Shown here: positions 1 to 64,000 of the stretch, one piece after another
Numbering within the stretch: position 1 is the stretch's first letter
How the letters are laid out: every line of letters starts with the position of its first letter
Assembly (NCBI GenBank): GCA_030390025.1
Contig: CM059431.1
Location: 112,160,001 to 112,224,000, forward strand
DNA: 64,000 nucleotides
Direction of reading: 5' to 3'
DNA from: Squalus acanthias
Taxonomy: Eukaryota
The notes under the pieces: model-generated
What the model was told of the DNA's origin: nothing
Database searches by the model: none
The model's input: only the letters and a program-made list of their open reading frames with translations
Translations under genes and position numbers: made by a program

Positions 1-112
1 AAATCGCTGGGCGGAATAGTGCGGCCTCAGGCTGGTTTATGGATTCAGATAACTTTAACCCCACTCCCCACACGGCAATCCCACCGGGCGGAGAGGGGTT
101 GAAATTGTCCCC
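1..112. mobile_element. Right end of a Harbinger-type MITE (cut by window edge)
   Basis: GC-rich segment ending gaaattgtcccc, resembling the aattt..cccc termini of other Harbinger MITEs here. Confidence 0.45.
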
Positions 113-464
113 AATGTGATAGTCTTGGGATTCCCTTTTCCCAAGTTTGCCCAGTACAGCTACGAATGTTGTCTTTAAATGAGAACATGTTAAACAGCAG
201 AAAATTCAGACCTGCTTTCCACATGGAGAAAGCTGAGGGAATGTTCCTGGAGGAAACTCACGAAGACAATGTGAGCATGGGATAGACTTGGGCAACGGAT
301 TTTTTGTTCACTTTCCAGTCCTCCTCAAAACCTGGGATGGTCATCACAATCCTGGGTCCATGGGAATCTTCCTTTTGTAGCAAGTCTATTAAGTGCCAGT
401 TTGGCCCAGTTGATGACCTGTTTGTCTTATTCAGAAGGTTGCGTTCAAGCACCACTCTGGAAGC

Positions 465-720
465 TTGAGTAAGTAATCTAGGCTGACAGTCCAGTGCCGT
501 GCAGAAGGAGTGCTACATTATCTGAGGTGCTGTTCTGCAAATGAGACGTAAAACTGAGGCGCTTCTTGCAAATGAGGCCCTTTGCCTGTAAAGATGCCCT
601 GAGACTATTCAAAGAGGGCCAGGAGGCAGTTGCCTGAGCACTTCGTTGGTGCTGCTGATTTCTGCTGTATCTGTTCGAGGTCTTTTGACAATTCCACATG
701 TGTTATCAAAAGAAAATTAA
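465..720 (+). mobile_element. Degenerate Deu-domain SINE (SacSINE1-like)
   Basis: gagtgctacattatctgaggtgctgtt...atgagacgtaaaactgagg...gtaaagatgccc...actattc resembles the Deu-domain core. Confidence 0.6.
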
Positions 721-1199
721 ATTCCACATTTAACTTCTGAAACAATGAGCAAAGATGAATAAAAACAAAACCTAAATGAAAATAATTTTTGATTTTAATT
801 TCAACAAACCAAAAAAAGTGTCTGTGCAAATGTAGCCTACGCTGCAGGTTGCCTCAGTTGAAAATATCTGGGGCTTTTGTGAAGTATGGGAAGTGACAGA
901 AGGTAATATGATTCTCGTGAACTGAAGTATAAATGTCCTGAGGTGGTGAGCATTTGTATTCAACAATTTTTTTCCCCCTCCAGTCGGATGATGGGTCTAG
1001 CCGATGGTATGTGAAGCATTTAGAGCATGAGTAAGACCATGCAAGAGGTAGGCCATTTAAAATTTGTTTCAGGGTTGCTTCTCATCAGTGAATTGATTAT
1101 CTGCAGATACACTTTCCCTGTCATGTAGAAAGTGTATGATCAATCCCCAGAGTAGTTAATTAGGGGTAATAATACCAGGCCCTGGAAAGCAACTTATTT

Positions 1200-1327
1200 T
1201 AGGCATCATGGGGTATGGGGAGAGAGCGGGAATATGGTATTGAGATAGAGGATCAGCCATGATCATATTGAATGGCGGAGCAGGCTCGAAGGGCCGAATG
1301 GCCGACTCCTGCTCCTATTTTTCTATA
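1200..1327 (+). mobile_element. CR1 (HER1-type) LINE 3' tail
   Basis: gatcagccatgatcatattgaatggcggagcaggctcgaagggccgaatggcc..ctcctgctcctat, the same tail as the RT-coding CR1 copies in this window. Confidence 0.85.
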
Positions 1328-3134
1328 CTTGTGTCTGTAGTTGTACCACAATTATTGCAGCTCTAGGTAGGACCAAATAATGTACACTTAAGTTCCATGC
1401 CTTCTCTTTGCATCCTGGTATATTTGGTTTCTGGCAATCCCTGAAGTATAGTATTCCAATATTCCATAATCAAGAGGATAAAACTGCTTTAGCCATATGT
1501 AACTTATAAAAGAACAGAATGTTGTGATATGTACACTTTAGTGGAGTGATTTTCCAACTTTGGGGTGGGGAACCCCTGAGTGACCTATTCATGGAGATCC
1601 CCAGGAAATAGTGGAACACTCCCCTAGATCCCTGTTGCAATTTCTGCAACTCCCCCAAGGAAACAGTCTCAGCGCTGCAGAAAACCTTTATTAGTATTCA
1701 GCAACATATATGCAGTGCTAGTAAGTCAACAAGTAGAGACAAAATATAGACATCAGGATTGCTGAGAAACTGCACTCCTGGCATGCAGTATGCATGGACA
1801 CCAACAGAAATTTGACCTTGCAGAACCCCATGGCTCCCTGAGTGTTTGAGACGCTGTGCTTTGTCATGTTGAATTAAAGTCCCCGTTGGGTTCTGTCTGG
1901 CGTTCCTCCATGTTGAAATTGCTGCAATTGTTTTACATTGGAGCCACTCAGAGGTGACTTTAATTGAAATCTTGAAATGCAGAGTATATTCAATTCACAA
2001 ATGCAGTGGGGTTTGGTGCAAAACGATAATTTTCAGTAAAACATTGTCACAACTGTTAACACCTTTTGTACTGCTGTAGCCACGTTACTGAATCACAGTA
2101 CAAACTTTAATATAACTTGCAAGGTTTCAAACAACTTTACTGGAAGTTTCTTGTGCAATAGTGTACAAAGTAAACTTAACGTTGCTAGTTTTAGGTTCAA
2201 TTTGGTTGCTGGCACCCAAACTGAATTTAGCCAAACAGTGTGATGATACATATCTTCACACTAAATACACAAACTGCAACTAGTGTGAAGCAGAATATAA
2301 AAAGTTCCCAGGTGATCCATCAAACATCCTGGGAAGCTTATTTTAAGTCTTAATGTTAAATTATAGTGCCGTTCAATTGCCACTGGACACCTCTGAGCCT
2401 ATATGTAAGACACTTATAAAGGACTCCCTGTTGCCCTAGCCAAGAGGGCAACATTAAACCTGCAGACCCAAATTATACAGCCAGCTTCATGTAGCTCTAA
2501 CCAAACAACTGCTACCTGTAGTATAAATGTCCTCTTATTAAAAGCTTTCGAGTGTTAGACTTTCTTTTCCTATCTGATCCTACAGGTCTCTTCAGTAACT
2601 AGCCTATTATAAACTTCAAAAATAGGATTTCAGCAGCAGATGTGTATAGCCCATAATTTCCACTTCAGAGGAAATCACCGTTGGATGAATAATAAAATAT
2701 GTAATCACCGCCTTTTTTGATTTATTCTGATTAAAATTCATACTGTGTAGACCTACTTCAGTTGGTATATTGGTTGTTATTTTTGACAGGTGGGTTTGAA
2801 GATTGAGTGCTGGTTTCTTGTGCAGCTAATTACATCCAGCTTTGATCATCTTTGCCGCTTTGTGAATATTAGATTATTTGTGTGTGACATATATACTGAG
2901 ATATATTTAAAACATTCAACATTGCAGTTTTTAAAATCTTATTCAAATTCCTAATCTCTCGACATACCTATGAATTAAAAAATACTACCATCATGACTAA
3001 ATAAATTCTGAATTAACATCTTTTAAAGATACTCTCGTGTTTAAATCTCATTACTATTTACTCACAATATTCCTTAAAATCCATTTCCTTGATATTATTT
3101 ACAAATCATGCAGCATGTAAAAGGCAATCAATAA

Positions 3135-3297
3135 AGGCAGATTGATAGATTTTTGAATATTAAGGGAATCAAGGGATATGGGGATAGTTCAGGAAAGTGG
3201 AGATGAGGTAGAAGATCAGCCATGATCTTATTGAATGGCGGAGCAGGCTCGAAGGACCAAATGGCCTGCTCCTGCTCTTATTTTTTATGTTCTTATG
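3135..3297 (+). mobile_element. CR1 LINE 3' tail abutting the truncated left end of Harbinger copy 1
   Basis: gatagatttttg...aagggatatgggga...gatcagccatgatc...ttatgttcttatg. Confidence 0.85.
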
Positions 3298-3719
3298 CCG
3301 TGAGAGCACCACGAGATGGCGCTAAAATGCTCCTGAAGCCGGTTCCCGCGCCACACACCATATCCGTCTTGGCGGTAGCGCTGCAAGTAAACTCGGTTGT
3401 CAGGGACATTGCAATCACAGAGATCATGACGTCAGTGAGTGTGCAACGCTCACTTGATGCCCAATCTCCCAACTTCATTTTAGCCATTGAAATTACCGGC
3501 TGGAGAAAGCAACCACAGGTTGAGGTGGTGAGCGGCAGCAGGAAGCTGGCTCCAGCGACGCTATTTAACGGGATCATCACCAATCACTCACACCTGACCG
3601 GGTTTTGCAGTTTGAGTGGCTGTGAGATCATTCCTGCTACTCCAAAAGTTTACTTTAGTCATTTCAAGGTTATTTGGTATCAGGGAAGTGTTCTGGCAAG
3701 TACAAAACTCCCTCATTAT

Positions 3720-4830
3720 TTTGGAAACGTACTGGCAGTTGACCTCGCCCTGCAGGATCTACGGCGTAGGGAGCAGAGGCAGCGAGAAAGATGGGAACAT
3801 GTGGCCAGAGGGAGGTGGAGGGCCATCAGGACTCTCAACAGGAGGTCTTACCCTCCGAGGGTCTTCCGACTTCACTTCTCCTACCTTCAATTAAATGAGG
3901 AGCAGTGTATTAGAAGGCAGTGGTCATAGAACTCTGCCACCTCCTGCAACCAGACCTCCAACCTCAGATCAGGGCAACCACAGCTCTCCCAGTGGCAGTC
4001 AAGCTTACCGTGGCCCTCAATTTCTTCGCCAGCGGATCCTTCCAGTCTGCAGCAGGAGATATAGCGAATATCTCACAGTTCGCCGTCCATTGCTGCATCT
4101 GGGAGGTCACTGAGGCTCTTTACACTAGAAGGGTCTACATTGGCTTCCCGATCACCAGAGAGAAGCAGAACGAGCGTGCATGTGGCTTTGCCAGGATAGT
4201 GGAATTCCCCATGATGCAGGGCGCCATTGACTGCACCCATGTGGCTTTGCGGGCATTGCATAACAATCCTGAGATCTTCCGTAACCGCAAAGGCTACCAC
4301 TCACTTAATGTGCAGTTGGTGTGCGACCACACACAGTGAATCCTCAATGTCAATGCCCATTATTCTGGCAGCAGCCATGATGCCTTCATCCTGTGTCAGA
4401 CCGGTGTGCCAGCACTCTTCCAGCCACCACATCAAGCTTGAGGGTGGCTGCTCAGAGACAAGGGCTACCGCTCTCCACCTGGCTCATGACTCCCCTCCGC
4501 AACCCTAACACTCCTGCCCAGCACTCATAATGAGAGCCATGCTGCCACCAGGAGCATCATCGAGCAGACCATCGGCCTACTTGAAGCAATGGTTTCACTG
4601 CCTTGACCGCTCGGGAGGAGCCCTCCAGTACGCGCCAGAGCAGATGTCCCATTTCGTGGTGGTCTGCTGCATGCTCCACAATGTGGCTATCAGGAGGGCC
4701 AAGCCCTTGTCACCAGGGATTGCGGGACCACCTCAGGAGGAGGAGGAGGGAGAAGAATAGGTGGGAGGGAGAAGGCAGCCAGACAATCGGCGGTCCGTGA
4801 CCGGCTCATCAAACTCCGATTCGAATGAAT
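3720..4830 (+). pseudogene. Harbinger (HARBI1-like) DDE transposase, frameshifted and with stops
   Basis: ORF pieces ALNFFASGSFQ, GAIDCTHVAL, RNRKGYHSLNVQLVCD, CCMLHN and acidic C-terminal tract. Confidence 0.9.
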
Positions 4831-5007
4831 GAATGAAACCCAGATCCCCATTGCTCTCCACATCCCCATCATACCATCCCTGTCTCATGCCATATCACAG
4901 CGTCCTCCTGGGCGCAAAGCTGAAATCAGAGACACCACAAAAGATTCCAAACACAATTAATAAATTTATCTATATACATATCACACATATTACATCAACA
5001 CTATTAA

Positions 5008-6870
5008 CTAATTACCCTTGTGCAATCCCTTTGTGTGCTTTTTCCTACTCTAGTGCTCCTACGCAGTGCTCCCCCAGTGGCTGCAGCACGGCTGGTGGAA
5101 GGCTGCTGAGTTTCCATGCGGGAGACTTCAGATGGCCTTGCAGGACGACCTCGACCAGCTCTGGACCTAGAAGGCTGTAGACTGCACCACCTCAGCATAG
5201 GCGGCAGCAGTCTGGGCTGGCTGGATGACCGGCAGCGACAAGGGCAATGGCGGAGTGGCAGTGGTGGGAGCAGGAATGCTGTCATCCTGAGAGAGGACAG
5301 AAGGCTCCTGCTCCACAGGCTCACTCCCTCTCCCCCAGGGCAGCACCTCAGCATTCCTAGCAATCTGTTGGAGCTCAGATTGCTGGCCTGCTGCAACACC
5401 GTGAAAGCCCCGCTCGATGGTGGCAGACCCAGCCATGATGGCAGCAGTCAGACCTTGGGTGGCATCACGCTGAGACTGCATGAGAGCAGTCTGAGCTTCC
5501 GCTGTAGCACTAAGATGTTGGGTCGCTTCCGCCTGTACTGCAATGGAAGCTGCGACATCGCTCATCATGCGCGCCATCATATCTGGCGCGCCACGGTCTC
5601 TCCAGGAGTGAACCATCATTTGCAGGCTGGAAATGATGGGCTCCATGCTCTGCGTAGAGTCTTGTGCAATGTTGGAGGTGGACTCCTCCACGCTCCTTGC
5701 CATTGCTGAGAGGCTCTCTGGCACCCTTGCCATTGCACCTATCATTTCCATGTGCATGCCCACCACCCTTCTTCTGAAGGCCTCCCCATTGAGGTCCTCA
5801 TCTCAGTCCTGTGGAGCAGAACTTGCACGCGAACTCGCCCTCCAGGGAGTTGGCCCCCCAAGCTACCCTTTCCCCTGACCTTGCTGCAGCCCACTCATGC
5901 CCGGTGCCTCACCCTGTGCAGATTCTGCTATTACACTAGCCTCTAAAGAACGGGTAGTGCCAGTATCTGAGCTGGTGTCTGCGAGTGACAGATGCAGTGA
6001 TGCGGTGTCTTCTTCCTCCTCCTTCTCTTCCCCCCTCGCTCTCTGCAGCACCCTCGGGGACAGGCTGATTATCTGAAAGAAGAAAGGCACAAGAGTCGGG
6101 TTATGGTGAGGGGAGGGGGGCGGGGAAGCCAGAAATGCATGCATACAGCATGATTAACTTGAAAGTGAGAAATGATTGTGGGCTGAGGGGGAAGTGGGAT
6201 GTGAGAAGAAGGAGTAGGGATGAACATACCGTTGTTGTCCCCAAGGGGGTCAACGTCGCTGGTGGCCACGGTGCCCACGACCTGGTGCCCAATGATCTCC
6301 AGCACTCGACTCTCCAGCTGGCTCAGCTGTTCAATGTGGGCTTGGCCCCCACCTGTCCGCTCCTGCTCCCTCCTGTTGTGAGCCACCTTGGCCTGCAAGA
6401 GAAAGGAAAGTGTGTGAGTGAGTGAGTGTGGAACAATGTGTTTGGGTGATGTGCCTGCCATAGTTGAATAACTGTTATTGTGTGCAAGGTGTGAGATATG
6501 GGTGTGAGTGTTCATAGGTAGAGATTGTTGGTGGGTGAGTGCTGGGGGTGTGGTGCATTGAGCACTGTGTGAAGCTTGTAGTACAGATGATGGTATGTAG
6601 CATTTGTTGAAGCCTTCACTCACCCTGACCACGTGTGAGGTCGTTAAACTTCTTCCTGCACTGGGTGTGGGTCCTGGGGACCACAGTGCCGCCCATGACG
6701 TGGTCGGCTATCTCCCTCCACATATTGCAGCAGACTTGTGGTGAGGGCCTCCTGCCAGTTGGCGGGTACTGGACCACCCACCTTCTCCACCACGAAAACC
6801 AGTGCCTCAAGAGCTTCATCCGAGAACCTACGGGCTCTCTCCCTCCATCTCCGGTCTGCCGTTGTTCCTA
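5008..6870 (-). pseudogene. Harbinger ORF2: Myb/SANT-like protein, three exons (about 6624-6870, 6230-6392, 5008-6072)
   Basis: WREIA...RTHTQCRKKFNDL motif; GT-AG sites cagg/gtgagt, ttgcag/GCC, AACG/gtatg, tttcag/ATA; long Ala/Gln-rich helical exon 3. Confidence 0.8.
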
Positions 6871-6962
6871 CGGATGTCTTCTAACTAGTGTTTGGTTTGC
6901 TGTTGGGGCAGCTGCATAGCCAACAATCCTGACAATGAGGTGCTGCAGCATCAATGAACCTC

Positions 6963-8215
6963 CAACAACAACAACAACAAAAATTTGACACCGAGCCACA
7001 TAAGAAATTAGGGCAGGTGACCAAAAGCTTGGTCAAAGAGGTAGGTTTTAAGGAGCGTCTTAAGAAGGAAAGAGAGGTAGCGAGGCGGAGAGGTTTAGGG
7101 AGGGAATTCCAGAGCTTAGGGCCTAGGCAACAGAAGGCATGGCCACCAATGGTTGAGCCATTATAATCAGGGATGCTTAAGAGGGCAGAATTAGAGGAGT
7201 GCAGATATCTCGGGGGGTTGTGGGGCTGAAGGAGGTTACAGAGATAGGGAGGGGCGAGGCCATGGAGGGATTTGAAAACAAGAATGAGAATTTTGAAATC
7301 GAGGCGTTGCTTAACCGGGAGCCAATGTAGGTCAGCGAGCACAGGGGTGATGGGTGAACGGGACTTGGTGCGAGTTAGGACACGGGCAGCCGAGTTTTGG
7401 ATGACCTCAAGTTTACGTAGGGTAGAATGTGGGAGGCCAGCCAGGAGTGCGTTGGAATAGTCAAGTCTAGAGGTAGCAAAGGCATGGATGAGCTGAGGCA
7501 GGGACGGAGACAGGCAATGTTACGGAGGTGGAAATAGGCGGTCTTGGTTATGCCGTGGATATGTGGTCGGAAGCTCATTTCAGAGTCAAATATGACACCA
7601 AGGTTGCGAACAGTCTGGTTCAGGCTCAGACAGATGCTAGGGAGTGGGATGGAGTCAATGGCTAGGGAACAGAGTTTGTGGTGGGGTCTTCCCAATATTT
7701 AATTGGAGAAAATTTCTGCTCATCCAGTACTGGATGTTGGACAAGCAGTCTGTCAATTTAGAGACCGTGGAGGGGTCGAGAGAAGTGTGGTGAGGTAGAG
7801 CTGGGTGTCGTCAGTGTACAGGTGGAAACTGACGCTGTGTTTTCAGATGATGTCGCCAAGGGGCAGCATATAGATGAGAAATAGGAGGGGGCCAAGGATA
7901 GATCCTTGCGGGACACCAAAGGTAACGATGCAGAGTGGGAAGAGAAGCCATTGCAGGTGATTTTCTGGCTACGATTAGATAGATAAGAATGGATCCAGGC
8001 GAGAGCAGTCCCACCCAGCTGGACGATGGTGGAGAAGCGTTGGAGGAGGATGGAGTGGTCAACCGTGTCAAAGGCTGCAGACTGGTTGAGAAGGATAAGG
8101 AGGCGAGGAGGGATAGATTACCTTTGTCACAGTCACAAAGGATGTCATTTGTGACTTTAATGAGAGCTGTTTCAGTTCTGTGGCAGAGGTGGAAGCCGGA
8201 TTGGAAGTAGTGGAA
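6963..8215 (-). mobile_element. L2-clade LINE, 5'-truncated, inserted in Harbinger copy 1
   Basis: FQSGF..TETALIKVTNDIL; LHWLPVKQRLDFKIL; GPKLWNSLP; (TTG)n tail. Confidence 0.9.
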
Positions 8216-8618
8216 AAAACCTGTGGCAATCATGACTTGCAATTAGACTGCCCCTGATATTGGTCCATCTTTTCAGTGTAACGCCAATGAGCTTGGGCTT
8301 TTAGATGAGATGCATGACTGCAATCATTTTAATGAGGAGTGAGCATGAATTTTGCGTGCATTCTAGACGATTTTCAGGTGGCACTACTTAGTCTAAACAT
8401 TGCCCATTCCTTGGCTGTAACAAATTTCTAGCCCATAGTGTTTATTGACAGTTAAAGGGCTGTTATTCACATAATTTATATTGTGGATATCATTAGAAAC
8501 ATAGGTGCTTTTGTCCTCCCCAAAATAGTGACAATACTCTGCTCTGTAAGGGCTGAAGCGTTTAAATGACAGTAAGATATGTCGGAAAGATTCTAACGTG
8601 CATCATTAAATATACTAT

Positions 8619-8828
8619 TACGATAGCAAAATACTGCGGATGCTGGAAATCCGAAATAACAACAGAAAACGCTGGAAAAACTCAGCAGGCCAGGCAACAT
8701 CCGTGGAGAGAGAAAGAGAGTTAACGTTTCAGGTCGAAACCCTTCGTCGACCTGAAACGTTAACTCTCTTTCTCTCTCCACGGATGTTGCCTGGCCTGCT
8801 GAGTTTTTCCAGCGTTTTCTGTTTTTAT
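8619..8828. mobile_element. Penelope-like terminal fragment as a perfect hairpin with 14-bp target duplication
   Basis: 77-bp perfect inverted arms 8661-8737 and 8747-8823; flanking direct repeat attaaatatactat at 8605-8618 and 8829-8842; same family as 37748-37884. Confidence 0.7.
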
Positions 8829-9825
8829 ATTAAATATACTATGTCAGGTCTGAACACAAGATGGCAGTGTATGTATTCAGCTGATGTAACTTTATTCTGA
8901 AATGGCAGGCAGAAGTCTCCGAACTCCTTGGACAAGAATACCTTCCTGTGTAACTGGCAGTGCTTTATCTGCCGACTTGCTCTGATGCCAGGGATTTCCT
9001 GTTCCTTCCATTCGTTCTTCTCTTACTTCCTCCCACCATGCAATCTCCGCAGACCATGCCAGGGGTAACAGAGGGTTTGATGCTGCATGAGTTCCTTTGC
9101 CAACACCTACTATCATAACCGAAGGGAAGATGTGCGAATCAAAACTTCTCTGTCACTATATTGACTGGCAGGATTGGTATAAATTCGCTTAAACATGGGA
9201 ACAGTGGGAGTATCTGTGGGAGAAACTGTTTAAAATACTTGTTCCTCAGCTGCCTTTGACCAGCAGTTTTAAAATCTAAAACCTAGTACTGTACCAGGAA
9301 ATGACTGTTATCACTGAGTCATTTTTCTAATCATTTAGGATTGTGTCATCAGTTGGAAGATTGTAGTCCCTCTATCTTAAACAGTTAGACATTCTTTGAA
9401 AGAATACTTCTGTAGCATTACTGGAAGCAAAATATGATGCCTCACTTACCGTCAATAGCTACTCACTAAACTGGAAACTAATGTTTGGCCTTGTAAGGTT
9501 AGTAAAGTCAACAATAGTCTCTTACTCACAGAAGGATACAAGGCAGGCATGCAACAGAGCACCAAGCACTGCCCAGCTTCACCTGTCTCTTCCCATTCCC
9601 ATTCCCATTCCATTTACCTATTTTCCTTTTCTAACCGTGTCGCCCACTTCTCTGCCCCAAATACTTCTCCCTTGTTGTACTGATTCTATAAAGTCTTGAT
9701 AATCGCACTTGATGTCCTGATTGTAACCATCTTTGTTAATGAGCGGTCTGAGTGGGGATTCAAAGTTCGCGTCAGTTTAGTACGTCATTCTTGTTGGGAC
9801 TGTCACCACAGTAACCGCAGTCTTA

Positions 9826-10670
9826 GGGGGGAATTTTCCCAGCCCTGAGGAGGCGGGTTTGGAGGCGGGACTGCCGGGAAAATGGCAGAAACTGGGAGCG
9901 GGTACCGACCGCACTCCCAACCCGCCTCCACGCCATCTTCCCGGGAGGCGGGTCCCCGAGTTGCGCAGGGACCCGTCGCCTCGAGGCGGGAAGGGGATTA
10001 GAGCCAATTAACTGCCTGTTAACAGGTAGTTAACAGGCAGTTTTGAGGCTTATCCCCATTTTACCCCTGCAAGTGCGGGCTTCCCGACGGCTGCGAACCT
10101 CGCCAGGGTCAGTGAGGCGAGCAGTGGGTCTGCAGGGGTGAGAGGGATCGAAAAGTGCGCTGTGAAGGTGAGTGATGGGTGCAAGTGTGGAGAGGTAAGT
10201 ATGAGAGGTGAGTGTAACGTGTTAGAAAAAGTTTACTTACCTTTGTTTCTTCCTGCAGGCTTCAACCCTTGGGGATCCGGAGGTGCCTCATCTCAATGGC
10301 AGAGATGACAGAATGGCTGCTGCATTCTCAGATGCAGCAGCCATCTGATTTCTGCTGAGGAAAGAGGTTTTGGTGAGTATTTGTGCAAGGACTCACCATA
10401 GAACAGAGATTGTCAGTGTTTGACAGCTTCTCAAAGCTGTCAAACGCTGACAATTCATCTGTCAAAAATATTTGACAGATGAAACGTCATACGCTGACGT
10501 CCTCTGTCACCGGCTTTCCCTTAATTGTCCAGCTAAGCTCGCAGGACAAGCTTAACAAGGTCAATCAAGGGAAAAGAGCGTGGGTTGGCCGGACGTCGTT
10601 GGGGGCGGGACTAAAACCCGACAACCAGCAGTCCCGCCCCCAACGTGCCCCCATTGATAAAATCCAGCCC
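9826..10670. mobile_element. Harbinger-type MITE family A, copy 1
   Basis: TIRs ggggggaatttt / aaaatccagccc, flanks TTA and TAA; homologous to 20337-21146 and 48316-49122. Confidence 0.8.
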
Positions 10671-11287
10671 TAAGTTTGCATGTTCTTTCAATGTTACGAT
10701 TTTTTGACTTGCTCTTGCTTTGCTTGTTAGATCCTGATAAACTTGTACTTAGTTTCTTGTAGCTACAGTGCTGCTATTGTGTGTACGTAGTGTGATGTTG
10801 ACCTTTCTTACCCCTCTCATTTGTATTTTGCTTGCTTCTTTCCCTTTGCATGTTGTAGCTTTTACTAAAAAGCATCCAAAAATAAGAAGTAAAATAAATT
10901 GTATTAAACATAGTCTGGATACAGACATTTGCTGTGACATGAAGTTCTGCTCCAGTCATACCATGAAAAGATAGTACCGCTCAGAGACCTGAAATGGGAA
11001 TCCTGCACAAATATCTCGTCCCAGGCTGCCTTTGACCACAGGAGAGAGAGCTGCTAATGCATCATTTTATAACATTTAGACCTATTGGGCAATTCAGTAG
11101 AGCGCTGTTCCTCTTTAGCCATCTTTCTAACTTAACAAATTACAACAGGATTATGTTTAGTTATGTCTAGTCAGAGAGGGTCAAGCTACTGTGAAAGGGG
11201 AAGGGAAGGGATCTTCAACTGAACACTTACCAATATCCAATATGTTTCCAATATAATTATTTAGTGCAAGTTATTAATGTTATTAAT

Positions 11288-11422
11288 GTGCAAATTGGCT
11301 GCCATGTTTCCTATATTACAACAGTGACTACACTTCAAAAATAAAAGTACCTCATTGGCTGTAAAATGCTTTGGGACTTTCGGTGGTCGTGAAAGATGCT
11401 ATATAAGTGCAAGTCTTTCTTT
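11288..11422 (+). mobile_element. Deu-SINE 3' tail with L2-like end
   Basis: gtgcaaattggctgcc..cagtgactacacttcaaaa..gctttgggac..gctatataagtgcaagtctttc. Confidence 0.65.
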
Positions 11423-11769
11423 AATGTTGCACTGCTAAGTAAGAAAACATTTAATGAAATTGAATATATGATGTGGTTTGAATGATGATAAATGACATGC
11501 TTTAAGAGTTAAAACAGAATTGGGTAGTTTTAATAGAAATGCCTGTTCACAATTAAAATGGAGCCAGTCATGTATGTTTTCTAAGTCTGGCTAGACAACC
11601 CCACACGACACCAGATTGTAATAGATCATGAGAAATGTCTGCTGACAGTGTCATATGTTAAGAGGAGTTACGTTGCTGGTGACAGTTGTTCTGCTTCATG
11701 TATTCAAGGTGGCTTTGCTGCATTATGTGGTAACTGTGGAAAGTTTACAGAAGTGCCCACCTCTCCTGT

Positions 11770-12875
11770 AACCCCCTGCTTGAATCTCTCCAATCAGGTT
11801 TCTGCATCTCCCACAGCACTAATCAAAGTCATGAATGACATTCGCTCTGACTGCATTGTCCCTCCCCATCTTCCTTGACCTCTTTGCAGCTTTTGATACT
11901 GTCAATCACACAATCTCCTCCAATGCCTCTACTCCATTGTCCAGCTTCATGGAAACATCTTTGCTTGGTTCCTCTCTTAACTAACCTATTGTAGCCAGAA
12001 CATCTCCAGCAATGGCATTTCTTCCCATCCCTGCACCATTACCTCAGGAGTTCCTCCAAGAATTTATTTTTGGCTCCTCCTCTTTTTCATCTGCATGTCC
12101 CACGCATTCACCATCGAATCCACCGCCCTCCCTGGCCACTGAATTGGGCTGAACCACAGTCTTCACGAACATGGAGACCTGGTTGACCCCAAGCTAAGCT
12201 TTAGACCTCATAGCCATGTCCATCACAAAGACTGCCTACTTCCACATTTGCAACATCACCTGCCCCTGTCCTTATGTCAGCCCATTTGCTGCTGAAACTC
12301 TCACTCATGCCTTTGTCACCTCCAGAATCGATTACTCCAATTGTTTCCTGATCAACTTCCCATCCTCCACCTTCCATAAACTTCAGCTAATCCAATAGTC
12401 TGTTGCCCATATCCTATCTCACAATAAGTCACACTTACCCATGACCGCTGGCCACACTGACTTGCTTTCGCTCCTGGGCCCCCAGTTCCTCATCTAAAAT
12501 TCTCATCCTTGTGTTTAAATCCCTCCATGATCTCGTCCCTCCCGATCGCTGTAACCTCTTACAACCTTCCCATCCCACAACTCTCTGTTCCTCTGACTCT
12601 GGCCTCTTGTGCATCCCCACCCCCATCCCGTTCACCCTACCATTAGCAATCTGTGTCGTCAGCAGCCTAGGTCCCAGTCTCTGGAGTTCTCCCCTAAATC
12701 TCTCCTCCCTTCTACCTTCCCCATCTCCTTTAAAAACCGTCTTAAAACCCCCCTCTTTGAGCAAGCTTTTGGTCACCCTTCCTAATTGCTCCTCCTTTGA
12801 CTCAGTGTCCATTTTTCTTATGGCTCTTTGAAGCATCTTTGGAATGTTTTTATGTTGAAGGCGCTATATAAATGC
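11770..12875 (+). mobile_element. Old degenerate L2 LINE
   Basis: TALIKVMNDI; ITKTAYFHICNI..AAETLTHAFVTSRIDYSN; FKSLHDL; tail ggcgctatataaatgc. Confidence 0.8.
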
Positions 12876-13476
12876 TGCCACTACTTCACAAGACAGGGGT
12901 GATGATGAGGATCCTGCGAAAACACAAGATAAAGTATATAACTGAAGTAATCTAAAAATGGGTGTTCTGTACATCGTCCTTGGCATGCTAGATATCTGGG
13001 CAAGTGTCAACGCTCAAGGACATAGGGAGCTATGGCCCGTCTATGAGAGTAGTTTGAAATGTGGAAGCTAAAGTTATCGGGATTGCTAAGAGTAAAAGCC
13101 CAGCAAGGTAATGCCCTCTTCTGAGCTTGGAACTGAGTAGAAGAGCTTCGCTTTTCATTAAACCATACTGTTCCAGATGTGGCAGAGCTTAGTATTGATC
13201 AAAATGGAAAGTATAGTGGCCCATTCCCCAGTAGTAACATCGCACACCTCGATGAGCACAAAGATCCCCATGGCAAGTTTAAAGGGGGATAATGTACAGA
13301 ATTGAATGGGTTTGAGAGGATAGTGAGTGCAAATATCACTTTAATTGGGTTTACCTCTCTTGTACAGCTTAAAATCAATGCAATTGAGGAAAATGTGAAT
13401 TTTCTTGTTTTGAGATACAACATCTTTTATGTTAATTCTGTGCTGTTTTTCAATGACCGTTTTATAAAAATTTCAT

Positions 13477-14793
13477 TCAAAATGATCCCCAATATGTGTT
13501 CAGAACCAGAAGAATGATAAAAACAATGTTGTAGATTGTCTACAGTCGTACCCAACATCAACATTAAATCAAACTTCAACCAATAGTTTGAGACCATCAG
13601 TCTACAAAGACCACCATAGGAAGTCTCAAGTTGAATTTATAGACAGGTCTGAGTGCATTTGAGTTAATTTCTGTTTATTTCCCATGACTGTGAAACGCCA
13701 CAGATATTAATGCAACACCTAAATACTGTTAGAATACTCAAGTGGCATACTGTTCTTAGTTTTTAAGTTATCAGAGTTTTAAAATGGAAGTAAAAAATGG
13801 AAGTTATGAATCATTTTGTTAAAGTTGTGAAAACATGGTTTAATGGTCTCAATAAAGGTAAGATCAGATTAATGAATGGTTCTTGGCTGCTCAATCCTTC
13901 AAATTTAATTTACATCAGCCTTTGAACAGGTTTTCAAACTTTGCTGACTGTGGTATAATGCCCAGCATGGGGGACTAAGGACATCAGCCTATAAAATAAC
14001 TGATTTCCTCAAATGTAGAAATATTGACATTTATATTTTAACTAAGTTTAACTGAGTAACATCTGCAGAGTTTGTAATGAACTTAAAAAATTGGCATAGC
14101 GGAGTATATTCTTTTGAAAGAAAAGAAAGATTTTCTGATTGGTAAGGGTTAGCAAGGATGTTCCCTGTGGAATTCTGACCTCTCTGTGTGAAAGAAATGC
14201 TAATGCCGCACATTTGTGTGTGGAGGGATTTAAAATTTTATTTTCCACAGGTAGCTTAAGCATTGATCCAGAGCTCACACAAAGTGCCCAACCTGTTCCT
14301 CAGCGTTCAGTTTCTAATTGCATCTCTTTCCCGCAGCCTGCGGGACTAAAAACATCTGCTTTCTCAGGTGGGGGGCGAAGCCAATGTGGGAGGCTCTAGC
14401 TGTGAACCACACTTCAAAATGTCAGAGAGATCATCTAGAGTCCCTAAAACTAAGGCGAGCCATTGAGTTCCAGGAGATTTACTGGGCTGCATAAACCCCC
14501 TTGGACCAGAAAGCCCACAGGGAACAATTATCCCCTTGAAATGGAATTTAGGTGTTGCATTAATATCTGTGGCGTTTCACAGTCATGGGAAACAAACAGA
14601 AATTAACTCAAATGCACTCAGACCTGTCTATAAATTCAACTCGAGACTTCCTATGGTGGTCTTTGTAGACTGATGGTCTCAAACTATTGGTTGAAGTTTG
14701 ATTTAATGTTGATGTTGGGTACGACTGTAGACAATCTACAACATTGTTTTTATCATTCTTCTGGTTCTAAACACATATTGGGGATCATTTTGA
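13477..14793. repeat. 248-bp inverted repeat (13477-13724 and 14546-14793) with about 820-bp spacer
   Basis: Arms are reverse complements with 3 mismatches by manual comparison. Confidence 0.95.
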
Positions 14794-14901
14794 CTTTGGC
14801 CGATAGTGGAAAACGGGCAATATCGAATCAGCTGATGGGGAGAGATGTATAACGGACAGGTGGTCCAATATACACTGTCACCCTAAGTCAAAATTACCCC
14901 C
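14780..14901. mobile_element. Short (122 bp) Harbinger-type MITE
   Basis: TIRs ggggatcattttgactt / aagtcaaaattaccccc; ATT on both flanks. Confidence 0.7.
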
Positions 14902-15109
14902 ATTGTGTCTAAAGTTCCTGGTTAAAATGGTTACTTATCCTTAATACCTATGTACACTTTACTATAATGCAACACTTCTGGAGGATGGTTGGAAGCTGCT
15001 TAAAGTAATTTTTCACAAATGGAAATTATGGTCAACTCCAAGTCCAATCATTTTGACTCATTCCAACACAGTAGACATCGACACATGTTATGAAGATCAA
15101 ATGTTGACA

Positions 15110-15977
15110 TTCACAACTCCACAGATAATGAAGCAGTCCATGCCCGCATGCAACAAGACCTGGACGACGTTCAGGCTTGGGCCGATAAGTGGCAGGTAAC
15201 ATTCACGCCACAGAAGTGCCAGGCAATGACTATCTCCAACAAGCGAGAGTCTAACCACCTCCCCATGACATTCAATGGCATTACCATCGCCGAATCCCCC
15301 ACTATCAACATCCTGGGGGTCACCATTAACCAGAAACTTAACTGGACCAGCCACATAAATACTGTGGCAACAAGAGCAGGTCAGAGGCTAGGTATTCTGC
15401 AGCAAGTGTCTCACCTCCTGACTCCCCAAAGCCTTTCCACCATCTACAAGGCACAAGTAAGGAGTGTGATGGAACACTCTCCATTTGCCTGGATGAGTGC
15501 AGCTCCAACAACACTCAAGAAGCTCGACACCATCCAGGACAAAGCAGCCCGTTTGATTGGCACCCCATCCTCCACCTTAAACATTCACTCCCTCCACCAC
15601 CGACGCACCATGGCTGCAGTGTGTACCATCTACAAGATGCACTGCAGCAACTCGCCAAGGCTTCTTCGGCAGCACCTCCCAAACCCGCGACCTCTTCCAC
15701 CTAGAAGGACAAGGGTAGCAGGCGCATGGGAACACCCTCCAAGTTCCCCTCCAAGTCACACATCATCCTGATTTAGAAGTATATCGCCGATCCTTCATCA
15801 TCGCTGGGTCAAAATCCTGGAACTCCCTCCCTAACAGCACTGTGGGAGTACCTTCACCACACGTACTGTAGCGGTTCAAGAAGGCGACTCACCACCACCT
15901 TCTCAAGGGCAATTAGGATGGGCAATAAATGCTGGCCTTGCCAGCGATGCCCTGATCCCATAAACGAATAAAAAAAA
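15110..15977 (+). mobile_element. CR1-Zenon-like LINE, 3' fragment
   Basis: QQDLDDVQAWADKWQVTF..KCQ; ILGVTINQKLNW; IYKAQVRSVME; A-rich tail; same family as 51130-52717. Confidence 0.8.
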
Positions 15978-16369
15978 GGACATTAGCAAAGAGGAAAATG
16001 AATGATATTCAGAAGCTGGTTTTATACTACTTTTAAAATTCAAATACCAGGTACTTTCTGTTTTTGGACAGGTTCCTGGCACTTATGATGTTAAATCTTG
16101 TTTGTTTGCCATAACCTGGTGATAGAGTCACAACACCGAGTTGTACCCGGCTTTGTAAAATGGATTTAACAGCATAAACACTGGGAGCCAACTCGCAGAT
16201 GCTGAACTCCTGGAAATCACATTAAAAGAAATGTATGAAAACAGCTTTGTCTTGAACCTGAAACTTACAGACTGATTAGCTCAGTCTACAGCAGAGGGAA
16301 AAATGCTCAGATGTTACTGATAATTTAAGTAACACAGAGGTCTCAAAGAGTGAGAAATAGGAATTGAAA

Positions 16370-16860
16370 AGCAATAGGGTACCTCACAAATTTAATGAAA
16401 AGTTTTGATGAAGTAGCTACATTAGACGAAGGTTATTCAGTGGATAGAATTCATTTGGATTTTAGAAGGCATTTGATAAAATTCCATAGTTATGGTGTAT
16501 AAAGAAGTCTAGGGCTCATGGAGTTACAGACAAATCATCCAGCTGTATGAAAAATGTATTGGTTTTATAATATTAAGGAAAAGATCTGTTTGAGAAACAG
16601 TAACTACTGGAGTCCTGCAGAGTTCTGTTCTGGGTCCCCTGCTGTTCACGGGCTTCGTGAACAATATGGCAGAGGATGCTCTTTGTAATGTAAATTTTCA
16701 GATCGCACCAAGCTATATGGCTAGATGACGGATATCTAGGAGACTTCTAGCGTTGAAAGGATCTGGAACAATTAAGCACATGGGATAAGGAATTTCTAGA
16801 TTTCAGTGTAAATAATGGTTTCATGCATTGTTTTACAGGCACAGAATTAAGGGGTCGTAT
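16370..16860 (+). mobile_element. Very old CR1 RT remnant
   Basis: Residual LDF.KAFDK and [17 protein letters not shown] codons. Confidence 0.55.
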
Positions 16861-17219
16861 TTAAGAAAAAAAAAGTTTTTATTATTTGCTGCAGCACTTC
16901 CCACCTCTCCTGAAGATGCTGACTTGCAGCACAGTTCCACAGTTACCAGCGGCCCTCTGGTATATTTATCAAGTGTGAGCCCAACTACTGACCAAACAGG
17001 TATCACAGACTAGAACGTGTAACTTGGACCTTTTGGTCTATGTGGGCTGATATTGTACAGGGCGGTAACTTTACCCGTAGAAGCCACTGGAGGGGCTTCA
17101 ACAGAATACGGCATCTCAACCTGACTCAGAAATGTCCGAAAATGATCCATAACCTTTGTTATACAGGCAGATTCAGCAGCCACTTTGCACGCAATGAGAA
17201 CACACAAATAAAAAAGAGA

Positions 17220-17382
17220 TGAGCATTTTATCTGTTTCTGTGGCGGTGATTGATGGAGGAATGTTAGTTAGAACACTGGGAAAACTCGCTTTTCTTTTCA
17301 AATAGTCCCATGATATTTTTACCATCCACCTGACCACTGGAACAGGCAAATGGGCCCTCGATGTAACGTCTCATCCGAAGAA
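17220..17382 (-). mobile_element. Deu-SINE fragment
   Basis: Reverse complement contains ttcggatgagacgttac..gagggccc..caggtggatg..atcatgggactatt. Confidence 0.6.
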
Positions 17383-17389
17383 GTAATGC

Positions 17390-17548
17390 TCATAGAATCA
17401 TAGAATGATACAGCACAGAAGGAGCCCATTCAGCCCATCGTGTCGGTGCCGGCTCTTTGAAAGAGCTCTCCAATTAGTCTCTCTCCCCTGCTCTTTCCCT
17501 GTAGCCCTGCAAATTTCTCCTTTTCAAGTATATATCCAATTCTCTTTT
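17390..17548 (-). mobile_element. CR1-type LINE 3' end
   Basis: catagaatcatagaa tail and gcccattcagcccatcg stem on the plus strand. Confidence 0.7.
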
Positions 17549-18039
17549 ATGTCAATTATTCCCATGTGATGTCAATCAATGCTTTCAAAAAAATATATAA
17601 GAATGAGTGATTGGATCGAGGGTTGTAGCATAGAGAGCTAATTAAGTACTCCATGATGCTTTCTGGGACCAAGGTGCTGTCTGTGGAAAACAGCAGTGGA
17701 GATGTGGGAATGGATGGACATTTTTGGAGTTACCTTTGGAGGGGGAGAGTTATTTATCCAGAATTTTACCTCAAGATTAAATATATGGTGTAGAATTCAT
17801 GATATGGTCGCTTTTAATTTGTGATAGGAGCAAGCTTGATGGACTGAATGGCCTCGATTCATTTTGTGCTTAAGTTTGATCAATAACAATGCACTGTGTG
17901 AATGCAACAGTGTGAACAGTTTGTGACTCTTTCTATAAAGAGTGGCGGTGTGATTTATCCCCACCCCACCAAAATACAGTCACTCATCAGGGAAATCTTG
18001 TGAAGGTGCATTAAAATAACAGTTTTGAATAATCATCAA

Positions 18040-18420
18040 AAGCTCAATGACCTGCATAAAACTTGATCGAGTTCTTTGATGAAATAACGGAGAGGGTTGA
18101 TGAAGGTAGTGCGGTTGATATTGTGTATATGGACTTTCCAAAGGCCTTGATAAAGTGTTATGTATTAGAATTGTTAGCAAAATTGAAGCCCATGGGATTA
18201 AAGGAACAGTGGCAGCGTAGATATTACATTGGCTGAGTCACAAAGCAGAGAGTAGTGGTGAACGGTTGCTTACTAGACTGGAGGGAAGTATAGAGTGGTT
18301 CCCCCCAGGGATTGGTATTAGAACCACTGATCTTTCTGAAATATATTAATGACCTGGACTTGGGTATAAGGGGAACAATTTAAACGTTTGCGGATGACAC
18401 AAAACTTGGCAAAGTAGTAT
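18040..18420 (+). mobile_element. Old CR1 RT fragment
   Basis: VDIVYMDF.KALDKV and FADDTKLG readable in codons. Confidence 0.75.
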
Positions 18421-18743
18421 TGGGCCCCAGGCCTTATTATTATTGAGCCGGCAAGCTGTGGATACCTAATGGGTGCCCACAGGCAGCTCACCAGAGAAGA
18501 GGACTCGATTATTGGGCCATTGTGTCATCTGCAGCGGCCCGCGGGTAAATCCTTAACGTGGACCGGGAGAGGGGTGCGACCGGAAGGGCGGGTAGCAGTG
18601 GCCGGGATCGGGAGGATAGCGGCGGAGATCGGAGGTGGGTGGAGGTTGTGATCAGGGCGGTGGGGGAAAGCAGTGGCCTGCATGGTTTTGAATGTGAAGC
18701 CCCTCCTGGCTCCACATTCAGGTAAGTATCTTTTAAACACTTA

Positions 18744-19636
18744 GGGGTAGAAATTAGGTCGCGCCCCATTTGGGGCGCAAATATCGTCTGGACGCAAATA
18801 TTAGCGCCTGGCGCTAATTATCGGCACTGACTGGAAACTTCACTTTTACCACCCCGGGAGGTGAGTGGAGCGCTAAAGCAGGCGCTGCACACCTGTCTTA
18901 AGGCGCAAAGGCCGAGCAGTGAGGCGCTAACTCAGAGCGCTGGCAAAGCTCATGTAATGTCAGTCAGCAATGGAACACACACACAATGGCACGGGCCAGT
19001 TCTTAAAGGGGATGGTTAATCTTGCTTTCCATCCACATCCTGTTCATTGCAGCCTTGAATCTCGGCCTGGAGAGACTTGCACATCAAATGTGCTGGAAAG
19101 AACAATGGAGAGTACCAGGCAAAGAGCTCAGAGTGCAGCTCCCACAGTCTCTGCTAAATCGATACAAGGAATGGCAAATCAAAATGAACCTGCAAAGTGC
19201 TGCTCAGTACCCAAAACTCCTTCACACAACGTTGAATCTCTCCAGAAGTCTCTCCCTCTCTCTCTCAGAATGCGTAGTTCAAAAATGCCACCAACAATAA
19301 AAGACAGGAAGAGGCCCCCTTTAAATAGCGCCCCCCCCAGCCCCACAGCGATTGATAGCATTCCAGTCTTCTGGTCGTTGGAAGCGCCAGGCGGTAAGGC
19401 AGGGGGCGCCACTCAATTTCTGCTCCGGGGCGCCACAAGGGCGTTGCACCATGGAATGACGTCACAATCTGCGCGCGCAGGTGGTCGCAGCGGTAAGTTT
19501 TAGCGCCGCTGCATAATGTCAAGTTAAGTTCTCGAGCGGCGCAAACATCGCTGCGCCCGGGCGTTAGCGGCTTTGCACCCCATTAGCGCCCTCTTAAGGC
19601 GCTAACGGGAGGCGCAATCAACTGAATTTTTACCCC
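18744..19636. mobile_element. Non-autonomous Harbinger element B1
   Basis: TIRs ggggtagaaatt / aatttttacccc, TTA on both sides, agcgcc-rich subterminal repeats like Harbinger copy 2. Confidence 0.85.
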
Positions 19637-19639
19637 TTA

Positions 19640-20333
19640 GGGCTAAAAATTGAGTAGTGCCCCTTGGGGCACGAACTTCGCCGGGGAATTAGCGCCCTCG
19701 CGCCGGAAATTGTGTGGTTGTGCCTCTTGGGGCGCTGCGAGTCAATATCGCGGTGCTACGCTGCGGCACGTCTTGCTGCGGTATTGCAGGCCTTCCTCCC
19801 CTTCTTAAAGGGGAGGGGCCTTGCGCAGCGTGACCCGGGGCCCAGCTGGGCCCCCGGGGATCGGGAGTGCAGGCAAAAGAGCCCGGCACTCAAGAGAAGT
19901 GCTGGGCTCTTGGAGGGCAGCCGGCACTCCGCGGGGGTGGGGGGGAGGTTCAGGAGGCCGGGGACGGGAGCGCAGGCAGGTGCTGGCAGGCGGCCAGCAA
20001 CAAAAATGGCCACCCTGCACCTCGCCTTTAAATAGCGCCTCCCTGGCCGCAGGTAGGCCCCCCTGACCCCGACGGACATAGCGTCCGGCAGTAAGTCATG
20101 GGGCGCACCCGAAGATCGTGGCCGGGGCGCGAGCGGGGCGCTGCGCACGGCGATGGCTTCATCTTCAGCGGCGCAGCGTCGCAGGGCACTACGGGTTAGC
20201 GCCGCCGCTAACCTTCCGCTGAATTTCGCGGGAGGCGTGGGCGGTGCCGCCCCCGGGCGCTAGTTGCTTTGCGCCCCGCTAGCGCCCTCTTAGGGCGCTA
20301 ACGGGAGGCGCAAAGCAATCCAATTTTTCCCCC
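19640..20333. mobile_element. Non-autonomous Harbinger element B2 (very GC/CpG-rich)
   Basis: TIRs gggctaaaaattg / caatttttccccc, TTA on both sides; homologous to 47064-47365 and 63169-63980. Confidence 0.85.
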
Positions 20334-20336
20334 TTA

Positions 20337-21146
20337 AGGCGCGATCTTGCCAGCCCTGGGAGGCAGGTATGGAGGCGGGACTGCCAGGGAAATGGCAGAA
20401 TTTGGGGGCGGGTGCCCAACCCGCCTCCAACCCACCTCCGTGCCATCTTGCCAGGAGGCGGGTAGCCGACCTGCGCCGGGTCCCGTCTCCTTGGAGGCGG
20501 GAAGGGGATTAGTGCCACTTATCTGCCTGTTAACAGGTAGTTAACAGGCAGCTAAGAGGATTATCCCCATTTTGCCCACACAAGTGCGGGCTTCCCGAAG
20601 GCTGCGAACCCCACCAGGGTCACCGAGATGAGTAGTGGGTCTGCGGGGGTGTCTGCAGGGTCCAAAAGTGTGCTGTGAAGGTAAGTGATTGGTGCAAGTG
20701 TGGAGAGGTGAGTATCTGAGGTAAGTGCAAAGTGTTAGAAAATGTTTACTTACCTTTGTTTCTTCCTGCAGGCTTCAATCAGTGGGGATGCGGAGAGTCT
20801 CACACCTCCGCGGCAGAGATCACAGATGGCCGTTGCATTCTCCAATGCAGCAACCATCTAATTTCTGCAAAATAAAGAGGTTTGATGAGGCCTTGAATTC
20901 AAGAACTCATCAAACTACAGAGAATGTCAGTGTTTGACAGCTTCACAGAGCTGTCAGACGATGACAATTCATCTGTCAAAAATTTTTGACAGATGAAACA
21001 TCATACGTTGACGTTCTCTGTAACCGGCTTTCCCTTAATTGGCCTGCTAAACCCGCTGGGTTGGCCAGAAATCGATGGAGGCGGGACTGAAACCCGACAA
21101 GTGGGAGTCCCGCCTCCAAAAGCTCCCCATTGGCAAAATCCAGCCC
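20337..21146. mobile_element. Harbinger-type MITE family A, copy 2
   Basis: Homologous to 9826-10670; ends aaaatccagccc; TTA on both sides. Confidence 0.85.
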
Positions 21147-23294
21147 TTAATTTGTTGGCTGCAACCTGCAGTGGTCACCTTAAGGATTGGCTGTAATGCT
21201 GCATGCAAAGCTGCTTTAGACTGGGCCGGCTGTGCTCAGGGCAACCCAATATTGCAGAAGGGGCCTCGAACAGGCGTTAGGCCCTTTATTCGAATATGCA
21301 AAGGACCTAATGCCTGTTTCAGGCATGGGCCCTGGACACCTATTTTTTTGCCGACATCAATATGGCGGGTGACGCACTTTGGGCTCGTAATAAGCGTGTG
21401 CTTCCTGCCCGGCACATTGGAGGCTTAGGTGTCTGCTTAGCGCCCGAAAACCGGGTGCATTTTTAGATGAACCTGTTACTGAAAGAACTGGTTTCAGTAA
21501 CAATACTCTCTGTGATAAAGCTTCAGGTTGTACAGCAACAGAAGAGGATCTTGAATCTGAGACTTTTGCCAAGCTTTTGAAGTAAAGAAGGGAATTAAGT
21601 AGGGGCAGAAGACAGAGAATGGGGGAAGATCAATATTAAGTTAACTTAAAGCTTATTGGAAGACTGGTGTGAAAATAATTTGTGAAATAGATGGGTTTTT
21701 TGCTTTCTGTCTCACCTTATTATTCCAGCTGCTAATTTTAAAACTTATAAATCAATCTGACCATTCTAGTTGTACCCAAGCTGATCTTAATATGCAGTTT
21801 ATAATGAGGATCAGATGTCTGTCTTTAAGCTTGGGCCCCAGTTAACGACGCCTGATCACCAGGAAATTTCAGGACCCTGCTGCGTTTTTCTTCGGAGAAA
21901 AATTGAAGTAAGAATGTATTACAGTATTAATGGAAAAGGAAAAGTCAGCATATGCTGCAGCTTTTGGAATACAGTGCAGTTCCTCTCCGATTCAGACGAT
22001 TACTATCCGATGCATAAAGCTCCAAGAAATAACATTGCTGTAATGTCAGACTTTATTATAACAAGGTCTTTAAACTTTTCCCGCTGTGCGCTTGGAAATA
22101 AAGTACCTTCATGCCTAAACTCATTTGCAAAGGGCTTAGTTACTGTTTACGTTTCCCGACTTCAAATGTTTTTGCTCACTTGTGGGACTATCTCCATATC
22201 TTACCATCAGGCACACTTTATATCATGTCCTATTGAGCATTTGATCATCATGAAGTGCATTGGACTATTCCCAACCAGATATTTAAAGGAGCTAATAGAG
22301 ACACGATGAACTTCTTTTGCTAAGCGCCTGTTCCATCTTATCTCTGCAGGGTGAGGATAAGTTGTTCAGACTTTCAGCCAAACAGCTTTGGGATTTATCT
22401 TAGTATTTGATTTGTTTTATTTGCAGCTTCGCACTGACGAGAGATGCCAGTGAATGCTCAATAATCGCTTAAATCTTTTTTCCTTTACCACTTCAGTACC
22501 CAGAGAATGTGGTGAGGCTTACAAAATGGGTTTGTGGGACAGTAAATTCAATAATATTTATCTTAAGTTAGCAGAATCTACGTTAAGGCATGTTGTTAGA
22601 ATTAACAGACAAGCAATCTGACTTTTCAATGACTGGTGGTAATCAAAGTTAGACATTTGTTGATAGGGTTTTATGGATTTGCGCTTTTGTCATAAATCTT
22701 CGCAAGCCAGGAACGTGCACATCACGTATTTAGGTGAAGAGGTCAACAGGCTTTCCAGGATTTTCCATCCATTCATTTTAATGGACATAAAATCCTGTCG
22801 GGCCTGCTGACCTTTGAACCTGAATTCCCAACATGCACTCCCAGTACACGGAGCTCTGCAATGGGAGTGCAAATTCGTAGAATCTGCCCTTATGTTGCCT
22901 GAAAGAAGAAACTGTAGATGCTGAAGGTGTTATTAATATTAGAACAGCCTTCATTAATTAAGTAAATGGAAAGCATCAATAAAACATGCTTATTAATTCC
23001 TACCCTAACCACTCTGTACAGTTGCAAAGCACACTAATATGATGTCCTGGGAATTTTGTTTCTACAGGATGATTTTGTGAATCATTGGCATTAATTGGAA
23101 CCAAATGAGTAATATCTTCCAATAATGCTTTTCCAACAGTTAAAAAATAATTATTGGGCAAATTAAAACATTATTTCCTGAGAGAAAAAGGACATGTATT
23201 TATATAATACTTTATCACCTCTCTCATTAGCATTTCCGAAATGACTCAAGACACTTCACAGAATGAATTACTTTGATGTGCAGTGACTTTTATA

Positions 23295-23568
23295 AATTCA
23301 TTGATGGGATGTGGGCGTCGCTGGCATTTATTGCCCATCCCTAATTGCCTTTGAGGAGGTGGTGGTGAGCCGCCTTCTTGAACCGCTGCAGTCCGTGTGG
23401 TGAAGGTGCTCCCACAGTGCTGTTAGGTAGGGAGTTCCAGGATTTTGACCCAGCAACGATGAAGGAATGGCGACAAATTTCCAAGTCAGGATGGTGTGTG
23501 CGACTTGGAGGGGAACCTGGAGGTAATGGTGCTCCCATGCGCCTGCTGCCCTTGTCCTTCTAGGTGGA
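23295..23568 (-). mobile_element. CR1-Zenon-like LINE 3' end
   Basis: Reverse complement of the 3' end at 52440-52700 (SKSWNSLPNSTVG..RFKKAAHHHLLKGN). Confidence 0.85.
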
Positions 23569-23909
23569 CAAACATAGCAACCATTTTGAATATCTTTGTT
23601 TAGCCCCAGGGGGATTGCTGATGAGAGCTTATTAAATTCTGTACATGGAAGAAAATTTGACTTGGATCCAATTTGTCCAAACCTTTCATAATTTTAAACA
23701 CTTCTATCATATCCCGTCTCCGACTTCTCCTTTCAAGAGAGAAAGACCCAGGGTAGTCAATCATCCTTAATAATTCTTTCCTTTAAATTCTGGGATCAAC
23801 TGTGTAGCCCTTCTTTGTAACCCCATCCATATGAGTCACTTAGGTTTGTGTCCCAATCATTTGAGTAAGAAGTCTTCCTCCCTATATATACATTCTATAT
23901 TCATGATTA

Positions 23910-25770
23910 TAAACATGAAAAATGCTGAACAAATATTTTGTTTCAGTCTTTATGGTAGAGGACACTAAGAATATCCCAACACTGGACAAACAGGGGACTC
24001 TAGTGGGGGAGGAGCTAAATACGATTAAAATTACTAAGGAATTGGTACTCAGTAAAATAATGGGACTCAAGGTGGATATATCCCCTGGACCTGATGGCTT
24101 ACATCCTAGGGTCTTGAGGGAAGTGGCAGTAGGAATTGTGGATGCTTTGGTAATAATTTTCCAAAACTCCCTGAACTCAGCAAAGGTCCCGGCAGATTGG
24201 AAAACTGCTAATGTAACACCCTTATTTAAAAAGGGTTGTAGGCAGAAGGCTGGAAATTATAGACCAGTTAGCCTAACATCTGTGGTGGGTAAAATTTTGG
24301 AGTCTATTATTAAGGAGACAGTAATAGAACATTTAGATAAACATAATTTAATAGGACAAAGTCAGCATGGCTTTATGAAGGGGAAGTCATGTCTGACAAA
24401 TTTGCTCGAGTTCTTTGAGGACATAACGTACAGGATGGATAAAGGGGAACCAGTGGTGGATGTAGTGTATTTAGACTTCCAGAAGGCATTCGACAAGGTG
24501 CCACATAAAAGATTATTACTCAAGATAAAAAATCACTGGATTGGGGGTAATATTCTGGCATGGGTGGAGGATTGGTTATCTAACAGGAAGCAGAGAGTTG
24601 GGATAAATGGTTCATTCTCGGACTGGCAACCAGTAGCCAGTGGTGTTCCACAGGGGTCGGTGCTGGGTCCCCAACTCTTTACAATCTATATTAACGATTT
24701 GGAGGAGGGGACCGAGTGTAACATATCAAAGTTTGCAGATGATACTAAGATGGGAGGGAAAGTAGAGAGTGAGGAGGGCATAAAAAACCTACAAGGGGAT
24801 ATAGACAAGCTGGGTGAGTGGGCAGAGATTTGGCAGATGCAATACAATATTGGAAAATGTGAGGTTATGCACTTTGGCAGGAAAAATCAGAGAGCAAGTT
24901 ATTATCTTAATGGCGAGAAACTGGAAAGTACTGCAGTACAAAGGGATCTGGGGGTCTTGGTGCAAGAAAATCAAAAAGTTAGTATGCAGGTGCAGCAGGT
25001 GATCAAGAAAGCCAATGGAATGTTGGCTTTTATTGCTAGGGGGATAGAATATAAAAACAGGGAGGTATTGCTGCAGTTGTATAGGGTATTGGTGAGACCG
25101 CACCTGGAGTACTGCATACAGTTTTGGTGTCCATACTTAAGAAAAGACATAGTTGCTCTCGAGGCAGTACAAAAAAGGTTCACTCGGTTAATTCCGGGGA
25201 TGAGGGGGTGGACATACGAGGAGAGGTTGAGTAGATTGGGACTCTACTCATTGGAGTTCAGAAGAATGAGAGGCGATCTTATTGAAACATATAAGATTGT
25301 GAAGGGGCTTGATCGGGTGGACACGGTGAGGATGTTCCCAATGATGGGTGAAACTAGAACTAGGGGACATAATCTTAGAATAAGGGGCTCCTCTTTCAAA
25401 ACTGAGATGAGCAGAAACTTTTTCACTCAGAGGGTAGTGGGTCTGTGGAATTTGCTACCCCAGGAAGCTGTGGAAGCTACTTCATTAAATAAATTTAAAA
25501 CAGAAATAGACCGTTTCCTAGAAGTAAAGGGAATCAGGGGTTACGGGGAGCGGGCTGGAAATTGGACATGAGTTTGAGTTCGGATCGGTCAAGGCCCTGT
25601 GGGTGGCGGAGCGGGCCCAGGGGCCGAGTGGCCTGGTCCTGCTCCTGCTTCTTGTGTTCTTTAGAGTTGAGGTTGGATCAGATCAGCCATGATCTCATTG
25701 AATGGCGGAGCAGGCTCGAGGGGCCGATTGGTCTACTCCTGCTCCTATTTCTTATGTTCTTATGTTTATG
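23910..25770 (+). mobile_element. CR1 (HER1-type) LINE, 5'-truncated, young
   Basis: Uninterrupted RT-domain ORF plus duplicated 3' tail ending ttatgttcttatg. Confidence 0.95.
23922..25571 (+). CDS. CR1 ORF2 C-terminal part (reverse transcriptase, 549 aa, no endonuclease domain)
   Basis: SPGPDG, NYRPVSLTS, QHGF, YLDFQKAFDKV, GVPQGSVLGP, FADDTK, RPHLEYC. Confidence 0.9.
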   Translation: MLNKYFVSVFMVEDTKNIPTLDKQGTLVGEELNTIKITKELVLSKIMGLKVDISPGPDGLHPRVLREVAVGIVDALVIIFQNSLNSAKVPADWKTANVTPLFKKGCRQKAGNYRPVSLTSVVGKILESIIKETVIEHLDKHNLIGQSQHGFMKGKSCLTNLLEFFEDITYRMDKGEPVVDVVYLDFQKAFDKVPHKRLLLKIKNHWIGGNILAWVEDWLSNRKQRVGINGSFSDWQPVASGVPQGSVLGPQLFTIYINDLEEGTECNISKFADDTKMGGKVESEEGIKNLQGDIDKLGEWAEIWQMQYNIGKCEVMHFGRKNQRASYYLNGEKLESTAVQRDLGVLVQENQKVSMQVQQVIKKANGMLAFIARGIEYKNREVLLQLYRVLVRPHLEYCIQFWCPYLRKDIVALEAVQKRFTRLIPGMRGWTYEERLSRLGLYSLEFRRMRGDLIETYKIVKGLDRVDTVRMFPMMGETRTRGHNLRIRGSSFKTEMSRNFFTQRVVGLWNLLPQEAVEATSLNKFKTEIDRFLEVKGIRGYGERAGNWT

Positions 25771-25799
25771 TAAATTATGCTTTTTTCTTTGAGGGTTAC

Positions 25800-27640
25800 G
25801 CCTCTGATTGGCTGGTTTTGGGAAGACCGACGCCATTGTTTTCGGTCCCCGCCACAAACTCCGTTCCCTAGCCACTGACTCCATCCTTCTCCCTAACATC
25901 TGTCTGAGGCTGAACCGGACTGTTTGCAACCTTGGTGTCATATTTGACTCTGAAATTAGCTTCCGACCACACATCCGCAGCATAACTAAGACCGCCTATT
26001 TCCACCTCTGTAACATCGCCCGTCTCTGCCCCTGCCTCAGCTCATCTGCTGCTGAAACCCTCATCGATGCCTTTGTTATCTCTAGACTTGACTATTCCAA
26101 TGCACACCTGGCTGGCCTCCCATGTTCTACCCTACGTAAACTTGAGGTGATCCACATCTCAGCTGCCCGTGTCCTAACTCTCACCAAGTCCCATTTACCC
26201 ATCACCCCTGTGCTCGCTAACCTACATTGGCTCCCGGTTAAGCAACACCTTGATTTCAAAATTCTTATCCTTGTTTTCAAATCCCTCCATGGCCTCGCCC
26301 CTCCCTATCTCTGTAATCTCCTCCAGCCCCACAATCTCCCCGACATATCTGCGCTGCTCTAATTCTGCCCTCTTGAGCATCCCTGATTATAATGGCTCAA
26401 CCATTGGTGGCCATGCCTTCTGTTGCCTAGGCCCTAAGCTCTGGAACTCCCTCCCTAAACCTATCTGCCTCTCTACCTCTCTTTCCTCCTTTAAGATGCT
26501 CCTTAAAACCTACCTCTTTGACCAAGCTTTTGATCATCTGTCCTAATTTCTCCTTATGTGGCTTGGTGTCAAATTTTTGTCTTATAATAATCCTGTGAAG
26601 CACCTTGGGACATTTTACTACATTAAAGGCGCTATATTAATGATCTAGATGAGGGAACCAGATGTAATATCTCCAAGTTTGCAGACGACACAAAGCTGGG
26701 TGGGCGTGTGTGCCGTGAGGAGGATGCAGAGAAACTCCAGTATGATTTGGACAGGTTGGGTGATTGGGCAGATGCATGGCAGATGCAGTATAATGTGGAT
26801 AAATGCGAGGTTATCCACTTTGGTGGCAAAAACAGGAAGGCAGATTATTATCTGAACGGCAATAGATTGGGAAAAGGGGAAGTGCAACGCGACCTGGGTG
26901 TCCTTGTGCACCAGTCGCTGAAGGTAAGCATGCAGGTGCAGCAGGCAGTTAAGAAGGCAAATGGTATGTTGGCCTTCATAGCGAGAGGATTCGAGTACAG
27001 GATCAAGGATGTCTTGCTGCAGTTGTACAGGGCCTTGGAGAAACCACACCTCGAGTATTGTGTGCAGTTTTGGTTGCCTTATCTGAGGAAGGATGTTCTT
27101 GCCATGGAGAGAGTGCAGTGAAGATTCACCAGACTGATACCTGGGATGGCAGGAATGACGTATGAAGAGAGATTGGGTCGATTGGGCTTGTATTCGCTAG
27201 AGTTTAGAAGAATGAGAGGGGATCTCATTGAAACATAAAATTCTAACAGGACTAGACAGACTAGATGCAGGAAGGATGTTCCCAATGGTGGGGGAGTCCA
27301 GAACCAGGGGTCACAGTCTAAGGATAAGGGGTAAGCAATTTAAGACTGAGATGAGGAGGAATTTCTTCACCCAGAGAGTGGTGAATCTGTGGAATTCTCT
27401 ACCACAGAAGACAGTTGAGTCCAATTCATTAAATATATTCAACAAGGAGTCAGATATATTTCTTAAGGCTAAGGGGATCAAGGGATATGGGGAGAAAGCA
27501 GGGACAGGGTACTGAATTTGGATGATCAGCCATGATCACATTGAATGGCGGAGCAGGCTCGAGGGGCCGAATGGCCTACTCCTGCTCCTATCTTCTATGT
27601 TTCTATGTTTCTATATAAATACAAGTTGTTGTTGTTGTTC
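25800..27640 (+). mobile_element. L2 LINE 3' fragment (25800-26636) whose tail is split by a CR1 and resumes at about 27613-27640
   Basis: KTDAIVFGP, NLGVIFD, SRLDYSNA, LHWLPV; tail ggcgctata | taaatacaagttgttgttg. Confidence 0.9.
26637..27612 (+). mobile_element. CR1 LINE, 5'-truncated
   Basis: [28 protein letters not shown]; tail (ttctatgt)n. Confidence 0.9.
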
Positions 27641-28299
27641 TAGAGGTCTAGCAGTCAACGTTGTCAACAGTGGAGAAAATTCAGAGTGATACTTCAACAA
27701 AGTGACAGACTGGAATATCCATTTCACGATTTGGAACAATGTTTATTCTTCAGAGTGGCACACATCAAAACAGGCAATATTTTTTAAAACAAAAAGGGGG
27801 ATTCTCACTTCCAGTGAGTGACAATTGACAGGTCTGTAGTCAACATCATTGTGTTCGTAATGATATTACTTTGAGTTGTGTTTGGTGGAAGAGGAATCAA
27901 TTATTAGTAATGCTTGTGTGAGCTGAATCTTCGAAGTTGGCCTTTTGGGAAGCATTGCTAGGTTCCAGTTAGCTGATGTTTGTATTTTATTTTTGGATGG
28001 GTTGGTTGTGCAATGCCAGTCAGTGATGCTGTGGTTTTGGGCATGGATGATGCCACAGAATTATGTCAATTATGTCAAGGGTGTTCCCGTGGTTTCCACT
28101 GTGACTGGCTAATGGTGAATATGAATATGCAGCTGTGTTCATTTTAAAACTGCCAGTAACTCATAGGAAAATAGTTCTCTTCTGGTTTTATCTTGTGGAA
28201 TAAATTCCATGCTCCACATATGCAAGGTACCCAGCATGCATCGCATGTTGTGCTGGACCAAATACGTTTTTTATAAATCGAATGCATAAATTCTGTGTA

Positions 28300-30084
28300 T
28301 ACATGGCTTTCTCCCCAACCTCGGCGGGGTTGGTGCGGCCGGGGTCGGTGGCAGGTCACGACCTCGCTGCTGGCTCCAGCCCACTCTGTAGAATGATTTT
28401 ACGTTGATTGGGCTTGTTAAGCCCGCCCAGCATGTTTGCCAGCCAATTGAAGGAAGCGGGTCTGATGTCATCATTTGATGACGCGTCATCAGCCGGTTTC
28501 CTTAAAGGGACCATGCGCAAATTAATTTTGACAGTTGTGCTGTCAGTGTTCTACAGCATTGAGGTGCTGCAAACACTGACAAGCACTGCACAGAGGTGCA
28601 TGGCTGCACCCAGGCTCTCCCGACTCCCTCCATGTGCTTATGGAGGTAGTCACAGCATGCAGGGAGATTCTCTTCCCTTCCAATGGGCAGAAGAGACCTC
28701 TCCAGGAGATCAACGCAGCCTGGTTGCACATTGCACAGGAGGACACAAGCAGGGATGTCATCAGGAGGACCAGGCTGCAGTGACGCAAACCTTTCAATGA
28801 TCTCAGATGATCACGAAATGTTACTGCAAAGCCACACTCAATCTTATCCTGCTGTGCCACTCATCACATCCACATCACTCTGCCTTCCCTTCCCTACTCC
28901 TGCACATCTTTACTCACACCAACTTACCATGCACCTCCACCCATCCCTCTCTATCTATATTGTCACTTCCCATCTCACGAGGCACCCCTCACACTCACCC
29001 TCATCCTAGTCCACATACCAACTAACGACACACAAGAGTAGGCACTTGTGTGTTTTAGCCAATGTTCATGTGAAGTTTCTGTTAATACGCTGTCAAACAT
29101 TGAAATCTTTATTTTCAACACTTTGCATTCTTGGACAGATTTGTGTGCACCTTTGGAAGTGGCTTAGTGAGTTGCAGTGAATGGTGAGACATAACGGTAC
29201 CCCCCTGCAATGCTGATGAGTGTGAAAGTAATGGCTTGGGCATTGTAGGGATGCTTTATGGTGTTAGTGTGGGGTGGTGCCAATCTGGTGCATCATGTGA
29301 CAGCCAGGGTGTACAGCATCAAGTGAAGTAAAGCTGGCTATGGTGAGGCCATCCCTGGCCTCCCGGGCAGCAATGTGGTCGGGTGCTGATGCCCTGTGTC
29401 CTGTGCATCATCAGTTGATTGTGGAGAAGGTTGGTGTAGGTGTTGGGGCTGCTGGTGTGCCTGGTGCTGCTGGTGTTGGGGCTGATCGTGGTGGGATTCT
29501 GAGGACCAAGGTGAAATAGTTTCAAGGGCACCGATGCTGATGTAATAGATGGCAGGTGAAGTTGAGATGCCAGAAGCGATCTGTCAATGGTGAGAGAGGT
29601 TGTTCCAATGAGATGACACTGGATAGAGAGTTTACTCCAAACACTTGCAACCTGCATAAAGCTCAATCTGTCTTCCAAATGCAGTAAGCAACAGCTTCTG
29701 AGCTTGGAAAGTGAACAGCTGTGAGATGGGAGCTTTTATAGCATATTTGCAGCTGTCAAGTAATGAGATGATTTCATGGCCATTCAACTCCCGACCTCCT
29801 TACCTGACGTGATCCCTGAGCAGCGTGGACCCTGTGGGCGACCTCGTAAAACTTAAAGGTGAGCTCAAAACACTTTTTAAGTGGCTCTTAACAAGGCCAT
29901 AATGACCTAAATTGCCTCCCCCGCCGCTGGGTGTCGGGTCTGTTCAGCGTTGACAGACCCGACATCTGGGAAAGTCGCTTGGTGGCTGGTTGACAGTGGG
30001 TTCCCGACCCGCTGTCAGAAAAAATGTTTCCCCACCTGACCCGCCACCAAACGCGCCTGCTGACCCCCCCGCAAAATACCCCCC
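28300..30084 (+). mobile_element. Non-autonomous Harbinger derivative with a decayed Myb/SANT exon (about 28600-28805)
   Basis: Codons read AAPRL../..REILFPSNG..AAWLHIAQE..RRT.LQ*RKPFNDL; right end aaaatacccccc; left end uncertain. Confidence 0.6.
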
Positions 30085-30420
30085 ATAGGCCCAGATTTTC
30101 CTGCCAAAATAACGGTGAGGCTAATGGCACTCGCCGCTATTTATGCGTAAATGGTACAGCAACTTCAGGTGAGGGGCGGGTGCGCGGTTAAACTCACATA
30201 TCCAGAAGTTGCTGACCGTGTTGCGCCACTTCACGAAAACGGCATCTTGCTGTCTGATTCACCGTTGAAATAAATAGAACGGCATGAATTTGCTGTATTT
30301 GCACAGTAGATTACAACTAAACTCAGCACAGAAAGTTAAGTCTTTTCCATTTCAGTCGAAGTACCCTTTTAAAGACATGATAAGTTTTAATTATGGCCAA
30401 ACAACCTCTCTAGCACTTAA

Positions 30421-30695
30421 ATGTGCGGGTTAGGTTGATTTGGCTATGATAAATTGACCCTTAGTGTTAGGGGGGGATTAAATATGTGGGGTTATGGGGA
30501 TAGGATGGGATATGTTAGGGGGAATTAAATACGTGGGGTTACTGGGGTAGAGTGGGATATGTGTACTGTGGGGATTAAAGCAGGGACAGGGTATTGGATT
30601 TGGATGATCAGCCATGATCGTATTGAATGGCGGAGCAGGCTCGACGGGCCGAATGGCCTACTCCTGCTCCTAGATTCTATGTTTCTATGTTTCTA
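30421..30695 (+). mobile_element. HE1-like (V-domain) SINE 3' part with CR1-derived tail
   Basis: gtgcgggttaggttgattt..taaattgacccttagtgt followed by the CR1 tail and (ttctatgt)n. Confidence 0.65.
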
Positions 30696-31249
30696 AATTT
30701 AATTATTACTAGCTTGGAGTCTCATTCCTTCAGGTTTTAATTGTTGTTGGAGATTTTTAAAATGTAGGGGGTGAAATTGGGTACCTTTGCGTCTCCCGTT
30801 AGTGCCTCCGGAGGTGCTAATGGGGCGCTACCGGCTTAATGACCTGGCGCGGCGATAGTACCGATGCCCGCGAAATTGAAGTGGAGGTTTGCGGCGGTGG
30901 TACCCACTAGCGCCACGCTCTCCTGCGCCCGAGATCGTGACGTCATCCGACTGTGCAGCGCCCCGCCTCAGAAATTCACACTCTCGCCCCCTGCCTGAGC
31001 GCCTGCCGTTAGCAACGACAGGTAGAGGAGGCGGTCTGCAGTCGGATGAGCACTGGAGGAGCGGTATATAAAGGCGTCAACATTGGGTTTATATTTAGTC
31101 GGCAAAGAAAGCTGCCTTGTCAGTTTGACATAGGCAAACAGGCGTTTTGAGTGATTTCAGCGTTTTTCAGTTGAAGGAGTCTTCTGGCTCAGAAAAATTA
31201 TTCAGTTTCAGTTAGGTGAGATTTGGAAGTGCAGCATTTCCATACTTCA

Positions 31250-32415
31250 ATGGGGGCTGTACTGGCGCTGGACCTCGCCCTCCAGCATCAACGTCGGAGG
31301 CAGAGAGAGAGATTTCAAAATGTGGCCAGAGGGAGGAGGGCCAATTGGGCTCTCAACAGGAGGCCTTACCCACCCAGGGTATTCCGGCAGCAATTCTCCT
31401 GCATCAATTTCACTGAGGAACAGTGTCTTAGAAGGCTCCGCTTCACCACCTCCTGCAGCCAGACCTCGAGCCTCACATCAGGAGCACCACGGCTCTCTCA
31501 GTGGCAGTCAAGGTCACCGTCGCCCTCAATTTCTACGCCAGCAGATCCTTCCAGTGTGCAACAGGAGATATAGCCAACATCTCGCAGTTCGCCATCCATT
31601 GCTGCATCCGGGAGGTCACAGATGCTCTCTACAGAAGAAGGGACTACATTTCCTTCCCCATCACCAGAGAGAAGCAGGACAAGCGTGCATGTGGCTTTGC
31701 CAGGATAGCGGGCTTCCCCATGGCACAGGGCGCCATTGACTGCACCCTTGTCGCTCTGCGGGCACCCCATAGCAATCCTGAGGTCTTCTGTAACTGCAAA
31801 GGCTACCACTCACTTAATGTGCAGTTGGTGTGCGACCACACACAGCGAACCCTCGCTGTCAATGCCCGCTATCCTGGCAGCAGCCACGATGCCTTCATCC
31901 TGCACCAGACCGGTGGGCCAGATCTGTTCCAGCCGCCACATCAATCTCGTGGCTGGCTGCTGGGAGACAAGGGCTATCCGCTCTCCACCTGGCTCAGGAC
32001 TCCCCTCCGCAACCCCAACACTCCTGCTCAGCACTCATATAATGAGAGCCATGCTGCCACCAGGAACATCATTGAGCAGACCATCGGGGTGCTCAAGCAA
32101 CGGTTCCGCTGCCTTGATCGCTCGGGAGGCGCCCTCTGGTACTCGGCTGAGCAGGTGTCTCTTTTCGTCGTCATCTGCTGCATGCTGCACAACTTGGCCA
32201 TCATGAGGGCGCAGCCATTGCCACCAGGCATAGCCGCACCTCCTCAGGAGGATGAAGAGGGAGACAAGGAGGACGAGGACAAGGAGGAGGCGGAGGAGGA
32301 GGCGGAGGAGGAGGAGGAACAGGAGCACGAACATCAGCGATGGAGGAGCCCACCACTCAATCGGCCTTGTGGAAGGGCGGTCCGTGACCGCCTCATCAGA
32401 CTTCAGTTCCAATTA
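31250..32415 (+). pseudogene. Harbinger DDE transposase with one frameshifting deletion near 31446
   Basis: MGAVLALD..CLRRLRF then VAVKVTVALNFYAS, GAIDCT, GSSHDAFIL, LLGDKGY, IEQTIGVLK, CCMLHN, acidic tail. Confidence 0.9.
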
Positions 32416-32580
32416 ATTGGAGGCCACTTCCTGGTTGCTCAGCATGTCCCCATCATTCCATCAATTTCTCATTCCATACCACACCCCAAAGCTGAAATGA
32501 GACACAGCACCAAATCTGCAACATTCCAATAATAAATTTATCCAAATTCAGCAACCACATATATAGAGCAGCAATATTAA

Positions 32581-34455
32581 CTAATCACCCTTGTGCAAAC
32601 CCTTACTTCCCCTCTTTACAGTGCCTTTCCCTAATCTACTGCTCCTACATAGTGTCTCCCCAGTGGCTGCAGCAGGGCTGGTGGAAGGCTGCTGAGTGTC
32701 GGTGCCAGAGACTACAGATGGCCTTGCAGGACACCCTCGACCAGCTCTGGGCCTGGAAGGCCCGGCTGTACACTGCGCCACCTCAGGATGGGTGACGGCA
32801 GTCTGGGCTGGCTGGATGACAGGCAGCGACAAGTGCAATGGCGGAGTGGCAGTGGTGGGATCAGGAATGCTGTCCTCCTGAGAGAGGACAGCAGGTTCCT
32901 GCTCCACTGACCCACTGCCACTCCCCCGGGGCAGCACCTCAGCATCCCTACCAATCTGCTAGAGCAGAGATTGCTGGCCTGCTGCGACACCGTGAGATCC
33001 CCGGTGGACTGTGGTGGACACAGCGACAATGGCAGCAGTCAGAGCTTGCGTGGCATCAAGCTGAGACTGCATGAGAGCAGTCTGAGAATCGATGGCACCA
33101 AGCATAGACTGCATTACAGCACTAAGACGTTACGTGGCTTCCGCCTGTGCTGCAATGGAAGCTGTGACATCGCCAATCACATGCGGCATGAGGTCTGGAT
33201 CCACACGGTCTCTCTGGGAGTCTACCATCCTCTGCACAGTGGAAATGATGGGCTCCATGGTGTGCGCAGAGCCTTGTGCAATGTTGGAGGTGGCCTCCTC
33301 CACGCTCCTTGCCGAGAGGCTCTCAGGCACCCTTGCCATTGCATGACCATCACCCTTCTTGTGAACGCCTCCCCATCGAGGTCCTCATCTGAGTCCTGTG
33401 CAGCAGAAGTCGCACGCGAACTCGCCCTCCAGGGAACTAGCTCCTGAGCTACCCTTTCCCCCTGGCCTTGCTGCAGCCCACTCGTCCCTGGTGCATCATC
33501 CAGTGCAGACCCCTCTACTAAACTTGCCTCTAAAGATCGCGTAGTCCCAGTATCTGAGGTGGTGCTGCGGGTGAGACATGCAGTGACACGGTGCTTTCTT
33601 CCTCCTCCTCTTCTTCCTCACTCTCAGTGGGAGGCTCAGGGACAGGCTGGTCAGCTGGTTGCTGATTCTCTGAAAGCAGCAGTGAACAGGTGGGGGTGAT
33701 GCGCAGCTTCAACAGCTTGCAGACCTGGAGGAGTGAGTGCTGTGACTCATTGGGCAGCAGGTGCGGGGCGTCGTGGCCGTCGGCGATGTCAACCCCCTTG
33801 GGGGCAACAACGGTATCTTCAGCCCCTCCCCTTCTCTCATCCCACTTCCCCTCACAACACAAGCCTTTCCCACTTTCCAGCTCCTGATCACTGTCTGCAT
33901 TCCCTGCTCCATTCCTGCCCCCCTGCCCTCACTTTAACGCGAGTCTTGTGCCTTTATGCTCCCTCCTATTGTGAGCCATCTTGACCTGCAAGAGAAATGA
34001 ATGTGTGTGAGTCAGAGTCCAGCTGTGTGTTTGGGAGATATGCCTGCCGTAGTTGAATAGCTGTAATTGTAGGCAGGGTGTGAGGTGTGGATGTGAGTTT
34101 TAGCAGGTGAAGATGCTTGGTGGGTGAGTGGTGGGGGTGTGGTGGTTTGCGCAATGTGTACAGACTGAGGTTCAGATGCTGGTATGTAGGACCTGTTGAA
34201 GCATGTACTCACCCTGACCACCCGAGTGAGGTCGTTGAATTTCTTCCGGCATTGTGTCAGGTTGTGTACGACCACACTACTGGCTGAGACCTCCTGGGCC
34301 ACTTCCCTCCACATTGCCCTGAATACCTGGGGCAATGGCCTCCTTCCAGTGTCTGGGAACAGCACTGCCCTCCTTCGCTCCACTCCTGCGACTAATGCCT
34401 CCAGTGCCTTGTCCGTGAAATAACGAGCTCTCTCCCTGGGAGTGGGATTAGCCAT
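32581..34455 (-). pseudogene. Harbinger ORF2 Myb/SANT gene (exon 1 34213-34455), disabled by internal inversion and stops
   Basis: RERARYFTDKALEALV..WREVA..TQCRKKFNDL; donor cagg/gtgagt; acceptor ttgcag/GTC at 33985. Confidence 0.85.
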
Positions 34456-35249
34456 CACGATCAGGGGATTGACTTCCTTGCAGGTGGCCTTCACAGCCAG
34501 CAATGCTGATAATGAGGATGCACAATGAGCTGGAAGGAGCTAGTGTGAAAGGATCATTCCTGATTGCAAAGTACCAGCTGGTAGAGCCCCCCCTGTAGCG
34601 CCCTGCTTAGGTCATTAGCGCTTGATTTAGCACTGCAGCTCTTTCCAGGAGCGTTAACAACCAATTTAGGGAAACCTAAATTTTCACAATCTCAAAATTT
34701 AGCGCCCCAAATGGGGCGATACCGAATTTCACCCCCGTAAAATTTAAAATTATTATTTTTTTAAACTTTTCCCATTCTGTCTCTTTTTTCTCTCTCTCTC
34801 TCTCTTAATCCAATCTTTCTTTCCCTCTCTTTATTTATTTCTCTGTACCTGGATTGGCATTGAATTCACCCACTCTAATTTACACTTCCTTCTCATTCCT
34901 TGTTCTGATTGGTTAAGGAGATACACAGTTGCTTGCCCTGTTCACTCAGGTCCCAGATGCCCTGTTTCCTTCACTGCGACGTTGTCAGCTCGCACTTTCA
35001 GCAACTTGCCACGCAAAAAATTCGAAAACCTAAACGTGCATGGGCAAGTCTAACTAATGGAAGACACTGTTAAAAGCCCTGCTACAGCAAAATCTGGCCG
35101 TTATAGATCAAGAAACAAATACAGCAATTGAATTATATGGATCATCCAAATGAGCCCTAAGAAGGCAAAACACAAGCCAATTCTTTTGGGTGCAACATTT
35201 TATTATATACAAGGTCACTTGTTACGTTAGTTAAATGAAAGTACTGCAA

Positions 35250-36236
35250 CTTGGGCCTCAGCTATTTACAATCTATATTAATGACTTAGATGACGGGACT
35301 GAGTGTAATGTATCCAAGTTTGCTGATGATACAAAGTTAGGTGGGAAAGTAAGCTGTGAGGAGGATGCAAAGAGGCTGAAGAGAGATATAGACTGAGTGG
35401 GCAAGAACATGGCAAATGGAATACAATGTGGGGAAGTGTGAAGTTATCCACTTTGGTAGGAAAAACAAAAAAGCAGAATATTTTTTGAATGGTGAGAGAC
35501 TGGGAAATGTTTGCACTCAGAGGGACCTGGATGTCCTTGTACATGAATCACAGAAAGTTAACATGCAGGTACAGCAAGCAATTAGGAAAGCAAATGGTAT
35601 GTTAGCTTTTGTTACAAAGGGACTAGAGTATAAAAGTAAAGAAGCCTTACTACAATTATACAGTGCATTGGTGAGGCCACACCTGGAGTACTGTGTACAA
35701 TTCTGGTCTCCTTACCTAAGGAAAGACATACTTGCCTTAGAGGGAGTGCAGCGAAGGTTCACTAGACTGGTTTCTGGGATGAGGGGATTGCCCTATGAGG
35801 AGAGATTGAGTAGACTAGGCCTATATTCCCTAGAGTTTAGAAGAATGAGAGGTGATCTAATTGAAACATATAAAATTCTTAAGGGGCTTGACAGGGTTAA
35901 TGCTAAGAAAATGTTTCTGGCTGGGGAATCTAGAACATGGGGTCACAGTCTCAGAATAAGGGGTTGGCCATTTAGGACTGAGATGAGGAGAAATTTCTTC
36001 ACTCAAAGGTTTGTGAATCTTTAGAATTCTCCACCCCAGAGGGCTGTGGATGCTCACTCGTTGAGTATATTCAAGACAGAGGTCGATAAATTTTTGGGAA
36101 CTAAGGGAATTAAGGGATATGGGGATAGTGCGGGAAGGTGGAGTTGAGGTCGAAGATCAGCCATGATCTTATTGAATGACGGAGCAGGCTCGAAGGGCCA
36201 AATGGCCGACTCCAGCTCCTATTTCTTATGTTCTTA
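35250..36236 (+). mobile_element. CR1 LINE, 5'-truncated
   Basis: FADDTK, KCEVIHFG, RPHLEYCVQFW, CR1 tail. Confidence 0.92.
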
Positions 36237-37747
36237 TCCACAAGTTGGAATGCAAGCCAACCTTATGCAGTATCTAGTCAATCGGTACTTGTATGTTTAA
36301 TACTTGCTAGAATAAAACCTCAGCCCAATCTGCCTGTATTATTTTTCACTGGATCTATGCCACATTATCAAATTGTGATTTAGAATTGCTCCCAAACATA
36401 CTGAAGAAGGTGGACTGGTAAATTATATTTGACCCGTGTGGAATTCTTTCTATATTTTCGCTGGTAATATCACTTGGAGGGACTGTTAGTATTCCAATAA
36501 TACCTGTGGGTTATGAAATCTTTGGAGAGTATGATTTTCAAACCACTGGCCCTGTTTTACTTTCATCACCCAAAGCAACAGTTGCTAGGAGAGACCGGAT
36601 GATGTCACAGCTTCCACAGAAGAGGCAGCTGATGTGAAAGGACAATTACTCTTTACAATTCAATTTCCTTTCAGTTTGATTTTAATTGAAGGTCGCAATA
36701 ATTTATTTTTTGTTTCAAAGACTTTGGTGGCATTTTAAGTTTAGGAAGAGTGCATCTGGTCAGCGTTATGGATACACTTAGGGTCACAAATGTAAGGGAT
36801 CCAGGTGCAGATGAAAAGTAGAGGAAGGCTGGTAGACAGATTGCATGGGGCAAACTTTAGGGATTTAGACATTTCCATATTGCAGATAGTCTATGGCTGT
36901 CATCACATGGTTCCGCAGACAGCAACGATGGATGGTTAATAAAATGAGAAATAACATTGTCCATAAATTGACTGGTCCAAAGTGATCTGTAGAAGCAGAT
37001 TAGTGTAAAGTTATATCACAGGGTCGTAGAGAGGGGGCCAGAAACTCCTTAAACTATTTTAGAATTTTGATTTGCAGCTGGAGTACAGATTTTACTTAAA
37101 GTAGCAGCTTTGAAGCCAAGTGTACTTAGACCTAGAGAGAAAACCTTTTCCCCAAGTTAACATTTTCAAATCGTGCCCTACACGGTACCCTACAAAAAGT
37201 TACATTTCAGAAAGACTTAGCATAACACATCAGACTGGTGCAAAACTCCGAGAGTTAGATCGTTCAATTAAAATCGTCATTCACTGGTGAAATTTGGCGA
37301 TAGTTTCAGCTGTAACCGACCATAAGCCAAACTTCCTCAAGGTCAGGAGCATGGCATACCTTGCTAACATGCCTTTGTCATGGTAAGAATTGGATCAGTC
37401 TTATCTTAATACTGGGGATCTGGATAAATCAATATCTAATTACATGCTACTTTATTTTCCATTACTGCGGAGTCACTGGTGCTATTATTAGAGGACGGAT
37501 GAATTGAAGAATGTTTATAAGTGGCAGGGGAGAGGTGTTGTGGGATAGGCTGAGCTGAATTTTAAATTGAATGTTTGCGGTGTTTTTATAATGCCCCATG
37601 AGACAAGATCTTAAAGCAATTGTTTCTTGTGCTGGCATTATTAAATATATATATTTTTAGAAGTTATGAGGCTGGGAAGAATTGATGCATATTTGCACAG
37701 ATGCCAGTATCATTTATAAAATGTCACCAAACCACCTTTGTTTCTTC

Positions 37748-37884
37748 AAAAGCAAAATACTGCGGATGCTGGAAATCTGAAATAAAAAAAGAAAATGCTG
37801 GAAACACTCAGCAGGTCAGGCAGCATCTGTGGAGAGAGAAACAGAGTTAACGTTTCAGGTCGATGACCCTTCGTCAGAACTGGC
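37748..37884 (-). mobile_element. Penelope-like element terminal fragment
   Basis: Same family as the 8619-8828 hairpin; carries a hammerhead core on -. Confidence 0.7.
37845..37881 (-). ncRNA. Putative minimal hammerhead ribozyme
   Basis: Minus strand reads AGUU-CUGACGA-A-GGGUC-AUC-GACCU-GAAA-C-GUU-AACU. Confidence 0.6.
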
Positions 37885-39089
37885 ACCTTTGTTTCTTAGT
37901 TGGCCTTTGTAGCATTGGCTTTCCTACTGATCCTCCCCTAACCTCTGATAAGTTTAATGCTACCCCTGTTCCTCTCGGGCCCAAACTGTCCTTACCTTTT
38001 CCCAAACTTGTCAGCATCTTGTATTGTCCTCGGTACTCTGCCAATCTTAATTTCACTGCGTTTCCTTCTACGTCTATCTTGTTCTACTGCTAACAAACAA
38101 AAGTAGGTAGTCAAAATGCGCACGCCTATCTCTGCGTTGTGGGCAGTTTAGCTCGGCTTGGAAAATGTCTGTTCCAGTTAACATTATTTAGGTAAAAGGT
38201 TCGATGTGGATTATAGCCCTGGATTCTGATAGTCTGTGTAAACAAGTGGGAGCTTCCCGAATGCAATTGTTTGATGTCGGTGTGTTTATACTTGTGACTA
38301 AATTCTGGCGGCCCTTAAAATAGGGAGTACAAAGCCTAGGGTAAGGCAGTGTGTACAGGCACAGAGAATAAATAGCAGGACGGGCTCATGTTTTTGCAGC
38401 AACTTCAAAGCCTCTTTTTATGTTTCCAAACAATGCATTATTGTCCTTGTTGCTGTAATGCTCAAATTCTTTTTGAATTACTCAGATCTGATCCTTTGAA
38501 ATTACAACTTTTTTTTATTGTTAGTAAATTGACCGGAAATCTACGAATTTATCATCAAAGCGCTAATGATATATTTACTGGCTCAGATACAGCAGTAGAT
38601 CCACTGACAGTAAACTGAGGTGTCCAAATCCCGATTGTTTTTGTAATGATCTCGGGTCAACGAGCTGGAATTGGCTTTCTTGATCTCGATGAATTAGTCC
38701 GACAACGCTTATGCCGACAGTAAGCAACGAAAAACATGGAGAGGTCCAAGAAATCAAGACACCCCTGCATCGTGGTAGCAGAATTTGGCCTCGCGGTAAA
38801 GCATTTCAAGCTTAAAAGAAGTCGCTGTGTGAAGATAATAGCCGAAACCATCAAACTCAGAGCTGGCTGGGAGCAGAAAGCTACCATTGTAAATGCACTC
38901 CCTAAAACAAAGGGATTGGATTACCGAGAGAAATGTTAAAAAAAATATCAAAAAGGTGGCTCAAAGAAAGTTAGGTCCCCATTTTAAAGCGTAGGGGGAG
39001 GGGTGGGAAATTGGGGGTGGGGATGAGGTGAGAGGGGGAGAGGCAGGTACAGTACACGTGAGCCCCGAAGCGGGCGATGAATCCGGGGA

Positions 39090-40052
39090 ATCTGTTTTCG
39101 CCCCCAACGGGGTCGACGTCGCTGACGGCCACGCCGCCCACCACCTGCTGCCCAATGAGTCACAGCACTCGCTCCTCAAGGTCTGAGAGCTGCTGGAGCT
39201 GCACATCACCCCCGCCTGTTCTCTGCTGCTCCCTCCTATTGTGGGCCATCTTGGCCTGCAAGAGAAACAAATGTGTTTGAGTCAGAGTCCAGATATGTGT
39301 TTGGGAGATATGGCTGCCGTCGTCGAATAGCTGTGATTGTAGGCAAGGCGTGAGATGTGGATGTGAGTTTGAGTAGGTGAAGATGTTTGGTGGGTGAGTG
39401 GTGGCGGTGTGGTTCTTTGCACAGTGTGCACAGACTGAGGTTCAGATGCTGGTATGTAGGACCTGTTGAAGCACATACTCACCCTGACCACCCGAGTGAG
39501 GTCGTTGAATTTCTTCCGGCACTGTGTCAGGCTGCGTTCCACCACACTGCTGGCCGAGACCTCCTGAGTCACTTCCCTCCACATTGCCCTGAACACCTGA
39601 GGCGATGTCCTCCTTCCAGTGGCCGGGAACAGCACTGCCCTCCTTCGCTCCACTCTAGCCACCAATGCCATGTCTGCGAACCGACGAGCTCTCTCCCTGG
39701 GATTGGGAACAGCCATAGCCATCAGGGGATTCACTTGCTCGCAGGTCACCTCAAAGCCAGCAATGCTGAAAATGAGCATCTGCACAATGATGCAAACTCC
39801 CCTTTAAGATCTGGAAGGAACCAATGTGAAGGATCATTGCTGAATGCATTGCACCTGAAATTCAATAGTGCTGTGCTGGTAGTGCCCCTGTAGCACCCCA
39901 CTGAGGTCATTATCACTTGATTTAGCACCCCACCTCCTTCCTGAGGCGCTAACAACCAATTTAGTAGAAGTTCAGAATCCTTAGCCTGGTGCTAAATTTT
40001 CAAAATTTCAAAAGTTAGCGCCCCAAACAGGGCGACACCCAATTTCACCCCC
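39090..40052 (-). mobile_element. Harbinger copy 3, right half only (SANT exon 1, intron, part of exon 2)
   Basis: RERARRFAD..WREVTQEV..TQCRKKFNDLTRVVR; terminus aatttcaccccc; similar to 33960-34736. Confidence 0.88.
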
Positions 40053-40157
40053 AAAGTGTTTAAATGAAATGTTCTCAGCTTATATTGTTTTAGTTGTGTT
40101 TCTCCTTTTATTTGTCAATCTGTAGATGCAGTGATACCTCACAGAGTATCTTGGGGA

Positions 40158-40390
40158 AGGCGCCGAACACCTTGAGTCTCTTCGCCGGGAGCAAGCGGAA
40201 GCTAAGCGCAGGCAGCGCAAGGAGCGCATGTCAACCCAAGCACCCCACCCACCTGCCCCTTCAACCACCGTCTACCCCACCTGTGACAGAGACTGTAGAT
40301 CTCGCATTGGACTCATTAGTCACCTGAGAACTCATTTTTAGCGTGGAAGCAAGTCATCCTCGGTTCCGAGGGACTGCCTAAGAAGAGAAG
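40158..40390 (+). mobile_element. RTE (BovB-like) LINE 3' end
   Basis: Codons PTCDRDCRSRIGLISHLRTHF (C-terminal zinc-finger type); flanking direct repeat atcttgggga at 40148-57 and 40391-400. Confidence 0.8.
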
Positions 40391-42084
40391 ATCTTGGGGA
40401 GAGGAGGGGAGGCTGAAAACAGTCTTTATAACACCAGCATGGAGGCTACAGTTTGGTGACTGCCTCACAGTCCTGTGTCACTTGAACTTTTTATTGGATA
40501 TCGCGTCTGCTCAGACACATACGTCAAGCGTATAGCTGGAGCAGGAATCCAGGCCCAAGGCATGCACAATGACGTAAGCAAGCACCTGATTTGGAAACAA
40601 TACCTGAGCTAATAGATCTAGCATCTTTCAGCAGAAAAAAATCGTTTCGAAGTGCAAGTGGCTGAAAAAAGTAGGCATTTTCACAACTATGTGGTCTCAC
40701 CCAGACTGCCATAGCGGACCTACAAAGCAGCACATAGGTAGGCATAGTTGGTCTATATGGAACTGTGCAGTCTGGTATGACAGACCTGCAATAACATGCA
40801 TGGTAGGTGCTTGTAGATCACATTTGGGAAAAAAAATCAAGATACTACTTTGGCAAGGCTAACATTCAGGATGCACAACACAGCCCTGCTTTTAACCTAA
40901 CCCATAATGGAGCATAACGTTGGGCGGAGTGTAAAACGAGCTTCTGACCTGAAATGTTGAAATTGTGGAGTACAGATGCTGTGACTCCTGTGTTAATAAG
41001 TATTTTGTGTTGGGAGACTCTTCTTTATATATAGTCCAAATGAGAAACTATTTGCTTTAAAAAAAACCGCTTATACTTGCCTACACTTAAGTGTGACAGA
41101 GAAAGTGTGACATCCAGGATATGCAAGAACAGGTCTTTTTTCCATTATATTTGCTGATATCCCATGACATTGCTCGTAGTGAGTCAGACATTTTATAAGT
41201 ATAGGTCTATTATGCCAGGTAGTATTATTAGAGACACTGATTAATCAACGTTGCAGGCAGCCCCGCAGTCTGGTAATATTAGTGGATGAGAGGCTAGTAG
41301 TCTTGGGGGGAGGTTTACTGAGATCTGGCTGTATTGGGGGAAGGCGGGGAGGAGAGTGAGATTTGGACCAGCAGGTGTTCCACGCCCCCACATTCCTGCC
41401 TTTCAGCCTCCTCCCTTGATCCAACTGTGGCCATCTATTGGCTGCGGTGTACCCACCACTCTTTGCCCATCATTGGCCAGTTCCTACCTTTTAAGTCCTT
41501 ACCTTAAAGTATAAAGGGCACTATTAGGAAGTTTGCTGGCTTATGCATTCTTTATTAACCATAAACCTCCACAACCACACAAATGTGACCTCATAAACAG
41601 CTCAAAGGTTCATCGTTTATACAGTTTTCACGTTTTAGTAAAAAAGAAAACCTCAAAATGGTTTGCTGTATTTCTCGGAACAGAAAGATTCTTTAACTGA
41701 ATTTGGAGCCAAAATTAAGATGGAACCCTTTGCAGTAATTGAGGTGGACAGCAGCTAATCAGCAGCAACTCAATACAGGAAACTCTTGTTTAACCGGCAC
41801 CTAAATATCCGGAATTCTCGCTTAACCGGCAAAAATTATCCTCCGAAAACTCCTCTCAAATAACCGGCAATGTTGCCGAGTCCGAGTCCGAGTCTCCCGC
41901 GAACGCCGAGTACTCCGAAAACTCCTCTCAAATAACCGGCAATGTTGCCGAGTCTGAGTCCGAGTCCGAGCCCGAGCCCGCGAACGCCGATTTAGTCAGT
42001 AGGGGTAGTTTTCAAAAGTGCCACTACTCGGCCTCCTGGCGCTGTCAGAAGTCCGAACACTGCAGTAGCAGGAGTCTGATTCTC

Positions 42085-42380
42085 CCGCGCTGCCGGGAGT
42101 CTCTTCTGATCGGCCATTTTGCTGTGTGTCTCCCGCGCTGCTGGTAGTCTCTTCTGATACACCATTTTACTGTGTGTCTCCCACGCTGCTGGTACTGTAG
42201 TCTCTTCTGATACACCATTTTACTGTGTGTCTCCCACGCTGCTGGTACTGTAGTCTCTTCTGATACACCATTTTACTGTGTGTCTCCCACGCTGCTGGTA
42301 GTCTCTTCTGATACACCATTTTACTGTGTGTCTCCCACGCTGCTGGTAGTCTCTTCCTAGCCACCATTGTTCTGTGTGTC
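42085..42380 (+). repeat. 48/53-bp tandem repeat (about 6 copies) in the Tigger 5' region
   Basis: Unit gctgctggta(ctgta)gtctcttctgatacaccattttactgtgtgtctcccac. Confidence 0.9.
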
Positions 42381-42420
42381 TTTCCATCTTCATCGGCAAT
42401 TATCTCCTCCATCTTGCATT

Positions 42421-44187
42421 ATGGAATTCCCAAAAGCTGGTCCAAGCAAAAGGAAGAGAGTGGTCTTAACTTTAAAACAGAAAATCGAGATATGCCAACG
42501 ACTAGAAAGGAGAGAGAAGCGTATCAACATTATGAATGAATTCAAAATCGGTTCGTCAACAATCTACGACATCAAATCGCAGAAGGATAAGCTGCTCAAG
42601 TTTTATTCAAGCTCGGAGACATCTAAGAGTGTAGCGAAACGGCGTATGCTTCGTAAGCCTAAGCTTGAAGAGCTGGATACCGTGCTTTATGAATGGTTTT
42701 CTCTTAAGCGTTCAGAGGGTGTTCCAATTTCCGGACCCATGCTAATCGAGAAAGCGAAGGATTTCTATGAAAGGATGGAGCTCACTGACAAGTGTGCTTT
42801 CTCCGAGGGATGGTTAACGTGCTTCAAGTTACGGCACGGGATACGACGACTCGATATTTCCGGGGAGAAGAAATCAGCTGATCACGACGCCGCAGAAGAA
42901 TACTGCGATTATTTCAATCGGATTGTGCAGCAACATGATTTGTCGCCAGCACAGATATACAATGCCGATGAAACTGGCTTGTTTTGGAGGTTTTTGCTAG
43001 AATCAACGCTTGCTGGGGCTAGTGAGGCTAATGCTTCAGGTTACAAGAAAAATAAAGATCGTGTAACCGTGCTAACATGTGCGAACGCTGCTGGATCACA
43101 CCGGGTTAAACTTCTTGTTATCGGGAAGTATAAAAATCCCCGTGCATTTAAAAATGTGAGGCACTTACCTGTTGAGTACAAAGCTCAAAGAAATGCTTGG
43201 ATGGATAAGGAAATCTTCTCCGATTGGTTCCATCATATTTTTGTTCCATCTGTGAGGGAACATTTCCGTAAAATAGGGAAACCTGAAGATAGCAAATGCA
43301 TTTTATTGCTTGATAATTGTAGAGCCCATCCGCATGAATCCGAGTTGGTTTCGGGAAATATTTTCACCATTTATTTGCCACCAAATGTAACTTCTCTCAT
43401 CCAACCCATGGACCAGGGCGTTATCCAAAATCTGAAGTGTCATTACAAGAAAGACTTCCTACGTAAACTGATAAGCCAAGATGACAATATTCAAGAATTT
43501 CAGAAGGAATACAATATTAAAGATGCCATCTATAATGTTGCATGTTCCTGGAAATTGGTGAAAGGTCACACTCTGAGGCAAGCCTGGCGCAAATTGTGGC
43601 CTTCTGTAATGTTTGCTGAAGGTTCTTCTTCAGAGGAGGAATTTCATGGGTTCAATGTTCGTCCCAAGAAGAGTACAATAATGGAAATGGCTGGCATGGT
43701 GAAAAATGTAGGCCCAGCAAACCCTTTACATCACCTCAGTGAAAGTGATATCGAGCAGTGGGTTGATGCAGATAGAGAAGTTGGTGTTGTGCATATGCTA
43801 AGTGATGATGAAATAATTGAGAATGTTTTGAATCCAAAGAAAGAAAAGGAAAGTGAGATGGAAAGTGAAGAGGATGATATTTCTGAAGAAGAGAAGATTT
43901 CTTGGGCTAAAGCTGCAGAAGGATTATCTTCATTCCTCAAATTTGCTGAAAGGCAGACTTGCTACTCTGCCCAAGAAGTTATGCAACTCCATATTCTGCA
44001 TTCCACCTTTCTACAGAAAAGGCAAGAGTCCACTAAGCAAACCGACATCCGCAACATGTTTAAAAAAGCTTCCAAAAGAGTCGCAGCAGTGGAAGTGCCT
44101 GAAGAATCTGTGGCATCTGTGGAACTGTGTGATCCTGATGACCCAGCTGGCACGGATATTTCTGATGAACCAGATGACTCGGAATAA
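42421..44187 (+). CDS. Tigger/pogo transposase (CENP-B-type HTH plus DDE_1, DD32D), 588 aa from ATG 42421
   Basis: [49 protein letters not shown]; no stops. Confidence 0.93.
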
Positions 44188-44739
44188 GTGTACAGTCAAC
44201 TACAGTACTGTATACAGTCGTTTATAAGTTTTGTTTTACTGTTAAGTAATTAAAGAGTTATGGATTACCCTCAACTGGCAGTACTGTACTTAATCAAGCA
44301 TCTTCCACCATCCATTTAACACAACATTCTGTAGGTGAGTACCCAAATACTGTATACTGCACATTTCTTGATTTTTTTATTTTTCTTTGTTAAAAATAGC
44401 CTCGGTAGATATAACTCTCCGTTATCCGGAACTTTCGATCAACCGGCACCACGCCGGTCCCGTCGGTGCCGGTTAATAAAGAGTTTCCTGTAATTCAAAT
44501 TAATCTTCCAGCAAAGTTTAAGTTACTTTGGCAATAAGCACATTGAAATTCTCTTCAGAAAAGGAACATCTGCAAAGCGCTCATGCTGAGAATCTATAGA
44601 TGTTCTGTGGAAGCCTAGGATTTTGAGAATGAACTGAGGCTTTAAAGTAAAAATGTTAATGAGGGTATTAAAGACCCAAAAGCAAATTCAATGGATAAAT
44701 GTGTTATTATGAAATTTGTATTTTTGATTTTATTTTGTA

Positions 44740-45503
44740 TAAAACTGCCTGACTAATGTGGCAAAAGTCACCAGATTCTGTCTGGTAAGATCCAGTCACA
44801 AAGACCTTGACTGGTACAGACAATGATGTTCTAGTGGAAGTGGGCTGCAGGTTTTGAGCCAGCAGTTGACATGTCTCTCCAGTGGACTCCAGGGAGAAGC
44901 CCAGCCCAGCCTTCTTAAGCACTGACGGTCAGAAAAGTCTAAGGAAGACCTTCTTCGTCTGTAGATCTTGTGTGTGTAGGAAAGAAATCTCTTCTGTGAT
45001 GCTTCCCCCTAAGAGCCTCCAATCTGGTCTCTTCCATTTCTTCCTGCTCCTTCTCTTCAGAACAAAGGAATAGTCCAAAACTGTACTTTTAACATAGCTG
45101 ATTCAAAGTAGCAGCAAAAGTCCTGACAGAGCCTCCAAAGTATCGAACAGATTGAGTTCAGGCAAAGTAACACCAGCCTTCAGTTGCAGCAAGCACAATG
45201 GTCTCATCCAAGCAGTAGCTACCTCTGAGATACCATATTGATGCTCCCACGTGGCAGTAATTATTTGGGGCAGTTTTGGGGCAAAAGTTGGGTAAAATTG
45301 GTCGGAGGCTTTAGCCATGCCCCATTGGACCCCATTTAAGTGTGGCAGAGAGGGCTCCGAGTGGGCTTTCAAGGGGACAGGCTATATTTGGTAGGAAAAT
45401 TCTGGTGTTAGACAAATGTTTTTAAGGCTGCATGCATTACTATTTCATTTTACAACACCTAACGCCCCAAAATGGATGGTAATTCACAGGAAAACCCAGT
45501 CCC
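44740..45503 (-). mobile_element. Old Harbinger remnant (transposase N-terminal fragment)
   Basis: ETCQLLAQNLQPTSTRTSLSVPVKV..GSYQTESGDFCHISQ aligns by eye with ELCHLLQPDLQP..ALPVAVKL..GSFQSAAGDIANISQ. Confidence 0.6.
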
Positions 45504-46689
45504 TAGTGTGCAATTGCCTTTTACAAAATCTGCTGATTTAAATCCACAAGTAGTCGAGGCAGAAATCAGCTTCATTTATTGAGTGATCTTCCTTCCAGGT
45601 TTTTAATCATTTTGTTTGCTTCATTTAATAATTAATGGGGACTGAAGAAAATATAAAAATCATGCACGTGCAGAAAATGATTGATGTGACAAAGCTCCAA
45701 TGACCTTTGATCTTTTTAGGGTCTAAGTCTATACGGAGCACATAGTGAAACTGCCAGCTTCCAGTTCTTATGCATGCATATTTTAGATGAGTTTAGACTG
45801 TATGCCTTTGATCAACTGTGCTAACAATTAGTGAGCGTGAGCAAGGTTCAGATTTGATCTGAACTCAGAGATTTGGAAATTTCACTTTGAACTCATTCAT
45901 TGCCATCTGTTGTAATGCAAACTCATCATTTCTCATTTACTTGAAGCCACAGCTTTTCTCAAGCTGTTTTGGTGATGTCATGGCACAGCCATTTCATAAA
46001 TCACTTACATTGGTTATCGTACGGCGACTACAATTTATAGGGTTGTACATAAAACAATTATAGCAGCCTGGGAATGATTAGCAAATGCTGTCGAGGGTGG
46101 TTCAGCGGTCTCCAAGCTCTGAGCACTGAAGTGGGTGAGACTTTTGCTGTACTGCATGATTGTTTCCCCCAAAAATACAAATGACTCTCACAGGAGAAAC
46201 ATTTAGACTCAGAGACTCTGGTTTCAGACATGTAACAGATGAGGGAGTTTGGAAAAGTTTTTTTTAAAAAAAACATTAAGACCACAGAACACTATGTGCA
46301 ATAAATCTCAACTTTGTTAGAGACAAACTTTCAAAATAGTCGTGAGGTATTGCATGTTTATTCGGTGAAAATGTGTTCCAATTGCTGCTTTTAACCCTTG
46401 GAAGTAGAGGGTAGATTTTACAAACTCCTGGTCCTTGGCGCTGGTAGCGCACATTGGGAATTTGGGCAGAGAGATCAGGGGATTTTCCATTCATTGATAG
46501 ATAGATTTTAATATGTCTACTCTATCCTTGGATGTACATGTAATGTCTGGTTACAGCAAACCATTTAACTCCTGCTGTTCTCAGTGGGACCATTGCACAA
46601 CCTTTATTGGTATATCTACAACACTCACACACACACATGATATGAATATGTATATATATTTAGATATGTGGGGAAGTTACTATAATTTG

Positions 46690-46840
46690 TCATTAGGGAC
46701 AGAGTGACTAAACACTTGAACAAATATGAGCTGATCAGAGAGAACATAGCTTTGTTAAGGGTAAGTCATGTCTGACTAATCGAGTTGAATTTTTTGAGGT
46801 GGCTAATAAATAGGAAGATAAGGGAGTATCTATGGATAAT
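46690..46840 (+). mobile_element. Old CR1 RT fragment
   Basis: FVKGKSCLTN.VEFFE codons. Confidence 0.6.
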
Positions 46841-47063
46841 GGCCTGGATTTTGTGGTCAGCGGCAATCAAAGGGTGCTCGCCATTCATCACACTGACACT
46901 TGTCCGCAGACTATCTATGGGCTTTTGCACTGGAACTTGCAGTGATTAGAAATCCATTTCAGCACGTTGCCCTCTACAGGGGATCTGGGACCTGAGTGAA
47001 CACGGCAAGCAATGGTGTATCTCCTTAACAAATCAGACTAAAGAATCTTTACTGAGGCACTCA

Positions 47064-47365
47064 GGGGGTAAAATTGGGTCGCGCCCCCTTTGGGGCGCTA
47101 ACTTTGCCGGGGTGCTACCCCGATAGGTCAGGGGGTGCGAGCGAAGTTTGTGGCCGGGGCGCGAGCGGGGTGCTGCGCACGGCGATGACGTCATCGCCGG
47201 AGATGCAGCGCCGGGGGGCGCTAATGGCTACCACCGCCGCTAACCTCCCGCTGAATTTTGCGGGAGGCATTAGCGGCGCCACGCCCAGGCGCTAGGTGCT
47301 TTGCGCCCCGTTAGCGTCCCCTCAGGGCGCTAACGGGAGGCGCAAAGCAACCCAATTTTTCCCCC
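47064..47365. mobile_element. 302-bp Harbinger MITE related to B2, nested in an older MITE starting near 46841
   Basis: TIRs gggggtaaaattgggt / acccaatttttccccc; duplication TCA. Confidence 0.88.
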
Positions 47366-48315
47366 TCAAGAGTCTAAATCAGGAAGTGTAAGTTAGAATA
47401 GTTAATTCAACATAAGATCATGTACAGAAAGTGACATAAAGAGAGGGAAAGAAAGGTGATTAAGAGGATTTGTATTTGATCAGTTTAGAGTACTTAGGAA
47501 AGCACACGGAGCTGGAGGAAGCTGGCATTTCTTGCTTCAAATGTCCTATTTTCCCATTCTGTATCTCCTTTTAACATATTCTGGTAAAGTGACTCACTTC
47601 CAATTCTGACATCATACAGTGCTTAATATAAATTTCAGTTGGTGGCAAACTAGAAAAGAATTCAGAGCTTATAAATGTGCTTTTTATTGCAGTATTAATG
47701 AGCTCTCCTGTGCATATTTCTGCCATGGTAGTTTAATAAAGGTACTTCAGTTGTCATCTTGCCCCAAGCTTTATATTGCGGTCTATTTTTCTCTGGTCTT
47801 AACTACTATACCTTGAGTACTGTTTAAATTATTTAAATTCCAATATTTTCCATGCTTCCAGGAAGTTCAGCTTGTATTTCCCCCAGATCTTCTGGTGTGC
47901 TCCTCTTGCAGATGCCTAACCCGCAAGCTAAACCTGTCACCATAATGGTCGGAATTTTCCCTAAAATAAATGGGTGGGTGTGGAGCGTGGGTGCATGGGG
48001 TCTTTTACATCCAGCTGAGAGGGCAGGCAGGGCCTTGGTTTAACGTCTCATCCGATTTAGCACGATACGTGTCACATGACTATGCTAATATAATATTCTC
48101 ATTCTGAGTGAGTAGAGGAGAAGGCTCCTCCTGACAGCAGGGATTTAGGAGCAGACAAAGCAAGGGGAGTGGAATGTCTTTGTTTTAATCATAACTCGCT
48201 TATTTTATTCTCCATGTGTCAGAGTCCAATTAAAAAAAAACACAGCACCACATGATAGCAGCTGGTGTACTTTTACATTTACAGTGTATATGTGAGAGAG
48301 GCCTAAAAAAACACT

Positions 48316-49122
48316 GGGGGCGATTTTGACAGCCCTGGGGAGGTGGGTATGGAGGTGGGACTGCCGGGAAAATGGCAGAATTTGGGGGCGGGTGCCCAAC
48401 CCGCCTCCATGTCATCTTGACAGGAGGTGGGTAGCCGTCCCATGCCGGGTCCCGTCTCCTTGGAGGCGGGAAGGGATTAAAGCCAATTAACTGCCTGTTA
48501 ACAGGTAGTTAACAGGCAGAAAATAGGATTATCCCCTTTTTGCCATTACAAGTGCGGGCTTCCCAAAGGTTCCGAAACCCGCCAGGTCAACGAGGCGAGT
48601 AGTGGGTCTGCGGGGGTCGGGGGGAGGCAAAAGTGTGCTGTGAAGGTGAGTGATGGGTGCAAGAGTGGAGAGGTGAGTATCTGAGGTAAGTGCAAAGTGT
48701 TAGAAAAAGTGTACTTACCTTTGTTTCTTCCTGCAAGCTTCAGTCGGTGGGTATGCGGAGAGTCTCGCACCTCCGCAGTAGAGATGACAGATGGCCGTTG
48801 CATTCTCCAATGCAACAACCATCCCATTTCTGCAAAAGAAAGAAAGAAAAAACTACAGAGAATGTCAGTGTTTGACAGCTTCACAGAGCTGTCAAACGAT
48901 GACAATTCATCTGTCAAAAATTTTTGACAGATGAAACGTCATACGTTGACATTCTCTGTAACCGGCTTTCCCTTAATTAGCCTGCTAAGCCCGCTGGGCG
49001 GGCTTAACAAGGTCAACCAAGGGAAAATAGCGTGGGTTGGCCAGAAGTTGATGGAGGCGGGACTGAAACCCGACAAGTGGGAGTCCCGCCTCCAAAAGCT
49101 CCCCATTGGCAAAATCACCCCC
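48316..49122. mobile_element. Harbinger-type MITE family A, copy 3
   Basis: TIRs gggggcgatttt / aaaatcaccccc; ACT on both flanks; homologous to copies 1 and 2. Confidence 0.85.
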
Positions 49123-49544
49123 ACTGAGCCCTTACTGGAGTTCAGTAGAGGCTTTGCCCCGGAAGTGAAGGCAACAGAAAGTGCAACAGTAGGAAAAATA
49201 ACAGCATTTCAATTCAGTGTCTCAGAGAAAGGGAATTTCAAAAAGACTGAAGTGTGGGCTAAATTTAATTAAAGATTTGAGTACCGAAAAGCCTCTTGTT
49301 TACGTGAGAAGGATGATTCAGGTCTGCTTCCTGGTGTATGTGACGGGGAAGGTGAAAAAGATATTTATGCTCATTTAAACTGAGAGAAGACGACTGCTGG
49401 AAAGATTGTGAGGTATCTTGTGGTGCGTAGAAATGTAATTTTTGACAGAGTGGAATTTAGCCACAGAAACCAAGAGGGAAAATTGCAGACAGTTTTATCA
49501 TATCTCTGTATCGGTTAGAATACTGGAAGTATGACACACAACTA

Positions 49545-50080
49545 CTATAACAACAACATGCATTTATAGCATCTTTAACTTAGGAAAATGTCCCAAGATG
49601 CTTCACAGGAGTGTAATCGGACAAAAATTGACACCGAACCAAAGAAGGAGACATTCGGACAGGTGACCAAAAGCTTGGTCAAAGAGGTAGGTTTTAAGAA
49701 GCATCTTAAAGGCGGAGGTAGAGGTAGAGGTTTAAGGAGGGAATTCCAGAGCTTAGGGCCTTGACAGCTGAAGGCATGACCGCCAATGGTGGGGCGAAGG
49801 AAGTTAGAGATGCTCAAGAGGCCAGAATTGGAGGAACACAGAGTTCTCGGAGAGTTGTAGGGCTGGAGGAGGTTACAGAGATAGGGAGGGAGTGAGCCAT
49901 GGATGGATTTGAACACAAGGTTGAGAATTTTAAATTGAAGGCCTTGGTGGACCGGGAACCAATCTAGGTCAACGAGCACAGGGATGATGGGTAAACGGGA
50001 CTTAATGCGAGTTAGGATACGGGCAGTAGAGCTTTGGAAGAGCTCAATTTTATGGAGAGTAGAAGATGGGAGGACAGCAA
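49545..50080 (-). mobile_element. L2 LINE 3' fragment
   Basis: ARILTRIKSR..DWFPV..FKIL; GPKLWNSL; L2 tail. Confidence 0.88.
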
Positions 50081-51129
50081 TAACAAATAACACTAACAAA
50101 TGATTGTGACTGCATTGTAGTTCTGGAGTGAGTGCCAGATCAAACATCTATTTCAATGCGACCAAAGGTGAAAGAGGAAATTGCCAGGTTGGAGAGGTTA
50201 GATGTGATTTCTTGGATAAAAACACCTAGATCTGATGTGATGGTTAAGCTTTAGTCCCAAACTAAGGTAAGTGTAAGTGTGAGAAGCACAACTACAGTGG
50301 GTAGACCAGACTTTAGCCATGTTGGGAAAGGCAGAAGTGTTCTCCCAACATTATGCTATTTCAGGATTTTGGCAAGCATGACTTGCGAAAAGTCTACCCT
50401 GCTAGCCTCTTTTAGTAGATTGTTTGTGTTTACTCAGGCACAGAAAAGATTGGAAACCGTTGTATGCCAGACAGATTATATCCTGGTCTATGGGAAGACC
50501 CAGTGAATGACAACATAAGATGGGAACCTCCAAGATGAAGGACTGAGCAGCAAGATCTTGAGGCTGTTAGGACATTTAATCAGATCAATAGTTCAGGTAG
50601 ACTCTGAAAATATATAAGCAACCACCAACCTTCATCCACCAATGACCACCTCTGAAGTTTTTGATTCCTAGGTATAGAGAATGAGCTAGAAAAGTTCACA
50701 CTACACCTAGGAGAAAATAAAACCACTGTGTGAAGACAATAGGGTAAGATTCATCAATCCACTACACCTAGTGGGGAGCTGAACTCAAAGGGAGTGTGAG
50801 TCGAAGGTAGAGCAAATAATATTGTAGCACTGTTTCTCTGAACTGCACTCCGTTCAAGCACGGTTCCCTGCTTGGAGTGTAGGATCAGTGAATATATCCC
50901 AATATCGGTAGTTGAAAAAGTGCAAGCATCTTGGGAGATAAAGAACTGAGCATTTAACCTACATTAGCACTTGAAGACCCTAAGATGGAGATCATCGTGT
51001 GGCTTTGATGGGTGCATTGTTGCAGAAATCAGAGGAAGGACATTGGCCACTGATAGATACCAATGTGTTGTGAGCAGCACGGAGTGAAGGTGTGCACTTG
51101 TAATCAAAGCTAAGCTCTATTTTGCTACA

Positions 51130-52717
51130 AATCTTCAGCCAATTCGATTCACTCCACGTGCTATCAAGAAACAGCTGAGCACACTGGATACAGCAAAGGC
51201 TATGGGCCCCGAAAATATCCCGGCTGGCGTGCTCCAGAACTAGCCGCTCCTCTAGTCAAGCTGTTCCAGTACAGCTACAACACTGGCATCTACCCAACAA
51301 ATGTGGAAAACTGCCCAGGTATGTCTGTCCACAAAAAACAGGACAAATCCAATCCGGCCAATTACCACCCCATCAGTCTACTCTCAATCATCAGCAAAGT
51401 GATGGAAGGTATTGTTGACAGTGCTATAAAGCAGCACTTACTCACCAATAACCTGCTCATCGATGCTCAGTTTGGGTTCCGCCAGGACCACTTGGCTTCA
51501 GACCTCATTACAGCTTTGGTCCAAACATGGACAAAAGAGCTGAATTCCAGAGGTGAGGTGAGAGTAACTGCCCTTGACATCAAGGCAGCATTTGACTGAG
51601 TGTGGCATCAAGGAGCCCTAGTAAAATTGAAGTCAATGGGAATCAGGGGAAAGACTCTCCACTGGCTGGAGTCATACCTAGCACAAAGGAAGATGGTTGT
51701 GGTTGTTGGAGACCAATCATCTCAGCCCCAGGACATCACTGCAGCAGTTCCTCAGGGCAGTGTCATAGACCCAACCATCTTCAGCTGCTTCATCAATGAC
51801 CTTCCCTCCATCATAAGGTCAGAAGTGGGGATGGACGCTGATGATTGTACAGTGTTCAGTTCCATTCGCAACACCACAGATAATGAAGCAGTCTATGCCC
51901 GCATGCAGCAAGACCTGGATGACACTCAGGCTTGGGCTGATAAGTGGCAAGTAACATTCGCACCACACAAGTGCCAGGCAATAACTATCTCCAACAAGAG
52001 AGCATTTAACCACTGCCCCTTGACATTCAACGGCATTACCATCACCGAATCCCCCAACATTAACAGCCTGGGGGTCACCATTGACCAGAAACTTAACTGG
52101 ACCAGCCACATAAATACTGTGGCTACATGAGCAGGTCAGAGGCTGGGTATTCTGTGGCGAGTGTCTCACCTCCTGACTCTCCAAAGCCTTTCCACCATCT
52201 ACAATGCACAAGTCAGGAATGTGATGGATGAGTGCAGCTCCAACAACACTCAAGAAGCTCGACACCATTCAGGACAAAGCAGCCCGCTTGATTGGCACCC
52301 CATCCACCACCTTAAACATTCACTCCCTCCACCACTGATGCACCATGGCTGCAGTGTGTACCATCTACAAGATGCACTGCAGCAACGCACCAATGCTTCT
52401 TTGGCAGCACCTCCCAAACCCACTACATCTACCACCTAGAAGGACAAGGGCAGTAGGCGCATGGGAACACCACCACCACCTCCAAGTTCCCCTCCAAGTC
52501 ACACACCATCCTGACTTGGAAGTATATCGCCGTTCCTTCATCGTCGCTGGGTCAAAATCCTGGAACTCCCTCCCTAACAGCACTGTGGGAGTACCTTCAC
52601 CACACGGACTGCAGCGGTTCAAGAAGGCAGCTCACCACCACCTTCTCAAGGGCAATTAGGGATGGACAATAAATGCTTGCCAGCGACGCCCACATCCAGA
52701 AACGAATAAAAAAAAAT
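51130..52717 (+). mobile_element. CR1-Zenon-like LINE, 5'-truncated RT region with stops
   Basis: NYHPISLLSIISKVME, QFGFRQ, LDIKAAFD, VPQGSV, ADDCT; A-rich tail. Confidence 0.88.
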
Positions 52718-52889
52718 CAACCGTAGTGCCAGTTCACTGCAGCCAGACAGAAAGTGGTTCACTTACGTAAAAGGCCTAGGGAAAGGACTATAATATTATG
52801 TTGTTTTAGACTCAGCAAACAGTTTAATGTGCCAGGGAAAATTAAGTACTGTCGTGGTATTTTACTATATTGATTCAACTTGCTTCTAG

Positions 52890-53302
52890 AAAGAGCACTT
52901 ATACAGCATCCTTCACATCCTCAGAACATCATAAAATACTTCACAGCCAATTAATTCCTTTTGAGGTGCTGTCATTGCAGCCAATTTGTGCACAGCAAGG
53001 TCTAGTAAACAGTAAATTAAATAAATAATCAGCGAATTTGTTTTTGGTGGTGTTGGTTGGTAGAGAAATATTGGCCGGAACACTGGGGGAACTTCCTGCT
53101 TCTCATTGAATAGTCCCTTGAGATCTTTAGCATCCACTTGACCTTGTTTTAACAACTTTTCCAGAAGGTGACACCTCCAACAACGCAGCCCTCCCTCTGT
53201 ATGGCACTGAAATGGCCACATAGATTATATGCTCATATCCTGGAGTGCGGCTTGAACCAAGAACTTTCAAACTCAAGCAAGAGTGCTTCCAGTTGAGCCA
53301 AA
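52890..53302 (-). mobile_element. Deu-domain SINE, near full length, degenerate
   Basis: Reverse complement has tRNA-like head (ggctcaactggaagcactcttg..ggttcaagccgcactccagga), Deu core and L2-like tail. Confidence 0.7.
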
Positions 53303-54039
53303 TGAAGCTTATGTGTAAATTTCTTTTTTTTATAATAAGCAGTTTCATAGTTTAGCCTGAAATATTTGGTTTGTCAGCATGGTGCTTTCCAGCCTATTGG
53401 AGAGACCAGAAGTATACAGTCGATATCTTGTATCCAGCAAGACCCCAGTGGTAAAAAGGTAGTAGGTTCATCCTGAGGCAAGCTTCATCCCATTTACTAC
53501 ATGTCCAACATTAGGTTTTGGTTTATCAGTGGTACGGGTCTGCCTGTGGCAGCTGCCTTTTTTGTGATGAGCACAAATAAAGAGCCTTGGAAGGTAGCAC
53601 AAATTGCAACGTGCACAACAAGAGGCAGAAGCTTTGGCCACAACATGTGAATGTGACGGACGCAGCAGCTGGCTAAGTGGGAAGAATTTCCACATTGAGA
53701 CTAATTACAAGCCCCTCATATGATTGGGATCTAAAAATATTCATGAATTGCCACCGGGAAAGCAGAGATTTATTTCACTTGCGCCTCATGGAATTTTCAC
53801 CCAATTTTTCCTTTGACAGGTAAGGACCTGACAATGGCTTGATCTCCAGATTGAAACTAACCGAGCTAGCTCAGCGTTGCCAGGAAAATGTGGCTGCCTG
53901 TGGAAACTGGTCTGGAACCTAGCAGCAGGTGAAATTGATTGAATGAAATAAAGATTACATGAAAAGCTGGTTAATAAAGAATTAATTAAATGGAAGATTT
54001 AAGCCATTCTACCTGTAAAATGTGAATTTGGCATAGAAA

Positions 54040-54960
54040 GTCATATATCCAAATTTGCCGATGACACAAAGATAGGTGGAATTGTAGGCAGTGTAGATGA
54101 AAGCATAAAATTACAAAGGGATATCGACAGATTAAGTGAATGGGCAAAACTGTGGCAAATGGATTTCAATGTAGGCAAATGTGAGGTCATCCACTTTGGA
54201 CCTAAAAAGGATAGAACAGGGTACTTTCTAAATGGTGAAAGGCTAAAAATAGTGGAGGTCCAAAGAGACTTGGGGGTCCAGGTACATAGATCATTAAATG
54301 TCATGAACAGGTACAGAAAATAATTAAAAAGGCTAATGGAACGCAGGCCTTTATATCCAGAGGACCAGAATATAAGGGGGTAGAAGTTATGCTGCAGCTA
54401 TACAAAGCCCTGGTTAGACCACACCTGGAGTACTGTGAGCAGTTCTGGGCACCACACCTTAGGAAGGATATATTGGCCTTGGAGGGAGTGCAGCGTAAGT
54501 TTACCAGAATGATAACCGGACTTCAAGGGTTAAGTTACGAGGAGAGATTACACAAATTAGGGATGTATTCCTAGAATGTAGAAGGTTAAGGGGTGATCTG
54601 ATTGAAGTTTTCAAGATATTAAGGGGAATAGATAGGGTAGACAGAGAGAAACTATTTCCGCTGGTTGGGGAGTCTGGGACTAGGGGGCGCAGTCTAAAAA
54701 TTAGAGCCAGGCCTTTCAGGAGTGAAGTTAGGAAACACTTCTACACACAAAGGGTGGTAGAAGTTTGGAACTCTCTTCCACAAACGGCAGTTGATGTTAG
54801 ATCAATTGTTAATTTTAAGTCGGAGGTTGATAGATTTTTGTTAACCAAAGGTACTAAGTCATATGGGCCAAAGGCCATATGGAGTTAGGTCACAGATCAG
54901 CCATGATCTCATTGAATGGCGGAACAGACTCGAGGGCCTACTCCTGTTCCTATGTTCCTA
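54040..54960 (+). mobile_element. CR1 LINE, 5'-truncated
   Basis: [20 protein letters not shown]1 tail. Confidence 0.9.
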
Positions 54961-55482
54961 ATTGGTGCAAGATGGATGGCTGTTTAACAATTCTTTCATC
55001 AATGAGACCTGAGAAGCTAGGAAAAGTATACCATCAAAGATTAGGCATTAAGGCATCAGAGAATGTAGGCAGCATGTTCGACAGGCCGAGCTTAAATAGG
55101 AATGCAAAGAAGCTGCTCAGAACTGTCAAGCATTCAGAGGAAAACAGAAACCTGATTGAGCCTATGATATGCCTGCCCTGCTTGAGTAACCCATCCAGAA
55201 AGTTGGGACAAGCCTGTTCAGTTAGAAAGGTAACATTTGTCTTTTGGTTTTAGACTGTTTTATGTGTTTCATAGATATAGTATAGCTGACTCTCACAATA
55301 TCACAAGGCATTGTAGAACATCTGAAATTGATATTTTCACATCATGGAATACCAGACCAGATAATGGACCACAATTGTAGGCTCTGTAATCAAAGCTTAT
55401 AATTGTTCACATTACGAGCAGCCCAAGGTATCCACAGAATTGTGGTGAAATGGAAAGAGCAGTAACTATATAGAATCAAATG

Positions 55483-55588
55483 TGAGAAGTCGCACAATAC
55501 CAGGTTATAGTCCAACAGTTTTATTTGAAATCACAAGCTTTCGGAGCGGCTGCTCTTTCGCCAGTCCAACACCGGCATCTCCGCATCA
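55483..55588. mobile_element. Penelope-like fragment (second family), internally deleted
   Basis: Nearly identical to 60711-60790, followed by ccagtccaacaccggcatctcc. Confidence 0.6.
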
Positions 55589-58500
55589 GAGAGAAGCAGG
55601 CAGAGCGTGCACGTGTCTTTGCCAGGTGCAGGGCATCATCGACTGCACGCACGTGGCACCGTATTTAAATGCTGAGATGTACTGCAAACGCAAAGGTTAC
55701 CACTTGCTGAATGTGCAGTTGGTGTGCGACCATGCTCAGCACATCATGATGGTGAATGCCCGGTATCCTGGCAGCAGTCATGATGCTTTTATTCTGCGCC
55801 AGTCCGCTGTTCCCTCAGACCTTGAGCCACCACGACAAACCAGAGGGTGGCTACTGGGTGACAGGGGCTATTCACTGACCACCTGACTCATTGACTCCGC
55901 ACCGCAACCCAACCACACGTGGACAGAATGCATACATTGAGAGCCATGCTGCCACACGGAATCTGATAGAGCAGACCATTGGCGTCCTTAAACAACACTT
56001 CCGCTGCCTGAACTGCTCTGAAGGAGCCTTGCAGTACTCACCAGAGCATGCCTCAAGAGTCGTCATGGTCTGCTGCATGCTCCACAACCTCGCCATCATG
56101 AGGTCACTGCCCTTGCCATGAGCCATACAGTGACTAGCAGAGGAGAAGGGGGAGCAGGAGGAGGAAGAGGTGGGAGCGGAAGAGGAGGAAGTGGAAGAGG
56201 AGGAAGCAAAGGGAGGAGGCAACCCAGACAGCCCCTTTCTGCCCAGGCTGTCCGTGATCGACTCATCCGACTGCGGTACCAGTGAACGCAACCCCAATTC
56301 CCCATTCAACAATAGTCCCACACCTTAACTTCCATCTGTTACTGACCATCACAGCATTCTCTTGGCCACAATGCTAAAATAAAAGCCACCAAAAACGAAA
56401 CATTTCAATCCAACTTTATATATCAATTTATCCAATATTATATGACAAAGTCAACTAATCACCCTTGTGCATTCCCTTAGTGCCTGTCTTCAGTGTGCCT
56501 TTGCCTGTCCTAGTGCTCCTACGAAGCATTACCCCAGTGGCTGCAGCATGGCTGGTGGAAGGCTGCTGACTTTCAGTGGTGGAGACTGCAGATGGCCTTG
56601 CAGGATGACCTCGAGCAGCTCTGGGCCTAGAAGGCCCAGCTGCAGACTGCACCAGCTTGGCGTGGGCAGCAGTAGACTGGGCTGGCTGGCTGACAATCAA
56701 CATCAAGGGTTCTGACGGAGTGGCAGTGGTGGGAGGACGAATGCTGTCCTCCTGAGAGAGGACAGCAGGTTCCTGCTCATGGAGCCACTGCATTCCTAGT
56801 CATCTGTTGGAGGACAGATTGTTGGACAGCTGTGACACCCTGCAAGCCCCTTTCCACACTGGTAAATGCAGCCACGATGGCAGCAGTCTGCGCTTGTGTG
56901 GCAGCAAGCTGAGCCTGCATGAGAGCAGTCTGAGCTTGCATGACAGAAACCTGAGCTTCCACTGCAGCACTTAGACGTTGGCTGGCTTCTGCTTGTGCTA
57001 CAATGGAAGCTGAGACACCAACCATCAGACGCTGCATCATGGTTGGGTCCACAAGTGTGCTAATAGAGTTGGCCATCACTTCCATGCTGGAAATCATGGG
57101 CTCCAAGCTCTGCGGAAAGCCCTGTACAAGGTTGGTGCCGGACTCCTCCATGCTCCTTGACCTTGCACTCAGGCTTTCTGACAGGCCTGCCAATGCAACA
57201 AGTATTTTATTGTGTACACCCATCAGCGTTCTTCTGTAGCCGCCCCATCGAAGTCCTCATCTGAGTCCTCTGCAGCAGAACTTGTGTGCGAGCTCACCCT
57301 CCGGGGAGCTGGCAACTGCGCTACCCTTTCCCCCTGCCCTGGCTGCAGGCCACTTGTGCCCGGTGTCTCACCACGTTGCAGATCCCACGTCTAACCAATC
57401 CTCTAAAGTACGCGGAGTGTCAGTATCTGAGCTGGTGGCTGCGAGTGTGAGATCAAGTGATGCTGCGTCATCATGATCACTGTCTTCCTGCTCCTCCACC
57501 AGTGCGTGGACAGGTTGCAGTTCTTGGCTATCAGAGTTGAGAAAGGCACACGGATACGTTTGTGGTGAGGGGGGGTGGGGGAAAGTAGGAGGTGCATGCT
57601 TACACCATGTGCAGCTTGTAAATCAGAAGAGATTGTGAGATGAGGGGGAAGTGGGATGTGAGAAGGAGGATTAGGTGCGAGGATACCATCATCATGGATT
57701 GCTTTAGCTCCGCCGCTGGCCACGGGCTCAGTGATTCCCCTCCTAGAATGGCCAGCACCATCTCCTCCATGGGGGTAAGATTATGCAGGCGGCCTGTGCC
57801 CCTTCAGGTAGTCCCTGCTGGCTCCGATTGTGAGCCACCTTGTTCTGCAAGAGAAAGGGAAGTGTGTCAGTGAGTGTAGTGTAATGTGTTTGGGTGAAGT
57901 GTCTGTTAGTGAGTGTGGTGCAATGTGTTTGGGTGATGTGTGTCAGTGGGTGTGGTGCAATGTGTTTGGGTGATGTGTGTCAGTGAGTGTGGTGCAATGT
58001 GTTTGGGTGATGTGTGTCAGTGAGTGTGGAGCAATGTGTTTGGGTGAAGTGTGTCAGTGAGTGTGGTGCAGTGTGTTTGGGTGAAGTGTGTCAGTGAGTG
58101 TGGTGCAATGTGTTTGGGTGAAGTTCCTGTCAGTGAGTGTGGTGCAATGTGTTTGGGTGAAGTGCCTGTCAGTGGGTGTGGTGCAATGTGTTTGGGTGAA
58201 GTGTGTCAGTGAGTGTGGTACAATGTGTTTGGGTGAAGTGTGTCAGTGAGTGTGGTGCAATGTGTTTGGATGAAGTGTGTCAGTGAGTGTGGTGCAATGT
58301 GTTTGGGTGATGTGTGTCAGTGAGTGTGGTGCAATGTGTTTGGGTGATGTGTGTCAGTGAGTGTGGAGCAATGTGTTTGGGTGAAGTGTGTCAGTGAGTG
58401 TGGTGCAGTGTGTTTGGGTGAAGTGTGTCAGTGAGTGTGGTGCAATGTGTTTGGGTGAAGTTCCTGTCAGTGAGTGTGGTGCAATGTGTTTGGGTGAAGT

Positions 58501-59665
58501 GCCTGTCAGTGGGTGTGGTGCAATGTGTTTGGGTGAAGTGTGTCAGTGAGTGTGGTACAATGTGTTTGGGTGATGTGTGTCAGTGAGTGTGGTGCAATGT
58601 GTTTGGATGAAGTGTGTCAGTGAGTGTGGTGCAATGTGTTTGGGTGATGTGTGTCAGTGAGTGTGGTGCAATGTGTTTGGGTGAAGTGTGTGTCAGTGAG
58701 TGTGGTGCAATGTGTTTGGGTGATGTGTGTCAGTGAGTGTGGTGCAATGTGTTTGGGTGATGTGTGTCAGTGAGTGTGGTGCAATGTGTTTGGGTGAAGT
58801 GCCTGTCAGTGGGCGTGGTGCAATGTGTTTGGGTGATGTGTGTCAGTGAGTGTGGTGCAATGTGTTTGAGTGATGTGCCTGTCATGGTTGAATAATTGAC
58901 AGTATGTGCAAGCTGTGAGATGTGAGTGTGAAGCTTGCAGCAGTGGCAAGTGTGTGAGGGTGAGGTGAAGCTATGAATGTGAGCTATGATTCGTTTTTGG
59001 CAGAGATTGTGGGTAGGTGAGTGATGGGGGTGTGATGCATCGAGCAGTATGTAAGGCTAGTGGTGCAGATGGTGGGATATGGCATTTGAAGATGAATTTA
59101 TTGCTCTTGACCATTCATGTGAGGTCATTAAACTTCTTTTGGCACTGCAGCCAGGTTCTCGGGGCTACACTGCTGGCATTGGCAGCTATGGCTATCTGCT
59201 CCCATTGCCGTTTGTGGTTTTGCCTGGAGGACCTCCTGGCCCCTGTGGAAACAGGACCTCTGTCCTCCTATCCACCTCCTGCACCAAGGCCTCTAGTGCT
59301 ACAGCTGAGAACCTAGGTGCACGCTCTCTCCCCTGTTGTGCCATCATTAGTTCTTGTTCCTGCGCACCTAGCCAGTTGAATGAACTGCTGCAGGCAGAAT
59401 GCACCTTCCCTTTAAGAGGTGCAGACTGCCTTTAAGAAATGCAGGCTAGCTTTAATTGGTGCTTGCCTTGCACGAACTTGGACCCCCTGCTGAGCTTTCA
59501 GCCACTACTCAGCAGGGCATTCAGCGCTGGGCTGAACGCTGCAATCATGGAAATGAGCAGGCAGCACGAAGTTCGCATGCTGCTTGCATATTTCTTAACG
59601 GGTGCAGGTTGCTCGTGCATCGCGATCCCCGTGCCTGTTTTCGGGGGCTGACAAATTTCTAGTTC
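55589..59665 (+). mobile_element. PIF/Harbinger copy 4 (left part deleted)
   Basis: Transposase remnant 55600-56285 (GIIDCTHV, GSSHDAFIL, LLGDRGY, IEQTIGVLK); SANT gene on - 56455-59344; right end aaatttctagttc. Confidence 0.85.
57862..58884. repeat. 37-bp minisatellite (some 39-bp units), about 27 copies, in intron 1 of the SANT gene
   Basis: Unit gtgtcagtgagtgtggtgcaatgtgtttgggtgatgt. Confidence 0.97.
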
Positions 59666-60710
59666 AGGTTATTTTAATGTATAGAAATGTATCTGCTTGT
59701 TTATAGACTTTCCTGTATTGTAAGAGTGGAAATGTTATTTGTGCACTGTGTATAATTCAATTATAAACCCATAAACAGGTTTATGACTTTGTTACATATG
59801 GCAAATACTACAAACCTCTCTGCCCTTCTCCTATACTGCGTTACTCATCGCACTCTCCAAACCCCAAATTTGAATTTTTTGAAATTAAGGGTTAGGTGCA
59901 GAGTCTGGTTTTCCTGCTGTGGTTGACCATGCCGCTTTATATGAGGCACTAACTTCTACTTTTTCTATTTGTTCTGTGACAAGAACAGAAACTTTTAGTT
60001 CTACTGTGATTAGCTGGGTGAGGAATATGGGGCCCCACCAGTCCTTGCCAGCTTCCTCTGACATAAGCCAACTTGCCTACGGGTGTCTGCTTGAGGGTGT
60101 TGCAACATTTCCTGATATCGCCTCTTTCCTTTTCATTTTAGAATGCACATTTGCTGTGCTCAGCCATTGCCCTTGGAGTTTAGCCTTTTGTTGGAAGCCA
60201 TCATGTAGTCATTTGTTCTTGACCACTTCTTCACATTGAGCTCATGTGACCACTGTCCTATATGTTCCTCTTGCAGAGCACCTTGCTCTGTGAACCAATT
60301 CTATTTTTTAGATAATTTAAATAGGCCAACCGGGGGTGGCCTTTGAGAGATCGGTGCTGTTTTTTCCTTCAATTTGAGCCAGCTAATTAATCCTAATTAA
60401 TGTGCAGTCTTAAGCCGCTAGGTCGAGGTACCATAGCTTCAGTAGCATTCCTAAAACCACTTGAGTCGTGGCTTGCGAGAAGCAGAGAGGTGGCAGCATC
60501 CATGTCCTTCGGTCACTTCTGACGTTTACTTCTGCTTCAGGCTGTAGAAGTTAAAGTAATATTCTGTGCTATCAACTTCTGGATAGCCACCAAACAGGTA
60601 GTTGCATATGAGGGTTTTATTTTACAGCTGTGCCGTTAGCATTAGCTGGAATGTGCATTTTTCACCTTCTGTAATGAGGTACTAGTTTTGTATCTGCTCT
60701 TGGGAACTAA

Positions 60711-60870
60711 GATGAGAAGTCGCACAACACCAGGTTATAGTCCAACAGTTTTATTTAAAATTACGAGCTTTCGGAGCTGCTGCTCCTTCGTCAGGTAGAG
60801 GTACAGTGAGGGAATCTAATACACAGTATATATACACAGAGAGTGACTTGTGTGCAGAGATACAATCCAT
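60711..60870 (-). mobile_element. Penelope-like terminal fragment (second family)
   Basis: gagaagtcgcacaacaccaggttatagtccaacag.. with hammerhead core on -. Confidence 0.65.
60762..60797 (-). ncRNA. Putative minimal hammerhead ribozyme
   Basis: Minus strand reads UAC-CUGACGA-A-GGAGC-AGCA-GCUCC-GAAA-G-CUC-GUA. Confidence 0.6.
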
Positions 60871-63168
60871 CAGGAAGGCACTACATCAAAGACACATCAG
60901 AGCACAGCCAAGACAATGAGGTGGGTCACAGGGGGTCCCTTGGGAACTAGGGAAGAGCATTCAAGGGCATCAGCTTTGGTTTCTAGAGCAGAAAATGTGA
61001 TAAGTGTAAAGCTCTGTTGCCAATTACCCATTACAAAATTCACTGCACCATTAGGAAAAAAATACTCAAAATAGCTGTCCTATGGCATTTCAATTGCTTG
61101 ACCACTATTTGGAGTACTGGGGCTCGACTGCAAAGTGCATCACATCAGCTAACATATTTCAGTGGTGGCCCCTTTCATGGTAGTACTCTCCATAGGCATA
61201 ATCTACATGTGACGTACTTTGCAAAGTAATCAGTTTTCAGAGAGAAATGGGGGGCCTGCTACTGTAAGTCTAGGCTATTTAGCCTGGAATGTTTCATATA
61301 AAAACACTTCACTAGATTTGCAATAAACTTCGAAAGTGTCTTCTTTTATCGAACACTTTTCATAATCACGTTGCTGGAGTCCATACCGAAATACATTTAC
61401 GTGCCCATTATCACTGGAACAAGCTCTCAATAAATTAGGCAGAGTGCACTGGATTTTAAACCGTACTTGTAAGTGGCTTATCAGACAGCGGACTATTAGT
61501 TAAATTAAAAGAATTCTTTGTAATATGGCTGGAACTTGGCTTGTGAGACTAGAAGTTGCACCATTGCAAAAATGAGGAACTTAAGTCAATAATTAGCAAA
61601 GCATTCTTTGGTACCTTTTTCCTTCCCCTTTCTTCTTGTGACCAAGTTTATGTCATGCTTTGATGGATGAAACACCACGTGTGTCCTTTGCAGCAGTTCT
61701 TGGTGCATATCCTCGCATTGGATTAGATTTGCCTGCAAATTACAATACAACTTTTGTTTGGCTATGTCAGGTAAACCCACGCAAACAGTGGGTCATCAGA
61801 ACCAACACACACAATGCACATAAACCCAGGAATCACAGGCTCGATGGCTGCCAGTTGAGTTTTGTCCATCTAGTCACTGTAATCAGTGGTCTTGGTGTGA
61901 AGGAAGACTTGTTTTTAAATGCACAAAAGCTTCTGCCATCAAAACACTGTGCTGGATTGTTTTTAATGTTTTTTCCCCCCGAATATATCAATGGAGCTAG
62001 TCAAAAAAGAGACCGTGGCAATTATAACCAGTGATCTATGAATAATGCAGGTCTGCTTTCTAGCTCACTGACTTGCATTTCAATTTTAAAGCATAAAACA
62101 TGACTTTGATTTTTCCCCAGGGGATGTTGGTGTTCGGCGTATGAAACAATATTACTTCAGTTCATTTGTCTGATCAAACCAAAGGCGCTGAATCTATTTT
62201 AGGGAACTTGCAGCCAACAAGGAAGCTTAGCAGGAGCACTGTATGAAGCAACAGAAGTTATATTCCATATGGGCAGTAACATTTCCGTGCATTGATCTCA
62301 GCAGCCAATGTTTTTCTCTCTAATGTGACACTTTTCTAATATAATAAAGACTCAAATTGACAACAGCTTTGACAAGACATTGGGAATTGACAATATTTAA
62401 AAAAAAAATTCTTCCTCCAATTTTCTCCCTTCTTGAAGGAGCTGGCTTGTTGATGCATTGGGGTTCGTCCCAGGCTACCAGTGGGGGTAACAGCAACATA
62501 AGCTAAGCAGCTGTATTTAGCTGCATAAAGCAAGTTAAAAACACCTTGTTTGCATGATCAAGCCATTCCATTTTCTGCACATGGACAACTGACAGCAACA
62601 GAAGAGACCTGTGCAATTTTAGAGTGGTAATGTAAGACGTTCAGATTGTCTGACAGTTTATGGAGTTTAGACCCGTGGAACAGACAACTCCAGACAAAGA
62701 TTTCAGGGTAAACTATTCTTTAATTAAAATCAGCAAGAGGTTACAAGTAAGTACCAAATACAAACCGTACTCAATTCATGTACTTATGACAAGCAAGCAC
62801 TCACAAATCTAAATCATTTACTTTAAGCTCAAGTGATCATAAGCAACCACATACGTACTAACACCAGTGAAAGGTCAATTCAGCGATGACTAGACGTATG
62901 ACTTTAACTGGCAACTGACCAAGTCGCCCACGACTGCAGCCACGAGTGTCAGTCTACAGCATCATTTATACCCCGAAACTTTACAACCCGCCCACGGCAT
63001 TTGTGTCCCGAACTGTGTGAATAATGTTGTTCTCTCTCTCTCTCACTTTCTCTCCGATCTGTTTTGACGTTTAGTTAACCAAGGCCAGACGCTCAGGGGT
63101 TGGAGAATGTCGTTGTTTTTCCATTTGCAGGTTGTTGACTCCCGGTTCTCACAGCATTTTCAAGATCT

Positions 63169-63980
63169 TGGGGGAAAAATTTGTTTACCTTGCGCCACGC
63201 GCTGCGGCACGTCGCGCCGCGGTATTGCAGGTCTTCCTCCCCTTCTTAAAGGGGAGGGGCCTTGCGCAGCGCGACCCGGGGCCCAGCTGGGCCCCCTGGG
63301 GATCGGGAGTGCCGGCAAAAGAGCCCGGCACTCAAGAGAAGTGCCGGGCTCATGGAGCGCAGCCGGCACTCCGCAGGGGGGGGGGGGGGGTGTCGGGTAA
63401 GGAGGCCAGGGACGGGAGCGGAGGCAGGTGCAGGCAGGTGGCCTAAGAGGGCGCTAACGGGGCGCAAAGCAACTAGCGCCTGGGCGCGGCGCCGCCAACG
63501 CCTCCCGCAAAATTCAGCGGGAGTTTAGCGGCGGCGGTAACCGGTAGCGCCCCGCGGTGCTGCGCCGCCAGCGATGACGTCATCGCCGTGTGCAGCGCCC
63601 CGGCCGCGATCTTGGGGAGCGCCCCCTGACTTACCGCCGGACACTATGTCCAACGGGATCAGGGGGGCCTACCTGCGGCCGGGGAGGCGCTATTTAAAGG
63701 CAAGGTGCAGGGTGGCCATTTTTGTTGCTGGCCACCTGCCAGCACCTGTCTCCGCTCCCGTCCCCGGCCTCCTTACCCGCCCCCCCGCGGAGTGCCGGCT
63801 GCGCTCTATGAGCCCGGCACTTCTCTTGAGTGCCGGGCTCTTTTGCCGGCACTTCCGATCCCCGGGGTCCCAGCTGAGCCCCGGGTCGCGCTGCGCAAGG
63901 CCCCTCCCCTTTAAGAAGGGGAGGAAGGCCTGCAAGACCGCGGCGCGACGTGATATTGACTCGCAGCGCCCCAAGAGGTA
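63169..63980 (-). mobile_element. B2-family Harbinger MITE in reverse orientation with internal inverted duplication
   Basis: Starts gggggaaaaatt; 63442-63975 is the reverse complement of most of B2; 63200-63441 is a forward copy of B2 internal sequence. Confidence 0.8.
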
Positions 63981-64000
63981 GGCGGGGCGCTTCCAGTAGC

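Follow-up and report, generated by a model that had tools for sequence, protein, structure and literature searches.

Structure of the stack and its surroundings

Three non-autonomous elements with Harbinger-type ends, B1, B2, and A, lie end to end in the window (the whole 64,000-nt stretch of DNA analyzed here), and four copies of TTA are the sole spacers in the array (Table 1). Each junction consists of one TSD copy that is identical to the outer TSDs, as in double insertions. The preliminary description of a B1-B2-A stack separated by TTA and by no other spacer was confirmed to the base, with four triplets and three TIR-bounded elements, and so was its claim that the TSD beside a resident end had been re-used. 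B1 and B2 were homologous at the right end only (76.7% over 245 columns) and their interiors differed; A was homologous to neither (best local scores of 20 and 22), and its TIRs and subterminal sequences differed from those of the B types. Tandem duplication as the origin of the stack was rejected. Sequence across the junction between B2 and A is similar to a subterminal motif of the B elements (repeat D2). No Rfam family was detected in 17000-23000, and the element motifs had no loci in metagenome contigs, viral contigs, or prokaryote genome contigs.

Table 1. Features of the stack and related elements, in window coordinates.
Feature	Position	Strand	Basis
Host repeat, left part (approximate limits, no intact TIR seen)	18421..18740		multi-copy depth, bin 18539-18715
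Genomic left half-target TTTTAAACAC	18731..18740	+	9/10 vs reverse complement of B2-end flank consensus
TSD copy 1 (TTA)	18741..18743		sequence reading of window
B1, non-autonomous Harbinger-type element, 893 nt	18744..19636	+	TIRs 11/12
TSD copy 2 (TTA), common to B1 and B2	19637..19639		sequence reading
B2, non-autonomous Harbinger-type element, 694 nt	19640..20333	+	TIRs 11/13
TSD copy 3 (TTA), common to B2 and A	20334..20336		sequence reading
A, non-autonomous, second family with Harbinger-type ends, 810 nt	20337..21146	+	TIRs 12/16
TSD copy 4 (TTA)	21147..21149		sequence reading
Host repeat, right part (approximate limits)	21150..21460		multi-copy depth, bins 21194-21547
Second TIR-NNN-TIR junction (X-ATA-Y)	30072..30099 (triplet 30085-30087)		TIR profile scan; outside the span of the preliminary description
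Two-gene Harbinger, B-type TIRs, TSD GTA	30767..34736		DDE_Tnp_4 and Myb_DNA-bind_5, ends read

All three elements have the short TIRs opening with G or A and the 3-nt TSDs (TTA, four times in the stack) that define PIF/Harbinger MITEs. B1 matched one end of the two-gene element at 76.2% over 227 and B2 did so at 71.9% over 196; that element carries DDE_Tnp_4 at 31432-32529 (plus strand, E 1.3e-34) and Myb_DNA-bind_5 at 34012-34539 (minus strand, E 1.5e-6), and B1 and B2 were likely mobilized by an element of this kind. The best score of A against the same element was only 31, with no partner in the window, and A is assigned solely from the type of its TIRs and the 3-nt length of its TSD. The original designation of the elements as Harbinger-type is supported. 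Like other such MITEs, they are non-coding and high in copy number: none of the three long frames in B1 and B2 matched a Pfam family, and no frame of 120 aa lies entirely within A. Read depth over the elements reached 0.5-2.5 million in run X1, compared with ∼20 in unique DNA.

Relatives also occur singly. B2 has relatives in the window at 63170-64000 (90.7% over 537) and 47064-47365 (83.1% over 242), A has solo copies at 48316-49122 (TSD ACT) and 9826-10670, and the B2 right end was joined to 338 other flanks in run X1 and 342 in run X22, which supports the proposal that the three insertions were independent. Solo relatives in the window carry ACT, TCA, or GTA on both sides, and TTA/TAA accounts for just 4 of the 18 solo-end triplets; TSDs vary in these families.

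The flanks of the stack are themselves multi-copy in run X1 (depth of 951 on the left, 4707 and 1121 on the right, versus ∼20 in unique DNA). We found neither intact TIRs for this host repeat nor a paralogue within the window, and the older MITE-like host originally described was confirmed only in part. The host repeat has hairpins, and MITE-like elements crowd the window, several of them nested. Cover of the right flank was low in runs X19 and X21, and these values were left out of account. Among the 15 joints in contigs listed out of 1785, where single-copy junctions would not rank, none was TIR-to-TIR and none was an empty or partial allele.

A fixed degenerate junction pattern gave two matches, one of them internal, and missed the stack's own junctions; we used instead a profile of TIRs, with solo ends alone (17 of them) as the training set, to scan for back-to-back TIRs at spacers of 3 and 5-12 nt. 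The scan returned three pairs at the 3-nt spacer and none at 5-12 nt, and 100 block shuffles averaged 0.14 pairs, with 14 of the 100 reaching one and none more. Uniform chance predicts 0.003-0.009 TIR-NNN-TIR junctions per window and three were present among ∼24 recognizable ends, so the earlier assertion that uniform chance cannot account for the stack stands. The junction outside the stack (30085-30087) joins an X element, which retains a Myb remnant at 28625-28804 and whose other end is not recognizable, to a Y element (30088-35100) with TTA at its far end.

Target preference and the left half-site

Copies of the B2 family genome-wide favored the flank NNN-GTGTTTTAAA, a consensus derived from 338 contigs of one organism and 342 of another, with modest agreement of reads (0.38 versus 0.32-0.34 at unrelated ends). 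The most frequent flank of B2 ends, a plurality, was this target motif and not a TIR, and the B2-family flanks display the extended palindromic target preference of PIF/Harbinger elements. The left half-target of the stack is near-perfect, a 9/10 match having a background of 8.6e-5 (about 1 in 12,000 positions), and it also agrees at 6/6 (background 7.7e-4) with the half-site of Harbinger3_DR, which, like Harbinger3N_DR, is a zebrafish element (PMC3016246, PMC2836001) and whose target preference is given as AAACACCWGGTCTTT in PMC3016246. The 18 solo ends averaged 4.9/10 against a background of 2.6, a value reached in none of 200,000 resamplings. The left half of the stack thus exceeds the solo average, as double insertion at better-than-average targets predicts, and the second junction at 30085-87 does not: its X end scores 4/10, its Y end 2/10, and the Y far flank 4/10, and a sequence-only model gave such a junction a probability of 0.016-0.21 among ∼20 ends.

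The remaining half-sites of the stack are less good. Its right flank is a weak half-target (4/10 over the first 10 nt), the left TIR of A is a poor one (2-3 of 10), and the left TIR of B2, where B-type TIRs open with G and carry an A-run, resembles the right half-target and scores 6/10. We built an insertion-site profile from 18 ends, picked by hand and drawn from mixed families. Once an insertion has occurred, it scores the left TSD at 58-91 times the average site with a 6-nt model and ∼220-11,800 times with a 10-nt model, the two widths differing about a hundredfold; for the last insertion the profile favors the left TSD over the middle and right TSDs by a wide margin. A C|TNA|G core has been reported for NuwaII elements (PMC4482050), and the GGG/CCC termini re-create this core at the junctions.

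Order of arrival and origin of the stack

At the listed places (18 of 1389 rows), the letters of B1 made up 22-88% of the depth in run X1, whereas across three other organisms the median was 1%. From these reads, B1 looks like a young subfamily abundant in organism A only and the youngest member of the stack, and it was likely the last insertion. One contig of organism L spans 21114 to 21626, running through the right end of A into unique flank, from which we infer that A predates the split from that organism. Because the B1 subfamily is abundant in organism A only and the end of A is already present in organism L, the arrivals would have been separate in time. Non-CpG private changes (2.5% in A, 2.8% or 6.2% in B2) have overlapping intervals and do not set the order of A and B2, and CpG content gives no order among the elements. 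Contigs of the left host flank in organisms J and K cease aligning at 18681.

The stack is the product of serial insertion, neither a single composite nor a duplication, and the three MITEs probably came one after another to one TTA that formed a strong, sequence-defined hot spot regenerated by each insertion. Insertion would double the TTA and leave the genomic half-site beside the left copy, and the resident TIR would replace the missing half of the target, a role for which a B-type TIR (6/10) may be at least as well suited as the original flank (4/10). With such a match the left TSD likely remains a strong target, and since the TIR mimics the half-target and the left flank is kept, newcomers would use the left TSD; growth would then be polar, with the youngest element adjoining the good half-site. 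B1, the leftmost element, looks youngest, which fits. Several points count against this account: the weak half-sites of the second junction (30085-87), the poor half-site offered by the left TIR of A, the small mixed set of ends behind the profile and the gap between its two widths, the few listed rows behind the age of B1, and the modest read agreement with the flank consensus. Moreover, if B2 preceded A, the insertion of A at the right end of B2 would have been into a weak site.

Serial insertion at a regenerated hot spot needs neither protein tethering to resident ends nor host benefit. The preliminary description had suggested self-targeting, possibly guided by the SANT protein; a need for it is not supported. 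Its null left out the extended target preference, the left flank is a 9/10 half-target, and double insertion at preserved targets is a published route (10.1101/158386); nothing in the analysis supports the safe-harbor function that it also proposed. Guidance by resident ends, in which binding of the Myb/SANT protein or transpososome to a resident end would steer insertion to a point 3 nt away whatever the flank, as in bacterial IS30/IS911, is unlikely. It would suit the three junctions among so few ends and the weak half-sites of the second junction, which the preliminary description had not picked, and it could draw on the reported binding of the Harbinger Myb protein to element ends and transposase (PMC2836001) and on the bacterial precedent (PMC7986276). 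However, tethering does not predict a stack at so rare a half-site or a target motif, rather than a TIR, as the plurality flank of B2 ends; the last insertion took the best-scoring TSD and not the middle one flanked by two resident ends; and one protein would need to read the A and B types alike. Equally doubtful is its fullest form, in which vertebrate Harbinger transpososomes would be drawn to resident ends through half-site-mimicking TIRs and Myb/SANT binding. Cassette arrays of mixed families would then show polar growth, ordered in time, at TSDs genome-wide, as a eukaryotic counterpart of IS30/IS911 and a stratigraphic record of transposon activity.

A regional hot spot, where the host repeat gathers insertions through open chromatin or DNA shape and TTA alone sets the register, is very unlikely: the hairpins and the many, partly nested elements speak for it, but a bias of the region as a whole would not bring insertions back to exactly the same base, TTA/TAA is infrequent among solo triplets, and local density is already part of the null. 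Transposition of all or part of B1-B2-A as a composite unit, like its formation through duplication or through recombination of B ends, is largely refuted and hardly credible. The right ends common to B1 and B2 and the B-like sequence at the junction of B2 with A are what such an origin would leave; against it, TTA occupies all four triplets, within the stack and at its edges, in families with varying TSDs, the B1 and B2 interiors are unlike, B1 and A differ in age, and relatives of A and B2 stand alone, hundreds of other flanks being found at the B2 end. The block does not behave as a single composite. An assembly artefact that wrongly joined three repeats is the most improbable of all: none of the 32 contig pieces listed out of 492,061 bridges the inner junctions, which rest on the window assembly and the matching triplets, but three intact TIR pairs lie among four identical triplets, 74-80% of sampled words occur in runs from two samples of organism A, and the right junction of A is bridged in organism L.

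If serial insertion at a regenerated hot spot is correct, the locus is a clean vertebrate, cross-family case of double insertion, to which it would add a partial rebuilding of the target by B-type TIRs and the use of stacks as a log of when each family was active relative to the others, the youngest element lying beside the best half-site. Were insertion guided by resident ends, the Myb/SANT partner would gain a role in target choice, and Harbinger vectors might be steered to pre-placed landing ends.

Relation to known systems

Targeted insertion at TIRs is reported for IS30 and IS911 (PMC7986276), and non-TA sites of Sleeping Beauty are said to mirror the transposon end (PMC7987939). In both, insertion is directed at or by end-like sequence, which is the model of the preliminary description; those cases were shown experimentally, whereas the present stack is known from sequence and fits protein guidance or plain sequence preference alike. 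The SaTar and Ac-mMITE arrays, as portrayed in PMC5907723 and PMC8449440, are likewise linear and non-nested, and their members are unrelated, non-autonomous elements that inserted independently, but they are Mutator-like and microsatellite-joined, whereas the spacer here is only the 3-nt TSD. According to a review (PMC5172404, citing Jiang and Wessler 2001), Tourist MITEs of maize and rice form multimers in which independently inserted copies lie side by side or one within another, and >10% of rice MITEs are in multimers. The present stack likewise consists of adjacent, independently inserted PIF/Harbinger MITEs; the Tourist system differs in being a plant system with a 9-nt preference, and the part of the review that treats it is silent on TSD sharing between neighbors.

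Like Harbinger3_DR, the elements described here are associated with two genes (DDE_Tnp_4 transposase and Myb protein), a 3-nt TSD, and a palindromic target with an AAACAC half; unlike its CWG core, the core triplet varies (TTA, TCA, GTA, ACT). The passages on Harbinger3_DR in PMC3016246 and PMC2836001 do not mention stacking. Tandem dimers of the P element and hobo, as reported by McGurk and Barbash (10.1101/158386), arise by double insertion, and in P-element dimers a TSD marks the junction; such dimers arise where the target is better than average and is preserved by insertion. Those dimers involve one family in flies, whereas here there are three elements of different ages with two TIR types, and the TIR partly mimics the target half. 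As in the dimers, however, end-to-end elements are joined by one TSD copy at a better-than-average target; double insertion is a known route to tandem transposons, and the stack is most likely an instance of it rather than a new self-targeting system.

Composition of the stack and its relatives

Four copies of TTA start at 18741, 19637, 20334 and 21147, and three TIR-bounded, Harbinger-type elements (B1, B2 and A) fill the intervals between them, as the preliminary description had stated. B1 and B2 are homologous at the right end only (76.7% across 245 columns), no homology was found between A and either of them, and no tandem repeats overlapping the stack were found. Scanning the window with a TIR profile derived from 17 solo ends revealed three back-to-back TIR pairs at a 3-nt spacer, compared to a mean of 0.14 in block shuffles (n = 100), and none at spacers of 5-12. 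Of the older MITE-like host proposed for the stack, the repetitive nature stood, since both flanks are multi-copy; its MITE-like identity was not confirmed: host TIRs were not recognisable around the stack, and neither an empty paralogue nor, among the 15 of 1785 joints listed, an empty-site joint was seen.

One end of a two-gene Harbinger is common to B1 and B2; this Harbinger encodes a DDE_Tnp_4 transposase and a Myb/SANT protein (E 1.3e-34 and 1.5e-6, respectively). No two-gene partner for A was detected in the window, and A is assigned as Harbinger-type by its ends alone. The element motifs matched 0 loci among contigs of metagenomes, viruses and prokaryote genomes. The MITEs at 30088-35100 and 46841-47466 are related, and each hosts one insertion with TIRs like those of B1 and B2 (B-type).

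Features of the stack, its relatives and the surrounding window
Feature	Position	Triplet	Remarks
B1	18744-19636	TTA	893 nt; TIR agreement 11/12
B2	19640-20333	TTA	694 nt; TIR agreement 11/13
A	20337-21146	TTA	810 nt; TIR agreement 12/16
Solo copies of A	9826-10670; 48316-49122
B2 relative, B-type	47064-47365	TCA	in MITE 46841-47466
B2 relative	63170-64000		internal inverted duplication, 63200-63443 vs 63730-63952, 90%
Two-gene Harbinger, B-type	30767-34736	GTA	in MITE 30088-35100
Second TIR-NNN-TIR junction	30072-30099	ATA	triplet at 30085-87
Additional decayed two-gene Harbinger elements	3914-6786; 39094-40052; 55584-59400		third contains 37-nt tandem repeat, 27 copies, 57859-58877
Open 608-codon frame	42361-44187		CENP-B_N, HTH_Tnp_Tc5 and DDE_1 domains; apparently an intact pogo/Tigger-type transposase
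Inverted repeat	13477-13724; 14546-14793		248 nt, 98.8% identical, ~820 nt apart
Very high-copy repeat	begins at 17390		preceded by loose ends of 1060-1430 contigs (four runs)

Independent arrival and relative age

The triplets at solo ends vary (TTA or TAA in 4/18) and those of the stack are four times identical, which points to one target duplicated in place and against a composite carried in from elsewhere. From the right end of B2, 338 contigs in sequencing run X1 and 342 in run X22 continued into other flanks (figures from 24 of 10,107 loose-end rows). Together with the probably differing ages of B1 and A, these observations bear out the proposal that B1, B2 and A inserted independently.

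Letter shares were compared at 31 of 40 places listed among 1389, the nine omitted lying outside B1, B2 and A. At the 18 places in B1, 22-88% of the depth in organism A (median 41%) was without an alternative letter, whereas the medians in organisms J, K and L were ~1%, with one exception of 48% (L) and one of 16% (J). This share does not derive from the present locus, because a single copy adds ~17 to a total depth of >1 million at B1; B1 is thus likely a member of a young subfamily of this lineage. The window letter was rare within organism A for B2 (median 1.4%, 6 places) and element A (median 0.2%, 7 places). One contig of organism L spans 21114-21626, with 33 letters within element A followed by unique flank and 43 differences, so element A likely predates the split from organism L. 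Private non-CpG changes (17/667 in A; 5/181 or 8/128 in B2) cannot set the relative order of A and B2. The B2/A junction (20329-20342) resembles the palindrome located subterminally in B1 and B2 (repeat D2), and the first TIR base of A is A, where its two relatives carry G.

Target preference and probable serial insertion

The loose ends behind B2 yielded the consensus GTGTTTTAAA following three letters in both organisms, with agreement over 30 letters of 0.38 and 0.37 versus 0.32-0.34 at unrelated ends. Hand-picked solo ends (n = 18) matched its reverse complement at a mean of 4.9/10, which 0/200,000 resamplings reached, against a background of 2.6. The left flank of the stack matched this target at 9/10 (background 8.6e-5) and the zebrafish Harbinger3_DR half-site, as given in PMC3016246, at 6/6; the original right flank matched at 4/10 only. 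When the left TIR of each element was taken as a right half-site, B1 and B2 scored 6/10 (background 2.7%) and A scored 2/10, or 3/10 using the form of a relative.

Uniform insertion of 14-25 elements in 64 kb predicts 0.003-0.009 TSD-sharing junctions compared to three observed; chance of this kind is inadequate for the stack, as had been argued, and the uniform null is itself unsuited since these elements choose targets. An insertion would duplicate TTA and leave the strong half-site beside the left copy, where TSD and resident TIR would form a hybrid site as target for the next insertion. A rate profile built from 18 solo ends, crude in that it uses few ends of mixed families, treats positions as independent and differs ~100-fold between its two widths, rated the hybrid left site at 58-91 times average (6-nt) or ~220-11,800 times (10-nt). 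Before the last insertion, the left, middle and right TSDs were rated ~71-91, 0.7-0.8 and 11-12 at one width, and ~6,700-11,800, 2-3 and 1 at the other; B1, probably the youngest element, occupies the left position that both widths favour. By hand arithmetic from these modelled rates, the chance that such a site is hit twice more is ~0.0004-0.06. The number of triples expected ranges from a fraction of one to a few dozen (2/18 ends this good; 214 windows of genome), so one selected triple is unsurprising. The stack, a real and tidy structure, is best read as a probable case of serial double insertion, with a strong target that would be renewed each time. Two modest points are new: the TIR partly mimics the target, and growth of the array is likely polar.

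The preliminary description had proposed that resident Harbinger ends direct new insertions, which we consider unlikely; the results neither favour nor weaken the safe-harbour benefit it also suggested. End-directed insertion is kept alive by the second junction, outside the stack and absent from that description, which joins a Myb-remnant Harbinger derivative (~28283-30084) to the MITE at 30088-35100. Its half-sites are weak, and under the model the probability that 20 ends include one or more junctions is 0.016-0.21. Likewise, had B2 come before A, the target of A would have been a weak site next to a resident end. The MITE has TTA at its far end; the left end of the Myb-remnant element is not recognisable, leaving its TSD unconfirmed.

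Comparison with known systems

In the literature searched (mostly open-access papers), we found none that describes vertebrate stacks of Harbinger elements from different families or Harbinger TIRs resembling their own target. Harbinger was not found in elephant shark, and other cartilaginous fish were recommended for checking (PMC9179366). Vertebrate Harbinger has a 15-nt target preference and a Myb protein that binds its ends (PMC2836001), and NuwaII has the core C|TNA|G (PMC4482050). IS30 and IS911 are mentioned as cases of end targeting (PMC7986276), and target choice is connected with the end of the transposon in Sleeping Beauty (PMC7987939). Adjacent and nested Tourist multimers occur in maize and rice (reviewed in PMC5172404), and microsatellite-targeted Mutator-like elements form non-nested arrays of unrelated elements (PMC5907723, PMC8449440). 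P-element dimers carry the TSD at their junction and are enriched at strong targets, and target preference plus TSD is said to suffice for dimers (McGurk and Barbash, 10.1101/158386).
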